Of a DNA stretch of 64,000 nucleotides, positions 1 through 64,000 are shown piece after piece (position 1 is the first letter of the stretch; each line of letters begins with the position of its first letter). Origin of the DNA: a virus; the IMG/VR virus record IMGVR_UViG_3300045988_149331, positions 1 through 64,000 of that record; one strand, given 5' to 3'. The translations under genes were made by a program, and so were the position numbers. Under the pieces are notes generated by a model. It saw only the letters and a list, made by a program, of their open reading frames with translations. It had not been told where the DNA came from and did no database searches.

Positions 1-866
1 ATACCGCCAAAGTTCTCGACCGCTACCACTATGATATCGGTCTTGCCGAGTTTGGTGACAACGCGCTGAGACATCTTGAGTTTGGCATCCGATATATTAC
101 CGACTTTGACGTCTTGATATATGCCCCCTAACCACGCTGAATCGTAACGCGCCAAGGCTTGCTCACGCGTACCTTCCAACTGAAAGTGTACAACGCGATA
201 CCCCTGCCGAGCGGCGGAGATTCCCAGGTGAACCAACGCTTGTGATTTACCAGCACCGGAAATACCCATCCACAACCACGCTTCGCCTGTTTCAGGACCG
301 CCATTAGCGCCACCCAAGCGATAGTCCAGTTCGTCGATACATGTCGGTATCTTATATCGGTAATTCCAGTCTGTCGAACGGCGTTCCAACTGACGGCGGT
401 TGAAGTCACTAAACACGCGGTCGTACTTGGCGTTCTGGATTGTAAAATGAGATATTTCCTCAGCTGCTGTTATGAGTATGTTGTACGCCTTTTCTTTGTC
501 GCCCAGGTTGTAGGCATCGGCGATACGGTCGTTGGCGTCAAGGAATTTCATCTGGCGAATGTACGCTTCCAGTGACGTTACCAGTGAGGGAATATCTTCG
601 TCCGTAACATCAACGTCGCGGATGTTTTCGATCAACTCCAACACCGCTTCGTCGTCTAAGAACTTTTGCTGTAGCTGACCTGTGGTCGGTACGCGCCCGG
701 TCTTAGAGAAGCGCTCAGTCATGTATTTCCAAACCTTCTTTTCGGCCTCAACCTGAAGATACGAAAAACGCAGGTACTGGTTCAATATGTCGAACACCGA
801 GCGTTTACGCATAGCCGCCGAGAACAACTCGGTTATAAGGTTTGACGATAATCTATCTTTTAGCAT
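1..866 (-). CDS. DnaB-like replicative helicase (RecA-fold ATPase); 3' end runs off the left edge of the window
   Basis: Absent from the ORF track because there is no in-window stop. Manual minus-strand translation from ATG 866..864 stays open to position 1: MLKDRLSSNLITELF...KIPTCIDELDYRLGGANGGPETGEAWLWMGISGAGKSQALVHLGISAARQGYRVVHFQLEG. The 'IPTxIxxLDxxLGG ... GxxGxGKS' layout matches the DnaB/gp4-type helicase domain with Walker A. Overlaps the upstream ORF by 14 nt. Confidence 0.7.
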   Translation of the reverse strand, partial: MLKDRLSSNLITELFSAAMRKRSVFDILNQYLRFSYLQVEAEKKVWKYMTERFSKTGRVPTTGQLQQKFLDDEAVLELIENIRDVDVTDEDIPSLVTSLEAYIRQMKFLDANDRIADAYNLGDKEKAYNILITAAEEISHFTIQNAKYDRVFSDFNRRQLERRSTDWNYRYKIPTCIDELDYRLGGANGGPETGEAWLWMGISGAGKSQALVHLGISAARQGYRVVHFQLEGTREQALARYDSAWLGGIYQDVKVGNISDAKLKMSQRVVTKLGKTDIIVVAVENFGG

Positions 867-1485
867 ATCCTCGTATTTTGTATACAAGCGGGAAATTCTT
901 CCCCAAAAGTTTCTTGCAATCTTTTCGGAACTCACACGTCGCACACCACATACTACGGTGGTGATACAACGTCGTATTCACTATACACCACGCAAAGCCC
1001 TTGTTGGTGCCATAATAGGCTGCCTTGGCTCGTTCTTCGCGATCGATAAGCCTAACCAATAACGCTGGTATTTCGGTATCGAATTTCAGCGTCGAGATGT
1101 CAAATCGGCTTTTAAGACCACGGGCTGTTTTATAAGTGGCCGACGCGGGTTTAACCTCCTCCCATGCCTTCACTGCCTGCCTACTAAACAGCCACGTCAA
1201 ACGTGTACGGCTCAACACCTTACGATCTATACGACCGCGCCTATCGCCGTAACGACACTGTAATTGAAACAGCATAAACCGCCGCACGAAATCCTCAGTG
1301 GCGTTTGGGTAACGATCCGCGAAATGATTCCACGTGTGAATATCGGTATTATTCACACGAAACGTATTGCGCATATCACACCCCATTTGGTACAACGTAT
1401 CGACTAAAAGTCGGACGGCGTATCGGTAGAGTGACGGTTTACAGATAACCAAATCTTCAGCCATCGTTCGAGAGTTGTGAGCCAA
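853..1485 (-). CDS. hypothetical protein with C-terminal Cys cluster (possible zinc binding)
   Basis: 210-aa ORF ending ...CIVNTTLYHHRSMWCATCEFRKDC.... Start is uncertain: M34 at 1386 would remove the 82-nt overlap with the upstream helicase gene. Confidence 0.5.
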   Translation of the reverse strand: MAHNSRTMAEDLVICKPSLYRYAVRLLVDTLYQMGCDMRNTFRVNNTDIHTWNHFADRYPNATEDFVRRFMLFQLQCRYGDRRGRIDRKVLSRTRLTWLFSRQAVKAWEEVKPASATYKTARGLKSRFDISTLKFDTEIPALLVRLIDREERAKAAYYGTNKGFAWCIVNTTLYHHRSMWCATCEFRKDCKKLLGKNFPLVYKIRGYAKR

Positions 1486-2960
1486 TTTTCAACCGCCGTG
1501 TCCAGTATTCCGATACCTGCTTCACCGACGGCTTTAACGTAGGTATTTAACCGTGTCGATGAGTGCTCCGAGAAATAAGCGTCGTCGATGTCGATAAAGT
1601 CGATAATCGCTGAACGGCTCTTGGCTTCTGTGGCGCCTAAAACACGGCCTTTACGCTGAATGGTGTTGGCGTTTTCCAAACCGCCATCGACGTTGAATAG
1701 CACCTCAACCTCCGGCAGCGTCACACCCTTCTTGAAGATATTCGAGGCCATCAACACGCCGCCATCAGGACGAGCCAAGAACTCTTCCTTAACGCGATCA
1801 CGTGTTTCGTTGTCGGTATTGCCGTGGATGAAGGTGCACCCGGTAAGTTCAGCGATGTGACGACCGTGATCTATAGACTGGAACATCACCAGCGTCTTGA
1901 AGCCGTTAGCACGACACGTTTCGATAACCTTCACCACCACGGCGTCACGGATTTGGCTGTTGAAGATAATGGCCTTCTGGTAGGCGGCGTAGGTACACGC
2001 CCTCAGGGCTCTTGAATCCTGCTCTAAAGCCAGCAGGAAGACCTTGTATTCTGTAAGCACACCGCGTTCGCGCAGCGTCTCTTCCTTGATACGATAAACG
2101 ACATCGCCACTCCAAGCCTTCAAACGCAAGTTCTCTACAAACGCCTCTGCGCGATACGGCGTGGCCGAAAGGCTCAGCTGGTGTGTGAGCGACTTGCAAC
2201 TTTTATATATCTTCAACTTAGGGGACGATGCGTTATCATGTACCTCGTCAACAATCAAAAACCGGAGCCCGCGTAGGAAGGTCTTTAGTTTGTTCTTTTT
2301 GCCGGTTTCAGTGCACCGCTTGGACAGCGTGGCTTGGATGGTTTGTATCATCGCCACGGTGACGCGTTTTTCAGTGTCGATACGTCCGGCGCGTATTTCG
2401 CCAATTTCGATACCGCCATACGGCTCGAAATAACGCTTGAAATCGTCGATAGCCTGCTGGAATAGCGTTTTACTATCAACAACGAACATAACCTTGTACG
2501 ATACTGCCTCGGTCTGCAAGAAGATGCGTATACATTCGCCAGCGATAAAAGTTTTACCACCACGCGTCGGAACAACAATAATCCCTATCCTCCGGCAAAA
2601 GAACGCCTCAACGGCCCTGCGCTGGTGAATGTACTTACCACCCAAACGTTCATCGATCTTGACTGACCGAGGCAGTTTGAAATCATAATCCACCAAGCGA
2701 TACTCGCGTCCGGCGGATGACAGTTTCTTAATCAACGTCGGCAGCATGCCTACCTTGAACGTCATATCGCGGCGGTCGAACATTTGAATCTGGTCGCTGT
2801 ATGCAAAGGGACTCGGATTGGCGTATGTTAACGCCTTGGCCACGATACGCTTTCCAACAGCGTCGCATCCAGCGAACGAATATTCAAAAAAGTTTACACG
2901 TGTAAGCACGATCTTGTAACCCGCCATAGCCATATCCCTTTCGGTATCTTCTGTTAGCAT
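1404..2960 (-). CDS. superfamily-2 DEAD/DEAH-box helicase
   Basis: Walker A 'VVPTRGGKTFIAGE', motif II 'LIVDEVHD', motif III 'LSATPYR', and a C-terminal helicase lobe 'TIQRKGRVLG'. Confidence 0.8.
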   Translation of the reverse strand: MLTEDTERDMAMAGYKIVLTRVNFFEYSFAGCDAVGKRIVAKALTYANPSPFAYSDQIQMFDRRDMTFKVGMLPTLIKKLSSAGREYRLVDYDFKLPRSVKIDERLGGKYIHQRRAVEAFFCRRIGIIVVPTRGGKTFIAGECIRIFLQTEAVSYKVMFVVDSKTLFQQAIDDFKRYFEPYGGIEIGEIRAGRIDTEKRVTVAMIQTIQATLSKRCTETGKKNKLKTFLRGLRFLIVDEVHDNASSPKLKIYKSCKSLTHQLSLSATPYRAEAFVENLRLKAWSGDVVYRIKEETLRERGVLTEYKVFLLALEQDSRALRACTYAAYQKAIIFNSQIRDAVVVKVIETCRANGFKTLVMFQSIDHGRHIAELTGCTFIHGNTDNETRDRVKEEFLARPDGGVLMASNIFKKGVTLPEVEVLFNVDGGLENANTIQRKGRVLGATEAKSRSAIIDFIDIDDAYFSEHSSTRLNTYVKAVGEAGIGILDTAVENWLTTLERWLKIWLSVNRHSTDTPSDF

Positions 2961-3243
2961 ACTGTTCCTTTAACTTTGACGCTGTCAGGTCGCCTGGAAT
3001 AGGTTTTATCACAACCCAAACACCATACTGGGGTGTGTGGCGGATGTACTCTGCTCCAGCCAACATATTGAAATAACCGTTGACGGTGGTCAATGAACCG
3101 TATTTGCGGTAATTCTCCACCTTCTCTTCCAAGATGGCGCGTACAGCCTTTTGAGTCACTAAACTGCCATAGCTGCACTTGGCCATATATTCACGGATCA
3201 CGCTCCAGGCAGTGATACTCGTTTTGGTACGTCGAAAGACCAT
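2884..3243 (-). CDS. hypothetical protein
   Basis: 119-aa ORF, co-directional and in operon context. No recognised motif. Confidence 0.5.
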   Translation of the reverse strand: MVFRRTKTSITAWSVIREYMAKCSYGSLVTQKAVRAILEEKVENYRKYGSLTTVNGYFNMLAGAEYIRHTPQYGVWVVIKPIPGDLTASKLKEQYANRRYRKGYGYGGLQDRAYTCKLF

Positions 3244-3255
3244 ATCATTCGTATT

Positions 3256-3441
3256 TTATAACCAACAATCAGATTCCACACAGGTTTCCTTCCTGCGAAC
3301 ATAGCGCAAGGCCGATGTACGCTTTAAGCGGTTGTACACGCGACGGCGGGCGTCGTTGCTATCCTTGGCACGAACGGTGAACTCCAGTATCTGGTCCAAC
3401 TCGATCGTAACGTGGTGAATATTATTTTTCGTCTTCTTCAT
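3256..3441 (-). CDS. hypothetical protein
   Basis: 61-aa ORF packed between neighbouring genes. Confidence 0.4.
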   Translation of the reverse strand: MKKTKNNIHHVTIELDQILEFTVRAKDSNDARRRVYNRLKRTSALRYVRRKETCVESDCWL

Positions 3442-3781
3442 GGTCGATAAGATTGGCGTAATACGTCACGAGGTCTTGAAGGAAATTCAATCGAACATCC
3501 TTTTCATGATAGTCCCACCAAAAGAGGTCTTCCGGATCGCAATCAGCAGGACGTACAAACTGGGGGATGAGATCAGTGACAGTGACGCCATGATATCTGT
3601 GTTCGTAATTCATAAACACAAGCATCTTGGCGTTTAACTTTTGATCGTCAGTTTCAACAAAACCTTCACGGCGTATAATTCTGCAAAACAACCCACACAA
3701 TCCAGTGTAGGCATCATTGTTCTTTCGCCATTCATCACGCGCCAACACGCACATCTTAAATCTCCATTCATTTGCAGTCAT
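3422..3781 (-). CDS. hypothetical protein, first gene of the replication-module operon
   Basis: 119-aa ORF directly downstream of the 3782-4130 intergenic spacer. Confidence 0.55.
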   Translation of the reverse strand: MTANEWRFKMCVLARDEWRKNNDAYTGLCGLFCRIIRREGFVETDDQKLNAKMLVFMNYEHRYHGVTVTDLIPQFVRPADCDPEDLFWWDYHEKDVRLNFLQDLVTYYANLIDHEEDEK

Positions 3782-3862
3782 TTCATCAACAATTTCGTTT
3801 CACAATCGCGTTCTCGCGCACACGCCAGCATTACATTTGCTGGTGGGGGACATAGCGAAGGA

Positions 3863-3881
3863 GGTTTACCCCCTTTCCCCC
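3863..3881. repeat. direct repeat copy A (GGTTTACCCCCTTTCCCCC)
   Basis: Shares the exact 10-mer GGTTTACCCC and a following T/C-rich ...CCCC tail with copy B, 66 nt away in the same intergenic spacer. Confidence 0.6.
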
Positions 3882-3928
3882 TACTGCCAATATGGCGTCT
3901 TGCTGTATGGGTCGCGTGTCGTTGAAGT

Positions 3929-3949
3929 GGTTTACCCCTGTTCATCCCC
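3929..3949. repeat. direct repeat copy B (GGTTTACCCCTGTTCATCCCC)
   Basis: See copy A. Confidence 0.6.
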
Positions 3950-4082
3950 AATACCGTTGCACGCTTTGGTAACGACATAAACGTTGTGGCCATTTTAAGC
4001 GTCGTTCGACATTGCGCGAGGTACGTGTATAGGCGCGTATAGGAAAACTCGCTGCCAAGAGCAAAATGGGCCTACAAACGCG

Positions 4083-4109
4083 AAAAAAGCCCCGGCTGTT
4101 ACCGGGGCT
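4083..4109 (-). terminator. rho-independent terminator closing the late/tail operon
   Basis: Minus strand reads AGCCCCGG-TAACAG-CCGGGGCT followed by TTTTTT. It lies 22 nt after the stop of 4131..4565. Confidence 0.8.
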
Positions 4110-4130
4110 CGTTTAGGCTAACACCTGAAT

Positions 4131-4565
4131 CTACCGTTTAGGCGGGTATTTCTTGTTGGAAATATACTTAATCCACCCGAACCAGTGATTCCAGAAATGA
4201 CGCGAATACTCGGGGTCATCCTGCGTGTACTGGCATTCGGTTTCGAAACAGATGTTCTTGTACGCCATGTCGTACGGAGGCAGGAAGATTTCGATCAACC
4301 AGCACACCACGTACACGGCGTAATACGAGGCCAACCACAACAGCCACCACCACGGGTTGTAGTCGTAGATGAGCCACGTCGTAAGGAACAACGCGAAGGA
4401 TGTGATCATAATCTGCAGGACCTGATGCCAATGACGCCGTTCGTGACGGTAGATAGGCTCGGGGACTACACGTCCGTGTTTGTCTTCACGGACGAAGATC
4501 ATGAACCACAGCGTCATCATCCAGAACTTTCCGACGGGGATGTACTTGTTGAAGATAATCCACAT
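4131..4565 (-). CDS. Trp-rich multi-pass membrane protein with an HExxH motif (holin-like or membrane zincin-like)
   Basis: 144 aa with hydrophobic segments (FWMMTLWFMIF, ITSFALFLTTWLI, WWWLLWLASYYAVYVVCWLIEIF). 'HERRH' at aa 41-45. Last gene before the terminator. Confidence 0.5.
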   Translation of the reverse strand: MWIIFNKYIPVGKFWMMTLWFMIFVREDKHGRVVPEPIYRHERRHWHQVLQIMITSFALFLTTWLIYDYNPWWWLLWLASYYAVYVVCWLIEIFLPPYDMAYKNICFETECQYTQDDPEYSRHFWNHWFGWIKYISNKKYPPKR

Positions 4566-4576
4566 ACCTCACGCGA

Positions 4577-4885
4577 TTAGGCGCCAGCCGTTACGTTGAT
4601 AGTGCAGGCGGTTCCTTCAACCGTGCCGGTGCCCTGGGCCGTGCCAGTGATGGTGATGGTCTGGAGGAGGTCGGCCTTCAGTGCGTAGGTGGACATGTCG
4701 GGCTTGCCCTGGATGTCGTCCCAGTTGACTTGCGTTGCGTCGCCACCGCCCGAGCCAGCGTCGGCCAGTTTCAGATCGACGATTTTGAGGAGGTCGTTGA
4801 CCGTCTCCATCGTAGCGTAGGGAGTGATCGCGAGGCTCTCACGAATCTTGGCGATGAGGGCCTGAATTTTCTCTGCGTTAGTCAT
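4577..4885 (-). CDS. small tail-fibre-associated protein
   Basis: 'VNWDDIQGKP' matches the W-x-x-I-x-GKP motif common in phage fibre proteins. Gly/Thr-rich C-terminus. Confidence 0.5.
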   Translation of the reverse strand: MTNAEKIQALIAKIRESLAITPYATMETVNDLLKIVDLKLADAGSGGGDATQVNWDDIQGKPDMSTYALKADLLQTITITGTAQGTGTVEGTACTINVTAGA

Positions 4886-4920
4886 AATAGTTTGTTGTTA
4901 AGATGTTGATAATAAAAGGT

Positions 4921-5232
4921 TTAATTCTTAGGGAATCCTGCTTTGGTAGTATTACCGTAAAGACCCACAGTTTGGGCGGTGTCCCATGTAGCGATTACCA
5001 GGTTGTCGGACGTTTGTATGACCTTCAATTGCCGCTGAATTTGGGAGGCCACAGGTACACCCGGCGCTGACGTCGTGAATGTAATGGTCTTCTCGCGTTG
5101 TGCGCCTGTGTAGTTCCAGTCGGACGTTACCTCGATGGACGTCGTTCCAGGCAGTTTTGCAGGATCATACGACACGTAGAAATTGTCGCTGGACTCGTCT
5201 CCCCAAGCAATCGTTGTTTTTTGTATAGCCAT
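4921..5232 (-). CDS. BACON/Ig-like domain protein
   Basis: 'TSIEVTSDWNYTGAQREKTITFTTS...QLKVIQ' follows the BACON-type pattern (S/N-x-x-W ... R-x-x-I-x-F/V ... V-x-Q). Confidence 0.45.
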   Translation of the reverse strand: MAIQKTTIAWGDESSDNFYVSYDPAKLPGTTSIEVTSDWNYTGAQREKTITFTTSAPGVPVASQIQRQLKVIQTSDNLVIATWDTAQTVGLYGNTTKAGFPKN

Positions 5233-5247
5233 ACTCGTTTAATTGAT

Positions 5248-5275
5248 CCTGGAGGAAGGTCTCCCCGCCTCCAGG
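5248..5275 (-). promoter_or_regulatory. intergenic stem-loop (8-bp stem CCTGGAGG/CCTCCAGG), no U-tract
   Basis: Perfect inverted repeat between the stop of 5293..5919 and the start of 4921..5232. Confidence 0.4.
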
Positions 5276-5292
5276 ATGATAGGGTTGAAACG

Positions 5293-5919
5293 TTACGAAA
5301 TACTGAACGTGGTGTTGGTGGACACGTTGAGCGTCACGCCCGAACCGTCCTGCGGAACGTTGACCGTGGTCTTGTCCAGATTCAGGTACGGATCGCCAGC
5401 CGTCTGTTTCAGTGTGATGGTAGTCGTCTTGGTGCCGGAAGTCGTAGCGGTGATCTGCTGCGTGCGCTCCGAAATGGTGGTGTTCTCCGCAGCGTTCAGC
5501 GTCAGAACGAATGCATACTTTTTCGTCGCACCCGGGTCGTTCGTGATTGCCACACCGGAAGTAGCGGCTGCGCCGTTAGCCCGGTAGGCAATCGACGCCA
5601 CGTCTTCGTCGATGATGTCGCCAGCCCCCTTCGAGAAGGTGATGGTTGCGGCGTTTGACATACCGTCCAACACCACCGAACCCCCCTCCTTGGGAACTGA
5701 GGCTTCAGCGCCGTCGTCCCACGAAATGAACTCAGCTGCTGCCTGGAGTACAGCGGAGAACGTCTTGTTAGGCGTAACGCCAGGAGCCGTTACCGTGAAA
5801 GTGTCAGTTTGGTTGACGCGGTTTCCGAGATTGGCAACTTTTGCCTTGAGCGTCAGCTCGGTGTCACCAGACCCCGACCCGGGGGTACAGATGACGTAGC
5901 TTTTTGTTACATCAGCCAT
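5293..5919 (-). CDS. Ig/BACON-like repeat virion surface protein
   Basis: 208 aa, Thr/Ser/Asn-rich beta-type repeats ('DTFTVTAPGVTP', 'TTTITLKQTAGDPYLNLDKTTVNVPQDGSGVTLNVSTNTTFSIS'). A11 leader immediately upstream. Confidence 0.45.
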   Translation of the reverse strand: MADVTKSYVICTPGSGSGDTELTLKAKVANLGNRVNQTDTFTVTAPGVTPNKTFSAVLQAAAEFISWDDGAEASVPKEGGSVVLDGMSNAATITFSKGAGDIIDEDVASIAYRANGAAATSGVAITNDPGATKKYAFVLTLNAAENTTISERTQQITATTSGTKTTTITLKQTAGDPYLNLDKTTVNVPQDGSGVTLNVSTNTTFSIS

Positions 5920-5941
5920 AGCTTTTTTTTTTTGAGATGGA

Positions 5942-6223
5942 TTATTCTACAGTAAATTCTGTATTCGTAAATATCATGTTCTTACTCTCTTCGGCGGGAT
6001 TCTGGCTTACGTACACCACCAGTTTCTCGATTTCAAGATATGGCAAAGAACTTCGATCGTACAACACTTCTCCATTAAGGACAACGCGATGAATGGTTGG
6101 ACCAGGTTGCCCTTCAGTAAAGGGCCAGATGACTTGACCGTTGAAGAGAACGCGGCGTATGGCCTCACCAGACAGTAATCGCCGTCCGTTGAGTACCATA
6201 TCCGATATCTTTCTATTAGCCAT
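5942..6223 (-). CDS. hypothetical protein (tail-fibre module)
   Basis: 93-aa ORF in tight operon packing. Confidence 0.5.
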   Translation of the reverse strand: MANRKISDMVLNGRRLLSGEAIRRVLFNGQVIWPFTEGQPGPTIHRVVLNGEVLYDRSSLPYLEIEKLVVYVSQNPAEESKNMIFTNTEFTVE

Positions 6224-6440
6224 CGGTTTCTGATTTTACCTCAATGTACAAAATGTTGTCTTGTTGAGAAGGAGCGTTTTCGGTGATTTCAACACCTCGT
6301 ACCGTGAGTGAACGAACAGCCTTGGCGTTGATCTCACTTTGGAACTCTTGTTCGTCTTCGTCGAATACTTGCGCGCTTCGCGCCAACTTTCCGTCAGCTG
6401 CCTTGCAGTGAAGAAGTCCGTAGATATCGATCTCTGCCAT
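6216..6440 (-). CDS. small protein carrying a copy of the tail-fibre N-terminal module
   Basis: Start preferred at M22 of the listed ORF (ATG 6440..6438, 6 nt after the upstream stop). 'MAEIDIYGLLHCKAADGKLARSAQVFDEDEQEFQSEINAK' parallels 'MGEYINIYGLLFAKTADGKLAFTGQIWDEELQKFQSDINKL' of 6446..8230. Confidence 0.55.
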   Translation of the reverse strand: MAEIDIYGLLHCKAADGKLARSAQVFDEDEQEFQSEINAKAVRSLTVRGVEITENAPSQQDNILYIEVKSETDG

Positions 6441-6445
6441 GACGC

Positions 6446-8230
6446 TTACGCAATTACACCGGTAAACGTACCCTCCGCAAACGGACTTGCGCTGCGGTAA
6501 CATTTGTAGTCGCCCTTTCCGTCAACGGCAACCGTTACCGGAGCGGCCATCGGTACGTCGAAACCACCCGATTTTACACTGTTGACGGACATCGTCGAGG
6601 GAACACACAGCCAGAGATACTCGTTGGCGCCGACCTCAACCGTTGCGTTACCCGCGGGCGACGACTTGATAGGTTGCTTAGTCATGGCCAGAATATCGGC
6701 CGACTCCAGAGCGTTCTTAGCCGACGCACCGAAATACATCGGATAGTAGGCGTTGACCGTTACCGAAGCAGTCTTGGCGATACCCTTGATGACGGCCGTC
6801 ATGGAGTATGCCTGGGTGTCGGTCACCGAATCCCCGATAGTTTTGAGCGTTTTGTCGGAGGTGAGAACCTCGCTTCCTTTCTTTACCTCCAACGAATCAG
6901 GCTCAATTTCCTGGTTGTTGAATTTCGTAGACCAGTTCAGCGTCACGTTGGTTTCAACGCCTTTCTCAAACAAAGCCGGGGTGCGGCTCATCGACAGAGC
7001 GGTGTACTGGGTGAAGAGAATCTGGTTGATGTCATCAACGTCGGCTTGAGAAGCGGCACCGATGTTATTCCGTGCTTGGAGTTTTTGCGAGTCGGCGAGC
7101 GACTGCGTCTGGCTGAAAAGTACAGCACCTTGGGGTATGAATACATTCGCGGTGCGCAAGCGATTGAGTGCCGTAGGGATGCCTGTTTCGCCGCCGACAA
7201 TTTGGTACTCCGAAATACTACCGCCGGGTCGCATCGCGATGAAGGTCATCTCTTCGTTGCTCCAAGCAACCACCGTACCGAATTGTTGTTTGGGGTTTTG
7301 TACGCTGTCTTTCGAGTAGAACCAGAATACCGGACTGGTTTCGTCGATCGTACCCATGAACGCGATAAGGCGTACAAGGAACGCATACATCGGTGAATCG
7401 TCAGCGATATCGTACTGCGACAAGTCATCACCACCCACACCCACGTATGTCGGTGCCACTACCTGCAAAAGACCGTCAACGGTTTCAGCATCAATAGCAC
7501 CGATATTGCTTCTGGCGATAGACTTTTGCTGAGGGGTGAGCGTTTGACGTTCGTATTTCACTGCCACCTGGTCTTTTATGTCTGTCGCCGCTAAAGTAGA
7601 AAGTCTTTTGCTGGATATCGTCAGCGTGGCGCGTCGGAACGAAAAGTTGGTGTTAAAAGAAAAGAAGTCAATAGTCGAAGGCGTTATGATGGCTTTCGTG
7701 AAGATGAATCCAGCCTGATCGCCATCAATGGGAATGATTGCCGTGGCGTTTTGGATAGCGGCGAAATCCTCGTCCGACAGCACAGTGCCGAACAACGCGC
7801 TGGGGATTTTGACGATGTTCAGACCAGCGTTCGCCAGTACTTGGTTTTGCTGCTTGGCGGTAAGCGTTTGCTCCTGGTCGAACACCAGCGCGTTGTTTTC
7901 ACCACCGCCGAAGGAAGCCCATGCGCCGTCAATCCACATCGAGGCGTCGTAGACAACTGGGTCGCTACTCTCACGCTTGACGAGGTAAATCTTGTTGGCC
8001 TCACCCGTTTGAGGAAGCGACTCAACGACCTCGGTCGAAGTGGCGTTCTTAAGCGACTCTGGAAGCAGGTCGGCGGGCAGTTTGCCGTCCTCCCCCAGCT
8101 GGGGGGTCAACTTGTTGATGTCGGACTGGAACTTTTGCAGTTCCTCGTCCCAGATTTGGCCTGTGAACGCGAGTTTGCCGTCGGCGGTCTTCGCGAAAAG
8201 CAAGCCATAGATGTTAATGTATTCTCCCAT
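6446..8230 (-). CDS. tail fibre / receptor-binding protein 1
   Basis: 594 aa, positioned after the baseplate genes. Its C-terminal ~190 aa are paralogous to the C-terminus of 8243..9367. Confidence 0.6.
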   Translation of the reverse strand: MGEYINIYGLLFAKTADGKLAFTGQIWDEELQKFQSDINKLTPQLGEDGKLPADLLPESLKNATSTEVVESLPQTGEANKIYLVKRESSDPVVYDASMWIDGAWASFGGGENNALVFDQEQTLTAKQQNQVLANAGLNIVKIPSALFGTVLSDEDFAAIQNATAIIPIDGDQAGFIFTKAIITPSTIDFFSFNTNFSFRRATLTISSKRLSTLAATDIKDQVAVKYERQTLTPQQKSIARSNIGAIDAETVDGLLQVVAPTYVGVGGDDLSQYDIADDSPMYAFLVRLIAFMGTIDETSPVFWFYSKDSVQNPKQQFGTVVAWSNEEMTFIAMRPGGSISEYQIVGGETGIPTALNRLRTANVFIPQGAVLFSQTQSLADSQKLQARNNIGAASQADVDDINQILFTQYTALSMSRTPALFEKGVETNVTLNWSTKFNNQEIEPDSLEVKKGSEVLTSDKTLKTIGDSVTDTQAYSMTAVIKGIAKTASVTVNAYYPMYFGASAKNALESADILAMTKQPIKSSPAGNATVEVGANEYLWLCVPSTMSVNSVKSGGFDVPMAAPVTVAVDGKGDYKCYRSASPFAEGTFTGVIA

Positions 8231-8242
8231 AGTACTTTGAAA

Positions 8243-9367
8243 TTATGATATAACGCCGATGAATTCACCCACCGCAAACTGGTTGACACTTCGGTAGCAA
8301 TTATAATTGTTTCCTTCAACAGTTACCTCCACCGCAGGCTTCATAGGTACGCCGAAACCACTCGACGAAACACCCTTGATGGTCATAGGCGCAGGCACAC
8401 ACACCCACAGATAGGCCACCTCACCAAACGGCACTTCGATATCGCCCGCCGGAGTGGTCTCGATTTCACGAGCCGTAAAGTCCAGCACATCAGCTTCGGT
8501 GAGGGTATCTTTCGGGTTGGCGCCGTAGTACATTTTGGCGTTTGCCTCCACGGTGATTTCAGCCGATTTGGCGATACCTTTTATCACAGCCGTTACTGTG
8601 TATTTGGTAGTCTCGGATATGTGGTCTACAACGCTCTTAAGCACCACATCGGTCGTCAGTACGGTGTCGCCGCGCTTAACCGTAAGCGAATCGGGCGTCA
8701 CTTCCTCGCCGTCGAACTTGGTGGACCAGTTAACCGTTACGTCGGTAAGTGCGCCAGCCGTAATACTGGGAGGGACGGCCGCTACTACCAGCGCGGCCTT
8801 GGAGCCGAACAACACTTCTTCGATAACGTCCAATCGTTGGTCGGTGGCTTCCTTGTATTGGTCGAAAATTTCAGACGAAACCAGTCCTAACATTTCGGCC
8901 GTCAGGTTACCTTTAATCGTAACGCCGTCAATAGACGGCAGATTTTTGAGTTCGTTGTAATCAGTCGTACCGCTTCCACCCCCGCCGTTGATAACGGGGA
9001 TCATGACGGCTTGCGCCTGCCAGTAGTTCGTGTTCCAGAACAACGTTATAAACGCTACATGGTCAGCATCGGTCGTAACCTCGATAGGGTCCAGCGAAGC
9101 GTCAATGAAATTCTTGAAAGTAACCGTCGTGTTAACGCCTACTTGCGACAGATACGCCACACGGGCCGAAGGAGGTTCGATGGGGTCAGTCGTAGAGTCA
9201 GCGATACCAACAATCGACGTACTCATCGAGGTCTCCAGTTGCTGAACGTAATCCAACAGAGCCAGCTCGTAGTTTTGCTGATTGGGGACTTGCACTTTAG
9301 TCCCCTCAGGCCGCTCTTCGAGGGTCTGAAGAATAAGTTTTCGGACTTCGTTATAAGACAGTGGCAT
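8243..9367 (-). CDS. tail fibre / receptor-binding protein 2
   Basis: 374 aa. C-terminal domain '...VNWSTKFDGEEVTPDSLTVKRGDTVLT...TAVIKGIAKSAEITV...YLWVCVP...GFGVPM...YNCYRS' aligns with fibre 1. Confidence 0.6.
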   Translation of the reverse strand: MPLSYNEVRKLILQTLEERPEGTKVQVPNQQNYELALLDYVQQLETSMSTSIVGIADSTTDPIEPPSARVAYLSQVGVNTTVTFKNFIDASLDPIEVTTDADHVAFITLFWNTNYWQAQAVMIPVINGGGGSGTTDYNELKNLPSIDGVTIKGNLTAEMLGLVSSEIFDQYKEATDQRLDVIEEVLFGSKAALVVAAVPPSITAGALTDVTVNWSTKFDGEEVTPDSLTVKRGDTVLTTDVVLKSVVDHISETTKYTVTAVIKGIAKSAEITVEANAKMYYGANPKDTLTEADVLDFTAREIETTPAGDIEVPFGEVAYLWVCVPAPMTIKGVSSSGFGVPMKPAVEVTVEGNNYNCYRSVNQFAVGEFIGVIS

Positions 9368-9369
9368 GG

Positions 9370-10263
9370 TTATGAATATTCTTGTTCGTTGTAGTCGTCG
9401 CTGTAGCTTCGATTATCTACAAGATTATAATTGATGATGATGGAAATGCGTTCGAGAGTTTCCTCTTTGACCTTCTCGTCATACTCCTCGAACAATTGCT
9501 CACAGGTCTTATACGCCGTGGGGCGGATAGCGCGTTTTACCCAAATCCCTATGCAATCATTGGGGTTCATCGTATCGGCGACAAGCAGTGTGTTGTCGAT
9601 AGCGTTGCGGAATTCGCCGTCAAACTCCAAACGTATCTTTCCGCCTTCCTCGTTCATGACGCTGACCTCAAACGGTTCGATGGATTCGGTATCGCGCCGC
9701 TCGATGCGGAACACCTTTTCACTCACGTAAACCACCTGCCATACCGAACTGTCAGCGAAGGCTTCAGCAACGGCATCGAACGTTCCCTTGTAATCGGCAG
9801 TTTTAGGCGATTTGACGAGAATATTGAACGGTTCCAGTACAAACTCCTCGCCGACGGCCGCAGGCGAAATTATGGTCACTTGTACGCCTGCGCGGCGAAA
9901 GTCGGCGTTGTAGAACGTAGCGTTGATAGGTAACGAGTACCGCGTTTTCAGTGACTCCATCTGGAGATCGTTGACCTTTACGGCAGCCAGTTCAAATTGG
10001 CACACGTCATCGTCCGCCCCCACAATCTTGATTTCAACGTCTGAAACCGGTTGGTTGTAACCGTTGATAAGGGCAAACGCCATACACTCGGTAGGGCGGT
10101 TCTGAAGCGTCAGCAACGATATCTGGTCAAACAGCACGTTCAGCGCCCCGTTCGGCACCGGGGTTGATGACACATACCCTCCAAGACTCATCCTCGGATC
10201 ATTTTGAGGCGCGTCAGGCGAGGTCTTCCATGAGTTTGGCGCACCTGTTAAGTATAACATCAT
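9370..10263 (-). CDS. hypothetical baseplate/tail structural protein
   Basis: 297-aa ORF with a 4-nt overlap with its neighbour, inside the baseplate-fibre module. Confidence 0.55.
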   Translation of the reverse strand: MMLYLTGAPNSWKTSPDAPQNDPRMSLGGYVSSTPVPNGALNVLFDQISLLTLQNRPTECMAFALINGYNQPVSDVEIKIVGADDDVCQFELAAVKVNDLQMESLKTRYSLPINATFYNADFRRAGVQVTIISPAAVGEEFVLEPFNILVKSPKTADYKGTFDAVAEAFADSSVWQVVYVSEKVFRIERRDTESIEPFEVSVMNEEGGKIRLEFDGEFRNAIDNTLLVADTMNPNDCIGIWVKRAIRPTAYKTCEQLFEEYDEKVKEETLERISIIINYNLVDNRSYSDDYNEQEYS

Positions 10264-11618
10264 AGGTTGACGGTCAAAACAGAGTTAATAAGCGTTTTCT
10301 GCGATGAAGCAATACGGTCCTGATACGTGGCTTGCGGGAACGCCTTGAAGGCCGTAGCCGACTGGCCCGATACATCGCGGAACCGCATCGTGAGAGAAGT
10401 TTGTCCAGCGTTAAGCGGCACGAAGATATTCACCGCTGCGTCCGTTACCGGGAACCGAGCTGTCGAGTGAACGCCGCCCCACGTAGTCGCCCCTGACGCC
10501 ACCATCTGGTATTCGATTTCCGACACCGACGGTACGATCACGAAGTCGTCACCTTCGCCGAGTGAAATATCACCGCTCCAAGATGCCAGGGTGAGGGTAG
10601 TGTTGGCGTTATCAACGATGCGGACGCCTTTTCCAGTAGCGCGGTTGAACAGCGTCCAGCCGGCAAACGTAGACGAAGGAATGGTTCCTGTATCACCCGA
10701 CACCGTACCGAGGATGTTGTTATGGCCTCCCAAAATACGGAACCGGAGAGCCGAACTCCGGATTTCAAACGACGTTACGGTGTAACCGTTTTCAACGCCA
10801 ATACGAAGCATGTTCCCGAACCGCTCCACGTCGAGTACACTGACGATGTTGGTCGCAGCGGCTGTGATTTCTTCGACGGGTTCGGCGTTGAAAGTACAGC
10901 TGTTGCGCATATCTACAATCGCCATATCACCGCTATCCCAGTTCAGCTGGGCGATGATGAACTCACGGCCTTCTTCAACCTCAGGCTGTGTTTCTGACTG
11001 TATCATTCGCACAGCGAACGAGTCGTACTCGTAGATGAGTTCGTTGGCGGTGGAAGGTACAAATCCTGGCGTGAACGCTCCCACCACGCCGTATCGAATG
11101 CCGCTTTCAGCCGCGGCCGGAGCGGCAATGACGGCCGACGTGTCAGAAACTACGTTGATAACCTCGTAATTGAGGATGTTTTTGGTAGAGTCTATGAACT
11201 TGACAGCGTTAGGGAAGTTATCGCCGCCACGAAGCACCTTGGTGAACTCAGTACCGACGCCTGTTAACGTACCGTCGGTGGCTACCGATACCGTTCCAGG
11301 TTCGTAGTTGTTCACCGCCCGTGAAAGAACGACCCACGTCCGCGTATCGGATTGTATGGCTTGTGCCGTTACGACTTCGAGGTTGATGATGCGGTTGAAG
11401 TCCTTATCCCAGGCCGTACCGGGAGCGATGGAAATAACGTTCTCCTCGCCAGTGGCCGTAACCTCGAAGGCGTTGACGTTGGAATCGCGAGCGATTCCAA
11501 AATTCTTCACCATGGATTTGAAAACAGCCTTGTATCCTTCATCGACAATCAACCGACGAAAGTTCTCCAATTCGGCAACCTCCAGGAAGAGGTTGGGTGA
11601 TAATTTCAATTTCGACAT
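10260..11618 (-). CDS. hypothetical baseplate/tail structural protein
   Basis: 452-aa ORF. Call rests on position only. Confidence 0.55.
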   Translation of the reverse strand: MSKLKLSPNLFLEVAELENFRRLIVDEGYKAVFKSMVKNFGIARDSNVNAFEVTATGEENVISIAPGTAWDKDFNRIINLEVVTAQAIQSDTRTWVVLSRAVNNYEPGTVSVATDGTLTGVGTEFTKVLRGGDNFPNAVKFIDSTKNILNYEVINVVSDTSAVIAAPAAAESGIRYGVVGAFTPGFVPSTANELIYEYDSFAVRMIQSETQPEVEEGREFIIAQLNWDSGDMAIVDMRNSCTFNAEPVEEITAAATNIVSVLDVERFGNMLRIGVENGYTVTSFEIRSSALRFRILGGHNNILGTVSGDTGTIPSSTFAGWTLFNRATGKGVRIVDNANTTLTLASWSGDISLGEGDDFVIVPSVSEIEYQMVASGATTWGGVHSTARFPVTDAAVNIFVPLNAGQTSLTMRFRDVSGQSATAFKAFPQATYQDRIASSQKTLINSVLTVNL

Positions 11619-11620
11619 AT

Positions 11621-13747
11621 CTATTCGATCTTAATGGCGTTGACGTTTGTTTTGAGGTCTACAAGAGCCTTGTCACCTACCGAGTTTATGATAATTGTAT
11701 TTGGCGTCACTATCATGTAGGGCGTGAACTCAGACGGCGTGGTCGAGGTGTTGACAGGTGTCGTTCCGTACACGAACACAGGCTGGTACCCATACGGGAT
11801 CAAGTAGCGGTTCACGATACGCTCCAACTCGGCCTGGGACATTGTGTTATTGTTGTTCTTCAAGAAGATGTAGAACAACTGCCGGGACTGAATAAAGCCG
11901 TTTGAACGAGCATCAACACGAAGCGTTTCTTTCAACGGCAGTATGTTGCGTCCGTATACCAACGGACGAATCTTGTAGTTCCAAATGTAGAGCGTAGCCG
12001 TGTCGTCGTCGCCTCCGAGCTGAATCTTCGGCAGAATGTATTCGACGCCGTAATTGTTGTAGCACAACTGTGTTCCCAGATGCGGCATTATATTCAGGCC
12101 TGGTGTGCGAACTGTTACGGGCTTGGTGGCATAGGCATGGATGATGCCGCGAACGTGATACCACGTGTTGGATTTAATGGCCGACAGCGGTACATTCTCA
12201 GCGAAATAATCCGTCACGGCAGCAGAATCCAAGCGGATGAATCCGGTACTTAGAGCGGTCTTGAAATTATTGAACGCCTCGACGCCAAAATTCAGCGTAC
12301 CTTTGCCGTCGGTCTTCATCCAGAACGACACCTCGTACGACAGGTTGCAGTCGGCGTTGTAAATACGGTCGCTAACCGGGGTTGAATTATCGCCACGCCC
12401 CAAACCGCCGGAGCCTGTAATTTTCAGGCAGACCTTGTTCTTGTAAACGGGGGTCTTCTTCTCGCGGTCGTAACCGACGATATACTGGTCGGCAATCTCT
12501 TCGATAGCGACGTTACCGGTAGTTACAAAGTCATCAAGGCTTTCGAAGTCGGGTGACGTTTCGCGTGTTTTGTTCAGCTGGTTTGAATCTCCAACGCCGC
12601 GATACATAGGCGACGACTGCCCCAGGCACCACCCCATTTTGGCTGCAGGGAGGTTGTCGGTCAGCAACTCGTCGCTATCGTTAAGCCCAAACAGGCGCAC
12701 GAATTCGCCGTTGTAGAGTTGATCGCCACCACGGCGTGTGAACACCATCGCCGTACCTCGCTTGCGTATTTCGTCGTAGTAGTGCGACGCCAGATACTGC
12801 AGTTCTTCCAGTGTGACGGTCTTTTCATCGAAGTACAGCCCGATCTCGCGAACGTACTCACGCAGCATATCGAAGTCGTTGTAGATGTTTTCAAACCGCT
12901 TGGCGAATGACACCATCATAGCGAAGAATCGCCCAACGGTCGAAAACAGCGACACATAGTCTTGATCTTCCTGGTAATTACGATCAGCGCCGCGCGTCAC
13001 GTATTCCGCCATTACGCCGCGATAATACAATTTCTTGAACAGGTTACGTTCGATATGCTTGGTCTGCTCGGACGATATCACTCCTGCAAAGATCGACTCG
13101 TCGATTGTCGGGGCAATGAACTTGATAGGTACAGCCGTACCTTTGAAGGTCATCGAGTTGAACGTGATGGGCGCACCACCGCCACGGCGGATGTATTGAA
13201 CCTCAATCGTCATCACACCATCAGCGGTAATAGGCTCTAAAGCCGCCAGCGCTGCGTCGGTGAGTTCAGTCCATTCCGTCCAGAACAGTTCATCAGCCGA
13301 AATGCGGAATAACCGTACCACGTCTGCCACGGCTTCTATCCCCGTTAAATCTTCGTTGAAGGATGTAAACGTTACGCGGCCTGAAATCTCGCACGAAATA
13401 GCTATCGTCAGTGAGTCACCAACGGCCTCCATCGTATTATTCAGCGTAGGGACCTCAGAGTCGTCATACATCAACTCTGCGCCGTCGCGGCGGTACTTAC
13501 CCTCTTCTCCGTCAGAGACCGTTAAAACGAGACTGCCATCACTTTTAAGGACAGCATCGGCAGGGGGTTTGTCCAGACTCAGCATCAAGTCGCCTTGAAC
13601 GCCCGACGTGTTGTTGATAGTCTTGGGCTCTTGGAGAATCTCAGCCTCATAGATTTCAGGCCGCTTGCCTGCTGCCCACGCCGTGATCGTCACTTCGTTG
13701 TTACTCGAAACGACTACTCGGCTGCGTATAGAGGTGGTGAGATTCAT
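11621..13747 (-). CDS. large baseplate-associated structural protein
   Basis: 708-aa ORF immediately downstream of the baseplate-J-like gene. Confidence 0.55.
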   Translation of the reverse strand: MNLTTSIRSRVVVSSNNEVTITAWAAGKRPEIYEAEILQEPKTINNTSGVQGDLMLSLDKPPADAVLKSDGSLVLTVSDGEEGKYRRDGAELMYDDSEVPTLNNTMEAVGDSLTIAISCEISGRVTFTSFNEDLTGIEAVADVVRLFRISADELFWTEWTELTDAALAALEPITADGVMTIEVQYIRRGGGAPITFNSMTFKGTAVPIKFIAPTIDESIFAGVISSEQTKHIERNLFKKLYYRGVMAEYVTRGADRNYQEDQDYVSLFSTVGRFFAMMVSFAKRFENIYNDFDMLREYVREIGLYFDEKTVTLEELQYLASHYYDEIRKRGTAMVFTRRGGDQLYNGEFVRLFGLNDSDELLTDNLPAAKMGWCLGQSSPMYRGVGDSNQLNKTRETSPDFESLDDFVTTGNVAIEEIADQYIVGYDREKKTPVYKNKVCLKITGSGGLGRGDNSTPVSDRIYNADCNLSYEVSFWMKTDGKGTLNFGVEAFNNFKTALSTGFIRLDSAAVTDYFAENVPLSAIKSNTWYHVRGIIHAYATKPVTVRTPGLNIMPHLGTQLCYNNYGVEYILPKIQLGGDDDTATLYIWNYKIRPLVYGRNILPLKETLRVDARSNGFIQSRQLFYIFLKNNNNTMSQAELERIVNRYLIPYGYQPVFVYGTTPVNTSTTPSEFTPYMIVTPNTIIINSVGDKALVDLKTNVNAIKIE

Positions 13748-13748
13748 A

Positions 13749-15008
13749 TCAGATCGACATTAAAACGGTTGCTTGATAGTTTGCATCCTCGGCGTTAGGA
13801 TAGTACACCTCGGACAGCACCCCGGCATTATCGACAATCACGTTACTGTCCAAGTCGCGCATCACGAAACTCCTAACGCGCGGCAGTGTGTACTCCGGTA
13901 CGTTGATGTCGTAGTTGGGGTTGAAATGTGTGTCAGGCACATAGCGTACACCCTCGACGTTCTTGACGACGTACAACAGGTCTTCCCATTCCACCTTGTC
14001 GCCCGGCTCCCAGAATCGGTAATCGAACAGTTTGTTCATCTGGAGTTGGATTTGAGTGCGAACGTCGTCGGTATTGTATGCCGGGTCAATATCGACACGG
14101 AAATCAACGTTCACAAACAGCCAATTCACGTTACGCAGATTAATGGCCGGATAACGCGCTCCGGCGATCGATACACGCAGCAGGTCAGTCAGACACAGAT
14201 ACTCTTCAGCGCGAGAATACATTTCGTCAAACTCTTCCTGTGTAAACTCCTGACCGTTGACTGAAACCACCGTCATGTTAATGCGGCTTTCGGCGGCCGA
14301 TCCGGTGGTTTGCGTTTCGCCATAGCCACCCTTCAGTACGCGCAACACTCGCGGGTTGATCTTCATCAGCACCTGTTCCAACTGCGAAAGCGTGTTCATG
14401 GACAATTGGTTGACGCTTTCTTTCACGCGGATGCGGAATGTTTCGTCGTCTTCCTGATCGCGCCCTCCGGTAGCCTGGTATTCGTTAGTACAACTCTGGT
14501 GCCCCGGAGGCGTCGGGTTAACGCGGTTGAGCGACAGCGGAGGCACGTTGGTAGTGGCGCCTGACTTGGTGCATCTTACTGGGATGTAAGCGATGCGTGA
14601 ATTTACGACCACGCGACCAGTATCATCTGTACCGCCGATAATGACGTCTTCCGTAGAAACGAACGTCAATCCGGTCGTTGAAGTGAACATCGTCCCGGCC
14701 TGGTAGAACGTTCCGGGATCGCCTATCACACGGACGTAGGTTGTTGCTGGAGCAGCGCCGAAGCGTGGCGCCACACCGCGTAACGCCGCCAGGGCGTCCA
14801 GGTATTCACCCGCAGCGGTGTCGGGGAAGATGTGACCTTCGATGACGGCTTGGTTGACCATGATCTTCTGGCCGATCTTGGCGTCAGAATAGGCCATGGC
14901 GTTCAGTACCGATTCAGCCGATACGTCGGAAACCTTGTCAGTCTTGTTGAGGAATATCTCAAGCCACATCTGCTTGAGTTCCTCCATGGACGTTATCTGA
15001 GTTATCAT
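13749..15008 (-). CDS. baseplate J-like (gp6/gpJ family) protein
   Basis: '...FPDTAAGEYLDALAALRGVAPRFGAAPATTYVRVIGDPGTFYQAGTMFTS' fits the Baseplate_J pattern. Start chosen at the ATGA overlap (ATG 15008..15006 against TGA 15007..15005); the longest ORF would start at 15065. Confidence 0.6.
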   Translation of the reverse strand: MITQITSMEELKQMWLEIFLNKTDKVSDVSAESVLNAMAYSDAKIGQKIMVNQAVIEGHIFPDTAAGEYLDALAALRGVAPRFGAAPATTYVRVIGDPGTFYQAGTMFTSTTGLTFVSTEDVIIGGTDDTGRVVVNSRIAYIPVRCTKSGATTNVPPLSLNRVNPTPPGHQSCTNEYQATGGRDQEDDETFRIRVKESVNQLSMNTLSQLEQVLMKINPRVLRVLKGGYGETQTTGSAAESRINMTVVSVNGQEFTQEEFDEMYSRAEEYLCLTDLLRVSIAGARYPAINLRNVNWLFVNVDFRVDIDPAYNTDDVRTQIQLQMNKLFDYRFWEPGDKVEWEDLLYVVKNVEGVRYVPDTHFNPNYDINVPEYTLPRVRSFVMRDLDSNVIVDNAGVLSEVYYPNAEDANYQATVLMSI

Positions 15009-16006
15009 AGCTTCACTTTTTTGATCACTTTGTCGTTGTACTTGGTCTTGATTTCCAAGGTACATACCAGCCCGTCCTGTACTTGCTCGATGGCTGTCAT
15101 ATCAACCGATTCAAACAAATCGTCCTGGAGGAACGTGTCTACCTGTTGGCGGCGTACCGTGGGTAACGATAGCTGCGCTGCGGTAACACCTGCCGTCAGG
15201 TTCGGGTCTACACCCAACAGCGGGTTATCGGGAACGGTTCCGCGGCGAAGTCCCATGAGGATCATCACCTTTTGGTCTATGTTGTCCTTGTATTTAACGA
15301 TTTTAAGGTCGCCTATACGCCGGGCCGAGGTGACGGTCGTTTCGTCGCCAGATCGTCCAAAAACGGCCTTTGTGTTCACTTCCTCCTCGACCTCTATGGC
15401 GATCTTACGGGCGATGTCTTTACCGTAGACTTGTTCGCCGACGGGTGGTTCGAGAATAGTCCGTACAGCGGCAGGCGTGATATTGTTCACCATAGCGGTA
15501 ACAGGCACCAGTTCGTCGATCTCCCACTGGTCTTCTTCCAGGTCGTTGTCTAACATCAACTGCTCCCACGTCACGCGGTCGTAGCCGCTGGACTGAATGG
15601 CCGTCGATAAGTCTTCCATCGTGCGCTGAGCGCCAATTGTCGATTCAACCTGAATTACGGGCTTATAGTTACGGGCCGTGAGCGTGGTGCGGCGGAACTT
15701 TGGTAGCTTGACGACCTTTTCAACTTGCGTAATGAGGTCATCGATCCACTCCATCAGCAGCCAATAGCCGCAGTTGTCGAAACGGTTGGCGTAGTTCTTG
15801 AACTGTGCCTGTAGTTCCTTACAGTCAGCCAGGAGTTTCTGGAGACGGCGCAAGCGGTCGTGATCGACAGTTTCACTCAACCCCGAGAAATACTGGTCGA
15901 TGAACGTATAGTCGTTATCAAAGAATTCTTGATACCGTTCCAGAAAGTCTGTGAGGCGGTATTTCGTAACGTTCGAAAAACGGATTATGTATTCAGCTAC
16001 CAGCAT
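15005..16006 (-). CDS. baseplate wedge protein with a gp25/W-like C-terminal domain
   Basis: C-terminal 'GKDIARKI...GDLKIVKYKDNIDQKVMILMGLRRGTVPDNPLLGV...VRRQQVDTFLQDDLFESV' resembles GPW/gp25. It sits directly upstream of the J-like gene. Alternative start at 16033. Confidence 0.45.
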   Translation of the reverse strand: MLVAEYIIRFSNVTKYRLTDFLERYQEFFDNDYTFIDQYFSGLSETVDHDRLRRLQKLLADCKELQAQFKNYANRFDNCGYWLLMEWIDDLITQVEKVVKLPKFRRTTLTARNYKPVIQVESTIGAQRTMEDLSTAIQSSGYDRVTWEQLMLDNDLEEDQWEIDELVPVTAMVNNITPAAVRTILEPPVGEQVYGKDIARKIAIEVEEEVNTKAVFGRSGDETTVTSARRIGDLKIVKYKDNIDQKVMILMGLRRGTVPDNPLLGVDPNLTAGVTAAQLSLPTVRRQQVDTFLQDDLFESVDMTAIEQVQDGLVCTLEIKTKYNDKVIKKVKL

Positions 16007-16008
16007 CG

Positions 16009-16797
16009 TCAAAACATATTCATCACCCCACAAGTGAGGAGATCAGTTACTTGGCCCAGAACCCGCGTCACGCTTCTGCTCAACGACTGGTTCATGACCT
16101 GACCTAAAAAGTCGTTGACGCTCTTGATGGTAGTATAGGCTGCCACACCACGCAACTCCACTGAGTAGTTCCATATCATGTTACTGTTCTCGTCCATCGA
16201 GTAGTTATCCTGGACGACTTCGACGTAGTATGCCGTATTGAAGGCATGGTTGGTGAACACCAGTCGATAGGGCTTGCCGTTAGGGTCCAATTTGGTGGAT
16301 GCAGTTAGAATTTTCTGCATCATCTTGGTGAGGCCGTACCCTGTTTTGGCGATCATAGTCTTGTTATCACCTACCCCAGCCGCTCCGGTGAACATACCGA
16401 CGTTGAAAAACGGTATTGAATTGCCCTCTTCGGAGGTGTCCTTGAACTGCTGTTGGCCAAACGACACGCGAAGTTTACGGCCAAACGTACCACGCAACGA
16501 AATATCGACGGGGTTGAACGACGGGTTGATCATCGACACTACCACGTTGTTGGTCTTGCTGATAGTGGTTAACGACGTCCGGCTCTCGGTAATGTTTGAA
16601 GGCATCACCGGAAGGTTCATGAAAGCCGCAGTTTCGCCGCTCGACCTCAGCAATTCCAACGTACACATGTAGTATTCATAGTCGTCAGGAGCAACAGCGT
16701 GAACCAACCCGCGCCCCATCGTTACAAGGGCGTCGCTGGCCGCGCTGGCAAAATCGCCTGTGGCCTTATTCAGAACTGTTCCTGCTATGGTCGGCAT
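16009..16797 (-). CDS. hypothetical baseplate protein
   Basis: 262-aa ORF lying between the 148-aa ORF 16826..17272 (downstream of the spike-like gene) and the W-like gene. Confidence 0.5.
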   Translation of the reverse strand: MPTIAGTVLNKATGDFASAASDALVTMGRGLVHAVAPDDYEYYMCTLELLRSSGETAAFMNLPVMPSNITESRTSLTTISKTNNVVVSMINPSFNPVDISLRGTFGRKLRVSFGQQQFKDTSEEGNSIPFFNVGMFTGAAGVGDNKTMIAKTGYGLTKMMQKILTASTKLDPNGKPYRLVFTNHAFNTAYYVEVVQDNYSMDENSNMIWNYSVELRGVAAYTTIKSVNDFLGQVMNQSLSRSVTRVLGQVTDLLTCGVMNMF

Positions 16798-16825
16798 CGT
16801 CTTAAATTTACATCAGTTATACTTG

Positions 16826-17272
16826 TTACAAGGGCAGCGCCGACAATGCCGCGTTAGCCTGAGCGAGTAGTTGCGCTGCGGCAGTCACAGGAGCCGGCAA
16901 CGGTATCATAAAGCCGCCGACAATCCGCGTCACCTGAGATATTGCGGCGTTACCGGTAGCCACAGTGGCTTTCGCCGTTGCGGCACCAGATTTAGCTGAA
17001 GCGATAACACCCGCCGAAGCTACACCAGCCATAGGGTCGGCGCACACAGCTTGAACAACCAGCGTACTGCAAGCGTCGATGGCGTTCTGAGCGGATGTTT
17101 CGGCTGCTGTAAGCCACGTTTCGGCCTCGTCTATTTTTTGCTGTATGGCGTCACCAACTGCCGACTCCATCTCGTTGACGTAGTTTTCAGCCTCGTCGGC
17201 GGGGAGCGTGTCGATGTAGTCCTTACACGTAGCGCGGATGACCATCTTGGGGTCTATGCCTAACTTTCCCAT
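16826..17272 (-). CDS. hypothetical Ala-rich protein
   Basis: 148-aa ORF in operon context. Confidence 0.45.
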   Translation of the reverse strand: MGKLGIDPKMVIRATCKDYIDTLPADEAENYVNEMESAVGDAIQQKIDEAETWLTAAETSAQNAIDACSTLVVQAVCADPMAGVASAGVIASAKSGAATAKATVATGNAAISQVTRIVGGFMIPLPAPVTAAAQLLAQANAALSALPL

Positions 17273-17277
17273 GAGCG

Positions 17278-18141
17278 TCAGTGTGATAATTTCTTGTCTT
17301 CCATTTTCGGCATTTCACTGGCCATCCACTGCGACAGGTTAGAACCCGACGAAGCTATCAACAGGTCTTTTTGGAGAGCCTGAACCAGCGATTCTATCTG
17401 GGCTATGTTGATGACGCCGCGGTTAGCACCACCGTTAAACGAAGCCTGATCGCCCTTGACGATAAACGTCGATTTGCCGCCTTTGGTCGTATACTGGAGT
17501 TCGTCGTCTTGTAATATGAGTTCAATACCAGCCTCGGTATCAACGCCATTCAGTATGTGGGCTGTGATACGTGAAGCAGAGGTTATTTCAACGTTCTTAT
17601 CACCCGAAACAGCAATGTCAGCGTCAGAGGTGATGTTTATCTTAGAATCAGCATTGGCTGAATGAACGAAGATGTTCAATTCAGCGGGGGTGTCTTCAGT
17701 ACCGTTGACGTATATGTCGATGATACCTTGTGAGGCGTCAGCCTTCATTTCGGCAATAACGCCGTCCGACTCCTTGCGCATGGTGCGTTGACCCGGCTGT
17801 TGTTGGTTAAACTTTCGCAGGTCGAGGGAATTCACCACCACGGGCCATTGGTTGTACTCGTCGAGTACCCAAACAATAGGCGTTCCAAATTCTTCAGTCG
17901 ATACCGGGAATTCAACCGTCTCCAGGACCGAAGGCGGGATTGGCACGTCATTATAAATAGAACGTCCCGCACCGCCTTGGATAGACACCGTATTGGTGCG
18001 CATGCAGTTTTGAATGTATAGTTCGCGGTTGTCGCCCCCTTCAGGAATAACGATATATCCAATGCCACCGCATCCTATTTGAATACGATTCATTTGTACG
18101 CCAAACGGCGCGGGCGAACGTTTGTATTCTTTAGTTTCCAT
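17278..18141 (-). CDS. putative central spike / baseplate hub protein with a beta-helix-like C-terminal part
   Basis: Repetitive beta-strand segment 'KINITSDADIAVSGDKNVEITSASRITAHILNGV'. Located after the tail lysin. Confidence 0.4.
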   Translation of the reverse strand: METKEYKRSPAPFGVQMNRIQIGCGGIGYIVIPEGGDNRELYIQNCMRTNTVSIQGGAGRSIYNDVPIPPSVLETVEFPVSTEEFGTPIVWVLDEYNQWPVVVNSLDLRKFNQQQPGQRTMRKESDGVIAEMKADASQGIIDIYVNGTEDTPAELNIFVHSANADSKINITSDADIAVSGDKNVEITSASRITAHILNGVDTEAGIELILQDDELQYTTKGGKSTFIVKGDQASFNGGANRGVINIAQIESLVQALQKDLLIASSGSNLSQWMASEMPKMEDKKLSH

Positions 18142-19984
18142 TCTTAATTCCTGTTGGTAAGAAAGCTATTTTCTTACACATTTTATCCAACACACCTTGC
18201 TGAATATGAATATCAGCAATACATTCGTTAAACGTAGTGGAACCATCAATAAGACCATCCCACTTTTTAGGATAAGTCGCTCCGGCTTCAGTGAAGCCGA
18301 AATTTACAATCCCGTAATAACCAGCATAAATTCGCTGGCCTTGAACGTCCAAGTTGCCTATTTCAGAACGCCCAGAACCATCAATCAAATCGACGCGCAT
18401 GCCGCGCGATACCTGTAAAGTCGTCGAGCGAAACACCTTGTTACCAACACTCTGAAAAGTATTCGTCACCGCATCGACATAGTACATTTCGTCGGTAGGA
18501 GCAAAGTACATCCAGTTGCCGCGTTTTATTTGGCGATTTCCATACAGCGTGATAGTCCCCTGGCGGGTAAACGGCAAGAGGATGGTGGTCTCAATCATGA
18601 ACTTAAAGTCCAGCATCATCTGAAGGTACGACCGCGCAAAGTTATTCCGCGCCGGAGCACTGACAGCTTCACTTGAATTGTCGATATCAGCCTCGCCGTC
18701 GTTGACTGTATTGTAGTAATTACTCTGAATGTGGCAGGCGCGGGCGCCAAACAGCGCCGCCATCTCAGGAAAGAATACCGCGGGGATGTAGTAGGTAGTT
18801 CCATCGTTTCCGCCAAACGAAATACGCGGGCGGAGGTAATACCACGAATAAGCGTTGCTGACGCTCTGTGTGAAAGCAGTTTCGACAACCTGCTCTTTTT
18901 GTATAACATGATACAAGCCACTGCCGCTCATCGCATAGTTATACGCCCTCAATACGCTGGCGTGATCAAAAGGCGGACGCCGGGCGATGAAATAGTATTG
19001 ATCGCCGTAGGTATCACCCATAAATTCCACGAACGGCTCTTGACATACCTTGTTAAACCAGTTCAGCAACGACCCTTGGGAGTTGGATATCGTTCCATCA
19101 AAAACCTGTCGATTGGCGACGTTTTCGTCGATAATGAGTTTTACGATCTGCCATATGCCCGGAGCCAGTCGCTGTTGTGTTTGAAGGTCTTCGCGCTTTA
19201 TATCCTTCACGATGGGCTCCGTGGCTTCGGAATCGAATGAAACAGCCTTTCCTTTTTGGAAACGGGTGAAATCTTTTATCCACTGATAATCCGGGACAGG
19301 CTTCGAACCTACATCGGTAGTGAAACGACGCCGATCGTATGGATTGATGAAGGGACCATATTCCTTCTTTGAAACGGAGAAATAACAGTAACTCATCATC
19401 TGCGCAGGATTGAGCCAATCGCCTCCAAACGCGCAGTCTAAATGAAGGTGAGGACCTGTAGAACGCCCTGTGTTTCCAGACTTTCCGATGAGGTCTTTAG
19501 GCTCCAGCCAATCACCCTCATTGATATTGGCCAATTCGCTGAGATGCATAAACCGAACTGTTGCGTAAGCACCGCAGCGGATAGCATCCTCAGCCCAATC
19601 ATTTCGGTAAAGGGCATTATTTGCTAAATTCGCGGTGTGGAATTGACCAAACACCCCGACGTCTCCAAACCACCACGCAGGGATAATCACTGAAACGTAA
19701 AGACCGCCGGAATTCTTGGGGTTTTTGTTAATGCGCACGACCTTACAATACACAGGAGCCTTTATGTGCGTCCCGACTGGAAGAGCAATATCTATACCAG
19801 GGTGGAAGTCGTCATACTTTTTACCGTCAATAGACAATGATCGGTTGCCGACAATAGATGTTATCACAAGCGGCGCAGAAGGCGATTGGCCATATACGCA
19901 CCACTCTTCATTCCAAGTCTTAAAGGCCCAGTATTCGTTTTCCTTTTGGCCCGTGTACCATACAAGTCCAGTTCCAATACTCAT
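18131..19984 (-). CDS. tail-associated peptidoglycan hydrolase with an N-terminal M23 (LytM) peptidase domain
   Basis: Both M23 motifs are present: HxxxD 'FHPGIDIALPVGTHIKAP' and HxH 'GNTGRSTGPHLHLD'. Confidence 0.8.
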   Translation of the reverse strand: MSIGTGLVWYTGQKENEYWAFKTWNEEWCVYGQSPSAPLVITSIVGNRSLSIDGKKYDDFHPGIDIALPVGTHIKAPVYCKVVRINKNPKNSGGLYVSVIIPAWWFGDVGVFGQFHTANLANNALYRNDWAEDAIRCGAYATVRFMHLSELANINEGDWLEPKDLIGKSGNTGRSTGPHLHLDCAFGGDWLNPAQMMSYCYFSVSKKEYGPFINPYDRRRFTTDVGSKPVPDYQWIKDFTRFQKGKAVSFDSEATEPIVKDIKREDLQTQQRLAPGIWQIVKLIIDENVANRQVFDGTISNSQGSLLNWFNKVCQEPFVEFMGDTYGDQYYFIARRPPFDHASVLRAYNYAMSGSGLYHVIQKEQVVETAFTQSVSNAYSWYYLRPRISFGGNDGTTYYIPAVFFPEMAALFGARACHIQSNYYNTVNDGEADIDNSSEAVSAPARNNFARSYLQMMLDFKFMIETTILLPFTRQGTITLYGNRQIKRGNWMYFAPTDEMYYVDAVTNTFQSVGNKVFRSTTLQVSRGMRVDLIDGSGRSEIGNLDVQGQRIYAGYYGIVNFGFTEAGATYPKKWDGLIDGSTTFNECIADIHIQQGVLDKMCKKIAFLPTGIKNGN

Positions 19985-21273
19985 TTCACGTTCTTTTTAG
20001 GGCCTTCGGTGGCGGCAGGTTCGATATCGGCCATCATAGTACGTTCATCACCCCACGGCTTGAACAGATAATCCGGGGCAATGGCTATATTCGACAGCCA
20101 GTTCACTACCTCTTTGAGGACGAATTCCAACGTGTACATATTCCCTACAAACGGGAGTATAACACCACTAACGTTTCGCCCCAAAAGGCGGTTGATGGCG
20201 TTTTTACAGTTGAGGTTAGCACCTAACCCATCGCCATAGGCCGTCGGAGAAATACCTGACGTATTGGCGAAAAGTTCACGTGCTCCTAAATCCATAGCTG
20301 CCGGGAAGAAGAACGATCCGTCATCGATCAGTAGCTTCATAAGGTCGCGCCCTTTGACGGTGATATTAGAAATAGACCCCTGGGCGTCGGTCGAAATACT
20401 CACCGTATCGACCAACCCAATCATGTCCCAAACGTCACCATGTAAGGTAGGCTCTCCGGTCTTGTTGTTGAGGTCATCGTTGATCTCCTCGACGGTCTTT
20501 TCGAACCGCAAGAAAATAACGTCATTTGGCGATATAAGCCAGTTGAAATAGTCATAATCACCGCGCGATACGTCGTCGGCAAATGTAGTCTTGTAGTACG
20601 ACTTATCCTCGATGTCGGCCGAATATACTGTATCAGTTAAAGTTCCCTCAGTGCCGCGAATCACCTTTTCGATAGCGACGTGCGGTAGGCTGAAGGTGAA
20701 ATTACCACCGTTCTTGCTGTTGTTAACAGTCATAGCGCCAATGAAGCGGGAAATGTCCAGCACCGCTGAAGACCGTTTGGTTCTGTTTTTATTCAGAAAG
20801 TCTAAAGCCTTGAACCACCCACACACACGAATGTTAGGGGCCATTTTGCGATAGTCCTTCGTTACGACGTTACCTTCGCTCCGGAAACCGTTAGAGTCCG
20901 TTATTTCGAGCAGCCGTTCGTCAGCCCACTTTGTGTAGTCGGTGACGTTGGCCTTGACGTTGCTGACGTAGATGACATTCTCTTGCCGGACGTTGGTATA
21001 GTAGACTCGTATTTTGGCGAACCGCGGTAAGGGCATCGTTGGGTCCAACTTGTCGGCTGTGAGCGTATCTGACGGCCCGGTCATACCATGCTGGATCATG
21101 TAAGCGCACTTGTCTATCCATGACATGGCGGCGAATATATTCTCGCGGTTATCGTCGAATAGCTTTTCCGGCGTTATATCGTCGATGTGATAGAAGGCGA
21201 TGAAGTCTTCCATCGTAACCACGCTCTTCTGGTCGTGGATTATATCAATGTATCCCTTAACTTTTACCATCAC
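19981..21273 (-). CDS. hypothetical tail tip / hub protein
   Basis: 430-aa ORF with 4-nt overlaps on both sides. Directly follows the tape measure gene. Confidence 0.5.
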   Translation of the reverse strand: MMVKVKGYIDIIHDQKSVVTMEDFIAFYHIDDITPEKLFDDNRENIFAAMSWIDKCAYMIQHGMTGPSDTLTADKLDPTMPLPRFAKIRVYYTNVRQENVIYVSNVKANVTDYTKWADERLLEITDSNGFRSEGNVVTKDYRKMAPNIRVCGWFKALDFLNKNRTKRSSAVLDISRFIGAMTVNNSKNGGNFTFSLPHVAIEKVIRGTEGTLTDTVYSADIEDKSYYKTTFADDVSRGDYDYFNWLISPNDVIFLRFEKTVEEINDDLNNKTGEPTLHGDVWDMIGLVDTVSISTDAQGSISNITVKGRDLMKLLIDDGSFFFPAAMDLGARELFANTSGISPTAYGDGLGANLNCKNAINRLLGRNVSGVILPFVGNMYTLEFVLKEVVNWLSNIAIAPDYLFKPWGDERTMMADIEPAATEGPKKNVK

Positions 21274-23345
21274 GATCCGGGGTGAACCTCGTTTTCTTCG
21301 ACATTATATCCTGCCACGGCACTACCCAATTGAGTGCTGAACTCATCAGCGGCACTGATGACCTTGCCAATGGCGGTACGGAACTGTGAATAGTCGGTGA
21401 CGTTTTGGAGTATTCCAGCGTGAGCTGCTCCGGCCCCTTCGCTCATCGCTTGACGTGACTGCCTGAATGCCTGAACGGTTTTACCAGTAGCCAGGCCAGG
21501 GATGGTCTGCGCCAACTCTTCGTAACTGAGATTTGGTAATATACCGCGGATGATGTTCATGAACGCCATATTACCAAACAGAGCGTCCATATTGCCACGA
21601 TCGCTTTCCTTGACGCCAGCCATATCAGCCACGCGGCGTATGACCATTGAATTGATCTGGGTTTCATTGAGGCCAAAACTCTGCGGGTTGCTCATGACGT
21701 ATTGCAACTGGAAATTGTTCATCTTATCCAACCCAAATTCAGCGCCATATTCACGCAGGGCATCAAACGAGATAGCCTGCATATTCTCGCTTTGGGGATT
21801 CCCCAAGGCAGCGTCAAGTTTGGCAATAACGTCACCTATTCTGCCGTCTTGTATGAACCGCGGGTCCATGGCGGCGGAATATGCCGCTTGCGTAGCGTTG
21901 GCCACGTTGTAGTCGGGGCGGTTGTAGACGGAGTAATATCGCCCCATCAACTGCTGTTGAATGTCAAAGCGCTCCTGCATCCGTATGTACCCCAAATCGC
22001 CGCCGATACCGGTATTAACGCCCTGGTCGTTGAGGCGTTCGAGTTCGTAAGCCAAACGCGCTATCGCTTCATTAGACTCTGCGCCGTAACGGTCGTAACG
22101 CGACGCGCTGGCGATAGAACCATCGCGAAGGTTAAACTGGCTTTCATTGGCGTAGCTGTAGAACGTCCTGTTTTCCCAGTTGGCTAAAACTCCAGAAGTC
22201 GTCATAAGAGCCAACGCCCGGTTCATGAATTCAGCGTCTTCTAAGCCTAACTGCCGACGAGTTATCTCCTCGCCGTAATATCCGTTGGTTCGGGCGTTGA
22301 TGACGGTAGCGGTGGCGTTGCGCAAGGCAGCGTTGCCGGTGTTGCCGTTCCAAATACCGCGGACTGACGCGATGTCGCTCATGGACTCAATGCGATCGAC
22401 TGTCTTTACAATAGTTTGCCCCACGGCAGCCACAATGGCTCCGACGATGATTCCTACCAGCGGTACACCAGCCAAAGCGGCACCAAGGCCGACTGCCCCA
22501 ACACCTACACCCGTCATACTGCCGCTGGCGGCTGAGGTTATCATGCCGGCGCCAGATGTAGCCAAACGGGCATTTGTTACACTCTCGAAGATATCGCCGT
22601 TGCCGGCAGCGGATTGACGCTGATCGAATTCCTGTAAACGCTTTCGGGCCGCAATGTAATCATCCTGCGATACGGCGCGTTCCATATCATCGGTAAGTTC
22701 CTTGCGCTGAAGACGCAATTTACCGATATAGCTATCTTCGCCGCCAGACGACTTCTCACGACTCTCATTTCGTAACGCCTCAGCAACGCTCCGCAATGCG
22801 TCCGTCATTTCGCGTTCGACGGATAGACGCTCAGTTTCCTCTTCCGAAGCTAAACGCTCGTCAATTCCCCCAAAATCTGCGTCAATTTGCTGACGGCGTG
22901 GGTTGTACCAGCGGTCGAGGTCTTGAGAGACGGTAGTCCCCAGCGGTACTTGATTTCCATCAGGGTTCCAAAGTTGACCGCGGGCGTCGAAAGAATAACG
23001 TGCTGCGCGGGCTTCACGTTCGGCGTCCAACTTGCTGACCTCGTCAGACCACTTGGTATAGTTTTGCTCGCGGGTGAGGTCAAAACGGCTGCGAATTTCT
23101 TCCTGACGTTGGGTAACTATACTGCGGCCGACGTCATTCAGGTAGCCTTTGAAACCGCTTTCGCCAACGCCAGGGCCGTTACCCCGAGCGAGGGCGTTGC
23201 GTATTTCGGTCACCAGTTCCGACACTGACGCTGTTAACCGCGCGTCGTCACCCACTCCTTCGGCCCCTGGAGTAGGTGAAGGAGGAGTGCCAGAACCGCC
23301 AGAGCCGTTTCCGTTGATATTAACCGTTATGTCCCTTTCGGCCAT
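21270..23345 (-). CDS. tail tape measure protein
   Basis: 691 aa. Coiled-coil-like charged N-terminal part, a Gly/Ala/Val hydrophobic stretch 'GVGVGAVGLGAALAGVPLVGIIVGAIVAAVG', and the canonical position after the chaperone genes. Confidence 0.65.
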   Translation of the reverse strand: MAERDITVNINGNGSGGSGTPPSPTPGAEGVGDDARLTASVSELVTEIRNALARGNGPGVGESGFKGYLNDVGRSIVTQRQEEIRSRFDLTREQNYTKWSDEVSKLDAEREARAARYSFDARGQLWNPDGNQVPLGTTVSQDLDRWYNPRRQQIDADFGGIDERLASEEETERLSVEREMTDALRSVAEALRNESREKSSGGEDSYIGKLRLQRKELTDDMERAVSQDDYIAARKRLQEFDQRQSAAGNGDIFESVTNARLATSGAGMITSAASGSMTGVGVGAVGLGAALAGVPLVGIIVGAIVAAVGQTIVKTVDRIESMSDIASVRGIWNGNTGNAALRNATATVINARTNGYYGEEITRRQLGLEDAEFMNRALALMTTSGVLANWENRTFYSYANESQFNLRDGSIASASRYDRYGAESNEAIARLAYELERLNDQGVNTGIGGDLGYIRMQERFDIQQQLMGRYYSVYNRPDYNVANATQAAYSAAMDPRFIQDGRIGDVIAKLDAALGNPQSENMQAISFDALREYGAEFGLDKMNNFQLQYVMSNPQSFGLNETQINSMVIRRVADMAGVKESDRGNMDALFGNMAFMNIIRGILPNLSYEELAQTIPGLATGKTVQAFRQSRQAMSEGAGAAHAGILQNVTDYSQFRTAIGKVISAADEFSTQLGSAVAGYNVEENEVHPGS

Positions 23346-23356
23346 TGTTATTTGCG

Positions 23357-23692
23357 TTAAAAGTCATCCAAGTTGATACTATCGTAGTCCCTGTCGATTT
23401 CTTCCTGGCTCAGTTTCACTAACCGCGGATCGTAGTTATCTCCCATGGTTTCGCGTTCTTGTTTTTCAAGAGCCAGGCGACGCAAGAACACCTCTTCGCG
23501 GTACTCACGTAACTGGTCAAAGAAACTGATTTCGCGGTGCTGCGGCGATCCCCACGCCACGCCGTATTTCCTTCGCCACCAAAGGTCGATCGGGAACCGC
23601 CTAATCCAACGGCCGACGTTATCGTCGGCGAGGTCGTTAAGCGTCTTTTCCGCCGTCATCGTTGAGAGACGGCTGGGCACTTCCTGCCTCAT
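23357..23692 (-). CDS. tail assembly chaperone-like, downstream overlapping ORF
   Basis: Overlaps 23637..24050 by 56 nt in the +1 frame. Position between tube and tape measure. Confidence 0.45.
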   Translation of the reverse strand: MRQEVPSRLSTMTAEKTLNDLADDNVGRWIRRFPIDLWWRRKYGVAWGSPQHREISFFDQLREYREEVFLRRLALEKQERETMGDNYDPRLVKLSQEEIDRDYDSINLDDF

Positions 23693-24050
23693 ACAGTTTC
23701 GACATCAACGAGTTGTACCACGGCGCGATTTGCTGCTTGTACCAAGCCGTCAATTCCGACGCCAGCGCCGAATCGACGCTCATCAGCGATTGTCCTTCGG
23801 GTATGTTCAGCATGTTGCGGACGGCCTTGAGTTTGATCTCGATGAAGGACATGGCGTCGATAACGTCCACGGCATAAATCATACTCTTCACGCCGCTGGC
23901 CAGCATCACGCCGTACCGTCCGCCGGAGTACGCGGTTTTGAGGTTCTCGATGTCGATCATCTCGCCGACATTAGGGAACTTGACGTTGAGTTTCGTTCCA
24001 CGGAACTCGACTACTTTCACCTCGGAAAGTTGCTGTACATAATCTTTCAT
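23637..24050 (-). CDS. tail assembly chaperone-like protein
   Basis: 137-aa ORF between the tail tube and tape measure genes. Confidence 0.5.
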   Translation of the reverse strand: MKDYVQQLSEVKVVEFRGTKLNVKFPNVGEMIDIENLKTAYSGGRYGVMLASGVKSMIYAVDVIDAMSFIEIKLKAVRNMLNIPEGQSLMSVDSALASELTAWYKQQIAPWYNSLMSKLYEAGSAQPSLNDDGGKDA

Positions 24051-24074
24051 TTTCGCACTATTTTGTTTAACAAT

Positions 24075-24111
24075 AAAGAGAGCACCACGGACGTTCCGCA
24101 GTACTCTCTTT
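24075..24111 (-). terminator. stem-loop after the tail tube gene (attenuator/terminator-like)
   Basis: AAAGAGAG...CTCTCTTT 8-bp outer stem with an inner CGGA/TCCG stem. On the minus strand it is followed by ATTGTT. Confidence 0.35.
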
Positions 24112-24139
24112 ATACTTGGTGTTGTTGAGCAACCTGCGG

Positions 24140-24640
24140 TTACTCGCTGATACCGTCAAAGAGGATCGGGGTGGTGTATTCGAATTCAGTGTCGCGGCCT
24201 GAAATCTGCCCCTCCTGGATGTCGAAGCCCTCACGGGTTACGAACGCCCCCTTCACCAGCGCAAAGGTCTCATAGGTGGCCTTTACAAGCCCCGTTTCAG
24301 GATCAATTTCACCGTCCTTAACCTTACGCTGGATAGCGAATTCGAGGCCCTCTTCCTGCAGCAGAATGGCATTTGCCCACTCCTCGACGCTGGTAGTCTG
24401 ACGGAAGGTTCCTTTCTTGACGACGTTGGCCAGGCGGTTGAAGTTGATGGAATACGAGCTGCAACTCAGCGATCCGCTCCATTCCACCGCCGGAACCTCG
24501 CTTGGAGTAAGGCTCCCGAGGCCCACTACACGCCCACGGCGGATATTCTCCGTCACACGAACGTTTTTCATCTTACCGACGGCAACGCTGTTGATGCGGA
24601 TAATCGCCAGCGGTGCGGTCATTACTCTTTTGTTTGACAT
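24140..24640 (-). CDS. tail tube protein
   Basis: 166 aa, immediately downstream of the sheath gene. It is the only gene I noticed with an SD-like AAAGGAG upstream (24641-24659). Confidence 0.65.
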   Translation of the reverse strand: MSNKRVMTAPLAIIRINSVAVGKMKNVRVTENIRRGRVVGLGSLTPSEVPAVEWSGSLSCSSYSINFNRLANVVKKGTFRQTTSVEEWANAILLQEEGLEFAIQRKVKDGEIDPETGLVKATYETFALVKGAFVTREGFDIQEGQISGRDTEFEYTTPILFDGISE

Positions 24641-24659
24641 ATCGCGCTCCTTTCTTTAA

Positions 24660-26345
24660 TTACGAGTTGAATGTATAGTCGAGCATGTTGCCGATGAAGA
24701 AGGTCTTGTTCACGGGCACGTTAGGTACAAAGTCGTACGTTACCTTGTAGTCACCGTTCTTGGCCGATACCTTCACGTTCTTCCATGAGATAATGAGGTT
24801 GTCAGCCCCGACGGCTGCTACCAGCGACGTGAGTTTGGTCTCGGTAAAGTCCTTGACGGTGTTAGGCGAAGCCTGCGCTGCGGTATTACCCGTGAAGCGC
24901 GTTTGGGCGTCAAGGATCAGTTCCTTGTTCAGCTGAGCCTTGATAAGCGCGATCGACAGTTCGAACGTTTGACCATCCTCGGCAATGGTTTGCTTGTTAT
25001 TCTGAAGCGACGTGATACCCTGGTTGACGCGGTAATAGCCCGACACCTCGCGGACGTGCATGATACCAGCCTGTAGAGCCTTAACGCGCTCGCTGAACGT
25101 GAGGTCGTAGGCGTAGGCGTCGTATCCCACGCGCTTGAACGTCAACGGCGTCTGAGCAGCCAAGCCGGCATTCAATCCCATAATCGCAGCGGCCAGGTAA
25201 ATCGACGGCAGGTTCTTGGTGCCGTTGCCATCCTTGCGGGCAACGGTCGGCGAACCGTGAACGATAATGACCTTCTCGTCGTTGTAGTGAACGGCCAGTG
25301 CCTGCGACGTTTGGGTGATAGTGTTGGTGGTAAGCAGGTCGGTCTTGCCTTCGCCGCCAGCAACGAACATAAACTCGTCGAATTTGGCGTCGTTTTTCAG
25401 AAAGGTGAACAGTTTACCGTTCGACGAAGCCTTGGTGCCGTTGACGACGCCATAGTCCGTGCACAGGAAGAACGTTACCTCCAGTTCACGGATGGCCTCA
25501 AGCACGCCGGGATAGTATTCGTTTTCACCTTTCGAGCCCGTGTAAGCCGTCGAGCCTCCAGCAAACGCCGTCGGTTCCATGACCTCAACAGCCGTCGTGC
25601 CTACAAAGCCCGCGCCCTTCGACGGACGGAAATTAGCCATAACCATCGACGACGTGATGAGCCAGTTGTAAAGTTCGTCGTAAGTGGCGATTTCACCCGA
25701 CTGAGCGATCATCTCGCCGTATGCCTGGGCAAACGTGTAGGTTCCGTAAGGCTCGCCGGCAGCGTCCGTACCGCGATAGTTACCGCGATAGATAGTAGCG
25801 ATAAATTTCGACGTGTCGTCAACGCCTGCCTTAATGGCCAGTGCATAACCCACCTTGAGGTTTTCCAGCGTACCGTTCGACAGTTCACTCATATCGCCGT
25901 CGTTAATGCCGTTACCAACCGCGCCTTCGTTCAAACACGTCAGTACGATCGAGTTCGTGCCCGTTCCGATAGTCAGCGCAGCAGGCGTGGTTTTGGCAGC
26001 ACGCGTGTAATACAGCCGCGGTGCCCCCAGCGCCCCGTCAATCGGCGTAAAGATCTTCTCAGCCAAGTCGGTGATCATACCGCCACCCATGAAGTCAGAG
26101 AAGTCTTCGAAATTTTCGAAACTGTAAATGGCCTTGCGCCCAGAAGCGTCAACGCCGGCAATACCTGCACCGCCAGCGAACTCATACGTCGCATCGCCCA
26201 CCTTCTCCTGCGAGAGCCCTGTGTCGATAATCATCACGCGGCCAAACGAAGCCACGTTGACTACCGAGGTAGGCTGGTAGACAGTGATTGCGTACGAACC
26301 CGGCTCGACATAGGTCTTGCCATTCATAGTTACCACAGTACTCAT
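24660..26345 (-). CDS. contractile tail sheath protein
   Basis: 561 aa. N-terminus 'VEPGSYAITVYQPTSVVNVASFGRVMIID' is sheath-like (PGVY...). Sheath-tube-chaperone-TMP gene order. Confidence 0.7.
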   Translation of the reverse strand: MSTVVTMNGKTYVEPGSYAITVYQPTSVVNVASFGRVMIIDTGLSQEKVGDATYEFAGGAGIAGVDASGRKAIYSFENFEDFSDFMGGGMITDLAEKIFTPIDGALGAPRLYYTRAAKTTPAALTIGTGTNSIVLTCLNEGAVGNGINDGDMSELSNGTLENLKVGYALAIKAGVDDTSKFIATIYRGNYRGTDAAGEPYGTYTFAQAYGEMIAQSGEIATYDELYNWLITSSMVMANFRPSKGAGFVGTTAVEVMEPTAFAGGSTAYTGSKGENEYYPGVLEAIRELEVTFFLCTDYGVVNGTKASSNGKLFTFLKNDAKFDEFMFVAGGEGKTDLLTTNTITQTSQALAVHYNDEKVIIVHGSPTVARKDGNGTKNLPSIYLAAAIMGLNAGLAAQTPLTFKRVGYDAYAYDLTFSERVKALQAGIMHVREVSGYYRVNQGITSLQNNKQTIAEDGQTFELSIALIKAQLNKELILDAQTRFTGNTAAQASPNTVKDFTETKLTSLVAAVGADNLIISWKNVKVSAKNGDYKVTYDFVPNVPVNKTFFIGNMLDYTFNS

Positions 26346-26372
26346 AATGTTATATGTTTAGAAAAGTTTTGG

Positions 26373-27077
26373 TTATTCTTTGTTACCTGCGCCGGGGACA
26401 ATGTATTCACCACTCACCGGGTCGCAAATGTTATAATTGTAGTTGATACCCTTCAACACCATGGAACGTAATCTTGTTGGAACCACAACCTCGTACTTGA
26501 ACGCCAGCGTGAGAGCCTTGTGGAATATCGACGGCGGTACGATGTCCTGCTGCATAATGATATCACCACCCGACACACGCGGTATGCGCAACCCCACCAA
26601 ATCGAGGTTAGGGGCGTACATCAACAACATAGCTTTCAACACGTGATAGGCTATCATGGTTTCGCTTGAGTTATCCGACGTGATCAGGATTTGATACTGC
26701 GCGTCCATCCACTGCGAGTACATAAACTGATTAGCATCGGCGTCCCATTCCTGTCCTTCGCCCAACGGTGAATTGGAGGCTTGTTCGCCGGGCAAAATGA
26801 TATGGACGGCCAGGGCGGTCGTTACCTGCATATTATAGCCCAAATGGACCTCCAAATTCGCTGGATTAGAGAATATTTTCACCGCCTGCCGGAAATAATT
26901 GTAGGCGTTCATGTGAATAGGCTGGTCGTCCTCGTTAACGCCCAACAACTGGTATAGGATGGTTTGCTTTACGTCTTGAGGGAGGGTGAGTTCGATGTCG
27001 TCACGGATCGTCTTCACCATGGCGTTCAACGCACGGGCGATTATCACCTCAGGCAATATGATGGCGTCTACTTTCAT
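26373..27077 (-). CDS. hypothetical neck/tail-completion module protein
   Basis: 234-aa ORF. Call rests on position only. Confidence 0.5.
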   Translation of the reverse strand: MKVDAIILPEVIIARALNAMVKTIRDDIELTLPQDVKQTILYQLLGVNEDDQPIHMNAYNYFRQAVKIFSNPANLEVHLGYNMQVTTALAVHIILPGEQASNSPLGEGQEWDADANQFMYSQWMDAQYQILITSDNSSETMIAYHVLKAMLLMYAPNLDLVGLRIPRVSGGDIIMQQDIVPPSIFHKALTLAFKYEVVVPTRLRSMVLKGINYNYNICDPVSGEYIVPGAGNKE

Positions 27078-27880
27078 AGGCTTTCAATGAAATTAACCGA
27101 TTCGTTGTGTACGATAGTTTCAACATCAGTTTGGTCAAGAGCCTTGTCGGCAAACCGACGCGCTGTAAGGCCTGGGAATATCCAACTCAGTGGGTCGGAA
27201 TTCTTCGACGCCCGTCGGAATGAAACATAGGTGTTCTGAGTAGTGCGGGCATACACACCAGTTTGCTTGGTAATACCTTCGTAAATGGAGTGTTTATGGA
27301 TATAGGCCGCATAGGCTTTTGAACGATCAGTAGCGGCGATAGCCCGGCGCTCGGACGGAATGTTGTACGGTGTAGGAATCTGTGAAGCGCGCAGCCGCTG
27401 TCCGGTAACGAACGTGCGCACCACATCATACACCTCTTGCGGCATTTCGCCAGAGAACCCTGCTTGACCAACCGTACCAGGCGTACCGTGACGGAACGGA
27501 ACAGTCAAGTACCAATCACCGCCAGGCTTCAGCACCGTACCGTCTTTGCGTAGTACAGGTACGGTGTGGCGGACGCGCGATGACCGCTGGAAATACTCCT
27601 TCTGGTCAAAAGGGGTTGCCCCGGCCTCCAGCATCACTGGTAGTTCCCCCGTCAGGACGATCGACTTGGCAAAGCGGCCGCGGTCGATAATGTTGAGATT
27701 TTGGAGGTATTCGGGGCGTGTTGAGTTGAGACCCTGTTTGGCTAACGCTTCCCAATTGGCGTAGACGGCAGCAGTGACGGCCTGGACACAGCGTTCCGTA
27801 AGGTCGTCTATCTGGGCTTGGCTCAGTCCAAACTGCTCCCCCAAGCCGCTAACGTCTATGTTGATGGGGCGTGGCATCAC
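27074..27880 (-). CDS. hypothetical neck module protein
   Basis: 268-aa ORF with 4-nt overlaps. Confidence 0.5.
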   Translation of the reverse strand: MMPRPINIDVSGLGEQFGLSQAQIDDLTERCVQAVTAAVYANWEALAKQGLNSTRPEYLQNLNIIDRGRFAKSIVLTGELPVMLEAGATPFDQKEYFQRSSRVRHTVPVLRKDGTVLKPGGDWYLTVPFRHGTPGTVGQAGFSGEMPQEVYDVVRTFVTGQRLRASQIPTPYNIPSERRAIAATDRSKAYAAYIHKHSIYEGITKQTGVYARTTQNTYVSFRRASKNSDPLSWIFPGLTARRFADKALDQTDVETIVHNESVNFIESL

Positions 27881-28710
27881 TTAACGGTGTTATTGTAAGG
27901 CACATCGCCGTACCGCATCGGCGGGAAGACATATTCTGCCTTGCGTCCAACGACCTTCACCGGCATAGCCGTGAGTGCTTCACGCCGGGCGGCGCAGGGC
28001 TTTCCTTCACGTACTTGCATGAGTTCACGGTCAACGTCGATAATGTGGTACACAGGATAGTGCTTGTAGCGAATAGAAACGGTCAAATTGCCGGACTTTG
28101 CGTTAGGGTCGTTACTTTCTACCTGATGGATGAGTTCCTTGTTGAAAATGACCCTATTTTTGTCCAGCTGATAGTCAGCCGTAGTGAGCGGCCGAAGCGG
28201 TTCGCCGTCAGCCACGTGAAGGAAGATGTCAGTAACCTCCAGCGGCTCGTACACCGGATAGGCGAACAACTGGTTGCGATAGATAGTCGGACGCAGTATT
28301 TCAGAGAAATATCCCTCCAGGTCCAGCAACACCACACGATCCATAAAGCCCATACGGTCAACGGCACGAGCCGTAATGGCTGCTGTACCGATGTTGAGTT
28401 CACTCCACTCTTCGTACTTGCGGCGGTTGCTCATGGTTTGGGCTATGAGGCGTGTTTCACGCCTGTTGACGAAAAACCATCCGCGTCCGTAGCAGTTTTG
28501 ACACGTCGAAGAGGCCTGACCACTGGTCTTGTCCACACACGGGCAACGCATAGCGCGGTCGATGTAGGCATCATATCCTTGGTCGTAGATAAGGCGTTCG
28601 AAACGTCCAACGTCCCACCCCACGGCCGGACGCCCCAGTTGCGCGGGGGTCAGGCTTACGGGCGGAGTTTCTACAATTGAGGCACTCAGTATGGGTTGTT
28701 TCTTGGCCAT
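27877..28710 (-). CDS. neck module protein with a CxC...CxxCxGxG zinc-finger-like motif
   Basis: 'RCPCVDKTSGQASSTCQNCYGRGWF' at aa 55-79. Confidence 0.5.
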   Translation of the reverse strand: MAKKQPILSASIVETPPVSLTPAQLGRPAVGWDVGRFERLIYDQGYDAYIDRAMRCPCVDKTSGQASSTCQNCYGRGWFFVNRRETRLIAQTMSNRRKYEEWSELNIGTAAITARAVDRMGFMDRVVLLDLEGYFSEILRPTIYRNQLFAYPVYEPLEVTDIFLHVADGEPLRPLTTADYQLDKNRVIFNKELIHQVESNDPNAKSGNLTVSIRYKHYPVYHIIDVDRELMQVREGKPCAARREALTAMPVKVVGRKAEYVFPPMRYGDVPYNNTVK

Positions 28711-29504
28711 TATAATACGTCAAACGCGATACCGCGGTACTGGTTTTTGAGGTTCGGTAATTGTTGATTCAGTTCGTCAAGGTATTGTTTGATGCGGCCA
28801 CCGAACAGGCCGCCCTGTGCCGAACGTGTCAACGGCGTGTTTTGCGACACACCGTCCAGCGAAATACTCACTGACGACATGCCCACGCCGTATAGTACAT
28901 CACCCAAAACCGCCAGGACGTTCAGCGACGCCAACTTGGAGATAAAATCTAACAAGTCGGCGGGAATTTCGTCCCAGCCAGTTACGTATTTCAGCCGCCA
29001 GTAGTTGGGTATGTACTTTTGACCAAACCACCCCAAGTTCGGTGCAATGCCGTTATACACGTACGAATTCTGCGTCATGATGGCCCCTTTTCCGCTGCCG
29101 GAGTTGGGGATCAACGAGATGTTACGGTAAACGGCCACCGAAGCTATTTTCTTGATAGAAAGCCACTCGGCGGGATAGCGGGTCTGCATTACAGAGTTAA
29201 TGAACCCGCAAAGCGACTTGATACAAACAACAGGGTACATTGCGCGAACGAAGCCCCAGTTGTTCCACTCTTCGCGAATGTAATCGCGGCTTTCCTCGAT
29301 AACCTGCTTTTTGAGTTTTACCGAAAGCAGGTTTTCAACCTTGGTCTGTGCAACCCGGATCTGAGTCTTAATTGAAGACTCTGAGACACGCTGGCCGTCG
29401 GGCGAGCACATCGGAATGCCAAAAAGGTAGTTTTCAGTCAACTCCGAAGGGCTGATCACGAGGCCCTCGTTCTTGTTATAGAGGATGTCTAATTGAAGAG
29501 TCAT
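28710..29504 (-). CDS. hypothetical head-completion/adaptor module protein
   Basis: 264-aa ORF. Call rests on position only. Confidence 0.5.
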   Translation of the reverse strand: MTLQLDILYNKNEGLVISPSELTENYLFGIPMCSPDGQRVSESSIKTQIRVAQTKVENLLSVKLKKQVIEESRDYIREEWNNWGFVRAMYPVVCIKSLCGFINSVMQTRYPAEWLSIKKIASVAVYRNISLIPNSGSGKGAIMTQNSYVYNGIAPNLGWFGQKYIPNYWRLKYVTGWDEIPADLLDFISKLASLNVLAVLGDVLYGVGMSSVSISLDGVSQNTPLTRSAQGGLFGGRIKQYLDELNQQLPNLKNQYRGIAFDVL

Positions 29505-29528
29505 TTTGGTCTGTTTTGCGAGTCGTAA

Positions 29529-29918
29529 TCACGCGACGAGGTAACTCTCGTCTTCGCCCTTTGCGGCCTCAGAAGCGGTCTTGTATTTCTTGACGAGATA
29601 CGCAGCCATGAGTTTGGAGTTCTTCTTGTACTTGCTGTACTCCTCAGCGGGATACCCGGCCTCAGCAGCAGCGGCCAGCATTTCCTCCATCGACATACTG
29701 CGGATAGCAGCAATCACCTCGGCGTCGGAATTAGCGGCTTCGGGGGTAGCGGCAGGGGCTCCCTCGCTAACGGCGATCCAGTCAGGGAGCGTCAGCAGTT
29801 GAGCGGCGCACGCTTCGGATACATTGATCTCGCCGTTACGGTCGATTTGGATGGTGCCATCGACAGGAACTGTCAAACGGGAACCATGCAGGGCAGTGTT
29901 GTTAGTTTTCAGTTTCAT
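29529..29918 (-). CDS. hypothetical protein downstream of the capsid gene
   Basis: 129-aa ORF. Confidence 0.5.
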   Translation of the reverse strand: MKLKTNNTALHGSRLTVPVDGTIQIDRNGEINVSEACAAQLLTLPDWIAVSEGAPAATPEAANSDAEVIAAIRSMSMEEMLAAAAEAGYPAEEYSKYKKNSKLMAAYLVKKYKTASEAAKGEDESYLVA

Positions 29919-29935
29919 GATTTTGTTTTTCGATT

Positions 29936-29972
29936 AAAGAGAAAGCAGGGACGGGGCAACCCCCACCCCTGC
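29936..29972 (-). terminator. hairpin plus T-rich tract after the major capsid gene
   Basis: Minus strand reads GCAGGGGTGGGGGTTGCCCCGTCCCTGC followed by TTTCTCTTT. It lies between the capsid stop (29996) and the next start (29918). Confidence 0.55.
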
Positions 29973-29995
29973 TTCTCGGTTGAACGATTGTTGCG

Positions 29996-31483
29996 TTAGT
30001 TGGCGGCGCGTCCGATGTTGATCAGACGAACCAGTTTCTTCGGCGCGTACAGGAACGGCGTACCGTACAGCAGCACCATGAAGCGGTACGCGGGCGACAG
30101 AATCGCCAGGTCCATCTTCATCAGCGGGGCCAGCTGTGCGAACTCGATTACCTCGTTGTCGAACTGTACCAGGAAGGCCTGGTCGCAGTCGGGCAGGAAG
30201 TAGTTGTTGTCGCGGCACAGATCGCCGGCAGCACCTGCGTAACCCAGTTTCAGCTGAGCCACCGAAATGTCGAAGATCGGGTACAGCGGGCTGTCCTTGG
30301 TGCCGCCCTTCTTCGAACGATAGATGCGGTAGCCCGTTGCGGGGTGAGCGTTGTCCGTGATCGAGAACTTGAGGTCAACGACCGCGCCAGCGGTAACAGC
30401 GACCGGAGTCTCGTTCACAACCAGTGCCGACTCGCCGTGACGGTTGATGGCAGCAACGGCGTAGATGTAGTTGCCGGCATCCTCCGAGTTGAATTTCGAC
30501 GTGGTCACGCTGGCCACGACCGTAGCCGGAGCGGCGGTGTCCCATACGGGAGCAGCGGGCGACTTGGGATGCGTCGACTGAGCACCAGCCTTCTTGAACG
30601 GAGCCTTCTTGAAGAAGACGTCGTAATTCAGGCCGATGCGGCCGAACTGCGAGTCGAACGCCTGAACGCGCTGACCCATGATGCCGGCGCTGGTTTGGGC
30701 GGTGTTGGGCTGGATGAACTTGTTGCCGTAGAACGTCTTGACGAAGTCCGACAGAACGGCGGGGGGAGCGTACAGCTCCGTGCCGAGGCCGTAGTTCTCG
30801 ACGATCGAGTTGGCGGCGCTCTCGATGGGGTCCTCCGTCAGGCCGCGACCACGCAGGTCGATGACGTTCTCGGAGTTGAGGTAATCGTCCAGGCCACTCC
30901 ACGCGTCGGACTGCATCTGCTGGGCGAGCAGACCGTTGAACTCCTGCGGGATGATGTCCGAGTTGCCGGTGTACAGCGACTTGTTCAGCTTGCGGAGAAT
31001 CCACAGCGTACCGTCCTTGATGGTACGCTCCATGATGTTGCCCACCATCGTGTTGACGAGGGTCATCTGGTGCGTGACGGACTTGGTGACACCGAGGTAT
31101 TTCACCAGCTGAGCCCGGCGGATGTAGATCGAGTCCTCCTCGTCAGGGAGTTCGCCTTCGTTGGTGAAGCCACCACGGTCAGCACCGTACGATGCCAACT
31201 GGTTGTACTCCTCAACGGTGTTGTAGGCAGCCTTTTTCGGCAGGTTCTTCCACAGAACGATGTCGCTCTCACGGAAGGTCAGGTGCTTCAGAGTGCGCTC
31301 CAGCGACTCAACCTTCAGCGGCGCACCCGATGCATCGGTCAGGTTCGTCGTCTGACGACCCGTGATGTCGGTGGCTTCGAGGGCTTTGTTCAGCTGAGCA
31401 ACCTCTTCCTGAGTGGACGAGCCGTACTGAGCACCACGCGAGTTGATGCCGTAGTCGGCGAGATTGATAGAAAGTCGGTCCAT
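29996..31483 (-). CDS. major capsid protein
   Basis: 495 aa, directly downstream of the protease-scaffold gene. Highest local GC and followed by a hairpin. Called from position and size; no family signature verified. Confidence 0.6.
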   Translation of the reverse strand: MDRLSINLADYGINSRGAQYGSSTQEEVAQLNKALEATDITGRQTTNLTDASGAPLKVESLERTLKHLTFRESDIVLWKNLPKKAAYNTVEEYNQLASYGADRGGFTNEGELPDEEDSIYIRRAQLVKYLGVTKSVTHQMTLVNTMVGNIMERTIKDGTLWILRKLNKSLYTGNSDIIPQEFNGLLAQQMQSDAWSGLDDYLNSENVIDLRGRGLTEDPIESAANSIVENYGLGTELYAPPAVLSDFVKTFYGNKFIQPNTAQTSAGIMGQRVQAFDSQFGRIGLNYDVFFKKAPFKKAGAQSTHPKSPAAPVWDTAAPATVVASVTTSKFNSEDAGNYIYAVAAINRHGESALVVNETPVAVTAGAVVDLKFSITDNAHPATGYRIYRSKKGGTKDSPLYPIFDISVAQLKLGYAGAAGDLCRDNNYFLPDCDQAFLVQFDNEVIEFAQLAPLMKMDLAILSPAYRFMVLLYGTPFLYAPKKLVRLINIGRAAN

Positions 31484-31520
31484 GATTGGAATTGATTATG
31501 TTATGGAAATTGTTTGGGTG

Positions 31521-33062
31521 TTATTTTACTACCTCGTACCCGGTCTCAGCCTTGAGGCGGGCGATAATGTTGCTGGGGAGTCCGTCCTCGGGGCGAGCCT
31601 CAAACGCCAGCAGCGCGTCGCCATACTCCTTGTCGTATCCCTTGGCGAACGACGCCTGATCCAGGAGTTCCTTCACGGCTGCGGGGTTATCGGTGAACGA
31701 GATGCGGTTGGCGCCGCCCTTCTCGATGTCACCCTCGGGTTTAGCCTTGGCGAAGGCGCGGTCTACTACCACAGCCGACCGCAGCGATTTGGGGCGCGGT
31801 ACATCGTTGCCGTAGCGTTCCAGTTTGTCGGAGAACTCACTGATGGTGTCAGATTGGCCCTTGATGATGTTCTCCAGTTCGGCAATGCGCTTGGAGTCCT
31901 CGGCGCGCTTCTGACGAAGATCGTTCACCAGCACGGCAGTAGCGCGGATGTAGGTCTTGAAGTCGTCGCCAACGCTCTGAATAGCCTTCAGAATGTCGTT
32001 CGACTTGCCCTTCTTCATCTTAGCACCGTTCTTGTCGCACTGCTCGAAGCCTTCGTCGTCCTCCTCGGTCTCCTCTTCGGATTCCTCCTTCTTGCCGGCC
32101 TTGGCATTCTTCATGTTGGCGGCGTTATGACGCGGCTCGTCGTGGGTTTCGTCTTCCTCACCCATCTGGCCGTCGGCGTCATCACCCTTTTTCACCTCTT
32201 CGTCACCTTCAGCCTTGGCGCCTTTCGGGGTAATTCCCAGAGCGTCATAAGCCTTCTCGATGTCCTCGGAAGTGATGGATTTTCGTTTGTTCATAACCGA
32301 TATGTTTTTGATTAAAGTGTATACACCTTGTGCGTTCGGTATTGTAATATTTGGAATGTCCTTGAAGATACATTCCATGACGGAAGATTTCGAGAAGGTT
32401 TGTTTCTTTGGCTGGCCGTCAACCGATTCAGGCATCAGCGCTGCGCCGGACTCAGTGGTCAGAGCCTTCTTCTCGGTTTTTCCACTGCGCTCTTCAGCGT
32501 TATCGTCCTCTTCCTCCGCATCAACGTCGATACCGTCAGCGTCGATCTGACCCTTGATGATATTTACGAACGTATGGGGGTTTTTGGGCATATGGGTTAC
32601 AGCGACGCCTGTGATAACGGCCTTGACGATCTTATTGTAGAGCGGCGAGTTCTTGTCGTTAGAACCACGCTTTACGACCTTACCCTCGATGGAATACCCC
32701 AGACGGCGCGTCTTGCTGTCGTGTTCGAGGGTTTTGGCCAGTTCATATACCTCGCACGCCATAGGCGACGAAGCGTACAGGTCGCTCTCGATCCAAAGAC
32801 CTTCAGGACGCAGTTCCACCTTTGAAGGTTCGCCAATGATAGCCGACGGGGAGTTCTTGGCCTGGTGGTGCCAGTTTACCATGCCTGACTTCTTCAGCGG
32901 GTCAACGTCGAAGCCTGTCGGGTCCAGGTATTCGCCATCAGCATCCTTATCCATAGTGGAGGCAATACCGCCAATACGCATAACAGGTTCGCCTGCTTCG
33001 TCGGTGGCCTTCTCGATGCGTCCGATGGGGCACCAGAAATTGAATTTATCGTCCTTAAACAT
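31521..33062 (-). CDS. prohead protease fused to an acidic scaffold-like region
   Basis: N-terminus 'MRIGGIASTMDKDADGEYLDPTGF...VNWHHQ...IIGEP...LGYSIEGKV' resembles HK97-type prohead proteases. Followed by long Glu/Asp/Lys-rich segments. Confidence 0.55.
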   Translation of the reverse strand: MFKDDKFNFWCPIGRIEKATDEAGEPVMRIGGIASTMDKDADGEYLDPTGFDVDPLKKSGMVNWHHQAKNSPSAIIGEPSKVELRPEGLWIESDLYASSPMACEVYELAKTLEHDSKTRRLGYSIEGKVVKRGSNDKNSPLYNKIVKAVITGVAVTHMPKNPHTFVNIIKGQIDADGIDVDAEEEDDNAEERSGKTEKKALTTESGAALMPESVDGQPKKQTFSKSSVMECIFKDIPNITIPNAQGVYTLIKNISVMNKRKSITSEDIEKAYDALGITPKGAKAEGDEEVKKGDDADGQMGEEDETHDEPRHNAANMKNAKAGKKEESEEETEEDDEGFEQCDKNGAKMKKGKSNDILKAIQSVGDDFKTYIRATAVLVNDLRQKRAEDSKRIAELENIIKGQSDTISEFSDKLERYGNDVPRPKSLRSAVVVDRAFAKAKPEGDIEKGGANRISFTDNPAAVKELLDQASFAKGYDKEYGDALLAFEARPEDGLPSNIIARLKAETGYEVVK

Positions 33063-33144
33063 GTTTACGATAGTGTACTGTTATCAGCGTTATATTTGTA
33101 ATGGCGAATCGTGTTGACGTGGGCCCAAACACGCCCCCATTAAC

Positions 33145-33169
33145 AAAATCCCCGTAACTGAGGGATTTT
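33145..33169 (-). terminator. hairpin AAAATCCC-(9 nt)-GGGATTTT downstream of the moron gene
   Basis: Perfect 8-bp stem whose 3' arm ends in UUUU on either strand. It sits in the 199-nt spacer 33063-33261. Confidence 0.5.
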
Positions 33170-33261
33170 CTTAGATATTGGCATATACGGTTTTTATTCT
33201 CAGAATATCAGAGGGATTTGCAAGATTGTTCGAAATAACTACTGTATAGGCCCTTCTTTTG

Positions 33262-35031
33262 CTATCCGAGTACAAAGATATGCTTGAGATACACCTGTAG
33301 GCCAGGATAACCTTCTAATAATCCAGATGTACATTGGAAATCAAGAACTCCAGCTGCACGACGGCGAACGTTTATTGAGCCATTGGAGCTGGTTGCGCTA
33401 TCAAAGAATCCCGCAATTGTATTCCATGAATTGTGCGCCGAAGGTAAATCGTAATATACGACCACATTTCCAGACGGACTAAATCGCCCATCGCTGTCGG
33501 CCATTTCGAAACAAAGCATTAATGTTACCCCGGGCGATAATTTTGCTAATTCGGTAGATCCATAGGGGATGATTGCACCGTTGCTTTGGTTGAGTTCTAC
33601 ATCCGATCCTGGTAGCTTTATTACCGTTTGTGCTCCTCCGCCGCCTAATTCTGTCCATTGAGCAGTAGTTCCGTTCGTCGAGCCGGAGAAAGTACGGCTA
33701 CCATCAGCTGTTTGGAGCAGATAGGTGTATAAAACAGGCCCCGATGAACTCCTAAAACAATGACCGTATAAAGGCGCAGTAACACCTGAAGGTCCCCCTA
33801 CGATTGTGCCTGCTGTACATATGATCACTCCTTGACCTACAGCCAAATTTCTTATGCTAATATTCGTAGGGTTATTGAAATTAGATACCTGTATTTTTGT
33901 TGCTGGCAGGTCTTTGATAGCAAGACTTACTCCCGTCATATCCACAGCCCCAGTTGTTGCGTTAACGGCGATGCGTTGTATTGCAGCATTAAACGTTGAG
34001 CCAGTACCTACCGAAGGGCAAATAAAGACATATTGATCGGTTTCAGCGCTGTCTTGAGATCGGATAAAGTCTAACTGACCGTAGTCTGCCTGATCGGGGG
34101 TACTGAATATCATACGGAAGATATCGGCAACCTTAACGAATTTCAAATCGCCAGTAGGCACACCCCCGCCTTCGCCGTATGTGAATTCGTATACTGAGGC
34201 TTCGATTCCTGTGGGAGTGCCAAGAATACTCCAGTTCGTAGCGTAAATGTTCGTAGACTGGTAAGTATACAGATACGAACGTTTATAAGTATTGATTGAA
34301 ATAGAGGTACCAACGTATTTAATCGACGAAGCAGAAATTTTTACAGCATAGCCTACCAAAGCCGAGCCAGGTCCGTTAGCGGCGTCATCGGCGCTCGTAA
34401 ATGTGAACATCTCGCCAACGGCAATATCACCCATCACGCAATTGCTGAAAGTGTTACTCTTAAAATCAGTAACCGTCAGATATTTCATGGCGCTGCCGCC
34501 GCTGCCGCCGCCTCCGGCCCACTCCATCATTACACCCATACCACCCCAGTCGTCATAAGCGGTCGAGTGCAATTTCTTGATGATTGCTTCGTCTGTCAGA
34601 GTTTGGAGTGTAAGCCACGCCATGGGGATACTGGACGAAGGAATGACGCGAATATAACTGTCGGTAAGATGGAAAATTTGGAGACCGTTCGTGCCTCCGG
34701 TTTCGGCGTTCGTTCCTTGGAGTATATTGACAATAAACGCCATTTCAGGTTTTCCTGGTGCGCCTGACGCGAGATTCCCTGTCACGATACGCAGACGTCC
34801 GATATTCGCCGCTGCGGTCAGTAGTCTGAGCATGTCCCAAAGTTTTACCTTGCTATCGCCGTATGTAAAATTGTTGGAAATGGGCAAATTGCCAAGCGAC
34901 GGATCTTGCGAAAACGTCAACGCCGCAATCTGGCTTGTGTTGATCTTGTTAGACTCAGAAACCTGAATTTCTTCTTGTCCGCTGGCTGAAGACTTCAGCG
35001 TCAACGCAGACATGTCAATAAAAGTAGGCAT
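33262..35031 (-). CDS. low-GC repeat-domain protein of unknown function (moron-like insertion)
   Basis: 589 aa with Gly linkers (GGGGSGGS, GGGGA) separating beta-rich segments of similar pattern. Has its own promoter motif and hairpin, and lower GC than the flanks. Confidence 0.6.
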   Translation of the reverse strand: MPTFIDMSALTLKSSASGQEEIQVSESNKINTSQIAALTFSQDPSLGNLPISNNFTYGDSKVKLWDMLRLLTAAANIGRLRIVTGNLASGAPGKPEMAFIVNILQGTNAETGGTNGLQIFHLTDSYIRVIPSSSIPMAWLTLQTLTDEAIIKKLHSTAYDDWGGMGVMMEWAGGGGSGGSAMKYLTVTDFKSNTFSNCVMGDIAVGEMFTFTSADDAANGPGSALVGYAVKISASSIKYVGTSISINTYKRSYLYTYQSTNIYATNWSILGTPTGIEASVYEFTYGEGGGVPTGDLKFVKVADIFRMIFSTPDQADYGQLDFIRSQDSAETDQYVFICPSVGTGSTFNAAIQRIAVNATTGAVDMTGVSLAIKDLPATKIQVSNFNNPTNISIRNLAVGQGVIICTAGTIVGGPSGVTAPLYGHCFRSSSGPVLYTYLLQTADGSRTFSGSTNGTTAQWTELGGGGAQTVIKLPGSDVELNQSNGAIIPYGSTELAKLSPGVTLMLCFEMADSDGRFSPSGNVVVYYDLPSAHNSWNTIAGFFDSATSSNGSINVRRRAAGVLDFQCTSGLLEGYPGLQVYLKHIFVLG

Positions 35032-35054
35032 ATTTCTATGATTTTATGAATTTA

Positions 35055-35062
35055 CAAATTTA
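35055..35062 (-). promoter_or_regulatory. Bacteroidota-type -7 promoter element TAnnTTTG (TAAATTTG)
   Basis: Minus strand reads CAACTATAAATTTGTAAATTCATAAAATCATAGAAAT-ATG. The motif ends 23 nt upstream of the 35031 start codon, within a 37-nt spacer. Confidence 0.5.
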
Positions 35063-35068
35063 TAGTTG

Positions 35069-35593
35069 TCACGCCATTATTTCAACGTGTATTGCAGGCT
35101 CGTTGGCGTCAATAGAAACCTTCGGACTGTCGTACTTCGTATCGCCAAGCGGCGTAATAATTTTACGGCACTTTTCTTCTTTGGCCAATGCTTTGGTGAA
35201 GTCGCGTGGGTTTTTCATGCGGGTGATCGACAGATCGATGATGTTGCACTGACGGTACAACTCCTCCGTGGTGCAGTGGAGCGAAACACGTTGCCCCATT
35301 GAGGCTTGACGCTCGATTTCAGCTACCATCAGTTTCTCAACCTCAGACCGGGCCTGCTTTTTGCAGTTATCGTCAAAAACCTTCACAACAGCTGCACCGG
35401 GGGCGCGATAACGAATGCGCTTGCCGGCGCACAGGTTGTCGGCCATAGCCTTGGCCTGTGTTTCGGGGGTGCGCAGCGTGGAGGTAATGACGATATCGGG
35501 GTTGTTGGTATTATCGGCGACGCGGCTGATAAGGTCTTTCACCGTGTCGTTAATCGCAAACGCCGACTTGTTAGCGTATGTAATATTTGCCAT
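35069..35593 (-). CDS. hypothetical protein (weak resemblance to LAS/hedgehog-type zinc peptidases)
   Basis: 174 aa with 'VITSTLRTPETQ', 'VSLHCTTEE...NIIDLS' and 'EPAIHVEI'. Spacing is not canonical. Confidence 0.3.
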   Translation of the reverse strand: MANITYANKSAFAINDTVKDLISRVADNTNNPDIVITSTLRTPETQAKAMADNLCAGKRIRYRAPGAAVVKVFDDNCKKQARSEVEKLMVAEIERQASMGQRVSLHCTTEELYRQCNIIDLSITRMKNPRDFTKALAKEEKCRKIITPLGDTKYDSPKVSIDANEPAIHVEIMA

Positions 35594-35987
35594 ACGGAAT
35601 TGTGATTTTGAGTGCTTCTACACTGATTGAGTTCGTATTCATCCAATCCAGCAAGTAGTCCGACTTATCGGCATTGCTTAATTTTACAAAGTCCGCAGGC
35701 GTCACGGCGCGTTTCGCCAGGTACTCCTTGAATCCTTGTTCCATGAGGGCAATACGCTGCCCCTCCATGGCTACCTTCTGGAACAACGGCGACAACTCAT
35801 CGAGAGTGAGAGTTTCCTGAATAGCCTTACGAAATTCCCGTGCGTCAATGTCATTCAACATCGGGAATTCGCCGCGGAACGGTATAAGTTCCGACGGGCG
35901 TTTACGATCGATGTATCGCGACGCTGCGCCTCCTACAACGGAGGTCGTCAGATTGCGCGGTACACCATATTTGCCTTTGCTTTTCAT
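35571..35987 (-). CDS. hypothetical protein
   Basis: 138-aa ORF. Confidence 0.5.
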   Translation of the reverse strand: MKSKGKYGVPRNLTTSVVGGAASRYIDRKRPSELIPFRGEFPMLNDIDAREFRKAIQETLTLDELSPLFQKVAMEGQRIALMEQGFKEYLAKRAVTPADFVKLSNADKSDYLLDWMNTNSISVEALKITIPYGKYYIR

Positions 35988-35990
35988 GGC

Positions 35991-38372
35991 TTATTTCCTT
36001 GTAATTATTTTCGAACGGTTGAACACGATCATGAACGAGTTTCCGCAGTGATTACCGTTAGGCTGGATCATGGCGTCATAACCCTTCAACGCAGCGTATA
36101 CACCCAATACCTCGTCACACGATCGTGCGGCTTGATATATTCCGGCATAAATGTCCTTGTCGGGATTTCCGACGCTGTTGGTAGCCAATTTTCGGGCTGC
36201 ATCACGCTTTTCCTGATAGATACGGAAGGCGTCAGCGCGTTCCTTTTGAAGACGGTTTACTTCGTCGTCGAGATTATTGACAGCCTCCTTGACAGCTTCT
36301 TCGATACGGCCGTAGTGCTCGCGCATGATCCATTCCTTAAACTGGCGGACGGGATAGTTGTACGGACGTGAAAAGCCGCTTTTGCGCTTAATAGCGTTAT
36401 TCTCGTACCGGTAACGCGAGAACAGAAAACGCTCCGTAGTATTCGGCATTTTGATGACCAAATCACCACTCCCGTTGTTCTTCTCGGTAATAGTACCGCC
36501 ATTGGCCGTTACCCAGCCGCGGAGGTGGTTGTTCACGAAATCGTCAAATTTCATATAGTCCGGGTTGCCGTCATCGTCGATAGCACCCCAGTCGATGATC
36601 TGATCAATCTGCAACGGGATGTCCTTGTAGGCAAAGTCGTCCCAATGCATGTTGGCCTTAACCTGCTTTTCGGTAGTGTTGGTTAGGGTGTTCAGTTCTT
36701 GAGACAACTTGTTGTAGTTATCCTCCGCGTCTTGCTGCTCCTTAAGAGCCTTCTTGGCTGCAGGAGAAGTGGTGAGCGGCAGTTTCTGAATTTCATCACG
36801 AGCGTCTTGAACGGTAATCACCTTGGCGGAATCATCCAGTACAGCTTCGATGATAGCCCCGTTGTAACCAGCGTAACCACGGGCGTTTTTGTAAGACGAT
36901 GTGTGCTTGTACCCCGACGGCGTTTTATTGGCGTTATCAGAATCGTTGACGTGGAAATAGATTCCTTCGCCGTAAATACCTTGCGTACCGTAGAAACACG
37001 CGTCGTTGTACTTGAAGTCGTCAGCGTAATATTCCGTATCACTGCCGCGCACATTAACGCCACGGAACAGATGGTATTTTGACTGCGCCACCTTGGCCCA
37101 GAAGGTATTATCATCTACAACGTCAGGACGCACATCGAAACCGCGGGCCTTGCAAATATTGGACAGCATCTCCCATCCTACCTGATTATTGGTATTGGTT
37201 AACTTGTCCGCAGCACTGATTCCGCTGACGCTACTGTAGATTTCCGCCAACTCATCATCGGTGAACTCGCGGTACATTTCCGCATCCGGTTTCAGAGTTC
37301 GCGGCGCAACCTTTCTTTGCTGGCGTTGCAACTCTATCTCGTACTGTCCTCTGATGCGATCAAGGTCTTTGAAACGAGCCTCGATGATAGCACGCATCTT
37401 CGGTTTAGAGGCCAATTTACCAGCGTCGAAAAACGCCAACACCTCGTCTTTGCGTGCCTTTAAGGCGTCAATTTGGTTGATAAAATCCCGCGGCGTAAGG
37501 TTAGCTACAATCTGTGGGTTGTAGCGAACCATGCCGTCCCAGTCGATTTGACTGTTAAAAGGCTTATTGGCGCCTTGTGCTCGGTAGTCGAACGTACCGC
37601 CGTTATCCACGCGATAGACTTTGCCGGCGGCGTCAACCAAGCAGTTGTCATTCTGGTAGATATCCCAGTTGGCCAAAAAGGCATCAACGGCGAAGCCTTT
37701 GGCCATAGCGTCATAGTCCTTGGCCTGCGGCTCACTCATACCGCGCATGTACGGCGAAATAAGCGTCAAATCGGTTCCGTCGTCGTACATTTCATATTCT
37801 GGCGTGTCGAGCCCCAAGAGGTCATAAACCTGCGCGGCGTAGTATTCTGCAGCAACGTGACCGCGATTAGTGTTTTTAGAACTCTTGACGACAAACTCAC
37901 GCCCCTTAGAGTCCTTCATGAGTTTGGCTCCAGTACTACCGCCGAGGTCCTGCACATAGGTGAGGTCTGAAGGATCGGCAGGGAACATCTCGTTCAACTG
38001 CTTCTCTTCCTGAGCCAGCATGGCTTTAGAACGAAAGGCTCCTTTTCCAATAGGTTGGCCGTTGGCGGTCTTGTAAACTCGCCAGTCGTACGTCGTCTTG
38101 GCGTTAGGAGTCAGCGTCCAAATGTACACCACGCCATTCACGACCTTGGTCTGGCCAGGCATGATGGCTTTGGCTATCTCGGGGTCTTGATCGATACCGT
38201 GGATGTGGTCATACACCGATTTGGCGACGTACAGGTTGTACGAATAGTCGTCAGCAAAGTCTTCAGACCGCGCCTTATACGCTTCACACGCCTTCTCCAG
38301 TACGGCATCAGATATCTCGCCCTCAGCGTTACGGAGGGCGAAGACATCGAGTGCTTTTCTGAGTTCATCCAT
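35991..38372 (-). CDS. multidomain candidate packaged effector: protein-kinase-like domain plus ART/PARP-like domain
   Basis: Kinase-like features: 'LGGSTGAKLM', 'EFVVKSS', 'DAFLANWDIYQNDNCLV', 'RVDNGGTFDYRAQG'. ART-like features: 'YHLFRGVN', 'GIYGEGIYFH', 'GAIIEAVL'. Confidence 0.55.
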   Translation of the reverse strand: MDELRKALDVFALRNAEGEISDAVLEKACEAYKARSEDFADDYSYNLYVAKSVYDHIHGIDQDPEIAKAIMPGQTKVVNGVVYIWTLTPNAKTTYDWRVYKTANGQPIGKGAFRSKAMLAQEEKQLNEMFPADPSDLTYVQDLGGSTGAKLMKDSKGREFVVKSSKNTNRGHVAAEYYAAQVYDLLGLDTPEYEMYDDGTDLTLISPYMRGMSEPQAKDYDAMAKGFAVDAFLANWDIYQNDNCLVDAAGKVYRVDNGGTFDYRAQGANKPFNSQIDWDGMVRYNPQIVANLTPRDFINQIDALKARKDEVLAFFDAGKLASKPKMRAIIEARFKDLDRIRGQYEIELQRQQRKVAPRTLKPDAEMYREFTDDELAEIYSSVSGISAADKLTNTNNQVGWEMLSNICKARGFDVRPDVVDDNTFWAKVAQSKYHLFRGVNVRGSDTEYYADDFKYNDACFYGTQGIYGEGIYFHVNDSDNANKTPSGYKHTSSYKNARGYAGYNGAIIEAVLDDSAKVITVQDARDEIQKLPLTTSPAAKKALKEQQDAEDNYNKLSQELNTLTNTTEKQVKANMHWDDFAYKDIPLQIDQIIDWGAIDDDGNPDYMKFDDFVNNHLRGWVTANGGTITEKNNGSGDLVIKMPNTTERFLFSRYRYENNAIKRKSGFSRPYNYPVRQFKEWIMREHYGRIEEAVKEAVNNLDDEVNRLQKERADAFRIYQEKRDAARKLATNSVGNPDKDIYAGIYQAARSCDEVLGVYAALKGYDAMIQPNGNHCGNSFMIVFNRSKIITRK

Positions 38373-38378
38373 GGCTGG

Positions 38379-40136
38379 CTATTCGAACAACAGGGTTTCT
38401 GCCTTTTCGATCGACATTTCATCAACGTGGAGTGCGCCAAGATCAATCTCTTTGGCCTTCCACGTATCAGGGATCATGTCTTCAGCACCGAGTGTTTTGG
38501 CGCGACGCTTGATCCAGCGGCGAGCGCGTTCGGGGTTCTTAGCGTTGCCGGCGAGGCGGATGGCATTCTTCAGATCAGACTTGTTGCGGATCGGGAACGA
38601 GCCGTCGGGGAGGGCCTCCTTTTTCTTGGCGAGTTTATCGCGCTGCTCTTCGGTGAAATCGGCCTTTTCGAGCGATTCTGCGCCGTTAAGTAACTGCTCG
38701 GCCTTACTGATCGCGTCGGAGGTTTCGATCGGTTGAATGGCCTCATACGCGAGACTCTTCGTCAGCGCACGCACGGCACTCTTCTCCCACTCCTTTTGCT
38801 TCGCACCGATGAGGTTCGTCCACTCACCGCCCTGTTGGGCCATACGGTTAGAACGTTCCGTAGAGCGTTTTTCTGACAGAATGGTACCGAAAGTACGGGT
38901 GGTAAACTTGGCGGGATCGATCTTATCCTTATTCTTGACGATCAAATCGAACAGCTCTTGGCGTTCGGCCTTGTCCTCTTCAGGATCGTCAAGGTGAGGT
39001 GCCTGAGGTACGTCCATACTGGCGAATCGGTCTTTTAGTACCTCGATAGTTTCATCAACCGTCAGGTACACCTCCGACGAAAGCGTAGCGCGGCTGATGA
39101 TAGCTTTAGTATCTTCGTTCTTGGCGAGGTTCACCAAGTCCTTGTTGGTCATGATGATGATACGTCCCGTGAATACGAAATTCGACTTGACGTCTTCAGG
39201 GTCGCCGACGACGCGTTTACCACTGGCGGCAGTAGCTTTCTTCATGATAGAAGCCAGGTCGGCGCGGGTGATAACGGAATCGGTATCGTCGAACAGCAGA
39301 ATCTTGCCGTTGTGGGCCTTGAGTACGCCCAACAGCTGCTTCTTGGAGTTGATATCACCAAGTTCAACGTAGTCATAATCGCCGTCGCCAGGGGCGTCGG
39401 TCTCAGCGTCAAACGGACGCTTGTTGAGCAGTTCGGCGATCTTCTTGAAACCGTACGACTTACCAACGCCTGCGCCTCCGGCCGAGATCATGAAGCGTTG
39501 CTCCTTGTTGTCCAAGAACTCCAGATACTGGCGGTTCAGGTCGTACATTACCTCAACGGGCGGCTGGTAGTCGGGGTCCTTACGCTTCATCTTGTAGACG
39601 AAACGGTCGTAGGCGATACGGTCTTGGCGGTTCTGGAGTTTGTTGAATTTCTTCTGAACACGCGGGTCCTCGGGGTTGAGGAACCAGTCTTCCATAATCT
39701 CGCCATCGACGTTTTCACCTTCGCCGTCGTTAATATCAACCTTGTCTTGGGCGTTAGTAGGCGCAACGTCGTCCTGCTTGGAGGTCATCTTCAGCAGCGC
39801 GTCGAGTGTACCGGAGGTATCAACAGCCGAAGCGTCGAATTCGTCACGCGTCTTCAACTCCTCATAGGCAATCTTACGCAACTGCGCGTTGCCCTTGGGG
39901 TTGTTTACTACTTTGAGCAGATTGTCTGCGGAGGTACGCTTGGCCCACTCTTCAAGGCTGGCGGAACCGCCAGCAGAACCCGATTTACCTTCGTCGGCGG
40001 CAGGAGCCTTCTTGTTCTTGGCGTTTTTGTCGAGACGCCAGTTGAACTTTCCTGGCTTGTATTCGGTCCAAACCCACGGCTGTGTAGGGTGGTGGTCGCC
40101 GACGTTGTGTTTTGCTTTTTGGATAATGTCTGACAT
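38379..40136 (-). CDS. AAA+/P-loop ATPase domain protein with N- and C-terminal extensions
   Basis: Walker A 'SAGGAGVGKSY', Walker B 'KILLFDDTD', sensor-1-like 'IIIMTNK'. Confidence 0.6.
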   Translation of the reverse strand: MSDIIQKAKHNVGDHHPTQPWVWTEYKPGKFNWRLDKNAKNKKAPAADEGKSGSAGGSASLEEWAKRTSADNLLKVVNNPKGNAQLRKIAYEELKTRDEFDASAVDTSGTLDALLKMTSKQDDVAPTNAQDKVDINDGEGENVDGEIMEDWFLNPEDPRVQKKFNKLQNRQDRIAYDRFVYKMKRKDPDYQPPVEVMYDLNRQYLEFLDNKEQRFMISAGGAGVGKSYGFKKIAELLNKRPFDAETDAPGDGDYDYVELGDINSKKQLLGVLKAHNGKILLFDDTDSVITRADLASIMKKATAASGKRVVGDPEDVKSNFVFTGRIIIMTNKDLVNLAKNEDTKAIISRATLSSEVYLTVDETIEVLKDRFASMDVPQAPHLDDPEEDKAERQELFDLIVKNKDKIDPAKFTTRTFGTILSEKRSTERSNRMAQQGGEWTNLIGAKQKEWEKSAVRALTKSLAYEAIQPIETSDAISKAEQLLNGAESLEKADFTEEQRDKLAKKKEALPDGSFPIRNKSDLKNAIRLAGNAKNPERARRWIKRRAKTLGAEDMIPDTWKAKEIDLGALHVDEMSIEKAETLLFE

Positions 40137-40171
40137 ACGTTGTGCAGTTTTCCAGATAAATACTTGGAAAT

Positions 40172-40981
40172 CTACACCTCCACCGCGTCAAAGTCAATAT
40201 CAAATTTCTTGTACACAATTCGCAACTCCGGTACGCCGTTAATTGGCTTCTTCTTTTCGTCAATACGAGCGTTCAACGGCCAGCGCTTGAGTATGATGTC
40301 GTGCGCCCGCTGCACGCGCTCCTGGCGTTCGTATACGTCTTGGAGACCGCCGCCCTGGTTGGCTTCCTTGTTCATCTTACTCTGGAGAAGGAACCGCACG
40401 AACCGCGCGTAGACGATTCCCAGGTACATGCATTTCAACGAATAGTCGATGTCGCATTTCAACTCCAACTTTTCGTCAAAGTCCAGTTCCAGCGTCCGTA
40501 GCCCCTTGAAGACGATCAAGTGTGGAATACCGCCGTACTTGAAGCGCGGGCTGACGTCGGTACAACTCCAGTCGAAGGCGCTCTTGCCCATCGTTCCATA
40601 CTCAAAATCGGTTTCCATGACCTCGCGATCAAACTCCTCAAAGAACTCGCTGAGTTCTTCCGGCGTTTTCAACGACAGCCCACACTTGGCTTCACCGTCG
40701 ATCGAGTAGAAGAAGTTGGCGATGTCGTCATCCATCACCACCACCGGGTGGTTCTTGCGGAGGTAGGTGTTCTTGCAGAAATTTACCACGTAGCTGTAGC
40801 CGCGGTTCGAGGCCGGCAGCACAATCAGCCGCTCACGGGCGTGACCCGCTTCGACGTATTTTTCAACGTCCTCCTTTTCGACCACAATATTGTAGTCAAC
40901 GCCGCCCTTTTCCAACAGTTTAGTCGTGACGCACTTGGGGCGGTTCTTGGACACGACGAAGAATTGACAGTTCATACTCAA
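40172..40981 (-). CDS. GT-A-like glycosyltransferase (TET/JBP-associated-GT-like), paralog of 57887..58702
   Basis: 'FFVVSKNRPKCVTT', 'VVVMDDDI', 'KMNKEANQGGGLQDVYE...RWP'. Each aligns with the corresponding segment of 57887..58702. Confidence 0.5.
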   Translation of the reverse strand: MSMNCQFFVVSKNRPKCVTTKLLEKGGVDYNIVVEKEDVEKYVEAGHARERLIVLPASNRGYSYVVNFCKNTYLRKNHPVVVMDDDIANFFYSIDGEAKCGLSLKTPEELSEFFEEFDREVMETDFEYGTMGKSAFDWSCTDVSPRFKYGGIPHLIVFKGLRTLELDFDEKLELKCDIDYSLKCMYLGIVYARFVRFLLQSKMNKEANQGGGLQDVYERQERVQRAHDIILKRWPLNARIDEKKKPINGVPELRIVYKKFDIDFDAVEV

Positions 40982-41658
40982 AAGGGTAATTCACCTTCGG
41001 ACCATATTTCCTCGGGTGGGTTTTGTTCTATGAAACGTTGATATTTGTCTATCGTAGGCTCCAGCGACGGGTAGAACCTAAAGGCAAGTTCCCACTTGAC
41101 GTCAAACATATCGTCGCACGGGACTTTGCGCTTCATCAACACATTTTCGTTGTTGTAGCACTGAATTGTGACTTGCTGACGGCCACGCGAAGTGTACGAA
41201 TAGGGAAAGTCGCGATAGTACTCAGCCAGCGAAACCGTATCTTGAACAACGTCGTGAATGAACTGATTGAAGGGGTGTCCCAGCCCCAACGGCGCCAATA
41301 CGGTATAACCACGGTTGCGTCGTAGGAAACGACGCAAATGGTCGCGAAGCGTTTGTTCGGCGAAATTAAGCGTGTCAGTTCCGTATTTAGTTCTGAGGTA
41401 CGTATAGACGCTGGAGAGATTAAAGTCCTTGAAATGGTCGCCAAAATCGCTACAAATCGCATCTTCGAACCCAGTGTCGAAGACATCCATCGTAATACCC
41501 ATGAATTCATAGAGCGATCGCTGTTCTACAACGCGGTTTGGGTCGCTATCTACAGTAAGCACCCGAACGTCATATTCGGGTGCTACTAAAACGTGACAAG
41601 CGCTCATCAGGAGATCACCCGCGTGAGGCTCGACACACAGGTACTTTATTTTTCCCAT
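40978..41658 (-). CDS. PIG-L/LmbE-like deacetylase
   Basis: 226 aa. 'KYLCVEPHAGDLLMS' (HxxD strand, compare AHPDDE), 'VRVLTVDSD', 'GLGHPFNQFIHD'. Confidence 0.45.
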   Translation of the reverse strand: MGKIKYLCVEPHAGDLLMSACHVLVAPEYDVRVLTVDSDPNRVVEQRSLYEFMGITMDVFDTGFEDAICSDFGDHFKDFNLSSVYTYLRTKYGTDTLNFAEQTLRDHLRRFLRRNRGYTVLAPLGLGHPFNQFIHDVVQDTVSLAEYYRDFPYSYTSRGRQQVTIQCYNNENVLMKRKVPCDDMFDVKWELAFRFYPSLEPTIDKYQRFIEQNPPEEIWSEGELPF

Positions 41659-42605
41659 GGCCGCTTGTAGATTTTCTCAGCGCAGGGGCCGTCTTTCGAC
41701 ACGTCCTCAGCCATCTTCCGGATTTCCGGCGTGATAGGCGGCAGCGTTTGCTTACCCATTTTGTCAGGCAGGAAGCCGACGCGGACGCTTACGTGCGTAC
41801 ACCCCTGACACGGGCGGAAGCGGCGGTCGTTGTTGTACAGCATGACACGGGCGGCGTGAAAGCGCGGGTGGTTCCACAGGTCTTCGATGGGCATGTCGTG
41901 GATGTTGGCGATTGGGTACTCACCGCGGAAGTCATCACAGCACAGACACACCTGGCCATTCCACCTCACGTCCAGTTCGCGGAACGGGAAGGTGCACCGC
42001 TTGTTGTTGAACGAATCGTCAAGCGGGAAGGCCGCGCCGCAGTGGTTGGCCAGGCGACGTGTCATCTTGTTGGTGTCGTCGTGGGCGATAGGCGGCAGCA
42101 AGCAGATACGACGGCCCTGCTTGGGGTAGTAGTACGGAACGCCGGGTTCCAGCGTCACGACGTTGTACTTATCAACATCGATCTTCTCGACGAAATTCCA
42201 GTCGCCGTTGGCCGTGTAGCAGTCCACCAGAATATCGTTCATACCTGCTCCGAACAGCGCGTCGAGGTACGCCTCGGTGTCTTCAGCGTGGTTCATGGCG
42301 TAACCGTTACTGTACATATGAAACACAGCCTTCGGCAAGTGCTTGCGGAACGTGGCGACGATGTCGATGAAGGCAGGATTCAGCGTCGGTTCGCCGTGCA
42401 TAGCGAACACGAACTTACAGTTCCAACCCACCCGCGCTACCTCCGAAGCAATACGCTCGGCCGTTTCGACGGTCATGAAATTCCAGGGCTTGGTCCCCTT
42501 TTCACGCATACCGTGTAAACCGCAGAACGAACAACCGAGGTTACAGCCCTCGGTAGGTTCAATCTGCATGGTAAACGGGGGGTCTTGTACGATTTTGTTT
42601 TTCAT
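41646..42605 (-). CDS. radical SAM enzyme with a Cys-rich SPASM/twitch-like C-terminal domain
   Basis: CxxxCxxC 'EGCNLGCSFCG'. C-terminal 'RCTFPFRELDVRWNGQVCLCCDD...RPCQGCTH'. Confidence 0.8.
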   Translation of the reverse strand: MKNKIVQDPPFTMQIEPTEGCNLGCSFCGLHGMREKGTKPWNFMTVETAERIASEVARVGWNCKFVFAMHGEPTLNPAFIDIVATFRKHLPKAVFHMYSNGYAMNHAEDTEAYLDALFGAGMNDILVDCYTANGDWNFVEKIDVDKYNVVTLEPGVPYYYPKQGRRICLLPPIAHDDTNKMTRRLANHCGAAFPLDDSFNNKRCTFPFRELDVRWNGQVCLCCDDFRGEYPIANIHDMPIEDLWNHPRFHAARVMLYNNDRRFRPCQGCTHVSVRVGFLPDKMGKQTLPPITPEIRKMAEDVSKDGPCAEKIYKRPWEK

Positions 42606-43537
42606 TATTTTGTAACTTTAATGTTGAGTTTCACGTTCTTTAACTTTGGGTCTTTGAACTGACGCTTGACGGGCTTGGTGAAAGCGCGGGTTGCGGGGTC
42701 CCAATCGAAATTATCAGGCTTGTAATTAACCTGACACCGGCAGTAGGGGTGCGTCGGGTTAATCGTAGGGAGCCACTCTGCCGCCTTACGACCGATGTTG
42801 TTACCGTTAGCGATAAGGTCCGCCAAACGGAACAGTTTCGGTTTCGAGGTAGGGTCCTCGGGGTCTTCTAAGTACAACTCCCGGCACTTAGCGCACGCGC
42901 CTGGATAGACGTCGAAATACACTTTGGCGTCAGGCCCGTGTTGCTTGAAAATACTTTCAGCACGGCCCACGTTGTAGGCTTCGTGCAGGAGATAGTACGC
43001 AATACGCAGCCAATCGCGTCCCCAGTCTTGGGTAAGGTTTCCCAGTTCGCTGGCTACATAGCGCGCCCCCTTACGGAGTTGAACGGCTTGAATGGCCTTA
43101 TCTTTGATTTGCTGGCGTATAGCGGCCTGCTGACGGAAATTCGACTTGAGGATGGTGTTGCGTGTCCCGGTGACGATACGGTTGCCAAGCGATGTGATGT
43201 CGGTGTAGGCGCGGTTCTTGAGGTAATTGAGGGCGTTCTCTTCCTGTTCAGTGAGCGGTACAAAGTTTCCTGATTTCAAGAACTGAAGAAACTGTTTGTA
43301 GTTCATCTTCTTGGCGCGGGTATCGCCGATAGCCTCAGCCAAGATTCCAAACAGAAAGGCGTGTTCGATTATACCCTTAGAGTTCTTGTACTTATCGACG
43401 TTGACGCCTGACGCCACCAAGATGTCGATCTCCGACTGGGTCAGAAAATCCAATCCGACGTGCTTAGCAATAAACAGGTACTGCCAGCGCCGGAGAATAC
43501 CGACCATGTCGTCTATTTGGCGGTTATTGAAAATCAT
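42605..43537 (-). CDS. MuF-like (SPP1 gp7 family) minor head protein
   Basis: C-terminal 'INPTHPYCRCQV' matches the PxxHPNCRC signature of the Phage_Mu_F family. Confidence 0.7.
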   Translation of the reverse strand: MIFNNRQIDDMVGILRRWQYLFIAKHVGLDFLTQSEIDILVASGVNVDKYKNSKGIIEHAFLFGILAEAIGDTRAKKMNYKQFLQFLKSGNFVPLTEQEENALNYLKNRAYTDITSLGNRIVTGTRNTILKSNFRQQAAIRQQIKDKAIQAVQLRKGARYVASELGNLTQDWGRDWLRIAYYLLHEAYNVGRAESIFKQHGPDAKVYFDVYPGACAKCRELYLEDPEDPTSKPKLFRLADLIANGNNIGRKAAEWLPTINPTHPYCRCQVNYKPDNFDWDPATRAFTKPVKRQFKDPKLKNVKLNIKVTK

Positions 43538-44175
43538 CAGTCTTCAGTGCTCCAAGAGCCGTCGTTTTTTAATTCCCTGGCTTTTGGTCCATCAGATACA
43601 GTCTTCTTGATACCATATTCCCCAGGGCGTTCGTTTTCTTCACTCCGTACCTTGTTCGCAGTTTCCGCCGCTTTTTGATACGAACCACTCTTTACCTTCC
43701 GTAACAAACGAATGTCTTCTATCTTTATGGAATTTGGATATTTGCCCCCTATTTTGTTAACAAGTCCGTCTATTTTCACCTCAAAGCTATCGCCATCGCG
43801 GCTAACTATCTTCCCAACTGAATATGAATGATAACCGGAGCCGTTATTAACATGAACAATTACGACATCGCCATGGCTTAAATCGGAAGGTTCAACCTCG
43901 TGTCCTGAATTAAAATCCTCAACGGTGTACTGGTACAGTTTCTTGTTAGGTAATTTAATTGGCTTGAACTTAGGTTCTTTGTAAGGCATCCCAACGCGCC
44001 CTAATTTCCGATTTTCAGACGTGTCGGCGTATCGCCCGGTCTTCGAACGGGCTTTCTCCAACGCATCGCCGTCGGTTAGGTTTCCTTCAAAAGCACCTAT
44101 GGCTTTACACAAGTGGTCGTGGCGATATTGATTGGCTTCATGAAATGCCCTCGTCACTTCATCTACTACTCCCAT
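43537..44175 (-). CDS. candidate packaged protein with an 'EKAR..G.Y.D...NR.L.RVG..Y' motif and an SH3-like C-terminal part
   Basis: 'LEKARSKTGRYADTSENRKLGRVGMPY'. C-terminal 'GDVVIVHVNNGSGYHSYSVGKIVSRDGDSFEVKIDG'. Confidence 0.5.
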   Translation of the reverse strand: MGVVDEVTRAFHEANQYRHDHLCKAIGAFEGNLTDGDALEKARSKTGRYADTSENRKLGRVGMPYKEPKFKPIKLPNKKLYQYTVEDFNSGHEVEPSDLSHGDVVIVHVNNGSGYHSYSVGKIVSRDGDSFEVKIDGLVNKIGGKYPNSIKIEDIRLLRKVKSGSYQKAAETANKVRSEENERPGEYGIKKTVSDGPKARELKNDGSWSTED

Positions 44176-44678
44176 AATCTTACTCGTGATTCATGGCCGT
44201 GTTTAACGGCAATTCTACCGTTGTTAAGGTCGATTTCAACGCTCTTATCGGTAAGTGCAACAACTTTTCCAGGCTTATAACAAAACCCATTTTCAGCGTT
44301 CCCCAACTTGACGATAACAGCTCTGTACTTGGTGAGTTCGGAAAAGTCTTTGATCTTGATGGCTTCTTCGTCAAACATCTTTTTCCAAAACCACTCGATA
44401 TCAGGCCAGAGGCGAACCTCTTCGTTAACCCCTAACGACGCTGTAATCGGCGCACCATTGGGGAACAAATTCACCTCACACTTACCATCACTGACGCGTG
44501 ATAGCGTACCGATGTTATACCTCACCTTCCCCTTATCATCCTTCACGCGAACGATGACTCGTACAGGGTAAGGCGGTGTTACCTTCAACGCGCTGTTAGC
44601 AGCGATTGTTGTGCCGATATGCCAAATCTTCTCAGCCTTCGCTGCTGACACGGCCCAAATTATTTTTCTTTGGTCCAT
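44166..44678 (-). CDS. hypothetical protein with two SH3/KOW-like beta-barrel repeats
   Basis: 'VRVIVRVKDDKGKVRYNIGTLSRVSDGKCEVNLF...EEVRLW' and 'VIVKLGNAENGFCYKPGKVVALTDKSVEIDLN...SRVRLW'. Confidence 0.45.
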   Translation of the reverse strand: MDQRKIIWAVSAAKAEKIWHIGTTIAANSALKVTPPYPVRVIVRVKDDKGKVRYNIGTLSRVSDGKCEVNLFPNGAPITASLGVNEEVRLWPDIEWFWKKMFDEEAIKIKDFSELTKYRAVIVKLGNAENGFCYKPGKVVALTDKSVEIDLNNGRIAVKHGHESRVRLWE

Positions 44679-44850
44679 CTTCCTTTAATTCTTTTACCGC
44701 CGCAGCCGTAGCGTCGGCGATGTATTTTAGTACATCGCCTAACGCAGCGGCGTTGTTGGCGTTCCATTCGCGGATAAACCGATCTTCGTACTGAGTAACG
44801 GTGGGGAATGGCGACGGCAAAAAGTGGGTATGTTTGGCGTTGTAAGGCAT
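44632..44850 (-). CDS. hypothetical small protein
   Basis: 72-aa ORF with a 1-nt overlap with the upstream gene. Confidence 0.4.
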   Translation of the reverse strand: MPYNAKHTHFLPSPFPTVTQYEDRFIREWNANNAAALGDVLKYIADATAAAVKELKEDGPKKNNLGRVSSEG

Positions 44851-46604
44851 TACTCTTGTTTGCTATCTTCCGGCAACCATTCCATTAAGACACGATTTCC
44901 TTCAATCTTATGGACCTTATAATTTTGGTCTCGGCCAATTAAAAATTCCCCCTCCTCTCCTCCGTAAACCCCTACTACTGGAGCAACCGGGCAACCCGCG
45001 GGAGCGATAATATCAAAATACATAGTCCCCTCGTCGTTGCTAATTTCAGGATAACATGTAGTGCTCATGAACGACTTATCGCTGAACACCTCCCCCTCCT
45101 TGAGATTTTTAACGAAATTATCTGCATCGTTTTCAAACGTAAGTTTCCTGTATAAAACGATATTTTGTCCCACTTTATTTTGAGAAATAAACGTATCAAT
45201 TCCGTTTATGAATTTATCCATTTTATCAGACGATACATCGACTTTGTTGCCGTAAAGGTATTTTCTCATTACAGCAAAGTCAAGATCATCATCTTCGTCA
45301 AAATCGTCATCATGGTCTGCGGAATATAAAACAATAGCTTTTACTGCATCCGAATCGCTTTCGTCCATGAAATCCTCATAAGCGTCAACAATCTTATCAA
45401 AGAATTCAGTTGCATCGTCGCTGTTTAATCGTATGAATTTTTCGCCGTTTATGTCCAACCCACTTTTCCGTAAAGCCCATTTGTACGCTCTATCGGCCTT
45501 TTTGAGAACTTTTTCATTCGCCTTGTCAGAGGGTAATCGCTCAATGTTTTTCGCAGTACTGTCGCCTGATAATGAAATATTAAAACGTTCATTATCTGCT
45601 TCAAATTTCTTTTGTTCTTCTGCTTTTTCCCTTTTAACATCCTCGCTTTTTACCCAAAAAGCGATAGCGTCGTCTTTTGTGTCTTCAGGCACGATATTAT
45701 TTCTTTTCAAGACATCAATCGCCTTTTTAGATAATTCTTCGGGGGTTAATTTATACTTTGAATACTGTTCGTCGGTCTTTCGTAATTTACTCAAAAAGAT
45801 GCCAGCTATCGTCTTTGGTGTATCGCTACCTCGTACTTGATCCAGCAAATCTTTTTCGAATTTCTCATCAACGGCATCTTCGTCTTTATTGTCGTCATCC
45901 TTTTCACTACCCTCCCTGGCGTCAGGATCGCCGAACTTGGACGCGGCTCCCTCGACGTCAGCGATCTCCTTCACCGTCGTGGTCTCGAAATTGTCAACAT
46001 CGGCGTAGGGGTATTTGTCCACGCGGTAGCCTTCGCTGGTCTTGGTGACTACCAGATCGAAGCCGTCTTCGTCGCCGCCGACCTGCTTGATGAACGCGTG
46101 AGAAGCGTCTTCGACTCCAGCGTACTGCTCCAGGTCCTGGTCGTCCATCTGACGGAAGCCCATGGACTCAAACGAGGCCGTCGCCTTGGCGTCACCGTCA
46201 GCCAGGCCGTTACGCAACGAGGCGTCGCCCTTCTTGTTCTTGGCGCGAACGTTCACGCCGCGGCGTTCGAGTTCTGCGGTGGCCACCTTGCGCATTTCAG
46301 CGTCAGCCGACGGATCGTTAGCCACTTTCACCAACGCCTCCTCCGAAGCCGAGCGGGCATGATTCTGGAGGCTGACGTTGCCTCCGGGAACGCCACCTTC
46401 ACCCCCCTCAGCCGCGGGGTCTTTCTCCTTGGCTGCGTGACCGTACTCCTGACCCACACGTTGCAAGCGGCGGTTTTGAGCGTTGTCGGTGTATACACCG
46501 TGACGCGCTTTTTCGATTTCTACCTCTTCAGTTTCGGGGATGTTGACGAACCCCTTGAGGATTTGCTGTCGTTTTGCCTCACCGTAGTTGATAATCTCTT
46601 TCAT
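44850..46604 (-). CDS. candidate packaged effector with a C-terminal R-S-E ADP-ribosyltransferase domain (Alt/C3-like)
   Basis: 'NIVLYRKLT' (Arg), 'KSFMSTTCY' (S-T-T), 'GGEEGEFLIG' (ExE). The N-terminus carries 'EKARHGVYTDNAQNRRLQRVGQEY'. Confidence 0.65.
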   Translation of the reverse strand: MKEIINYGEAKRQQILKGFVNIPETEEVEIEKARHGVYTDNAQNRRLQRVGQEYGHAAKEKDPAAEGGEGGVPGGNVSLQNHARSASEEALVKVANDPSADAEMRKVATAELERRGVNVRAKNKKGDASLRNGLADGDAKATASFESMGFRQMDDQDLEQYAGVEDASHAFIKQVGGDEDGFDLVVTKTSEGYRVDKYPYADVDNFETTTVKEIADVEGAASKFGDPDAREGSEKDDDNKDEDAVDEKFEKDLLDQVRGSDTPKTIAGIFLSKLRKTDEQYSKYKLTPEELSKKAIDVLKRNNIVPEDTKDDAIAFWVKSEDVKREKAEEQKKFEADNERFNISLSGDSTAKNIERLPSDKANEKVLKKADRAYKWALRKSGLDINGEKFIRLNSDDATEFFDKIVDAYEDFMDESDSDAVKAIVLYSADHDDDFDEDDDLDFAVMRKYLYGNKVDVSSDKMDKFINGIDTFISQNKVGQNIVLYRKLTFENDADNFVKNLKEGEVFSDKSFMSTTCYPEISNDEGTMYFDIIAPAGCPVAPVVGVYGGEEGEFLIGRDQNYKVHKIEGNRVLMEWLPEDSKQE

Positions 46605-46679
46605 CGTATTGTTGTTTTATATGTTTCTTTTCCTACTACAAAAGGTAATGAAAATTCTCCAAACCGCCAATAGTTTTTG

Positions 46680-47237
46680 TTAAAATTTTACACCAAAATC
46701 CACCGTATATCCCCAGTTATCATTAACCCTCATGGCTGAAGCACCTACCATGAACCGCTGGCGGAAATCGGCTCCGGCGGAGAACTTTTGTGTACCAAAG
46801 TCCAACGATGTGCCTATTTGGGCATAGCCTTGGATGAATGGTATGCGGGTTTGCACCGTGGTACGTTCTATTTCACGCACTCGTATCAGAGGATTGATAA
46901 TTGACGTAGCTTCAGTGATGGCGTTGCGGTTCACAGTGGCGTTCACCTTGAACGTTCCAATACTGTCGTTTGAAAAGTCCAGCGTGTAGTGCTTTGTAGC
47001 AAGATAATCAGCCAGCAACGCCGCGGTGTCGATTTCCCCTGGAAGGTAGATGGTGGTATCGCGTACGACGATATACGGCACCGGAACCTTCACTGTATCG
47101 CGGTATTCGACCGTGTCGTGCTTTGTATGCCACCTTTCAACGACTTTCGGGGGTTCGGGGATATAACTACCCCGCCCAAGAAAGAACGCGAAAATTAGGG
47201 CCGCTACAACGATAATTATGGATGCCGCAGTTTTCAT
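46680..47237 (-). CDS. signal-anchored protein with a beta-rich C-terminus ending in Phe (outer-membrane-protein-like)
   Basis: N-terminal 'AASIIIVVAALIFAFFLG'. C-terminal '...NDNWGYTVDFGVKF' stop. ATGA overlap with the upstream coiled-coil gene. Confidence 0.45.
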   Translation of the reverse strand: MKTAASIIIVVAALIFAFFLGRGSYIPEPPKVVERWHTKHDTVEYRDTVKVPVPYIVVRDTTIYLPGEIDTAALLADYLATKHYTLDFSNDSIGTFKVNATVNRNAITEATSIINPLIRVREIERTTVQTRIPFIQGYAQIGTSLDFGTQKFSAGADFRQRFMVGASAMRVNDNWGYTVDFGVKF

Positions 47238-47734
47238 GGACGTTTGCCGTTTTTGATCATATCCTCGTAGGCCACAATTGACGCTTCAAGATCACTGATG
47301 CGACGCTTGTATTCCTCGGCGGCGCGATTGGCTTCGCACTCATGTGTACGGAACTCCTCCATCAGGCGGTTATACTTATCACGATCGGCCTGGCGTTGAG
47401 CCTCGTATTCGTCGCGAATCTTGTTGAGTTCGTTACGAAAGTTGGTCATCATTTCGTTAGATAACCGCCGTTCGTTCTGTACCTCTTGGTAGAGGTTGTC
47501 GTAGCGTTCCTTCCACCACGACTCCTTCTTGTCCAACTCAGCCGCCAATACGTCATATCGCCCTTTCCAAAACTCTTCACCCTTGAGGTCGGCATCAGCC
47601 TGACTGGCGCGAACTTCCTGCTCGTATTTCTTACGATCGAGCATACGTGCTACAACGGCATAACCGATACTACCCACTCCAAATAGAAGTGAGATCACGG
47701 GGAAAATTGTAGTCATGAAAAGTCCGTCAGCCAT
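47234..47734 (-). CDS. N-terminally membrane-anchored coiled-coil protein (i-spanin-like)
   Basis: TM 'TTIFPVISLLFGVGSIGYAVVA' followed by ~130 aa of charged heptad-like sequence. Confidence 0.45.
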   Translation of the reverse strand: MADGLFMTTIFPVISLLFGVGSIGYAVVARMLDRKKYEQEVRASQADADLKGEEFWKGRYDVLAAELDKKESWWKERYDNLYQEVQNERRLSNEMMTNFRNELNKIRDEYEAQRQADRDKYNRLMEEFRTHECEANRAAEEYKRRISDLEASIVAYEDMIKNGKRP

Positions 47735-48296
47735 TGCGTTTCATTATTTCGTTAATGCGTATGCGAGCGGCCTTGGCGGCTTTAGCATATGCATTGTAAT
47801 TGTAATTCGAGCGGAGACACCTCAAGATTTCGTCAGCAAAAACCTTGATAATATCCACCTTGGCGTTTTGATAGGCGTCCATGTCGCCTTCATTAGTTAA
47901 CGTCGCTGGATAGATTATCAGTTTTACTTCCGCGCTTACACGATTGAAGAAACGATACCACTGGCGGTCGTACGAATCGACGAACGTAAATGACCTCCAA
48001 CGAATTTGAGGCGTGAGAATATCGTAGTGGTTTGAAAGATTATAGGCGAAATCCCGTGTTAACACAGGACAAACGCGGTTGAGTGTTAAACTACAGCCAT
48101 CGGCATGGTCATGGAAAAAGTCCACTGCCATGGCTACACCGTAGGTGCGATGAGGGCGAAAGTAGTTCCAAACGTCATAGGCGTTTCCTGTAACAACCTC
48201 CACGCGACGACGGCGTAGTTCGTCAGCCAGTTCGCGTACAAAACTACGGGCCTCGGTATTGAACCGCTTTGACGCTAAATAAACTACTCTACACAT
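47727..48296 (-). CDS. hypothetical protein (weak LAS/M15-peptidase-like 'PHRTYGVAMAVD...HDH')
   Basis: Start preferred at M27 (ATG 48296..48294), just after the upstream stop at 48302..48304. Confidence 0.35.
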   Translation of the reverse strand: MCRVVYLASKRFNTEARSFVRELADELRRRRVEVVTGNAYDVWNYFRPHRTYGVAMAVDFFHDHADGCSLTLNRVCPVLTRDFAYNLSNHYDILTPQIRWRSFTFVDSYDRQWYRFFNRVSAEVKLIIYPATLTNEGDMDAYQNAKVDIIKVFADEILRCLRSNYNYNAYAKAAKAARIRINEIMKRNG

Positions 48297-48301
48297 GGCT
48301 G

Positions 48302-49930
48302 TTAGAGATAATCGATCTTCTGAATGAAACTCGTGAATCGTAATCTTGAACTTGAAATATACCCCGTTGCCCACGCTGTGAGCAAATAATATCCTGCAGA
48401 AGCCATGTTGTAGTCTTTAGACCCGTCACCATCAACCACACGAAGTGTTTGACCGTTGGAGACGTTACAATAGATGATCACCTGAATCGTGCCGCCAACA
48501 CTTTCGTTTGTGTAGGCATCCAGTGCTCCGGGATTATCCAAGAAGCCCAAATTCAGCGTCCACACAGCAGACGTTATTGACGATGCGTTGAGATTGTAAA
48601 AATAACGATACCCGAGTCGGACGTTGTACGTTGAACCGCCGGGCAGATTCGAAAATCCAACACTTCCGCCAACTATTCCAACGGCCATGTGTCGTTTCAG
48701 GACGTTACGTTCAAAAATTGACGATGAATCCACCAATTTCTTAAGTATTGGACCTGTATCGCCACCTGTAATGATCTGAGCAATATCGTCCCACAGCAAC
48801 TTGAATGCATCACGCACGCTTCCCTCGACGTCGATGAAACCCATGTAGTCGATGTCAGGAAAATCGGTCTGTTGGCCGCCTATTTTAATGTTCTTAGATT
48901 CGCCGTATTCCGAATCAATATCCAGAATAGCCTGATGGAGCAGCGCGATAGCCTTTTCGACGATATCCCCTGCTGCCGGCATGATGCCCTTGGTGTTAGG
49001 GTTGGGTGCGTAAGCCGACGAAAGACTCGCGCCAGTAGCCAGTTTGAGACGATTATACCAGCCTTGAATCTTGTTGAAAGCGGCGGTTATATCGTCGTTG
49101 GGTGTGAGGTCTTGTGGAGCAGCCACCGTAGCCGTTACGGGATTAACCTCGATCAACTTTGAGGTAAATATCATCTCACGCGAGTTGTTCTGCCAGTCCC
49201 GGACTATATCTTGTACGTCCTTGAAGACCTTATCCATTGCGGCGTAATCGGCCGTGTATTGCTTGTAACCGATAACGGTAGTATCGTCCGTCTGTTCCGA
49301 GACGATGACGCCTTTCATTGCCGCTGAAAAGTTGAAATACAACCCGTCAACAAACGCCAACGAGTTCTTCGGTGACTTAGATATCAGCGACTGAATAGTA
49401 CGCTTCACCAGTGTGGTGTTCTCTCCAACCATACGCATGCCGTACAATACGTCAGTCATGGCGGGGTTGTCGGTAACGGACTGGAACTGGAAATTGAGTT
49501 TAGAAGTCGCAGCGTCAAACGTCGCGACGACGTTATCGAAGAAATAGTTCGTGGAGGCGACGTACTGCGTAGTAGTCCCCTGGCCTGCGAGGTCTTCGAC
49601 GATGATGTTGTTTTGCTTGTCCACGTACTGGACACGCGTCGAACCCACCACCCAGACCATAGTGTTCCAGTTGGCGTCAGAGTCGCGTTTAACGACGTGA
49701 TAGAACGCACCGATAGGCAAGCCGCCGGGGAGGTTCGCTTTATTGATAAGGGCGTTGAAATCGGCTATTTCAGCGACAATTGCCTGCGACATCGGCACCC
49801 ACTCCCCCAACGACTGGTTGTAACTCTTGTGGAGGCCGTCGGTGGTGTCGTACCAGATGATGGCCTGATTAGAGGGGGCGGTTGCGCCGATCGATATGCC
49901 GGCAATTGTTCCGATGTCTACAGTTGCCAT
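48302..49930 (-). CDS. virion fibre-like protein of unknown function
   Basis: 542 aa. N-terminus 'APSNQAIIWYDTTDGLHKSYNQSLGEWVPM' resembles the IW.D...L..Y....W motif of fibre N-termini. Confidence 0.4.
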   Translation of the reverse strand: MATVDIGTIAGISIGATAPSNQAIIWYDTTDGLHKSYNQSLGEWVPMSQAIVAEIADFNALINKANLPGGLPIGAFYHVVKRDSDANWNTMVWVVGSTRVQYVDKQNNIIVEDLAGQGTTTQYVASTNYFFDNVVATFDAATSKLNFQFQSVTDNPAMTDVLYGMRMVGENTTLVKRTIQSLISKSPKNSLAFVDGLYFNFSAAMKGVIVSEQTDDTTVIGYKQYTADYAAMDKVFKDVQDIVRDWQNNSREMIFTSKLIEVNPVTATVAAPQDLTPNDDITAAFNKIQGWYNRLKLATGASLSSAYAPNPNTKGIMPAAGDIVEKAIALLHQAILDIDSEYGESKNIKIGGQQTDFPDIDYMGFIDVEGSVRDAFKLLWDDIAQIITGGDTGPILKKLVDSSSIFERNVLKRHMAVGIVGGSVGFSNLPGGSTYNVRLGYRYFYNLNASSITSAVWTLNLGFLDNPGALDAYTNESVGGTIQVIIYCNVSNGQTLRVVDGDGSKDYNMASAGYYLLTAWATGYISSSRLRFTSFIQKIDYL

Positions 49931-49942
49931 AATAGGAAACGT

Positions 49943-50200
49943 TTAGCGTGAATATAGGTAGGCGGTACGGTCGTCCCAAACGAAATTGAAACTCATATCC
50001 CCTTGAGGATATTCCGTGATGGTAATGCCGTTGGCGGTTGTTTCACGTTCGATACGCCAGCCCGGCTCTCCCTGGCCTGTGCCGATAGGGGCATATCCGC
50101 GATACACGGTCCCCTCAGTGGAAGCGTCGATGATAGGCTTCGGCATGGCCTCCGAAAGCAACTGCACGATGGGTGCAGTATTCTTCTCGTTACTCGTCAT
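49943..50200 (-). CDS. hypothetical protein
   Basis: 85-aa ORF directly after the portal gene. Confidence 0.45.
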   Translation of the reverse strand: MTSNEKNTAPIVQLLSEAMPKPIIDASTEGTVYRGYAPIGTGQGEPGWRIERETTANGITITEYPQGDMSFNFVWDDRTAYLYSR

Positions 50201-51956
50201 GATCTATTGCTTTTTGTAAGTATTCGTCAAATGCGGCCACGAGCGGGTTTGCCTCACGGGCCTTCATAGTCTCTTCGTCGTCGCCTTGGGCGTAAAGGTC
50301 AAACGGGTTGCCGCCCTGGGCGTCGGCGTCTTCTTCGCCTTCACCACCAGCCACAGGCTCATCAGCCGGGCCGCCTGCTGCCTCCATACCCATACCAGCG
50401 GCCTCTTCGAATGGGTTTCCACCGCCCATTCCCATACCGCCCATCGCCTGCTGCTGTTGCTGCTTGGCGCTGAGGGCTTGTTGAATAACGGAGTTTTCGA
50501 TAGTATCACCACCCTTTTCTTCGCCGATGGCGGGGAGGTCCCACTTTTCGCGAATTTCATCGACGGTCTGGAAGGCTTGAAGGCGTTTGATGTCCATATC
50601 CAACTCCTCGGAAATAGTCATTCCGTTGAGGCCCATGAACACGAACTCAAAGTCAGGGTTAATCTGGTCAACGATGAACTTGTTAATCTTACGCTGGATG
50701 AACTTCAACAGCGGATACAGACCCTTGTCTTTCGACTGCTCCATACGTTGTTTTTGGCCATCGCCAAACGTCAGGCCGCTGTTGTTAGAACGTGATATGT
50801 CCCAACCGATTTCCGTCGGGTCGATACAGTACACAGCGCAAGCGATCTTAATCAGGTATTCCATCCAAGACGTGTACTCCATATCACGGTTGTTCTTCTG
50901 GAGGTCTACCCAGTCAATATCACCTTCGACGACAGGCGTCTTCCACGACTGCATAACGCCTGAAATCATCGCCTGCCACTGCTGTTTGAACTGCTGAAGC
51001 GAAGCCTCGTTGACGTTGCCCTTGATACGCAACAGACCCTTCGGGGCTGACCCCTGTGAGAAGAAACGGCGGTTGTACTCATCACCCCAAAGCATCGACG
51101 TGACGACGTTGATCAACTCTTCCAACTCGGAGTTCCCGTAGCCGTTAGCGTAGATAGACGTTGACGGGTTGCGGATTCCAAAGCACAACTCCCATGGATA
51201 GAACTGTGCCACCTTGGCTGTTTGGTACACCTGGACGTAGGCCGGGTAGTAACCGTCGATTTTTTGCCCCCAGTTTTGGCGGTCATCCATCATTACGCCG
51301 CGGAAATACGGGTTGTCGTATTCACCATCAAAGTACGAATCTGCCAACCGGAACGTAGCAGCGTCTACAGCCTGGAAACGTACCAATTTACCGCGGCGAT
51401 TGCGGATACATTCAAACGTCAGCTGGTCGAACGTCAACGAGTCGTCAACGATCTTACGTATGAACTCGTCAAATTCGTCACCATCCCACGCAGCAGTATC
51501 GCCACAGTTTAGGATGAAGTCCGTGATGGACGAAGCGATCTTGCAGTCTTGGGAGTCCATTTTCTGCTCCATACCGTGACGCGGCTTGCGTCGAATAACG
51601 AAGCCCGTCGAATAGCGGTCGGCCTGCGGTTCAGCAAAGTCGGCCACCTGATTCTTACGGGTCTTGATGATGGAGTTGATAATGGGGGTGCGGCTCATCC
51701 GGCGCAGCGTCTCGTACGAGAGTGAGAACGGCTTATCCTTGTAACCCAAAAACGAGTTGAACTCCAACGGGTCGATGAGATATGCCTTGGGGGCCACGTT
51801 GGCGGGCTTGCTTTGCTGGTTAAATATTTCGGCCGCTTTGAGTATGTCGGACGGGTTATCACCACGCAGCGCCTTCTCCACCAACAGCGATTTGCGGATG
51901 GTCAAGGCTTGCATGGCGCGTTCTACCGATTCCAATCTTTCTTTTACACCGGACAT
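50190..51956 (-). CDS. portal protein
   Basis: 588 aa, first gene of the head module. Acidic Gly/Met/Gln-rich C-terminal tail. A MuF-like gene lies in the same module. No family signature verified. Confidence 0.6.
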   Translation of the reverse strand: MSGVKERLESVERAMQALTIRKSLLVEKALRGDNPSDILKAAEIFNQQSKPANVAPKAYLIDPLEFNSFLGYKDKPFSLSYETLRRMSRTPIINSIIKTRKNQVADFAEPQADRYSTGFVIRRKPRHGMEQKMDSQDCKIASSITDFILNCGDTAAWDGDEFDEFIRKIVDDSLTFDQLTFECIRNRRGKLVRFQAVDAATFRLADSYFDGEYDNPYFRGVMMDDRQNWGQKIDGYYPAYVQVYQTAKVAQFYPWELCFGIRNPSTSIYANGYGNSELEELINVVTSMLWGDEYNRRFFSQGSAPKGLLRIKGNVNEASLQQFKQQWQAMISGVMQSWKTPVVEGDIDWVDLQKNNRDMEYTSWMEYLIKIACAVYCIDPTEIGWDISRSNNSGLTFGDGQKQRMEQSKDKGLYPLLKFIQRKINKFIVDQINPDFEFVFMGLNGMTISEELDMDIKRLQAFQTVDEIREKWDLPAIGEEKGGDTIENSVIQQALSAKQQQQQAMGGMGMGGGNPFEEAAGMGMEAAGGPADEPVAGGEGEEDADAQGGNPFDLYAQGDDEETMKAREANPLVAAFDEYLQKAIDHDE

Positions 51957-51993
51957 AATGTTTTTACGCGATTTATGTACCTATAATTGGCTA

Positions 51994-52317
51994 TCAACCC
52001 AACATTTTCAAAATGTCGTTGCAGGCCGTTTTCCTGATTATCAACGCTTGATGAACGATATCTCCCCACACCGCCAACTGATGACCGCGCCATGAGTAGT
52101 AGTCGGTTTGGTCATCGTACGAACCTTGCCACTCGCCTTCGCTGCGTATAGTAGCCACCAAACGGCGAAATGCTCGCTGTTCGTCGGTAGTGAGGGGTGA
52201 TATAAAAGTGCCGACGACTACTAATCGTGCGGCACTCGTTGTTAGATCATCGGCTAACGTTTGAAAGTTAATGCCCATGAACTCACCTGTCTCTAATGGG
52301 GTATGAAAAGTTATCAT
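51994..52317 (-). CDS. hypothetical protein
   Basis: 107-aa ORF with a 4-nt overlap with the upstream gene. Confidence 0.5.
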   Translation of the reverse strand: MITFHTPLETGEFMGINFQTLADDLTTSAARLVVVGTFISPLTTDEQRAFRRLVATIRSEGEWQGSYDDQTDYYSWRGHQLAVWGDIVHQALIIRKTACNDILKMLG

Positions 52318-53324
52318 TCGCCAACCAATTTTACAGTTCGTGGTTCAAAAGTAGAGCGTTGCTTACCTTCACCGATGCGCATCTTCCAGTATTTTTGATA
52401 TTCACACAACCACATCTCGATCTGGTGAAGGGTTATATTGCCGTGAGGCGTTGTGTAATATCCTGCTTCGAGTTTGTGCCAGTGTAGGTACGGAAAATCT
52501 CCAAATGTCGCCAACGCCACCTGCGCTTCATCACGCAGACGATAGATACCGTCAATTTGACGTTTCAACGACGGGAATATTAACCGCAACCCAATCGACG
52601 CCCCAGGCCCCACGTTAGTGTAGTCATCCTGAGTGAAACGCATGAAACGCCGATATGTATATCGCGGTATATAGGTGAAATCTTGATAGAATTCGTGAGC
52701 GATGAATGCAGCCGATGACGGAAGCCCCTGAAGGAACTTGATGATCTGTTCAGGAGTTTGGGCCGTAAATACCATCTTGATGAGTTCACCCAAGCGACGG
52801 TGTAACGTAGGCACTACCAGATGGGTGTAACAGTAATCACGCGGTTTACCCGGCGTGGCCATGGAATTGATGAGATATGCCGTGGTGTAGGGGTTGTTCC
52901 CCGAAGCGCGGTACGACGTTATCATCTCTGCAAAAGCGTCTTCGTCGTAGCTGTCGTAATCTGGAATACCAGCGCCCCAGCCATACTTATCGCGAGCGTA
53001 TTCAAAAGTACTGGGGTTGTTGAAATACCGGAACACCATCATCTTCCACACCAAGCTGGCTAACGACAATGAATCATCCAACAGAATATTTCGAATTTGC
53101 CACTGGGAATTTCGATCCAGTTCGCGGTACACGTTAGTGAACTTGTAGTCGCGCAAAATAGGGTCTTCAGTCCAGGGGCGTGGTTGGTGATCGATGAAAC
53201 GTCGTTTCCAGATCATTTGCCGCTCAAACATCGTGCGAAAGAACTCCGTGCGGTGTTCGTCGCTCACGTCAAGCGTATCAGATGGGAGTTTGTCACTCCA
53301 AGAATAGTGATCAAAGTTTGCCAT
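52314..53324 (-). CDS. aGPT-Pplase-like protein (putative thymidine hypermodification transferase family)
   Basis: 'FERQMIWKRRFIDHQPRPWTEDPILRDYKFTNVYRELDRNSQW' matches my recollection of the family's N-terminal signature (R..G.P.PWT.DPIL..Y+FTNV.R.LDR.(S/T)). Predicted all-helical, 336 aa. Confidence 0.5.
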   Translation of the reverse strand: MANFDHYSWSDKLPSDTLDVSDEHRTEFFRTMFERQMIWKRRFIDHQPRPWTEDPILRDYKFTNVYRELDRNSQWQIRNILLDDSLSLASLVWKMMVFRYFNNPSTFEYARDKYGWGAGIPDYDSYDEDAFAEMITSYRASGNNPYTTAYLINSMATPGKPRDYCYTHLVVPTLHRRLGELIKMVFTAQTPEQIIKFLQGLPSSAAFIAHEFYQDFTYIPRYTYRRFMRFTQDDYTNVGPGASIGLRLIFPSLKRQIDGIYRLRDEAQVALATFGDFPYLHWHKLEAGYYTTPHGNITLHQIEMWLCEYQKYWKMRIGEGKQRSTFEPRTVKLVGE

Positions 53325-53625
53325 TTTGTTTACAATAGCTTCGTATCAGCAATTCACGGCGCGCTTCAGAGGTCTTTCCAGCCAGCCGGAACAACGTAGC
53401 ATCAGGCAAGTTCTTCAGTGGTCGTTTAGCTGCATTTACAAGACGCGCTTCGTCTATAACGAGGTTTACCCTTATCCGCCGCCCGCGGATCAATTTGACG
53501 GACTCTGCAGCGAGCAGTGGACAATAATCGTTACCGTGTAACGAACGTACAATAAACGTCATCGAACCCCAAACCTCAGGGTCTGCAACGACGTCGCCTA
53601 TTTTGAAATATCTCCATCGGTCCAT
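53311..53625 (-). CDS. hypothetical protein
   Basis: 104-aa ORF. Confidence 0.5.
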   Translation of the reverse strand: MDRWRYFKIGDVVADPEVWGSMTFIVRSLHGNDYCPLLAAESVKLIRGRRIRVNLVIDEARLVNAAKRPLKNLPDATLFRLAGKTSEARRELLIRSYCKQNGKL

Positions 53626-53631
53626 ATAACT

Positions 53632-53670
53632 AAAAAACGTTGGCCCCGAAACGCTTACTGAATCGAGGCC
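53632..53670 (-). terminator. hairpin plus T6 tract
   Basis: Minus strand reads GGCCTCG-(15 nt)-CGGGGCC AACG TTTTTT (7 bp including one G-U pair). It lies between 53712..54383 and 53311..53625. Confidence 0.45.
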
Positions 53671-53711
53671 GCGGTCCTAACTAACCTTGGAAAATGGAAA
53701 CAGAAAAGAAA

Positions 53712-54383
53712 CTAAAACCCGAACACCGTCAGCTGTCGAGGCGACAATTGATAGCGTTCGTTGTCGGAAAGATTAGTCTCGAGAATTTCACACGCCTTGA
53801 TGTCGGTAGCGACATTGGCGTACTCACGGACCTTATCGTTGTACTCCTGGCGGCACTTACGCATTTCGGGAGTAACAGGGTTCTCCTGCTCTTCGCCGGC
53901 AATGAGCGATCCTGCAACTTTAGGACCTTCACAGAGGTCGCATGCCTGCCACGAGAAGATGCGGAACGGAAAATCCATCTTGATCTCCGCAGTCCACCAG
54001 GGCGGAACGGTCTCGGTAGGAGCCCCGCCGCAGTCTTCGAGTTTGCTCTCGATTTCAGCCGTCAGGACTTGGAGTTTAGCGTTCAGCGGCGGAAGAATAT
54101 CGGCCTTCAGTTTAGCCTTGATTTCCTTGCCCAGTTTGCCGAACTTGATGTTAGAATCGTAGCTGATGGCGTTCATGATGTCCGATTTCTCGATCTCGCC
54201 CTGAAGAGCCACGTCGCTATCGCCGGACTCAGCCTTTTCGATAGCCCCGGCCATCTTCTCGAAAACGTTATCAGCCTTTTCGACCTTTTCCTCAGGGTCT
54301 TCGGAAACCGGAGCGAAGCCCTTCAGCATGTGCTCTTGACGCTCAGCGCGAACGCCAAGAATGATATCACGAATGTTTTCCAT
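53712..54383 (-). CDS. hypothetical acidic protein
   Basis: 223-aa ORF. Confidence 0.55.
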   Translation of the reverse strand: MENIRDIILGVRAERQEHMLKGFAPVSEDPEEKVEKADNVFEKMAGAIEKAESGDSDVALQGEIEKSDIMNAISYDSNIKFGKLGKEIKAKLKADILPPLNAKLQVLTAEIESKLEDCGGAPTETVPPWWTAEIKMDFPFRIFSWQACDLCEGPKVAGSLIAGEEQENPVTPEMRKCRQEYNDKVREYANVATDIKACEILETNLSDNERYQLSPRQLTVFGF

Positions 54384-54567
54384 CGCTCACTTCGGTTTTT
54401 GCGGCTCGCGCCTTTACGTAATTAACCCACGCCCAGTGTGCCACCACGCCCGCCGTGAACGAGCCAATAGCCACCAACGTGTGAATGATCTTCGCCTCAT
54501 GGGCGTACACTACCGCAGCCACGACAAGCGCGACAACGATAATAAGAATCCACATCCATTTCTTCAT
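54367..54567 (-). CDS. small two-TM membrane protein (holin-like topology)
   Basis: 'WMWILIIVVALVVAAVVYA' and 'LVAIGSFTAGVVAHWAWV'. Confidence 0.45.
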   Translation of the reverse strand: MKKWMWILIIVVALVVAAVVYAHEAKIIHTLVAIGSFTAGVVAHWAWVNYVKARAAKTEVSDGKHS

Positions 54568-54586
54568 ACTACTATAATTTTGGTTG

Positions 54587-55579
54587 TTACTTAATCAACA
54601 TTCCGTAGAAATCCTCAAGTGTGTATGCCTTTTTATAGTTGTAAGAATCCTTCGTATTGGCCACTTCTTCAGCCATTGCTACGAGCAGTTCTTCTTGGCG
54701 CGGCCCGTACACTGAAGGCGACAGCCAGGTTAATTTTACGTTGAACAGAATCTGACCTATCTCGTCAGTGCTTAACGGCGCACCCAAGAATTTCTCGAAC
54801 TTGGACTGAATCCACAGCGCCAGTTTCGTCGAGACATATTCTTGGAAATAAGTCGGCGATACGAGTCGGCCGTTGAATTCTTGTTTCAGCGATTCGATAA
54901 AACGGTTGAACGCCTTATCACCAAATCCGCGCCGCACCTTGGGGATATTATCCGACTTATCACCCATCAGCACCTTGTACAGCAACACCTCCATCGCTTC
55001 AGTATTGAGGACCTGGATGTCGGCATCCAACAGATCGTTCCACAGCGATTCTTTACCGGGGAAACAGTAAAATTTCATGAACTTGGAGTTGTAGTTGAAC
55101 ACCGAAACCGTTGGCGTTATCAACTGGCGAATATCGCTATCGGCCGTGAGGATGACTGTTTCTTCGCCGGGGAGTTCGTCCAGCGCAAAGGCCCACAACA
55201 TCATCAGGTCGTCGCCTTCAGCGCCCGGTACGCGCGTAACGATCAACCCGCGTTTACGCAGCAGGCTTTCCAGTTCGCCCAACACCTCGATGAACGCATC
55301 ACTCCACGGCTCCTTTACCTTGGTGAGTGCGTACTTGTAGTCGTCATATACGTCACGACGCCACGAATGAGAGTCAATCACCACTATCACGCGATGAACG
55401 TTATCGCCAAAACGGCGTACCGCGGCGCAAAGATTCATCACGCACTTACGGATCAGCACCTGGCGTTTTTCCGGGTCATCCAAGACCTCTGTTAAATCTT
55501 GACCCCGGTAGTACGTGGACCACACTGAAAACGACAGGTGGTACAGGAAATTGCCGTCAAATACGAGATTAATCTTCAT
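54587..55579 (-). CDS. FEN-type 5'-3' exonuclease / flap endonuclease (T4 RNase H-like)
   Basis: 'LVFDGNFLYH', 'WRRDVYDDYK', 'GAEGDDLMM', 'LTADSDIRQL'. Confidence 0.7.
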   Translation of the reverse strand: MKINLVFDGNFLYHLSFSVWSTYYRGQDLTEVLDDPEKRQVLIRKCVMNLCAAVRRFGDNVHRVIVVIDSHSWRRDVYDDYKYALTKVKEPWSDAFIEVLGELESLLRKRGLIVTRVPGAEGDDLMMLWAFALDELPGEETVILTADSDIRQLITPTVSVFNYNSKFMKFYCFPGKESLWNDLLDADIQVLNTEAMEVLLYKVLMGDKSDNIPKVRRGFGDKAFNRFIESLKQEFNGRLVSPTYFQEYVSTKLALWIQSKFEKFLGAPLSTDEIGQILFNVKLTWLSPSVYGPRQEELLVAMAEEVANTKDSYNYKKAYTLEDFYGMLIK

Positions 55580-56466
55580 CGCGCTAACTGGTTAAGGTTG
55601 GTATTTTCGGCGGTGAGTCCCGCCTTGGAGATAGTAACGTTGCGGCCGTCTTCCATCCCCTGTCGCATCGCTTGGTAGCTACCAATGTGCTCCGGGCGGG
55701 CCTTGCCTAATTTAGGATATTTCTCAGCCAGGTAGTCGTCGAGTTTCTTGTCGGTACGCAACAACAGCGCGTTGACCTGGACCTGGGCTTGAAGTTCGCG
55801 GTCGCGCTCCTCTTTGAGTTTCTGCTGAACACCTTTGGCTGCGCCAGCAAGGTACGACCGCAAGAACGTACCGCGGTGCATTTTCTTTTCGCCAACGAAA
55901 AGCCGCATCACCGCTTGAGTGTCGTCGTTACGGTATTCCTCGTAACGCTTCAACGCCAACTTATAAAGATTGGCGGCCAATACGTCGAACAGCCACTTTA
56001 CGACCTGGATGTTCTGCGGCTCACCGATGACGATGTAACGACGGCGGTTTTCCCATACCTCACGACCATTACGATTCGTACGATAAACGTGCGTATTACT
56101 AATCAGCACATAACAGAAATTGTACTTACAAATTCCGTACAACAGGAGCTGGTCCCACGAACCGCCACACTTACGCTGCCAGTTGTCGCCCAAACGTTCT
56201 TCGATAACGTCAGTCTTTTGCTCGTTGTCGGCAACCGATTCAACGTCAGCCATCGAAAGGTTGTACTGAGTTAAGAGATTCTGAATTTTGGTAGCGGCAT
56301 TCTGTGCTTCGGCTTCGGAGTTGATAGCCTTGGCGCCTTCGTACAGACGCTGCAGTTTCTTCAGTTTTGAGAGGATCAAGTTGAGATCTTGAGTCTTTTC
56401 CATAACCAATTTTGTTTTACGATTCTTTTCAAGAGCGAAGGTACGTTGAAATTCCAAAATCTCCAA
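55576..56466 (-). CDS. DUF2786-like protein
   Basis: 'KKLQRLYEGAKAINSEAEAQNAATKIQNLLTQYNLSMADVE' fits the DUF2786 helix pattern. Confidence 0.45.
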   Translation of the reverse strand: MEILEFQRTFALEKNRKTKLVMEKTQDLNLILSKLKKLQRLYEGAKAINSEAEAQNAATKIQNLLTQYNLSMADVESVADNEQKTDVIEERLGDNWQRKCGGSWDQLLLYGICKYNFCYVLISNTHVYRTNRNGREVWENRRRYIVIGEPQNIQVVKWLFDVLAANLYKLALKRYEEYRNDDTQAVMRLFVGEKKMHRGTFLRSYLAGAAKGVQQKLKEERDRELQAQVQVNALLLRTDKKLDDYLAEKYPKLGKARPEHIGSYQAMRQGMEDGRNVTISKAGLTAENTNLNQLAR

Positions 56467-56482
56467 GAGAATTTCAAGAAAT

Positions 56483-56758
56483 TTAACAATCCATCACTAA
56501 ATTTCCCGCCAACTCCAACTCATACAACCGTTCAGCATCAGGCTTGGCGTAACAGAATATCAACTTTCCACCGCCCGCAGCCCGCAACGCTTTACGATAC
56601 GTCGCCTTGATGCGGGCCAACTCTTCGCTTCGGTAAAAATCGTAGTCGCTTACACACAACTCCCACCACCGCTCTTGCCGCGACGCCCAGGCTATGACTC
56701 CTGGGCGTTCGGCTTCAATCCGCTTTACAGCAGCTAATAACAGCGCGTCGTGTTTCAT
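56483..56758 (-). CDS. hypothetical protein
   Basis: 91-aa ORF. Confidence 0.5.
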   Translation of the reverse strand: MKHDALLLAAVKRIEAERPGVIAWASRQERWWELCVSDYDFYRSEELARIKATYRKALRAAGGGKLIFCYAKPDAERLYELELAGNLVMDC

Positions 56759-57342
56759 AACGTTTCGTCGATAGACTGCGCCAACTCAGCCAACAGCCTT
56801 ACGTGTACGCGCTCGTCGGCGATAATCTTGTTGAGGAGTTGAACCGCCAACGTAGAAGTAGTGGTCGGCGTAGGGTTGCCTGCTTGGATGCGCTGGATGA
56901 GTTTTTCGTACTCAGCGATGGTGTCCTGCTCGGCGCGAATATTGATCTGGATGGCTTCAGCCGCGCTTTCGGTCGTTATGTCCACTTTGGCTGCCGAAAA
57001 CACAGGCTTCGATACCGCGTGACCCAGATGGTGAATGAAGTCGCCTAATCGGTCGTAGTGCTTCATCTCGGTGAGGGCGATACCCAGGAACGTTTCGCCA
57101 ATCTGATCGAAAAGCATCCGCTGTTGGGTGTATTGGATGATGGCGGTGAGTTCGGACGTTCCGGTAATTCCGGCGTAGACTTTGTAGAACCACTCGGCCG
57201 GAACGCCGTCGTCGGCTTTAGCCTTGGAGATGTCGGGATAGTCAATCGCGTGGTCGGCGTAACGCATCGACTCTACCAGCGCGTCGGCCATGATTTCGAC
57301 GTTGTCCTGCTTGGCGGGTTGGTGTACGAGAATCGTTTTCAT
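56755..57342 (-). CDS. ferritin-fold di-metal protein, CotJC / Mn-catalase-like
   Basis: Four-helix pattern 'SELTAIIQYTQQRM', 'IALTEMKHYDRLGDFIHHLG', 'NIRAEQDTIAEYEKLI', 'IIADERVHVRLLAEL' (two E...ExxH pairs). 195 aa. Confidence 0.55.
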   Translation of the reverse strand: MKTILVHQPAKQDNVEIMADALVESMRYADHAIDYPDISKAKADDGVPAEWFYKVYAGITGTSELTAIIQYTQQRMLFDQIGETFLGIALTEMKHYDRLGDFIHHLGHAVSKPVFSAAKVDITTESAAEAIQINIRAEQDTIAEYEKLIQRIQAGNPTPTTTSTLAVQLLNKIIADERVHVRLLAELAQSIDETL

Positions 57343-57344
57343 GA

Positions 57345-57890
57345 CTATTTGGTTTCAGGTTCTTGGCTCTTGACGGTCGATCCCCATCCTGCTTCGCCGC
57401 GAGCGCTGGGCGTGAGTTCTTCGACGAGTGTAGGTTCAATCAACGGCGCAGGCACAATCACCAGCTGAGCAACGACGTCGCCCTTCTTGTACGCCTTACA
57501 TTCGTACGACAGCTCCCGCATTTTGAAGTCGGCGATAGTCCCTAAGACGTTGGAGAACAACACCGCCAAACACCGCGACATACGCTGCCACAGCGTGGGC
57601 ATGTGATAGATCTTTTTGTAGCGTACCAGCATCTCGCCACGGTACCCCGGGTCGATAATACCCGGCGCGTTACACATCACCAGGTCCATCTTCGACACGC
57701 GCGAGTTGGGGACCAGCAACCCGCTGTACCCTTTGGGAATTTCAACGGCGATTCCCGTCTGGTACTCGATGAAATCTTCGGTTTCGCGTACTCCAACGGC
57801 TACCAGGTCCAAGCCGTTATCCTCGCCATCGGCGTGGGCATACGCCGGCAACGTGGCGTTGGGGTTGAGTTTCTTGAATTTTACGTTCAT
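57345..57890 (-). CDS. dut: trimeric-type dUTPase with an internal insertion
   Basis: Five motifs present: 'NGLDLVA', 'PNSRVSK', 'GIIDPGYRGEM', 'VVAQLVI', 'RGEAGWGST'. Confidence 0.8.
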   Translation of the reverse strand: MNVKFKKLNPNATLPAYAHADGEDNGLDLVAVGVRETEDFIEYQTGIAVEIPKGYSGLLVPNSRVSKMDLVMCNAPGIIDPGYRGEMLVRYKKIYHMPTLWQRMSRCLAVLFSNVLGTIADFKMRELSYECKAYKKGDVVAQLVIVPAPLIEPTLVEELTPSARGEAGWGSTVKSQEPETK

Positions 57891-58702
57891 TTCTTGTATC
57901 CTTTTAAGTGTATTTTGACCTCGATCATCTCACGGTCCTTCATTTCACCACCCCAGTTGGTACACTTTTTGGTACGGAGGGTGATGTACTCGGGGAACGC
58001 TTCTCTTAAACGTTGTGATTCGGCGTTGGAGTTCTCGATCGTACGATAAATCGAACAACCACCAGCGGCGTTGGCTCCCGTCATTTTGTCGAACGAATAC
58101 TGATACGAGACGATATTATCCAACCCCGCGCGGCGTAATCCACACGCCACGGCGAAATCCTCCTTTATGGGCCAATCGCTGAACCTGACAGGCTGACTTA
58201 GATACTGGGCGATATTGAGGCCCCAAATGGAGAAGAACCGCCCGTTTATTTGTACGTCGTGTTCCTTGTCGCGGTTGAACGGACGGTATGAAAGCGCAGC
58301 CACGGCGTAGGTGTCTAACTGCTCAGCCACCCAGTCGAACATCATCTGGTAGATGTATTCCTGCGCCTCGACGGTGAAATTGTCGTTGTTTACGACCACA
58401 GGGGTCTTGGCATCGTCTAAACGCAACGAGAAAGACACGTTATCGTCTAAGAAAAAGACTCCTCCAAATCCCCTATCAACGGCCTCTACAACAATATAGT
58501 CCCGTATGTCCCCCACGCCGCGACACGCCGTACTGTATTCCTCGATACTGGCTACTTTTCCACCCCAGTTGCGCTGGTGAGCCGCCAACTCGCCGGGGTG
58601 ACAGAATATGTGGACGCGCTTCAACGCTTCAGGCGTCAACCGTTGAAGAGTTTTTTGGCGGTCAACACGACCTCGTGTGAATAAGGCTATCAGAGTTTTC
58701 AT
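57887..58702 (-). CDS. GT-A-like glycosyltransferase, paralog of 40172..40981
   Basis: 'LIALFTRGRVDRQKTL', 'VFFLDDNV', 'KMTGANAAGGCSIYRT...EAFP'. Confidence 0.5.
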   Translation of the reverse strand: MKTLIALFTRGRVDRQKTLQRLTPEALKRVHIFCHPGELAAHQRNWGGKVASIEEYSTACRGVGDIRDYIVVEAVDRGFGGVFFLDDNVSFSLRLDDAKTPVVVNNDNFTVEAQEYIYQMMFDWVAEQLDTYAVAALSYRPFNRDKEHDVQINGRFFSIWGLNIAQYLSQPVRFSDWPIKEDFAVACGLRRAGLDNIVSYQYSFDKMTGANAAGGCSIYRTIENSNAESQRLREAFPEYITLRTKKCTNWGGEMKDREMIEVKIHLKGYKK

Positions 58703-58721
58703 ACCACTTAAAACGATGGCG

Positions 58722-61442
58722 CTAACCTAACATGTCGAACTTAAATCCCGTCGTCATACGCGAAGCCGCCAAGTCAGCCAACCAGAACGAAGACGAAATA
58801 TCGTCATGACTGCCGACGCTCTCCAGCCCCTTTTCGGTGAAGGCTACTGAACCGAGGTCTTGGAAGATGAGGTCCTTGACCTGCTGTGAATAGACGTTCC
58901 CCACCGGGATGTGAATCTTACCGCGTTCGAACAGCGTCGATAGGTGGGGCCATCCGGTCTTGAGGTCATATTTGTCGATTCCAGTTGTATGGCCGATGAC
59001 GGGCATCCCTTCGGTATCAGCTGTTTCGACGAATATCTGCTGAAAGGTGTTATTCTCCATCACGATCAGGTCAGGCCGGAAACGGGAATTTATACGCCGC
59101 AAGACATTCATCTGCTCGAAGAACTTGGCGCCTTTTTCGCGGTAAAGGTGAAGCAGCCAACGCTCATCAGTCAGTTCGTCAATACCCCACACGCTGAATA
59201 CCGCGTAGTCAGCGCCGACGTTGGCTGAAATAGCGAAGTCACAGCCAACGACTACCTTGGAGAACTTGATGGGGAACTCTTCGCGTGAATCCACCAGCGT
59301 GTATTTCTCCATCCTCAGCAGCGACCGCGTGAGAATTTCCATCGGGAAAATAGACGATTCGTTGGTGATCGGGCGGCAAAGGTTCTCGCGCGAGAAGATG
59401 ATCGACCCCTGGGTCTCCTTTTTATCCATCAGATCCTTAAACGACCAACGCTGCGGCCACAATATTCGCCCGTTGGGGAAGATGGCCGGATATTCGATAA
59501 CGAACCAACCGTTCTTGGTCTTCAGGTCGCCATAAAGGTCTTCAGCGTGAAACGGTGTACCGACGACGATAATTTGGCCGCCAGGTACGAGCATGTTCAT
59601 AATTACGGAGTGGAAATAGTCGGTGGATTTGTTCCGTTGGAGAGCCGAATAGATGACGTTATCCTTCAGACCATCATCGACGATAATCCAGTACGGGTGA
59701 GCGCCACGCACCGAAGAACCAAAACCCTTGCCTGTCAAACGCGCGCCGTTACGGCACACTATATTGGTAGCTGACCAGTTGGCTGACGTTGACTGAGGAT
59801 AGAGTCGTTCCTTCAAGATTTCGTTTTCCTCGATGGTACCCTTCAGAATCTCCAAAAGGTCAACGCTCTGTTGTAACGAGAACGAAAACAGAAATCCGCG
59901 GTTCGACGACGCCACGGTGGGACGCTTCGAATAACGAACGCTTGACGGCTTTTTGTAGCGGTACAACTGCCACGCTGCGTAGGCGTTGGAGAAGTAGAAC
60001 GAGTTGTGAGCAACCGTTCCGTCGCCCAGTACGAAGCGATGGTCGCCATCGGTGGTGATCGAGACATATTCCCCTTCGCCAACAGGCGTGATCTTCAACG
60101 ACGATACCACCGTAGGGTGAACACCATCGATAGTTCCCCAGTCTTTGTGTGACGTCTTGGTAGACCAGTCGGTTTGGACCTTTTTACGGGCTATTTTCAC
60201 GGGGATTCGATCCAGTTCGCCAGAAATAGTTACACACCACGACGAATAGTCACGCCCTAACGCCTTACAATACCGCGTTCCACCGCCCATTCGCGTACAG
60301 AAGCCAAGACTGTCGGCCAGGTTCTTCACGTCACACACCAGCTGGTAGTTCGTATTACCGAAGTGATAGCCACCCTGCCAGTAGTTACCGTCGGAATCGA
60401 TCAACCCAGCCAACACCTGGAGGCGGACTGCTTCGCTGTTGACGAGATACTGCTCTGGAATGTGTTTATTGTAAAGCAGGTTGTAGCCCTTCAACACCCT
60501 TTCAATCGGGTTACGCTTACCGCGACCCCGAACGCCGACTCCAAGCGTCACGACAAGTCCCTTTTGGCTGTAGCGAAGCCCCGTGCGCTCGGCGTAGCCG
60601 CGGAGATATTCACGCACTTCAGGGTCGGCGGTGGTGATCTTCTGGTTGTTGGAGTTGCCGTCACCTAACCAGTACCCCAAGAAATACGGCTCCAACGTCA
60701 CAGGCCGTGCTGGATATTGTACCGCTACCTTGAAACCACGATAACGTTCCTTGATCCAGTTGGGGGTCTTACTTAACAGGGTCGGCATATCAATGTCCAC
60801 TATCCGCTTCGACGCTGTATCGATGGAGCCGTTGCGGTCCTTTTCGATCAGCGTACAAATGTGACGCGAATTGACCGTGTAACTATCACCGCGCGACTGG
60901 TCGATACGGTACATCGTGGAATCGTGACCGCGGTGCGTAGCCACCACACGGCGTGGTGTAGAGTTGATACCCATCAACAGATCGCCAACCACAACGTCTT
61001 CTACCCTCTTGATGGTTCCGTCGTACATCCTCACTGGTGTTCCAACAGCCTCACATTTCCCGTGGTCACGAGCAGCGTTGATACACAGTTTCTTGTGCTG
61101 GTGAACTAAATCGCCCCACTCCAGGTGGTGCCACGATAGTTGAAAGTCGGGGATAACGGAAGTGATGAAATACGTCAAATTGGCACACCGCAGCGTGTCT
61201 TCCACCACGGCAGAAATATTCTCTTCATAGCGCGGCTTAAAGTCGATCGACGCGTCACCTGTGTACATCACCTTGTAGGTGTCTTCCATCAACGCCGCGA
61301 ATATATCGTCAACATCGTGTGAGTCGCCACTCATCAACTCATTCAGTCCGCGCTCATCCAGCCCCTCGATTATTTCATCAACGAGGTCCAGGCACGCCAA
61401 ACGGTGCGTCACCGACGGCGATATAATAGTGTCTAAACCCAT
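58722..61442 (-). CDS. terL: terminase large subunit interrupted by an intein
   Basis: Exteins join to give Walker A 'AARDHGK|S'. Walker B 'YWIIVDDG'. C-terminal nuclease-like part 'VVVGCDFAIS'. 906 aa minus the 351-aa intein leaves 555 aa. Confidence 0.85.
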   Translation of the reverse strand: MGLDTIISPSVTHRLACLDLVDEIIEGLDERGLNELMSGDSHDVDDIFAALMEDTYKVMYTGDASIDFKPRYEENISAVVEDTLRCANLTYFITSVIPDFQLSWHHLEWGDLVHQHKKLCINAARDHGKCEAVGTPVRMYDGTIKRVEDVVVGDLLMGINSTPRRVVATHRGHDSTMYRIDQSRGDSYTVNSRHICTLIEKDRNGSIDTASKRIVDIDMPTLLSKTPNWIKERYRGFKVAVQYPARPVTLEPYFLGYWLGDGNSNNQKITTADPEVREYLRGYAERTGLRYSQKGLVVTLGVGVRGRGKRNPIERVLKGYNLLYNKHIPEQYLVNSEAVRLQVLAGLIDSDGNYWQGGYHFGNTNYQLVCDVKNLADSLGFCTRMGGGTRYCKALGRDYSSWCVTISGELDRIPVKIARKKVQTDWSTKTSHKDWGTIDGVHPTVVSSLKITPVGEGEYVSITTDGDHRFVLGDGTVAHNSFYFSNAYAAWQLYRYKKPSSVRYSKRPTVASSNRGFLFSFSLQQSVDLLEILKGTIEENEILKERLYPQSTSANWSATNIVCRNGARLTGKGFGSSVRGAHPYWIIVDDGLKDNVIYSALQRNKSTDYFHSVIMNMLVPGGQIIVVGTPFHAEDLYGDLKTKNGWFVIEYPAIFPNGRILWPQRWSFKDLMDKKETQGSIIFSRENLCRPITNESSIFPMEILTRSLLRMEKYTLVDSREEFPIKFSKVVVGCDFAISANVGADYAVFSVWGIDELTDERWLLHLYREKGAKFFEQMNVLRRINSRFRPDLIVMENNTFQQIFVETADTEGMPVIGHTTGIDKYDLKTGWPHLSTLFERGKIHIPVGNVYSQQVKDLIFQDLGSVAFTEKGLESVGSHDDISSSFWLADLAASRMTTGFKFDMLG
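60003..61055 (-). mobile_element. intein with a LAGLIDADG homing endonuclease domain (aa 130-480 of TerL)
   Basis: Starts with Cys (TGT at 61055..61053, after Lys). Block B 'NSRH'. Two dodecapeptides, 'LGYWLGDGN' and 'LAGLIDSDGN'. Ends 'VAHN' (AAC at 60005..60003) followed by Ser +1. Confidence 0.9.
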
Positions 61443-61463
61443 ATCTGTACCTTAAAAGGCAAC

Positions 61464-61490
61464 GCCGGAAGGGTTTTTAATCCCTCCGGC
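61464..61490 (-). promoter_or_regulatory. stem-loop upstream of terL
   Basis: GCCGGAGGG-ATTAAAAA-CCCTTCCGGC (one bulge) in the 70-nt spacer. The following T tract is weak. Confidence 0.35.
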
Positions 61491-61512
61491 ATTACCTGTC
61501 ATACAACAAAAC

Positions 61513-61989
61513 TCATCTCTTCACCTCCAGCGCCGTGGTGAGGTATTTCTCCATCTCGAGCGATTCACGCTGGTAGACTTCCTCGGGGTAGTCTTCCAGC
61601 AACAACCGCTTATAGCCTTCAACGGCATTACCCAGTAGCTGGGCGAGTTGTATGATTTTAGCCTTGTAGACCGCCGCACGGTCATCGGGGCTGAAGGCGA
61701 AGCAGAATTTTGTCTTGTTAGCGTCGAAGAATTTGACGTAGTTAAACGCGCTGAGCGTTTCAAGTAGTTCGAGTGCCGTGCGGTGCGACAGCGTTGTCTT
61801 TTTGACTACCTCGGTACGTGTGTAAGGCCGCTGGGCCGACATTTCAAGTTCCAGATGGTCCTTATTCAGAATACGAAGCAATTCGAGAGCCTTGGTGAAA
61901 GCCAATTGGCGATTTTCGTCTTGCTCGGTGAACTTTTGTGCCGCTGCTACCTCTTCGGGCGTTTGAGCGGCTTGTTTCTTATCTGCCAT
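61513..61989 (-). CDS. hypothetical protein, possible small terminase subunit (position only)
   Basis: 158 aa immediately upstream of terL, with a helix-turn-helix-like segment 'TLSHRTALELLETL'. Confidence 0.3.
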   Translation of the reverse strand: MADKKQAAQTPEEVAAAQKFTEQDENRQLAFTKALELLRILNKDHLELEMSAQRPYTRTEVVKKTTLSHRTALELLETLSAFNYVKFFDANKTKFCFAFSPDDRAAVYKAKIIQLAQLLGNAVEGYKRLLLEDYPEEVYQRESLEMEKYLTTALEVKR

Positions 61990-62668
61990 TTTGTTTTACG
62001 GTTTCTCGTTTTATAGTTGGAAATAATTCTCCCGTAAACCGAACCATCGTGCGCTGGAGATGGGCGAAAATGTCTTCCGGTTTGAGGTGGAGTTCTTGTA
62101 ACAACACCCGTTCCATCGTAATCAGTCCCTCGGTGTCAGGCAGACGATACACAACGTCGAAATTGTATTTTCCGTCGTGAGGATCGCGATAAATGGTGAC
62201 GATCTTCACCTCGATGATTTCGATAGGCCCTTCTGCGCCCGTGATAATGTAACGCGAATCGCCAATTTGAGGGAGAATGTTGCCCTTAACGCGAATTGCC
62301 TTTCCGTTCTGGTTGACGTCGCGCGGGGGGGTTACATGTTTTTGCCTTGAAGTAGCACGTTTCGCGCGGCTGTAGTCTTGATTCTCCAACCAAACCTGCG
62401 CCGCCAATTTATCGAGATCAGGGATAGTGGCGGAGGTGGGGACGTAACGATATCTGATCGTTGACTTCACGCCTTCGCGTTGGATAATACCCACGCTGGA
62501 AAGTACTTTGAACAGCGCCGGCGATACCTTGGGGCTGATGCCGTTCTTAGTGAGGATAGCACCAAACGACGCGCCAGGTTCCATCACACTAACCCATTTG
62601 TTGAGCGAACGTTCTAAGATGTCGGCAATGGCCGCCTTGACGCCTTTTTCGAAAAGTTCTTGTTTCAT
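61979..62668 (-). CDS. hypothetical protein
   Basis: 229-aa ORF. Confidence 0.55.
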   Translation of the reverse strand: MKQELFEKGVKAAIADILERSLNKWVSVMEPGASFGAILTKNGISPKVSPALFKVLSSVGIIQREGVKSTIRYRYVPTSATIPDLDKLAAQVWLENQDYSRAKRATSRQKHVTPPRDVNQNGKAIRVKGNILPQIGDSRYIITGAEGPIEIIEVKIVTIYRDPHDGKYNFDVVYRLPDTEGLITMERVLLQELHLKPEDIFAHLQRTMVRFTGELFPTIKRETVKQNGR

Positions 62669-62697
62669 CGTTGTACAGTTTTGTTGTTAGACACACT

Positions 62698-62711
62698 GTA
62701 TAACGTTGGCG
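62698..62711. repeat. intergenic 14-mer GTATAACGTTGGCG, copy 1
   Basis: Exact match to 63886..63899. Lies in the spacer upstream of 61979..62668. Confidence 0.7.
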
Positions 62712-62717
62712 GCTTTG

Positions 62718-63383
62718 TTATTTGGCGCATTGGAACTCGAAAAAGTCGTTACCGCGGCGGCGTTTCTTACGCTCGGTGGCGGTAATTTCGCCTTCAGCTC
62801 TCAACCGCTGGACACAGTATCGAAAATATTCGGCTGTGGCTTCAACGTCGTTCATCGCGCCGTGAGCGTCTGTGAGGCGGATGCCGGCGCGTTCACACGT
62901 AGCACCAAGTGTCATTTTCTCGTCACCCGTCAAGCCGTACATCATTTTGGAAAAGTACATCGTGTCCAGCGTCTGTTCTTGGATGTAGGTGAATAGGTCG
63001 TATTTCCGTCCATAGGATGAATATTCAAACGCCGCCGATAACATCGCCACGTCGAACATCACGTTGTGACCCACACCTATCAGGCGGCGCTGCTCTTTGC
63101 CCTTGGCGTCGGAGAAATTTTGAGTACAGAACCGCCCCAGTGCTTCGATAAACGCATCCAACTCCATACCTCGGTTCACCTCAGCCATATTGACCATGGT
63201 CTTAGAAATGGATTCTTTCGTTATTTGGAGACCATTGTACGGCTTTACGTAGGTTTCCCAGCGGTCTACCTCTTTCAGGGTGTTAAAGTCTAAAACAACG
63301 GCTGCAAACGACGTTATGGGGTTTTGAGTGGGATCGAGACCTCCAGTTTCCGTGTCGAAACACAAGAAATTACTTTTCTTCAT
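62718..63383 (-). CDS. DnaQ-like DEDDh 3'-5' exonuclease
   Basis: ExoI 'CFDTETGGL', ExoII 'GHNVMFDVAML', ExoIII 'HGAMNDVEATA'. Confidence 0.8.
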   Translation of the reverse strand: MKKSNFLCFDTETGGLDPTQNPITSFAAVVLDFNTLKEVDRWETYVKPYNGLQITKESISKTMVNMAEVNRGMELDAFIEALGRFCTQNFSDAKGKEQRRLIGVGHNVMFDVAMLSAAFEYSSYGRKYDLFTYIQEQTLDTMYFSKMMYGLTGDEKMTLGATCERAGIRLTDAHGAMNDVEATAEYFRYCVQRLRAEGEITATERKKRRRGNDFFEFQCAK

Positions 63384-63410
63384 ATCATTTCGGTTTTACG
63401 TAGTAACGCT

Positions 63411-63449
63411 GTAAGAAAACCACCCCTCTGCATCACTGCGGTGGGGTGG
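63411..63449 (-). terminator. rho-independent terminator
   Basis: Minus strand reads CCACCCC-(16 nt)-GGGGTGG followed by TTTTCTT. Confidence 0.6.
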
Positions 63450-63495
63450 CGGCGTTTAATCTATTTAACTTATGAATGCCCCTCTTTTTGAGGTT

Positions 63496-63525
63496 GTAAA
63501 AATCGGGGTGATATTTCACACCCCG
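63496..63525 (-). terminator. rho-independent terminator
   Basis: Minus strand reads CGGGGTG-TGAAATAT-CACCCCG followed by ATTTTTAC. Confidence 0.6.
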
Positions 63526-63607
63526 CACCCGAGTTGCCGTTCCTATTTACACTCCCGAAACTGCCGACAATGGGCGAACTGCCACAACATTCCGTCGGGT
63601 GAAAAAG

Positions 63608-63679
63608 TTGATCTGGAAGGGTTCGAACCTCCAATACGAGAACCAAAATCTCGTGTGTTGCCCATTACACCACAGATCA
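63608..63679 (-). tRNA. tRNA-Gln (anticodon UUG)
   Basis: Hand-folded cloverleaf, 72 nt, no encoded CCA. Acceptor TGATCTG/CAGATCA (7 bp). D arm GTGT-AATGGGCA-ACAC. Anticodon arm CGAGA-TTTTGGT-TCTCG. Variable TATT. T arm GGAGG-TTCGAAC-CCTTC. Discriminator A. Confidence 0.85.
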
Positions 63680-63885
63680 AGATAAGGGGCCGCGACGTAT
63701 CGCTTATACTCTTGCCCCTTGGTAGAGTCTGTCTCCTCCGCTCCGGCGCTCGCCTATGAGGAAGTCTGCGTTGCTGCCTTGGAGACATTTTGAGTAACGA
63801 AGTAACGCCAATTCATCGGAAAAGAATCTACACTACAAACTCGTCTCAACTGGCATGTTAAGCGGCGTTACGCTCGTTACGATTA

Positions 63886-63899
63886 GTATAACGTTGGCG
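63886..63899. repeat. intergenic 14-mer GTATAACGTTGGCG, copy 2
   Basis: Exact match to 62698..62711. Lies just downstream (in the transcription sense) of the 63914-63948 terminator. Confidence 0.7.
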
Positions 63900-63913
63900 T
63901 GAAAAAAGTAACG

Positions 63914-63948
63914 AAAAAATCCGCCAGGGCAAACCACCTCCCTGACGG
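63914..63948 (-). terminator. rho-independent terminator of an upstream gene lying off-window
   Basis: Minus strand reads CCGTCAGGG-(10 nt)-CCCTGGCGG (one G-U pair) followed by ATTTTTTCG. A minus-strand stop (TAA at 63984..63982) lies just upstream. Confidence 0.7.
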
Positions 63949-64000
63949 ACTGCGAAAGCAACCTTGTTGTTTGTTACGGTGTTATTTCTTGCCTTTGGCC

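Follow-up and report, generated by a model that had tools for sequence, protein, structure and literature searches.

The gene at positions 35991-38372 of the window (the whole 64,000-nucleotide stretch of viral DNA analysed here) probably encodes an effector of a generally known type that is delivered by the virion and modifies the host, with packaging in the head and ejection into the host being predicted. It is built from two domain families without annotation and represents a variation on the known polyvalent/Alt-like effector theme. On balance, we favour its description as a four-part polyvalent-type effector consisting of an N-terminal module, a protein-kinase-like domain and a divergent domain of the ADP-ribosyltransferase (ART) fold that is interrupted by an insertion of ~220 aa. 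The first minutes of an infection are decided by effectors delivered from the head, few of which have been biochemically tested, T4 Alt being the classic case. Neither of the two domains is named in Pfam or PHROGs, the libraries searched. The first family is a protein-kinase-like domain of large phage proteins, among them MuF fusions and a post-portal protein, and the second is a very widespread ART-like domain of R-Y-D type with 958 clusters at 50% identity.

The ATG-to-stop frame fills exactly the interval for which a 793-aa product had been claimed in an earlier note on this DNA; the strand, left unstated there, is the minus strand. The gene and its parts are as follows:

35991..38372, minus strand: complete ORF, 793 aa plus stop codon (35991-35993), with 113 full-length homologues
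37980..38372, minus strand: N-terminal module, aa 1-131, modelled as three helices and then a small three-stranded sheet (AF2)
37320..37979, minus strand: protein-kinase-like domain, aa 132-351 (Foldseek, conservation in 75 orthologues, BLASTP)
36774..37193, minus strand: ART-like domain, N-terminal part, aa 394-533 (AF2 model of the C-terminal region, family HMM)
36114..36773, minus strand: insertion of ~220 aa, aa 534-753 (secondary structure, HMM restricted to proteins of this build)
35994..36113, minus strand: ART-like domain, C-terminal part, aa 754-793 (family HMM)

The 113 full-length homologues share 34-98% identity and are found on metagenomic contigs of ~90-125 kb, so that the frame is not a chance one. 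The stop of the upstream gene lies 6 nt before the start, and the stop of the gene itself lies 3 nt before the start of the next gene. Residues are given in true numbering (Met = 1) and conservation counts refer to 75 orthologues. All seven motifs quoted previously were located in the protein, namely LGGSTGAKLM (aa 143-152), EFVVKSS (aa 159-165), DAFLANWDIYQNDNCLV (aa 230-246, described earlier as catalytic-loop-like), RVDNGGTFDYRAQG (aa 254-267, described as a DFG equivalent), YHLFRGVN (aa 433-440), GIYGEGIYFH (aa 465-474) and GAIIEAVL (aa 505-512). Sequence searches with the whole protein gave no meaningful match in Pfam, PHROGs or PDB, and no paralogue of any of its modules was found within the window. 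The N-terminal module contains a highly conserved 'PGQTKVV..Y..T....YDWRV' stretch, and matches to its HMM were confined to kinase-then-ART proteins of 745-830 aa, with nothing else in the window.

A protein-kinase-like domain, already proposed from the sequence, is supported at aa 132-351 by structural prediction and conservation; its set of catalytic residues is complete, and it is predicted to be active. With the full-length AF2 model (pLDDT 89.9), Foldseek returned 26 PDB matches at E <= 1e-3, all of them kinase or pseudokinase domains, including CtkA (3akk/3akl), PAK, Myt1, PI4KB, PI3K-delta and AmiN (E ~1e-4, probability 1.0). The two-lobed kinase fold is accompanied by the residue set of the PKL superfamily, comprising a Gly-loop (G144-A149), K163, E176, D230/N235, D237, N241-D242-N243 and the DFG-type Asp of D256-N-G. 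The GGSTGA loop (144-149), K163, E176, D230, N235, D237, NDN (241-243) and D256 were all invariant or at least 97% conserved among the 75 orthologues, with two codons standing out:

37884..37886, minus strand: K163, predicted ATP-binding Lys on strand 3, present in 75/75 orthologues
37605..37607, minus strand: D256, DFG-equivalent Asp ('VDNGG'), present in 74/75 orthologues

By BLASTP, the domain shared 38% identity (E = 9e-30) with the kinase region of a MuF protein (P0114). A closer resemblance to PI3/PI4-kinases and actin-fragmin kinase, as suggested in the earlier note, was not borne out: there was no match to PF00454 or PF09192 at Pfam E <= 1, and PI4KB and PI3K-delta ranked below CtkA and eukaryotic-type kinases in the Foldseek list. 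The 'D..N.D....NDN' loop is reminiscent of that of type II PI4K.

The best structural match was CtkA (JHP940) of Helicobacter pylori, with a target-length TM-score of 0.46-0.51 over ~300 columns, although the sequence identity is 10-12% with no sequence-level match, and CtkA stands alone whereas the present domain has an ART partner. The CtkA gene lies on the tfs3 ICE, a mobile element, and CtkA acts on target cells in a manner dependent on the type IV secretion system of that element (PMC5536186). The kinase domains of polyvalent proteins have been described as minimal members of the Ser/Thr/Tyr-kinase superfamily, found mainly in (pro)phages of Bacteroidetes and Verrucomicrobia (Iyer et al. 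2017, PMC5512222); compared by description, the present domain differs in keeping a helical region after the DFG equivalent. The domain might also be a pseudokinase or perform chemistry other than protein phosphorylation, such as AMPylation, glutamylation or small-molecule/lipid phosphorylation, a possible but rather unlikely alternative. It is in line with the lack of a match to any Pfam kinase model at E <= 1, with the small-molecule and lipid kinases (AmiN, PI4KB, PI3K-delta) and the pseudokinase RNase L among the structural neighbours, and with the atypical catalytic loop 'DAFLANWDIYQNDN'. However, CtkA is a Ser/Thr protein kinase, and the invariance of the ATP-/Mg-binding and catalytic residue set argues against an inactive pseudokinase.

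The genomic surroundings bear on whether such a kinase-like protein would travel in the virion. The following features flank the gene in the window:

50190-51956: portal
44850-46604: a separate ART of Alt/VIP2 type
38379..40136, minus strand: upstream partner gene, 585 aa, matching phrog_1250
31521-33062: prohead protease
29996-31483: major capsid protein

The portal and the protease that had been reported to bracket the gene were thus confirmed; the MuF component of that description was not, as neither the protein nor any of the ORFs tested from portal to protease gave a Phage_Mu_F match. The order of partner gene, target gene, protease and capsid is kept, and synteny with protease and capsid extends to relatives in which the orthologue (P0062 or P0107) is ~36-39% identical to the protein. 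In two distant relatives (L003 and L005), a gene of 568-663 aa lies directly upstream of the orthologue, with an 8-nt overlap in L005. The 585-aa partner protein had no PDB or Pfam match, and a PDB search with a neighbouring 542-aa protein found nothing. The capsid of this phage has its nearest counterparts in Bacteroides phages. A search with a fragment of the neighbouring Alt-type ART found no homologue.

The connection with injected proteins of the MuF-linked polyvalent type proposed in the earlier note is upheld by domain fusions elsewhere, both domain families being joined to MuF, portal or minor-capsid domains in other phages. Proteins that end in a domain of the ART-like family include MuF+NUDIX proteins, a portal-2H-MuF fusion and a minor-capsid-protein-2 fusion; a gene of cyanophage PSS2 annotated as 'minor head protein' or 'head morphogenesis' also contains such a domain. 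The kinase-like domain is present in MuF proteins and in gp66 of Gordonia phage Phendrix, the gene of which immediately follows that of the portal.

A capsid-targeting signal could not be demonstrated in the protein or in the window, and the portal-to-protease block also holds a radical SAM/SPASM gene and a TAGT glycosyltransferase gene; therefore, gene position alone is no proof of packaging. These clearly non-structural neighbours, together with the lack of a detected MuF or targeting domain in the protein and the endolysin-like GH108 gene that follows the orthologue in relatives, fit an unpackaged late enzyme acting inside the producing cell in the manner of T4 ModA/ModB or T7 Gp0.7. This alternative is judged unlikely in view of the repeated fusion of both domain families to head-associated domains and of the place of the gene just upstream of protease and capsid, which is kept at the orthologue identities given above. 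Such an enzyme would have proteins of the host or of the phage as its targets, such as those of the head or scaffold while assembly is under way. Early in infection, T7 Gp0.7 phosphorylates a large number of host proteins, and it is reported to disarm defences (PMC13645617, PMC5512222). The likeness to the present protein is that of a phage-encoded kinase; in contrast, the T7 kinase is expressed early and is not virion-associated, and no homology between the two was detected.

Under the preferred reading of a virion-delivered effector, the protein would be made late, along with the head proteins, would be loaded into the prohead and would exit from the capsid together with the DNA. Once inside the new host, it would modify its targets by ATP-using phosphorylation and NAD+-using ADP-ribosylation, and the outcome might be host takeover or the disarming of a defence, with both activities and their substrates being putative.

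The second of these activities would reside in the C-terminal domain, which is read as an R-Y-D variant of the ART fold, sister to the H-Y-D ART-PolyVal/Tox-ART-HYD2 clade, with an activity predicted from sequence comparison. In the AF2 model of the C-terminal region (pLDDT 93.6), its N-terminal part comprises a strand 1 with F-R437-G438, a strand 2 with 'GxG-I-Y472', a helix with A497..Y500 after strand 2 and then a beta-hairpin ('AIIEAVL..AKVIT'); aa 394-533 matched positions 3-139 of the family HMM (E = 9e-30). The C-terminal part, with a helix 'LGVYAALKG', a strand 'Y-D766-AMI' and a strand 'FMIVF-N785-R786', matched positions 138-185 (E = 8e-8 for aa 754-793). The insertion is placed between the beta-hairpin and the 'GYDA' strand and combines two long hairpins of helices with a small alpha/beta subdomain, W595 and G625 being invariant; it had no significant fold match by Foldseek against the PDB. 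The linker before the 'GYDA' strand is 15-130 aa long in most family members versus 190-243 aa in the clade of the target. The insertion thus occupies a variable linker just before strand 5, where ARTs bear their target-recognition loop, and it may play a comparable role.

The 'FRG' and 'GxGIY' motifs were invariant or nearly so among the 75 orthologues, and G757, A761, G764, D766, N785 and R786 were invariant. The conserved ART-like set is made up of R437-G438, Y472, D766 and N785-R786, and the proposed R-Y-D configuration would consist of R437 on strand 1, Y472 on strand 2 and D766 on strand 5:

36075..36077, minus strand: D766, invariant, proposed strand-5 acidic residue of the R-Y-D triad

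D766 was invariant both in the 75 orthologues and in a 30-sequence family alignment. The order of strands and helices and the invariant R437-G438, Y472, Y500 and D766 are compatible with the ART core in their order along the chain. The choice of E509 in GAIIEAVL as catalytic Glu, made in the earlier note, does not hold, as this position is Glu in 26/75 and Lys in 21/75 orthologues; the conserved acidic residue is instead D766 in 'GYDA', ~255 residues past E509 and beyond the insertion. The position of the PARP-type catalytic Glu, before the last core strand, is occupied by S779 and varies between S, G, T, R and E.

A profile search with the aa 394-533 stretch gathered the 958 clusters as one compact family of ~190-aa domains, with R-G, GxGxY, GYDA and NR as invariants and with up to five domain copies per protein. 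A tblastn search of phages and plasmids with a K-rich family consensus gave no match, and one with a real family member matched PSS2 and Gordonia phages only. Links to known ARTs were obtained at the level of this family, and every one of them scores under the Pfam gathering cut-offs. A member with four copies (P0132) matched ART-PolyVal (E = 2.3e-5, 25.6 bits against a gathering cut-off of 31.2 bits) and PARP (E = 0.0024) within the copies, and the family consensus matched ART-PolyVal at E = 0.029 (15.6 bits). The sub-threshold PDB matches of the family were mostly PARP15, tankyrase-2 and an ADP-ribosylating toxin. An hhalign comparison with PARP catalytic domains, using manually entered PARP sequences and the local mode (the global mode gave a junk alignment), yielded P = 4.6e-4 and a probability of 33%, and 0/200 column shuffles reached the score. 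The family also aligns motif by motif with a true ART-PolyVal domain, that of the Roseovarius podovirus 1 vRNAP, 'GYDA' of the target being aligned with 'GGYDG'. With the full-length Roseovarius podovirus vRNAP, the family HMM gave no meaningful match, and both hmmsearch and hhalign chose a non-ART region. Naming the family 'N4-ART' was rejected at the HMMER level, since its HMM had no match to N4 vRNAP.

The relation to ARTs put forward in the earlier note is partly supported, through these family-level links from Pfam, the PDB list and hhalign; its structural side is not, no solved ART structure having been matched. Foldseek with the aa 380-792 model found no ART in the PDB at E < 1, the best such match being OspC3 (E = 4) amid helical-bundle noise, a test that is weakened by the 220-aa insertion and by the long helices that dominate the match list; against BFVD, it returned uncharacterised phage proteins only. 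Pfam scans gave coiled-coil noise only for the C-terminal halves of 27 orthologues and zero matches for 10 short family members, and PDB profile searches with alignments of orthologue C-termini gave nothing useful. That the domain is instead an unrelated or non-catalytic nucleotide/ligand-binding module, and the protein a single-enzyme kinase, agrees with these Foldseek results, with the absence of anything above the gathering thresholds, with the unconserved E509 and with an hhalign probability against PARP of just 33%, but appears quite improbable given that the P0132 matches, the consensus, the PDB list, the shuffle control and the ART-PolyVal alignment are independent weak signals in one register and that the family has NUDIX and 2H domains as neighbours, which process ADP-ribose and related nucleotides (PMC9503650).

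Among described ARTs, ART-PolyVal (PF18760) is reported as an H-Y-D domain that is often multi-copy (PMC5512222). The ART-like family shares with ART-PolyVal/Tox-ART-HYD2 the strand 1 'hh[H/R]G', the 'G-h-[Y/F]-h-T/A' strand, the 'A..YA' helix, the beta-hairpin, the following helix and, at the end, the 'GYD[AG]' strand followed by a 'hhVh.[KN]R' strand. Common to both are also the Tyr on strand 2 and the Asp on strand 5 (the invariant Y472 and D766), the presence of one to many copies per protein and the occurrence in phage proteins fused to or adjoining head proteins. The family differs in having an invariant Arg in place of the strand-1 His, in the target orthologues as in the family, in an invariant 'LNR' motif and in ART-PolyVal scores (15.6-25.6 bits) under the 31.2 cut-off; the target itself has no match, and it bears the insertion before strand 5.

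T4 Alt, a head-packaged and injected R-S-E ART of the Alt/VIP2 type, serves as the functional model of ART delivery from the head (PMC5512222, PMC9503650). The present protein is similar in being an ART-like product of the late/head gene region with a proposed action on host proteins straight after DNA entry, but it belongs to a different ART clade without STS or ExE/QxE motifs. The family gave P = 0.43 with Alt/VIP2-type domains in hhalign, and the target had no match to PF03496 or PF01129. To our knowledge, no kinase module has been described in T4 Alt.

In 13/13 other architectures examined, an ART domain comes after the kinase-like domain seen in the present protein; nine of these cases are tool-supported, one is weak and three are based on visual reading of motifs. 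Those ART partners that the tools recognised fall into three families, of R-Y-D type, Alt/VIP2 type and ecto-ART (PF01129) type. The weak case is the C-terminus of P0114 (hhalign P = 0.023); for the C-termini of P0115, P0117 and P0119, an R-S-E ART was read by eye from the motifs R..ESxS..ENE and had no hhalign support (P = 0.23). The recurrent order with three ART families suggests a two-step or composite modification, examples of which would be phosphorylation-primed ADP-ribosylation or the phosphorylation of an ADP-ribose adduct or of NAD+. Whether the two domains might form an obligate functional pair, delivered by the capsid for the composite modification of one host target, is a speculative extension that we consider very unlikely; if true, the chemistry of the modification imposed by the phage as infection begins would be of a new type.

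Confirmation of the two activities would allow many "hypothetical" genes of head modules to be annotated and might bring to light new chemistry of anti-defence or takeover. The literature on cultured phages carrying the pair makes no mention of these proteins. The hypothesis is open to direct testing in cultured carriers, namely Gordonia phage Phendrix (gp66), E. coli phage ECML-606-1 (gp47) and Pseudomonas phage Dolphis (gp117). The kinase-then-ART pairing occurs in phages of Pseudomonas, Escherichia and Gordonia in addition to the phage studied here, and the kinase-like domain is also carried by phages of Yersinia, Aeromonas, Morganella and Enterobacter.

An ATG-to-stop ORF of 793 aa occupies exactly positions 35991-38372, as the earlier note had it, with the strand corrected to minus, on which nearly every long ORF in the window lies. 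All seven motifs quoted for its kinase-like and ADP-ribosyltransferase (ART)-like domains were present in the translation (residue numbers here are the true numbering; the orthologue alignment and full-length model begin at codon 2):

LGGSTGAKLM, aa 143-152
EFVVKSS, aa 159-165
DAFLANWDIYQNDNCLV, aa 230-246
RVDNGGTFDYRAQG, aa 254-267
YHLFRGVN, aa 433-440
GIYGEGIYFH, aa 465-474
GAIIEAVL, aa 505-512

The gene is real, since 113 full-length homologues (34-98% identity) were found on ~90-125 kb metagenomic contigs; all 113 are unnamed and lack Pfam annotation.

The kinase-like domain was supported by both fold and conservation. The AlphaFold2 model from 75 orthologues was confident (mean pLDDT 89.9), and its significant Foldseek matches in the PDB were all kinase or pseudokinase domains (26 at E <= 1e-3, probability 1.0), with H. 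pylori CtkA giving the best overlap (TM-score normalised by target length 0.46-0.51), followed by PAK, Myt1, Chk1, RNase L, AmiN, PI4KB and PI3K-delta. The model follows the kinase-type order of strand, Gly loop, strand, Lys strand and Glu helix, then two strands, helices, a short strand pair and the DFG-like Asp. Invariant or nearly so in the 75 orthologues were GGSTGA (144-149), K163, E176, D230, N235, D237, N241-D242-N243 and D256-N-G. The likeness to PI3/PI4 and actin-fragmin kinases suggested earlier was not seen as a Pfam profile match, as no Pfam kinase family, PI3_PI4_kinase and Act-Frag_cataly included, matched the protein, and a profile search of PDB sequences gave only a marginal DMPK match at the DFG region (E = 1.6). 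Because fold and conserved residues are kinase-type but no Pfam kinase family matches, aa 132-351 is placed in the protein-kinase-like superfamily, outside any named family. With its catalytic set complete, it is predicted to be an active phosphotransferase.

For the C-terminal domain (aa 394-793; separate model of aa 380-792 very confident, pLDDT 93.6), the proposed ART identity is probable, but with D766 as the proposed acidic residue in place of the Glu suggested earlier, and with the domain split in two. E509, the Glu of GAIIEAVL, is not conserved, being E in only 26/75 orthologues and K in 21/75. Invariant in these orthologues were R410-G411, R437-G438, G462, G470, Y472, Y500, G757, D766 and N785-R786; R437, Y472 and D766 mark what is here called the R-Y-D family. 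When 1.84 billion representative proteins were searched with a profile built on aa 393-532, 958 clusters matched at E <= 1e-3, and the matches delimit a compact ~190-aa domain made of a core, a linker and a conserved block 'GYDA...hhhLNR'. The linker between core and block is usually 15-130 residues long in the family versus 190-243 in the protein and its orthologues. An insertion of ~220 aa (aa 534-753), comprising two helical hairpins plus a small alpha/beta subdomain, thus divides the protein's domain; the family HMM matched both halves (9e-30 and 8e-8). No Pfam domain was found in ten short family members.

All profile links of the family to ARTs fall under curated thresholds: in P0132, a family member with four domain copies, Pfam ART-PolyVal (PF18760; E = 2.3e-5) and PARP (E = 0.0024) both matched inside the copies, the family consensus matched ART-PolyVal at E = 0.029 with member P0258 in the same register, and sub-threshold matches of the family profile to PDB sequences included PARP15, tankyrase-2 and an 'ADP-ribosylating toxin' (3/7 independent proteins). 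Alignment with five PARP catalytic domains by hhalign gave P = 4.6e-4, a value weakened by the use of approximate PARP sequences, with 'hhRG'/'LFHG', 'GxGTYxA'/'GKGxYFA' and 'A..YA'/'S..Y' in register (family/PARP); with the same sequences, 0/200 column-shuffled controls reached the real score (mean 12.0, sd 2.1 vs 29.9). No likeness to Alt/VIP2-type R-S-E domains was seen (P = 0.43). Using the C-terminal model, Foldseek retrieved no solved ART (best OspC3, E = 4, in a list of mostly helical proteins), and a BFVD search returned only uncharacterised phage proteins.

ART-PolyVal, which occurs in polyvalent proteins of phages and conjugative elements, often in multiple copies, has His in strand 1, Tyr in strand 2 and Asp in strand 5 (Iyer et al., PMC5512222). 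The R-Y-D family is likewise multi-copy, with up to five per protein (P0123), but has Arg-Tyr-Asp instead of His-Tyr-Asp. It aligned element by element with the genuine ART-PolyVal domain (Pfam 9.8e-9) of the Roseovarius Plymouth podovirus vRNAP, LYHGT, GLFFT, ARDYA, GGYDGAIV and MVVKR of the podovirus corresponding to LYRGV, GTYTA, AESYA, KGYDAIKV and VVLNR of the family, respectively. We consider it quite probable that the C-terminal domain represents a divergent R-Y-D type, sister to the H-Y-D ART-PolyVal clade, and that its strand-5 acidic residue is D766. In our reading, the insertion occupies the hypervariable linker that immediately precedes strand 5. ARTs have their target-recognition (ARTT or acceptor) loop at this site, and because of this position the insertion may have a role in target choice.

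Outside the orthologues, an ART-type domain followed the kinase-like domain in all 13 proteins examined (9/13 tool-supported):

P0149, P0172, P0178 and Phendrix gp66, R-Y-D type, tool-supported
Dolphis gp117, P0120 and ECML-606-1 gp47, Alt/VIP2 type, tool-supported
P0116 and P0118, PF01129 type, tool-supported
P0114, R-S-E-like motifs, weak (P = 0.023)
P0115, P0117 and P0119, R-S-E-like motifs, by eye only

The regularity of this pairing suggests functional coupling, though it could be a coincidence of packaging, given that polyvalent proteins mix many domains. P0115, P0117 and P0119 share an unannotated C-terminal domain (~230 aa) with R..ESxS..ENE motifs resembling an R-S-E ART, an assignment unsupported by hhalign against Alt/VIP2-type domains (P = 0.23). 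The kinase-ART proteins of ECML-606-1 (E. coli; gp47, locus L007 1-6704) and Dolphis (Pseudomonas; gp117, L001 4066-7734) are giants and, with that of Phendrix, offer ready experimental systems.

Both domains also occur in head-associated proteins. The R-Y-D domain lies at the C-terminus of MuF proteins right after NUDIX (P0186, P0191 and P0222), after NUDIX with MuF undetected (P0165), after a portal-2H phosphoesterase-MuF fusion (P0220), together with a minor-capsid-protein-2 domain in P0246, and in cyanophage PSS2 in a gene whose annotation reads 'minor head protein' or 'head morphogenesis'. The NUDIX and 2H neighbours suggest a connection to the processing of ADP-ribose or nucleotides. The kinase-like domain was found in MuF proteins (P0114, P0115, P0117 and P0119) and in large proteins of cultured Pseudomonas, Escherichia, Enterobacter, Yersinia, Aeromonas, Morganella and Gordonia phages. 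Gordonia phage Phendrix gp66 (1479 aa; L008 4794-9233), encoded immediately after the portal gene, combines a kinase-like (aa 106-248) and an R-Y-D domain (aa 1085-1475; E = 9e-27). Among metagenomic proteins, P0123 (2703 aa), P0132 (1423 aa), P0137 and P0145 carry 3-5 tandem R-Y-D copies, P0123 with an additional GNAT acetyltransferase and P0132 with a C-terminal Alt/VIP2-type ART.

The genes of the region are as follows:

58722-61442, minus, large terminase (906 aa)
50190-51956, minus, portal
44850-46604, minus, 584-aa protein with C-terminal Alt/VIP2-type ART (Pfam ADPrib_exo_Tox, 2.2e-9)
41646-42605, minus, radical-SAM/SPASM protein
40172-40981, minus, TET-associated glycosyltransferase (TAGT)
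38379-40136, minus, 585-aa protein (phrog_1250)
35991-38372, minus, the 793-aa kinase-ART protein
35571-35987 and 35069-35593, minus, two small ORFs
33262-35031, minus, 589-aa protein
31521-33062, minus, prohead protease (513 aa)
29996-31483, minus, major capsid protein

Portal and prohead protease thus flank the gene as first described; the MuF context was not recovered, no MuF domain being detected in any tested ORF from portal to protease. Two relatives, with orthologues (P0062 and P0107) about 36-39% identical to the protein, keep the local order (568-663 aa partner, orthologue, small genes with a GH108 lysozyme among them, protease, capsid). Fusions of the kind described here have been interpreted by Iyer et al. 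(PMC5512222, PMC9503650) as a mark of head-packaged, injected effectors, and by this analogy, and because of the conserved site beside the genes for protease and capsid, the protein's most likely fate would be packaging and ejection; we infer its injection into the host. Polyvalent or Alt-like effectors that are associated with the head and combine protein-modifying enzymes are known as a general kind; the literature searched yielded no description of either domain family, of the R-Y-D configuration, of the large insertion or of the regular kinase-ART pairing.

The phrog_1250 protein (weak AAA_30), for which no PDB or Pfam match was found, is always encoded immediately upstream of the kinase-ART gene (568-663 aa; relatives' loci L003 8001-9992 and L005 8302-10008), overlapping it by 8 nt in L005, and may be its functional partner. 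The ADPrib_exo_Tox match covers aa 450-569 of a separate gene product encoded between portal and kinase-ART protein, so that the head-gene region holds two different ART-type genes. Radical-SAM/SPASM and TAGT genes within the portal-to-protease block suggest DNA hypermodification or peptide maturation. Only aa 5-186 of the prohead protease match protease families, which leaves ~330 aa that may represent a scaffold fused to it or some other domain. The nearest major capsid proteins are from Bacteroides phages (48% identity), then SPO1-like phages. The terminase ORF is unusually long, its N-terminal ~390 aa matching other TerL families, with a weak match to a 'DNA primase' PHROG as well.

Follow-up and report, generated by a model that had tools for sequence, protein, structure and literature searches.

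Three adjacent minus-strand genes of an uncultured phage with a ~100-kb genome encode a putative radical SAM enzyme (rSAM), a protein with a predicted PIG-L/LmbE fold and a putative TAGT-family glycosyltransferase (GT). We lean towards the reading that this trio is a late-expressed, translationally coupled sugar-tailoring cassette acting in a 5-hmdU-based DNA hypermodification pathway. The analysis is based on a 64,000-nt window of IMG/VR virus record IMGVR_UViG_3300045988_149331; the window is the whole stretch of DNA analyzed.

Gene Organization and Composition

The genes on which the argument rests, in window coordinates, are as follows:

42605..43537, minus strand: upstream flank gene, translationally coupled to the rSAM gene through a TAATG junction; constant left border of the cassette
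41646..42605, minus strand: radical SAM enzyme, BtrN-like, with one predicted C-terminal auxiliary [4Fe-4S] twitch/SPASM-type domain (Pfam, orthologue profile)
40978..41658, minus strand: protein with a predicted PIG-L/LmbE fold, from a lineage of variant paralogs (HAGD...HPFN) (family profile, AF2, Foldseek)
40172..40981, minus strand: TAGT1, putative TAGT-family (GT-A-like) DNA glycosyltransferase (Pfam TAGT, phrog_842)
38379..40136, minus strand: downstream flank gene, 585 aa; constant right border of the cassette
52314..53324, minus strand: aGPT-Pplase clade-1-like / 'HMUDK helical domain' protein (Pfam HMUDK_hel, 3.9e-51)
57345..57890, minus strand: putative dUTPase (Pfam dUTPase, 2.3e-9; NCBIfam dut, 1.5e-19, which is under that model's cut-off)
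57887..58702, minus strand: TAGT2, second, highly divergent putative TAGT-family glycosyltransferase (Pfam TAGT, phrog_842)

The three cassette ORFs (319 aa, 226 aa and 269 aa for rSAM, the middle ORF and TAGT1, respectively) exist as claimed in a preliminary description of this DNA, and every peptide motif quoted there is present. Read directly, the 42605 junction is TAATG, with a stop/start overlap of 1 nt, and the 41646-41658 junction (ATGGGAAAAATAA) is an overlap of 13 nt. The 4-nt overlap at 40978-40981 (TTGA) is conditional on a TTG start of TAGT1. An ATG two codons downstream (40975) would yield a protein of 267 aa, the length of several TAGT1 orthologues, preceded by a 2-nt spacer, and ATG 40975 is the more likely start over TTG 40981. 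The genes are tightly packed whichever start is used. A promoter/terminator scan of the trio interior found nothing above chance.

The GC content of rSAM (0.568), the middle ORF (0.482) and TAGT1 (0.527) is inside the range of the backbone genes (window, 0.512), as previously noted. The conclusion drawn from it, that the cassette is not a recent insertion, needs a caveat: comparative data mark the slot as a gene-exchange hot spot, because TAGT1 is replaced by a GT-B-like gene in close relatives, and about one in two loci is without rSAM.

The borders of the slot are constant. The orthologue of the upstream flank gene, which had been called 'MuF' and has no match in Pfam or PHROG, is directly upstream of the cassette in every related locus reaching that side. 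The orthologue of the downstream flank gene, which shows merely weak AAA-type matches plus phrog_1250, follows the cassette in every locus extending that far.

The Radical SAM Protein

The guess of a radical SAM enzyme with a SPASM/twitch domain was borne out, since the matches to Pfam Radical_SAM (PF04055; 1.8e-15, 58 bits, cut-off 29.5) and Pfam SPASM (2.6e-12, 47.3 bits, cut-off 21.5) both exceed the cut-offs. The CxxxCxxC motif (here C21-x3-C25-x2-C28), which binds the [4Fe-4S] cluster used for SAM cleavage, is invariant in 9 orthologues, and of the C-terminal Cys residues just five (C204, C222, C223, C266 and C269) are invariant in those 9. Residues C204, C222, C266 and C269 align with BtrN C169, C187, C232 and C235, which we take to be the ligands of its auxiliary cluster. 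SPASM domains contain 7-8 Cys and two clusters, and twitch domains, such as that of BtrN, contain four Cys and one cluster. The low number of invariant Cys, together with the alignment to the four BtrN residues, suggests that the C-terminal domain is twitch-like with one cluster, and not a full SPASM domain.

When compared with the PDB, the rSAM orthologue profile matched BtrN, a 2-deoxy-scyllo-inosamine dehydrogenase, at 2.1e-14 over the core and the twitch domain, and anSME at 2e-5. By this measure BtrN appears to be the closest solved relative; the relationship is remote, and orthology to BtrN is not assigned. The similarity to BtrN owes partly to the cluster-binding motifs. Every NCBIfam match of rSAM was far under the family cut-offs. 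A tblastn search of 50,697 phage records with the window rSAM gave no M6-like or SP10 match at E<=1e-3. A protein of the M6 gp53 type (glycinyl-thymine isomerase, SPL-like) was excluded on the grounds that there is no similarity and that the window rSAM is twitch/BtrN-like.

The PIG-L/LmbE-Like Protein

On its own, the middle ORF had no match in Pfam (even at E<=1), PHROG or NCBIfam, and the gathering score of Pfam PIG-L (PF02585) was not reached. That model was matched by 16 of the 51 relatives of the middle ORF and by 4 of the 22 core relatives. A profile of the 51-sequence family matched Dbv21/Orf2* over the full length (5.5e-15). In a PDB search, the core-only profile (22 sequences) matched Dbv21 at only E 0.02, so it is transitive profile matches and the fold that carry the PIG-L assignment, and direct sequence similarity does not. 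A first AF2 model, from a 9-sequence alignment, had a pLDDT of 68 and generic Rossmann matches only, and was replaced by a model from the 51-sequence alignment (pLDDT 94.5, pTM 0.91). With the latter, Foldseek returned 2xad_A (Orf2* deacetylase) as the top and sole significant PDB match (E 2.6e-7, TM 0.59), and the BFVD matches were viral PIG-L/LmbE-like proteins. The model confirms the earlier LmbE/PIG-L guess as to fold, predicted to be a Rossmann-like alpha/beta fold of the PIG-L/LmbE type.

In the PIG-L/LmbE motif H-x-D1-D2 + H, the two His and D2 are metal ligands, and D1 is the general base (PMC4101496). Mapping onto Dbv21 (H16/D18/D19/H161) indicated that the window copy keeps H12 and D15 (D2), with Gly (G14) in place of D1 and Asn (N131) in place of the third-ligand His. 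Two of the four catalytic residues are thus absent from the window copy, and most relatives carry the canonical HSDD...HP(F/M)H. The strand that had been likened to the zinc-ligand strand of PIG-L/LmbE deacetylases is degenerate in the window, which makes a cationic amino sugar doubtful for this phage. With the general base and the third ligand missing, and with fast evolution of the gene, deacetylation by the window copy is doubtful; it is plausible in relatives with the canonical motif.

These substitutions could mean that the PIG-L-like protein of the window clade is a decaying relic, and that rSAM and the two TAGTs form the part that works, with an N-acetylated or plain hexose as product. 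We consider this improbable. In its favour, apart from the G14 and N131 substitutions, H12 and H128 vary inside the window clade, the gene has the lowest GC3 (0.54, clearly under the 0.75 and 0.74 of its partners) and the highest dN/dS of the neighbourhood, and relative L086 carries a variant copy truncated at the N-terminus. However, all three trio genes are under purifying selection: dN/dS is 0.02-0.06 for rSAM and 0.013-0.04 for TAGT1, and the value of 0.10-0.22 at dS ~1 for the PIG-L-like gene, which evolves 3-10 times faster than its cassette partners, still denotes clear purifying selection. The reading frame is intact in all complete window-clade loci, and the HAGD...HPFN motif is common to the window clade and protein P0013 despite just 35% identity. 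In relative L134 the variant paralog coexists with a canonical one, suggesting a distinct, retained role. Because D1 and the third-ligand His are missing, the window copy would more likely be a non-canonical or non-catalytic partner in the cassette.

Two TAGT-Family Glycosyltransferases

The GT-A-like guess for the third gene can be made specific. TAGT1 exceeds the cut-off of Pfam TAGT (PF20691; 5.3e-13, 49.8 bits, cut-off 27.5) over profile positions 3-203 of 205, matches phrog_842 (1.1e-16) and has an acidic DDD motif at residues 82-84 (GT-A-type DxD). TAGT2, located between the terminase and dUTPase genes, matches nearly the whole 205-position TAGT profile (1.1e-12, 48.8 bits, cut-off 27.5) and phrog_842 (4.4e-27). 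No similarity was detected in a pairwise comparison of the two, which rules out that TAGT1 is a recent duplicate of TAGT2.

TAGT2 was found only in contigs with TAGT1 and is missing from the close relatives of the GT-B type; the two TAGT genes are gained and lost jointly and alternate with a GT-B-like gene. In L134 the TAGT2 orthologue is located inside the cassette. A functional link between TAGT2 and the cassette, which the preliminary description had proposed, is strongly supported by these patterns. The GT-B-like replacement (~480 aa) has sub-threshold matches to GT-B families as its sole Pfam matches, and no match among PDB sequences, PHROG or NCBIfam. The TAGT family includes a T6-type enzyme thought to add a second glucose onto glucosyl-5hmC (PMC13390438), and phage TET-cluster GTs attach GlcNAc to 5hmC DNA (PMC8256090).

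Cassette Architecture in Related Phages

Synteny of the cassette genes extends over ~90 related phage contigs, and natural (Rosetta-stone) fusions join rSAM to the PIG-L-like protein (P0015) and the PIG-L-like protein to a TAGT (P0022 and P0019). Taken jointly, fusions and synteny show that the cassette genes work together. Wherever the downstream side was readable (80 IMG/VR loci and further public contigs), the PIG-L-like gene was followed by a GT, of either the TAGT1 type or the ~480-aa GT-B-like type. The rSAM gene was next to the PIG-L-like gene in about half of the loci, and FkbM sugar-type methyltransferases were present in the cassettes of L083, L086 and L134. The trio is therefore not the conserved unit it had been taken for: the constant core is the PIG-L-like gene plus a GT, with rSAM as an accessory and the FkbM methyltransferases and homing endonucleases likewise optional.

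When the trio was compared with 50,697 GenBank phages by blastn and tblastn, there was no DNA match, the middle ORF and TAGT1 were unmatched, and only rSAM gave remote N-terminal matches; among the phages searched, the cassette is carried by no cultured phage. IMG/VR contig ..._145915, with a 100% identical middle ORF, a TAGT2 of 94% and a dUTPase of 66% identity, is a mosaic relative of the window phage. The phage appears to be common in public metagenomes: the index of the collection lists one of its proteins in 423 blocks. In the phage literature we found no description of the rSAM, PIG-L-like and TAGT combination. Campylobacter phage IBB35 has genes for an LmbE-like protein and for rSAMs; because these are not next to each other, it was rejected as an analogue.

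Genomic Context and the Probable Acceptor

Contig L092 and the window have an identical 518-aa helicase in common. Beside PolIII-alpha, L092 encodes a 408-aa Thymidylat_synt (TS) homologue, a gene located outside the window. Its best matches are the SP10 dUMP hydroxymethylase (47%) and SPO1 gp29 (46.7%), suggesting that this near-identical relative has a dUMP hydroxymethylase of the SPO1/SP10 type. Judged by these genes, the phage very probably makes hydroxymethyl-uracil DNA, and the dUTPase is consistent with exclusion of dUTP/dTTP in a 5-hmdU phage.

The 52314..53324 product can be aligned with SP10 gp186 over the C-terminal half of the latter, called aG/PT-PPlase1 by Lee (2018). No Walker A motif was found in it. 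The Pfam name would make it a 5-hmdU DNA kinase; this was rejected, because it maps to the non-kinase half of SP10 gp186 and is without a P-loop. We regard the gene as a marker of thymidine-hypermodification clusters. The scanned or annotated genes of the window, L001, L090 and L092 included neither a P-loop 5-HMUDK nor a clade-2 aGPT-Pplase (AADT), which counts against the proposed pathway. Of the targets considered earlier, this context favours DNA as the acceptor: a dUMP hydroxymethylase is present in the relative, and both a dUTPase and an aGPT-Pplase1-like gene are encoded in the window.

Alternatively, the sugar might be placed on a capsid, internal or ejection protein of the virion, which we judge unlikely. 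The cassette is always located between a MuF-like, head-morphogenesis-type gene and large proteins without known function, within the portal-to-capsid region and away from the replication genes, and in some mycobacteriophages such proteins are glycosylated by glycosyltransferase operons that lie close to structural genes. Glycan pathways at large are where FkbM-type methyltransferases and GT-B enzymes are typically found, SPASM/twitch rSAMs are often protein-acting, and anSME ranked second in the PDB matches. Location is nevertheless weak evidence, because the aGPT-Pplase1-like gene and the dUTPase are likewise scattered among packaging genes. TAGT2 itself lies between the terminase and the dUTPase. 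Moreover, both GT-A enzymes match TAGT only, a family whose characterised members modify DNA, and the surrounding genome looks like that of a phage with 5-hmdU.

If DNA is the acceptor, the following pathway can be proposed. T would be replaced by 5-hmdU via the dUMP hydroxymethylase and dUTPase. After replication, the two TAGT enzymes would, as their family suggests, place a sugar on the 5-hydroxymethyl group and then extend it; a two-GT step is suggested by the constant co-occurrence of TAGT1 and TAGT2 and by the single GT-B-like enzyme that replaces both in relatives. The sugar transferred is plausibly a HexNAc from a UDP-sugar. The PIG-L/LmbE-fold protein would bind the N-acetyl-hexosamine, and its canonical H-x-D-D...H relatives would de-N-acetylate it. 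The BtrN-like twitch rSAM would then take a hydrogen from the DNA-linked sugar, and keto-sugar oxidation, epimerisation or dehydration could be the outcome. We infer both the GlcNAc identity and the radical chemistry on the sugar. Tentatively, the product may be an undescribed class of DNA base: a 5-hmdU O-glycoside with a HexNAc that is de-N-acetylated (by the canonical relatives) and remodelled by a BtrN-like rSAM, the variant, catalytically rewired PIG-L-like protein being a dedicated partner of rSAM and the GT.

Comparison with Known Systems

The window GTs share Pfam TAGT with the TAGT/TET-cluster DNA sugar systems (T2/T6 beta-glucosyl-HMC alpha-glucosyltransferase; GT-I/GT-II, Burke et al., 2021; Pyle et al., 2024), in which GTs are also paired and use of UDP-Glc or UDP-GlcNAc donors on 5-hydroxymethyl-pyrimidine DNA is documented. 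Those systems obtain 5hmC via TET or dCMP hydroxymethylase, whereas here 5-hmdU would probably be made before replication via dUMP hydroxymethylase. The papers on them name epimerases, secondary GTs and APH phosphotransferases; the PIG-L-like protein, twitch rSAM and FkbM methyltransferase found here are unlisted.

The thymidine hypermodification pathways of Lee/Weigele (Lee et al., 2018/2021; M6, ViI, SP10, PhiW-14, PaMx11) would have three features in common with this phage: a polymerase-adjacent dUMP hydroxymethylase, a gene of the aGPT-Pplase family, and combinatorial tailoring after replication in which an rSAM takes part. In contrast, those pathways use a P-loop 5-HMUDK and a clade-2 amino-acid:DNA transferase, neither of which was detected in the genes scanned here, and append an amino acid or polyamine where we predict a sugar. 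The M6 gp53 rSAM is SPL-like, and the twitch/BtrN-like window rSAM is without similarity to the M6 or SP10 rSAMs.

A GT is paired with an LmbE-type protein in MshA/MshB, BshA/BshB, PIG-A/PIG-L and BtrM/BtrD, and here, too, a GT invariably accompanies the PIG-L-fold protein, with a GT-B-like GT in relatives. Those pairs have a small-molecule or lipid acceptor, whereas a DNA base is predicted here; the window GT is GT-A-like, and its PIG-L-like partner has only two of the four H-x-D1-D2 + H residues. The window rSAM matches all four auxiliary-cluster Cys positions of BtrN, from butirosin biosynthesis, but the kinship is remote and an aminotransferase partner is absent here.

GT4 plus PIG-L (MshA/MshB, BshA/BshB, BtrM/BtrD) together with BtrN is a small-molecule paradigm (PMC4101496), and relatives of the window have a GT-B-like enzyme. 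The cassette might, by this analogy, make or modify a soluble amino-sugar metabolite resembling an aminoglycoside, bacillithiol or mycothiol, or alter a host surface glycan, e.g., to block superinfection. We find this very improbable: other pathway genes (aminotransferase, cyclase, ligase) are absent from the cassette, and the TAGT family is DNA-associated, with TAGT2 co-varying with the cassette and sitting amid DNA-packaging and nucleotide genes. The genes also appear to be part of a late structural operon, and no lysogeny genes were noticed in an unsystematic look.

The predicted first step of the DNA pathway has a precedent in base J (beta-D-glucosyl-hydroxymethyluracil) of kinetoplastids, an O-glycosylated 5-hydroxymethyluracil in DNA. 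There, 5hmU is made after replication by JBP dioxygenases and the GT is a different enzyme from those of the window. We know of no further sugar tailoring of base J.

Significance

How well phage DNA withstands restriction, CRISPR and other defences aimed at nucleic acids is determined by its hypermodifications, which have also supplied enzymes for epigenomic tools. To our knowledge, the sugars of hypermodified DNA are hexoses, plain or N-acetylated, and arabinose, carried by cytosine derivatives, and thymidine hypermodifications are amino-acid or polyamine adducts. If confirmed, the cassette would (i) unite both worlds, as a glycan on 5-hmdU; and (ii) extend the enzyme classes acting on DNA-linked substituents by two, namely LmbE-fold proteins and twitch radical SAMs. 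Should the tentative reading of a remodelled HexNAc glycoside prove true, DNA would for the first time be a known substrate of a carbohydrate-tailoring radical SAM and of an LmbE-type enzyme. The cassette variants (GT-A pair vs. GT-B, with or without rSAM, with or without FkbM, canonical vs. variant PIG-L) offer a natural experiment for assigning the steps.

Organization of the three-gene cassette

The preliminary description had reported three translationally coupled genes on the minus strand. In the window the ORFs were present exactly as described:

40172..40981, minus strand, TAGT-family glycosyltransferase (TAGT1)
40978..41658, minus strand, PIG-L-like protein (middle ORF)
41646..42605, minus strand, radical SAM protein (rSAM)

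The peptide motifs quoted for them were all found in the ORFs, and the coupled junctions were recovered on the coding strand. The rSAM ATG overlaps the TAA of the upstream gene (TAATG at 42605), the middle ORF starts within the last codons of rSAM (13-nt overlap ATGGGAAAAATAA, 41646-41658), and the TTG of TAGT1 is overlapped by the middle-ORF TGA (TTGA, 4-nt overlap, 40978-40981). An in-frame ATG at 40975, two codons 3′ of the TTG, would yield a 267-aa TAGT1, the length of several orthologues, and is probably the true start. The GC content of the trio (0.48-0.57) is unremarkable relative to the window (0.512), as had been claimed; GC3 of the middle ORF (0.54) is far below that of its partners (0.75 and 0.74). 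A promoter and terminator scan inside the trio gave nothing above chance.

The middle ORF has a PIG-L/LmbE-like fold with a variant catalytic site

Searches of Pfam, PHROG and NCBIfam with the middle ORF returned no match. Relatives were collected by a word-indexed search (11 clusters) and by an exhaustive profile search (87 representatives). The AF2 model, built from a 51-sequence alignment, had a pLDDT of 94.5, and its sole significant PDB neighbour was 2xad (E 2.6e-7, TM 0.59), the LmbE-family teicoplanin deacetylase Orf2*, in line with the fold originally proposed. Its top BFVD neighbours, an orthologue aside, were viral "GlcNAc-PI deacetylase / LmbE-like" proteins. Used as an HMM, the 51-sequence alignment matched Dbv21/Orf2* over the full length at 1e-13 to 1e-15, and 16 of its members matched Pfam PIG-L; when the alignment was limited to core members, the direct sequence link was marginal. 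The homology to PIG-L/LmbE is remote and is supported by predicted fold and motifs alike.

In LmbE proteins the hallmark H-x-D1-D2 plus a further His provides the metal ligands (His, D2, His) and the general base, D1 (PMC4101496). The commonest motif among the phage relatives is (Q/S)PHSDD…GHP(F/M)H, and the window protein has PHAGD…GHPFN. Mapping through Dbv21 H16/D18/D19/H161 places Gly14 at the D1 position and Asn131 at that of the third ligand. The zinc-ligand strand that had been attributed to the window copy is degenerate at these positions; the deacetylation proposed with it is doubtful, and canonical Zn-dependent de-N-acetylation by this copy is unlikely. Within the window clade His12 is replaced by Gln in some members, and His128 by Gln or Asn.

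Pairwise dN/dS values within the window clade, for the same genome pairs, were 0.10-0.22 for the middle ORF, 0.02-0.06 for rSAM and 0.013-0.04 for TAGT1. Therefore, the middle ORF is maintained, under clearly weaker constraint than its two partners. The HAGD…HPFN pattern was also present in P0013, a family member just 35% identical to the window protein; an NJ tree without bootstrap places P0013 in one group with the window clade. In the related contig L134, P0013 lies in one cassette alongside a canonical HSDD…HPFH paralog (221 aa). Because the pattern recurs in P0013 and coexists with the canonical paralog, we conclude from the sequences that the variant site does not reflect simple decay and that the window copy represents a distinct variant paralog. 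With the replaced residues and the weaker constraint on one side, and the maintenance and recurrence on the other, it is improbable that the gene is largely vestigial in the window clade. The cassette of another relative (L086) carries a canonical copy and, at 7962-8489, a 175-aa copy of the variant paralog that is N-terminally truncated and has no HAGD region; it may be a pseudogene or reflect an alternative start.

rSAM resembles BtrN

Profile searches bore out the radical-SAM and SPASM/twitch assignment: the Pfam scores, 58 bits for Radical_SAM and 47 bits for SPASM, both exceed the cut-offs; no NCBIfam equivalog came near its cut-off. Nine orthologues (43-87% identity) share invariant C21/C25/C28 of CxxxCxxC, plus C204, C222, C223, C266 and C269. 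The orthologue profile matched BtrN at 2.1e-14 across the core and the auxiliary-cluster domain, with anSME far behind (2e-5). Counted through the profile alignment, window C204/C222/C266/C269 pair with BtrN Cys 169/187/232/235, which we take to be the auxiliary-cluster ligands of BtrN. Because of this cysteine conservation and the BtrN alignment, rSAM is a predicted twitch-type enzyme with one auxiliary cluster. BtrN, its closest relative of solved structure, is a carbohydrate/aminocyclitol dehydrogenase; the SPL-like rSAM of phage M6 is unrelated to the window enzyme.

TAGT1 and TAGT2 alternate with a GT-B-like enzyme

That 40172..40981 encodes a GT-A-like glycosyltransferase was borne out by its only Pfam match, TAGT (49.8 bits vs. 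a cut-off of 27.5, almost full length), by a match to phrog_842 ("beta-glucosyl-HMC-alpha-glucosyltransferase") and by a DDD motif at residues 82-84. TAGT is the T6-type enzyme believed to attach the second glucose (PMC13390438), and phage TET-cluster glycosyltransferases place GlcNAc on 5hmC DNA (PMC8256090). With the kinship to BtrN on one side and these DNA-glycosylation affinities on the other, a small-molecule or envelope pathway is a very improbable role for the trio.

TAGT1 and the second TAGT-family enzyme, TAGT2 (57887..58702), have no pairwise similarity. Every contig on which TAGT2 was found also has TAGT1. The alternative cassette enzyme of relatives is a ~480-495-aa protein whose Pfam matches are to GT-B families only, every one sub-threshold; in four close relatives carrying it in place of TAGT1, the terminase is followed directly by the dUTPase gene and TAGT2 is absent. 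A TAGT2 orthologue lies inside the cassette in L134 and L086 (33% identity, 1e-51). From these three observations, TAGT1 and TAGT2 are a pair that alternates with a single GT-B-like enzyme, and the proposed tie to the paralog at 57887..58702 stands. The four GT-B contigs are close kin of each other, so a single evolutionary event, or two, may account for the alternation.

The conserved unit is the PIG-L-like gene and a glycosyltransferase

Synteny was compared within a single group of ~100-kb phages, to which both the 80 IMG/VR loci and the ENA/Logan contigs (about ten) belong. They have in common the gene order aGPT-Pplase1-like, portal, …, "MuF-like", cassette and 585-aa protein. The PIG-L-like gene is constant, with a glycosyltransferase downstream of it wherever that region is readable (TAGT1-type in the window clade, L086, L088 and L134, GT-B-like elsewhere), and rSAM adjoins the PIG-L-like gene in about half of the loci. 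The genes are also fused, as rSAM::PIG-L-like (P0015) or PIG-L-like::TAGT1-type (P0022 and P0019). The view of the trio as one unit holds in part: fusions and shared gene order link the genes, but rSAM is optional. Because the other two are constant in readable loci, the conserved unit is the PIG-L-like gene plus a glycosyltransferase, and rSAM is an accessory tailoring enzyme.

Some cassettes also contain genes for FkbM-family methyltransferases, for an N6/N4 methyltransferase or for GIY-YIG/NUMOD3 homing endonucleases. The endonuclease genes lie between the PIG-L-like and GT-B-like genes (L028:10682-11416, L049:10635-11327, L052:10672-11349), and a 225-aa insert occupies the same slot at L080:10675-11352, its homing-endonuclease identity being judged from size. 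The cassette is thus a hot spot for mobile elements. One sub-lineage has the order PIG-L-like, rSAM, N6_N4 DNA methyltransferase (L001:11686-12393, L061:11672-12379), GT-B-like; this in-cassette methyltransferase adds, circumstantially, to the case for a DNA substrate. The cassette lies among head genes in every case. With that position on one side and the membership of TAGT1 and TAGT2 in a DNA-glycosyltransferase family on the other, glycosylation of virion proteins is an unlikely alternative that retains some weight.

DNA-modification genes and neighbours

In contig L092, whose 518-aa helicase is identical to that of the window, the gene for a thymidylate-synthase homologue of 408 aa adjoins that for PolIII-alpha; it lies about 5 kb beyond the helicase gene, in the direction leading off the left end of the window. 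The best phage matches of the homologue are SP10 "dUMP hydroxymethylase" (47%) and SPO1 gp29. The window encodes a dUTPase (57345..57890). The product of 52314..53324 matched Pfam "HMUDK_hel" (3.9e-51) and had no P-loop. Its counterpart in phage SP10 is the non-kinase, C-terminal half of gp186 (aG/PT-PPlase1 in Lee 2018), with which it aligned; the earlier label, aGPT-Pplase-like, is therefore accurate. No kinase or clade-2 transferase to partner it was detected among the genes scanned or annotated in the window, L001, L090 and L092. The nearest relatives of the portal are those of a Chryseobacterium phage and of SPO1-like Herelleviridae.

Other genes of the window are:

35991..38372, minus strand, 793-aa protein 3′ of the cassette, weak N4 virion-RNAP helical-domain match (0.079)
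38379..40136, minus strand, 585-aa protein 3′ of the cassette, weak AAA matches, phrog_1250
44850..46604, minus strand, 584-aa protein between portal and cassette, a candidate for a packaged effector or toxin, with an ADP-ribosyltransferase exoenzyme domain at the C terminus (PF03496, 2.2e-9)
56755..57342, minus strand, 195-aa ferritin/rubrerythrin-like protein directly 3′ of the dUTPase gene in all relatives examined
58722..61442, minus strand, 906-aa large terminase, interrupted by an intein (Hint and LAGLIDADG homing-endonuclease domains)
63607..63679, minus strand, tRNA-Gln (anticodon TTG) at the right end of the window, beside a DEDDh exonuclease gene

The PolIII-alpha gene of the near-identical L092 also has an intein. 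The ferritin/rubrerythrin-like protein could provide iron or oxidative chemistry serving the Fe-S enzyme. Mosaicism is strong: the dUTPase is 66-67% identical in most close relatives (L117-L132), whose TAGT2 is 94% and rSAM 95-97% identical, and in IMG/VR contig ..._145915 the middle ORF is 100% and the dUTPase 66% identical.

A possible route to a tailored DNA sugar

DNA glycosylation and thymidine hypermodification are known. Surveyed sugar-tailoring neighbours are epimerases, secondary glycosyltransferases and APH phosphotransferases, with neither a deacetylase nor an rSAM among them, and the literature searched held no description of these processes joined with a twitch rSAM and a protein of LmbE fold. 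The cassette was absent from cultured phages (blastn/tblastn of the trio against 50,697 GenBank phages). Campylobacter Firehammervirus phages have an LmbE-like protein (BFVD match) and radical SAM proteins weakly similar to the window rSAM; in the contig examined, Campylobacter phage IBB35 (NC_041831.1, L094), the two genes are not adjacent.

We lean, by a little, towards a mechanism in which (i) 5-hmdU DNA would be made; (ii) TAGT2 and TAGT1 would glycosylate it, plausibly with HexNAc; (iii) the PIG-L-fold partner would act on the sugar, by deacetylation in canonical relatives, the part of the window variant, probably not a canonical deacetylase, being uncertain; and (iv) the BtrN-like rSAM would perform radical chemistry on the sugar.

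Follow-up and report, generated by a model that had tools for sequence, protein, structure and literature searches.

A predicted ADP-ribosyltransferase tail, exchanged in frame, in a modular head-operon protein of a gut phage

Results

Gene A lies among the head genes

The window, by which we mean the whole 64,000-nucleotide stretch analysed (positions 1 to 64,000 of IMG/VR record IMGVR_UViG_3300045988_149331), contains on its minus strand an open reading frame, gene A (44850..46604), that encodes a 584-aa chimera of an N-terminal module, a linker, a helical domain and an ADP-ribosyltransferase (ART) matched by Pfam. Eleven full-length homologues are 88-99% identical. The phage is a myovirus-like gut phage of ~98 kb, and gene A forms part of its head-morphogenesis operon. 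Along the minus strand, the terminase and portal genes come first, then gene A and a possibly MuF-like gene, and finally the genes for the prohead protease and the major capsid protein; PHROGs assigned the portal, protease and major capsid protein. Gene A thus has the portal gene (50190..51956) on one side and the protease and capsid genes (29996..33062) on the other, and is co-oriented with all three. It lies 75 nt from the preceding gene, and its stop codon overlaps the next start (TAATG). Judged from the sequence, this late head-cluster position and co-transcription layout are those expected of a T4 Alt-type gene. A promoter and terminator scan gave nothing above chance, and blastn with 42000-49000 matched no cultured phage. 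An antisense reading frame (45837..46673, plus strand, 278 aa) was rejected as a gene; it exists because the sense frame is GC-rich.

Downstream, also on the minus strand, follow a 72-aa ORF (44632..44850), a 170-aa ORF (44166..44678), gene B (43537..44175), which encodes 212 aa, and the gene for a 310-aa protein, p310 (42605..43537), with an HPYCRC motif. p310 is possibly MuF-like. It is kept in all relatives, distant ones included (1e-59 to 1e-137), and its family matches Phage_Mu_F only faintly, in a single homologue (E 0.48). Pfam, NCBIfam and PHROGs gave no family for the helical domain of gene A, the 72-aa and 170-aa ORFs, gene B or p310.

A compositional step coincides with a homology break

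A preliminary description of this DNA, made by eye, had placed a switch in G+C near 45900, at an acidic linker. The five 60-nt hand counts behind it (37, 39, 24, 18 and 23 G+C) are exactly right, and the computed change point confirms the switch. Gene A has a G+C of 0.59 above 45910 and 0.39 below; local values run at 0.59-0.63 across 45900-46500 and 0.31-0.40 across 45000-45900, against a window mean of 0.512 (sd 0.042). The maximum-likelihood change point is 45910 with an LLR of 36.1, while shuffled sequences averaged 2.3 and never exceeded 6.9. Codon usage breaks as well, with GC3 falling from 0.71 to 0.38, as the proposed sliding-window and codon-usage check was meant to reveal. Codons 1-230 (GC3 0.71) rank among the highest 9% of the genome's coding windows of that size and are therefore normal for a core gene. 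Codons 231-584 (0.38) fall in the lowest 0.5%, the genome mean being 0.61, and the tail G+C of 0.391 is below 0.451, the minimum for any same-size coding window.

The step falls in a linker (45885..45917, minus strand; aa 230-240) that is acidic and predicted to be disordered (pLDDT <50). Here homology to relatives ends at 45914 (range 45889-45919; aa 230/231), just past FGDPDA[K/R], and this break coincides with the change point at 45910. The right breakpoint (44850..44865, minus strand) lies at the last four codons, KQE plus stop, which the alignment shows to be common to the repeat-tail alleles described below (BLAST boundaries 44852-44865); DNA similarity to non-ART relatives returns at 44865, four codons ahead of the stop. 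Neither direct nor inverted repeats flank the swapped segment, where only acidic-codon low complexity was found, so nothing points to site-specific recombination. The homology break bears out the earlier proposal of an in-frame junction at ~45.9 kb between a resident N-terminus and an ART tail of foreign composition. With change point, homology breakpoint and predicted disordered linker within four nucleotides of each other, this is an unusually clean case.

The tail is a predicted C3/VIP2/Alt-type ADP-ribosyltransferase

The swapped-in, AT-rich tail (44866..45913, minus strand; aa 231-579, 1048 bp, G+C 0.39, GC3 0.38) is dissimilar to 25 of the 29 related loci. It begins with a helical domain of no known family (45594..45884, minus strand; aa 241-337, pLDDT 75-92), whose close homologues are confined to this phage group. 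The ART catalytic core follows (44898..45257, minus strand; aa 450-569) and was recognised by Pfam, profile and Foldseek searches. An R-S-E signature had already been read from the translation, and it holds (LYRK at 484, FMSTT at 512, EEGEF at 550): PF03496 (ADPrib_exo_Tox) matches aa 450-569 with 37.4 bits (E 2e-9, cut-off 23.4). The predicted ART residues, all encoded on the minus strand, are R486 (45147-45149), S514 (45063-45065), E551 (44952-44954) and E553 (44946-44948). The corresponding R, S-T-T and E-G-E columns (R486, S514, E551xE553) are invariant or nearly so among 20 aligned homologues, and the same residues are retained in other ART alleles.

A phmmer search of the PDB with the whole gene A protein returned nothing significant. 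Significant matches emerged only with a profile built from homologues of the ART domain, which hits VIP2, CDTa, Iota and C3 (E about 1e-36 to 1e-10). Foldseek against the PDB gave a probability of 1.0 to C3, VIP2, Certhrax, CDTa and Tre1, and against viral models it matched Alt-like 'RNA polymerase-ADP-ribosyltransferase' proteins and MuF-fused ARTs. The AF2 model of gene A is of only moderate confidence (pLDDT 67), with the ART core at 70-89. Taken together, these comparisons identify the tail as a helical domain plus a predicted C3/VIP2/Alt-type R-S-ExE ADP-ribosyltransferase with AT-rich codon usage. Its dN/dS of 0.11-0.18 indicates purifying selection on a tail whose putative catalytic triad is intact.

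The N-terminal module carries a widespread domain

The resident N-terminal module (45914..46604, minus strand; aa 1-230, G+C 0.593, GC3 0.71) is found at 77-97% DNA identity in 29 of 29 related loci. At the protein level, over 100 proteins having tails unrelated to the ART tail keep 85-97% identity across aa 1-230. Within it we delimit an N-domain (46215..46547, minus strand; aa ~20-130) consisting of a motif and a helical hairpin and matched by 131 of 147 representative clusters. Pfam, NCBIfam and PHROG models do not match the N-domain, and Foldseek of the module against the PDB found no fold match (best E 0.45). The core motif, EKARHGVYTDNAQNRRLQRVGQEYGH (46434..46517, minus strand; aa 30-57), is defined by alignments and modelled at pLDDT 78-91. 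Y38, D40, N44, R49, V50, G51 and Y54 are invariant in it, and the consensus is YxDxxxNRxLxRVGxxYG, or in its longer form EKARxGxYxDxxxNRxLxRVGxxYG. Only two copies occur in the window, one in gene A and one in gene B (motif RYADTSENRKLGRVGMPY). A literature search on the motif string returned nothing relevant. The module also includes a lineage-specific alpha/beta domain (45918..46196, minus strand; aa 137-229, AF2 pLDDT 83-92), which outside the close relatives occurs only in P0123 and P0243.

In many phage proteins, most of them encoded in head gene clusters, the N-domain stands ahead of ART, ART-PolyVal, NUDIX, kinase and Zeta-toxin modules. It comes before the ART in all 22 representative clusters that hold both, and in proteins of 800-1400 aa it lies between NUDIX/DUF6496 and ART, ART-PolyVal or Kinase-PolyVal. 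Distant relatives (G+C 0.29-0.41) have N-domain genes within the same head module; in one of them, L064, the portal is followed in turn by p310, NUDIX-N-domain-ART, protease and major capsid protein. Searching cultured phages by tblastn with gene A's own N-domain gave no match, and a typical family member gave weak matches only, of which that to a Bacteroides phage is real, the motif there being joined to a Zeta toxin. A Klebsiella phage match was spurious. Among the prokaryotic genome contigs scanned, a single locus turned up, on a Prevotella MAG contig, so the N-domain family is not a prophage family. The N-domain is widespread, is placed ahead of several classes of host-modifying enzyme and has no Pfam, NCBIfam or PHROG model.

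Relatives carry alternative tails

Comparison with relatives, suggested as a check, revealed that the same N-terminus bears alternative C-termini. The ART tail is present in four of the 29 related loci (L005, L028, L029 and L060) and in ~11 protein clusters. Most sister phages (~130 alleles) have in its slot a tail of acidic tandem repeats whose composition is native. Of 144 alleles, 97 have repeats and a C-terminal domain, 33 have repeats only and 13 have the ART. Clustered at 50% identity, the slot in the close group yields five clusters, four of them repeat variants. Alternative tails have a G+C of 0.49-0.58; that of L001, for example, has a G+C of 0.55 and a GC3 of 0.67.

Divergence on the two sides of the junction is discordant. 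Against L028, the N-terminal module of the window is 80.5% identical with a dS of 1.46, and the tail is 99.8-100% identical with a dS of 0. Against L029 the pattern is reversed, with a module at 97% (dS 0.13) and a tail at 83-88% (dS 0.5-0.67). Discordant dS across the junction shows recent recombination, and the ART tail keeps moving among diverged backbones. The near-identical tract between the window and L028 (44168-45913, 99-100%) takes in the ART tail and the 72-aa and 170-aa ORFs, so larger blocks can move together. The ART proves to be an optional mobile allele, not a core function.

Downstream patches vary separately

The preliminary description had extended the AT-rich stretch continuously through the downstream genes. 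Low G+C does recur, but only at 44168-44666 (0.47) and 43545-44004 (0.43); continuity fails, as 44667-44865 (0.49) and 44005-44167 (0.50) are normal. The region, as its sequence reads, is three separate variable patches divided by conserved blocks. The first block, 44667-44865, belongs to the 72-aa ORF. It is present whatever the tail type and keeps 92-96% identity even where backbones are only 77-80% identical; in distant relatives the 72-aa ORF corresponds to the N-terminal part of longer proteins. The second patch, 44168-44666, is that of the 170-aa ORF, which is unlinked to the ART tail: L003, L004, L007, L008, L020, L025 and L026 have it at 92-98% identity next to non-ART alleles, and L001 has 77-aa and 90-aa ORFs in its place. 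We considered the 170-aa ORF as an immunity gene and rejected it on this distribution. Because the downstream ORFs also accompany non-ART alleles, the ART tail has no linked immunity gene. The third patch is the variable tail of gene B (43545-44004), which follows a conserved N part (44005-44167). Relatives have three classes of gene B tail, with breakpoints at 43982/44005 and 43537/43545. In L005 the ART tail is paired with a different gene B tail, so the latter assorts on its own.

Discussion

On balance we favor the view that gene A is a modular head-operon protein whose ART tail was swapped in frame and which is probably carried in the virion as a host-modifying effector. The alignments show that homologous recombination via two conserved flanks replaced codons 231-579 in frame. 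The left flank ends in the FGDPDA[K/R] linker, and the right comprises the last four codons and, overlapping them, the start codon of the following gene. The donor pool may be AT-rich relatives of the same lineage that have N-domain-ART proteins in the same head module; a homologue search with the tail alone found it solely behind the gene A N-terminus in this phage group, and no donor outside the group. The ART would then be made late alongside the head proteins, be carried in the virion through the N-terminal module, be delivered with the DNA and, like T4 Alt, ADP-ribosylate an arginine of a host protein early in the next infection. No immunity gene would be needed, because the target cell would be the cell being killed. 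By analogy, virion packaging as for T4 Alt is plausible, and capsid targeting by the N-terminal module, an idea raised in the preliminary description, fits the head-module position and late-operon layout.

A wider reading, which we put forward tentatively and at less than an even chance, is that the N-domain is an undescribed carrier for head loading or for co-delivery with the DNA, and that the gene A and gene B slots form an immunity-free polymorphic effector system. If so, whatever follows the N-domain would be an injected host-modifying effector. So far ART, ART-PolyVal, NUDIX, Ser/Thr kinase and Zeta-toxin kinase modules, besides many unknown tails, have been seen behind it, and the cassettes of genes A and B would be exchanged in frame through conserved linkers. 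As a packaging or delivery tag, the N-domain would help in searching metagenomes for new phage effectors and would be a candidate tool to load cargo into capsids.

It is possible, though we lean against it, that the N-domain is, instead of a packaging or delivery tag, a targeting or regulatory peptide by which the enzyme docks onto a conserved partner in the cell, for instance nucleic acid, RNA polymerase or the ribosome, and that the protein acts in the producing cell. Bacteroides phage DAC19 has the motif joined to a Zeta-toxin kinase in a stretch of small genes that lies away from the capsid gene region, at ~90 kb from the capsid gene. In proteins that do not resemble those of phages, 7-13 tandem copies of the motif, with Ser-rich linkers, stand before Ser/Thr kinases. 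Both arrangements would suit a target-binding peptide no less than a packaging tag. Docking would also suit the motif segment, the sole basic stretch (pI 9.7) of the acidic gene A protein, and a frameshifted allele in at least four contigs, which splits the ART from the N-terminal module and keeps a stand-alone ART ORF. In every lineage relative examined, however, the gene falls in the interval from the portal to the protease and capsid genes and points the same way as the late genes, and a host-modifying enzyme made late would be short of time unless carried into the next cell.

The direction of the exchange has also to be considered. The ART tail could be ancestral, with the repeat tail having replaced it in most phages and AT-richness reflecting selection, not foreign origin. 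The N-domain-ART architecture is widespread, accounting for 22 of 131 N-domain clusters, and two ART subtypes ~15% apart occur within the group, so the ART module has been in this phage group for some time. Low tail G+C might thus be maintained rather than only inherited. Nevertheless, the repeat tail of native composition is shared by P0123, although the N-terminal module there has just ~48-59% identity; this suggests an older origin for the repeat tail. The compositional outlier is the ART tail, in the lowest 0.5% for GC3, and the ART is the minority allele. We therefore consider an ancestral ART improbable.

Still less probable, and contradicted by the data, is the single foreign cassette of ~2.4 kb (43.5-45.9 kb) envisaged at the outset, in which toxin and partner or immunity genes would have arrived together as in bacterial polymorphic toxin loci. 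The tract shared with L028 at 99-100% identity and the mild AT-richness of both downstream patches would agree with it. But only 44866..45913 was replaced in gene A, with homology back at 44865, and conserved blocks of normal G+C (44667-44865, 44005-44167) interrupt the supposed cassette. Non-ART alleles, too, have the 72-aa and 170-aa ORFs next to them at 92-98% identity, L005 pairs the ART tail with another gene B tail, and L001, a relative without the ART tail, is equally AT-rich in the equivalent region (G+C 0.43-0.47). That there was no transfer, the step merely reflecting an Ala/Gly-rich disordered leader before a Lys/Asn/Asp-rich tail, has almost no probability: amino acids account for part of it (expected G+C with genome codon usage 0.555 for the module and 0.481 for the tail, against 0.593 and 0.391 observed), but the tail is far under its expectation, synonymous sites change too (GC3 0.71 to 0.38), and the step matches the homology break and the discordant dS.

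Head-associated ARTs, modular effectors and mosaic recombination are established themes. To these, the tail-swapped gene A adds a case of lytic gut phages exchanging effector domains in frame at domain boundaries.

Comparison with known systems

In bacterial polymorphic toxin systems (CDI, Rhs and similar), a C-terminal toxin-type domain is swapped behind a conserved N-terminal region. Gene A resembles them in its in-frame C-terminal swap, a breakpoint at a short conserved linker and foreign composition. The analogy, drawn in the preliminary description, is borne out as far as alternative C-termini go. It does not extend to a co-varying immunity gene or orphan cassettes, neither of which was found for the gene A tail, nor to a panel of toxins, as the close group has two kinds of tail only, the ART and non-enzymatic acidic repeats. 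Any delivery of gene A would be by the virion, not by a secretion system.

MuF polymorphic toxins occur in temperate phages. With MuF-toxin fusions and polyvalent proteins, gene A shares a conserved, head-associated N-terminal part and exchangeable C-terminal effector domains. In contrast to MuF fusions, gene A has no MuF match (PF04233, E up to 0.1), and the possibly MuF-like p310 is a separate gene. The likeness to polyvalent proteins (Iyer et al. 2017, PMC5512222) includes the same N-domain, found with NUDIX, DUF6496, ART, ART-PolyVal and Kinase-PolyVal; gene A, however, has a single recognizable enzymatic domain, where a polyvalent protein has two or more.

By family-model match, catalytic motifs and modelled ART fold, gene A would belong to the R-S-E mono-ARTs. 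It shares its predicted fold and the R, S-T-S/T and ExE motifs with C3, VIP2, Iota Ia, CDTa and Tre1 (PF03496), but is only ~15-25% identical to them, lies in a phage head module and has neither a binary-toxin adaptor domain nor a secretion signal.

Compared with T4 Alt, the head-packaged RNA polymerase ADP-ribosyltransferase, gene A has no detectable sequence relation beyond the ART fold, its N-terminal module is another, unnamed domain, and its ART is an optional allele, not a fixed gene. Nonetheless, it is likewise a predicted R-S-ExE ART of the C3/VIP2/Alt clade with a long non-catalytic N-terminal part, encoded among the late head genes of a myovirus-like phage with a prohead protease. 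Alt/VIP2 ARTs near myovirus head genes are predicted to be head-packaged (PMC9503650, PMC5512222).

Composition and tail exchange in gene A

Gene A (44850..46604, minus strand), an ORF of 584 aa, contains a sharp break in base composition. Mean G+C of the window is 0.512 (sd 0.042 in 300-nt windows), and inside the gene it is 0.59–0.63 over 45900–46500 and 0.31–0.40 over 45000–45900. A likelihood scan placed the single G+C change point at 45910 (LLR 36.1; no more than 6.9 in 200 shuffles), bearing out the switch near 45900 that the preliminary description had noticed from five hand counts on 60-nt lines, each exactly correct on recount. Codon usage breaks as well: GC3 falls from 0.71 in codons 1–230 (top 9% among same-size coding windows of the genome; capsid gene, 0.81) to 0.38 in codons 231–584 (lowest 0.5%). 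Tail G+C is 0.391, lower than every other same-size coding window in the genome, versus 0.481 expected from its amino acids and genome codon usage; amino-acid composition is not the sole cause of the step. Because a GC3 of 0.71 is normal for a core gene while the tail values are extreme, the supposed GC-rich leader is native and it is the tail that departs from the genome. An antisense ORF of 278 aa over the GC-rich half (45837..46673, plus strand) is most probably a side effect of the GC-rich sense frame and no gene.

Searching 5.8 billion proteins, we found 11 full-length homologues at 88–99% identity. More than 100 further proteins match aa 1–230 only (85–97% identical) and diverge completely beyond. 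Their alternative tails consist of tandem acidic helical repeats of ~100 aa, with or without a conserved C-terminal domain, in whole proteins of 422–694 aa. Tail classes among 144 alleles were repeats plus C-terminal domain (97), repeats only (33) and ADP-ribosyltransferase, ART (13). At the DNA level, similarity across 29 related loci is unbroken from upstream to 45914 (range 45889–45919); in 25 of them it is lost past this point and returns at 44852–44865, and the replaced segment is therefore 44866..45913 (minus strand, 1048 bp by homology boundaries). The left break comes directly after the FGDPDA[K/R] codons. The right one lies within the last four codons, and some repeat alleles share KQE-stop with the window. 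G+C of the replaced segment is 0.39, compared with 0.49–0.58 in alternative tails (the L001 locus tail has GC3 0.67). In the AF2 model the junction, aa 230–240, is a disordered linker (pLDDT <50) dividing two confident domains, alpha/beta (aa 137–229) and helical (aa 241–337). No repeats were found flanking the replaced segment, and the simplest mechanism would be homologous recombination through the conserved flanks. With the homology break beside the G+C change point, and other C-terminal modules on the same N-terminus, we are nearly certain that gene A is a compositional chimera formed by in-frame modular recombination at ~45.9 kb onto a resident N-terminal module, as had been proposed.

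Exchange of the ART tail, which has two subtypes, is still going on, as sequence divergence shows. Between the window and locus L028 the N-terminal modules share 80.5% DNA identity (dS 1.46) and the ART tails 99.8–100% (dS 0); between the window and L029 the values are 97% (dS 0.13) and 83–88% (dS 0.5–0.67). This discordance indicates that the tail moves among diverged backbones. The relative P0123, only ~48–59% identical in its N-terminal module, also has a repeat-type tail with the C-terminal domain; together with tail composition and the minority status of the ART allele, this points to, rather than proves, the ART tail as the derived state. No donor was found, all close relatives of the tail being on the same N-terminus within this phage group. 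AT-rich phages of the same lineage (G+C 0.29–0.41) encode homologous portal, protease and capsid proteins and p310, a 310-aa head-module protein, and carry genes with the N-domain (the conserved piece of the N-terminal module) in the position of gene A. In one, L064 (G+C 0.35), a gene for a NUDIX–N-domain–ART protein lies just upstream of the protease gene. These phages are a plausible donor pool.

Variable patches downstream of gene A

A single foreign cassette spanning 43.5–45.9 kb, also proposed initially, is contradicted. A second variable patch (44168–44666, minus strand) holds a 170-aa ORF and a third (43545–44004, minus strand) the C-terminal part of the 212-aa gene B (43537..44175). 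Conserved blocks of normal G+C, 44667–44865 and 44005–44167, lie between patches and interrupt the AT-rich stretch that had been described as continuing into gene B. The 72-aa (44632..44850) and 170-aa ORFs adjoin non-ART alleles in seven loci at 92–98% identity, in locus L005 the ART tail is accompanied by a different gene-B tail, and the same region is just as AT-rich (0.43–0.47) in L001, which has other alleles; thus the patches assort independently. A larger tract travelled as one in the window/L028 pair, so patches can also move together. None of the ORFs downstream of gene A behaves as an ART-linked immunity gene in the related loci compared. The suggested analogy to polymorphic toxins therefore holds for in-frame tail exchange but is contradicted where it implies one cassette and an immunity gene.

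Distant AT-rich relatives encode proteins of 374 and 425 aa (L056:7723-8847, L034:1245-2522) whose N-terminal part is equivalent to the 72-aa ORF. This ORF is 92–96% conserved, versus 77–80% in the surrounding backbone, and may be a third conserved-head/variable-tail gene, split into two ORFs in the window.

Function of the ART tail

The three ART motifs named initially are present (LYRK at aa 484, FMSTT at 512, EEGEF at 550), and a Pfam ADPrib_exo_Tox match (PF03496, aa 450–569) exceeds the curated threshold. An alignment with 19 distant homologues shows no variation at R486, S514 or E553 and almost none at E551. The alignment profile matches VIP2, CDTa, Iota Ia, C2-I, C3, Certhrax, Vis and Tre1, and Foldseek on the gene A model concurs; in the viral library it also matched Alt-like "RNA polymerase-ADP-ribosyltransferase" models and ARTs fused to minor capsid (MuF) or portal proteins. 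Between ART subtypes dN/dS is 0.11–0.18, in the helical and ART parts alike. The tail looks functional by these measures. In the C3/VIP2/Alt-type clade an ExE ARTT loop predicts an arginine acceptor, and arginine is by analogy the predicted acceptor here. We consider it likely that the tail is an active arginine-specific ART.

In at least four contigs from different samples, a 1-nt insertion in an A-run (GCAGAAAAAC to GCAGAAAAAAC, equivalent to window ~45615) splits the ART allele, leaving an N-terminal part of 334 aa and a separate ART ORF of 228 aa (L060:4001-5756, L061:229-1984). A genuine frameshift, a slippage site and a homopolymer error are all candidate explanations. In an AT-rich phage fragment (G+C 0.29–0.31), an ADP-ribosylglycohydrolase gene (PF03747) precedes and overlaps an N-domain–ART gene (L065:1114-3065, L066:805-2756). 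The two may form an ART/antidote pair; the window lacks a glycohydrolase gene of this kind. Four to five ART domains related to that of the window stand in tandem, without the N-domain, in the proteins P0125 (1231 aa) and P0140 (2156 aa).

The N-domain and its partners

Wide conservation in the N-terminal module is limited to aa ~20–130. The consensus is IEKARxGVYxDNAxNRRLxRVGQxYG, a variable spacer, then HAxxASxEALKxAxxDxxAxxxVRxAAxxELxxR, with Y38, D40, N44, R49, V50, G51 and Y54 invariant. There was no match in Pfam, NCBIfam or PHROGs, no mention of the motif string was found in the literature, and nothing in the PDB had a similar fold (best E 0.45); this putative carrier domain is a new element relative to the family libraries, structures and papers searched. 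Searched exhaustively, 1.84 billion representative proteins yielded 256 matches; of the best 147, which we analysed, 131 have the N-domain. Its start is no more than 60 aa from the N-terminus in 107 of these 131, and 22 of them also have an ART, always after the N-domain. Other partners are NUDIX + DUF6496, ART-PolyVal, Kinase-PolyVal and Ser/Thr kinases, and the majority of tails matched no known family. Gene B holds a second copy of the motif in the window and likewise has a conserved N part with a swapped tail. In the cultured Bacteroides phage DAC19, gene DAC19_77 (L062:5950-6795) encodes the motif, there YKNNFLNRKLGRVGQKYG, joined to a Zeta-toxin-type kinase (Pfam E 1e-32). Three proteins not phage-like in appearance (P0147, P0156, P0244) have 7–13 tandem YxDNxxNRxLGRVG copies with Ser-rich linkers between, then a Ser/Thr kinase domain.

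Genome setting and possible packaging

All long ORFs of the window are on the minus strand. PHROGs identified the large terminase (58722..61442), portal (50190..51956), head maturation protease (31521..33062) and major head protein (29996..31483), and gene A has the portal gene on one side and the protease and capsid genes on the other. Gene A starts 75 nt beyond the gene before it, and its stop and the start codon that follows overlap (TAATG), an arrangement that would be of late-operon type. The capsid protein is 48% identical to its counterparts in Bacteroides thetaiotaomicron phages DAC16-23 and SJC03 and ~40% to that of SP-10-like Bacillus phages; relatives of the phage are metagenomic contigs of 97–100 kb.

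Thymidine hypermodification-type genes lie within the head-morphogenesis module (52314..53324, 41646..42605 and 40172..40981; 5-hmdU kinase-like (HMUDK_hel), radical SAM/SPASM and TAGT), and SP-10 is among the nearest cultured capsid relatives. A 589-aa gene without a PHROG match (33262..35031) has GC3 0.45 against a mean of 0.61, the lowest whole-gene value after gene B, and may be another acquired or variable gene. The conserved p310 (42605..43537) has an HPYCRC motif and faint Phage_Mu_F similarity. An insert of ~1.1 kb breaks its homologues in some relatives (at the equivalents of window 42721-42740 in L010, L012, L021, L022 and L023); the 666-aa insert-bearing product at L029:13077-15077 matches Intein_splicing and DUF559, suggestive of an intein that carries a homing endonuclease.

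Alt-like packaging of the ART into the virion through the N-terminal module, by analogy, is a plausible reading to which we give slightly less than even weight. Since the DAC19 motif gene is ~90 kb away from the capsid gene, among consecutive small hypothetical genes, the three kinases carry the motif in tandem, and the circulating insertion allele detaches the ART from the N-terminal part, a target-binding or nucleic acid-binding peptide is a live alternative role for the N-domain. For the packaging reading, head packaging has been proposed for phage polyvalent and MuF-fused effectors and for Alt/VIP2 ARTs near myovirus head genes (PMC5512222, PMC9503650). Head-associated ARTs, modular phage effectors and mosaic recombination are already known themes, of which gene A is a variant: the joining of the N-domain to varied partners follows the logic of the polyvalent and MuF-fused effectors, and its ART, like the Alt/VIP2 enzymes of myoviruses, is encoded in a head gene cluster.
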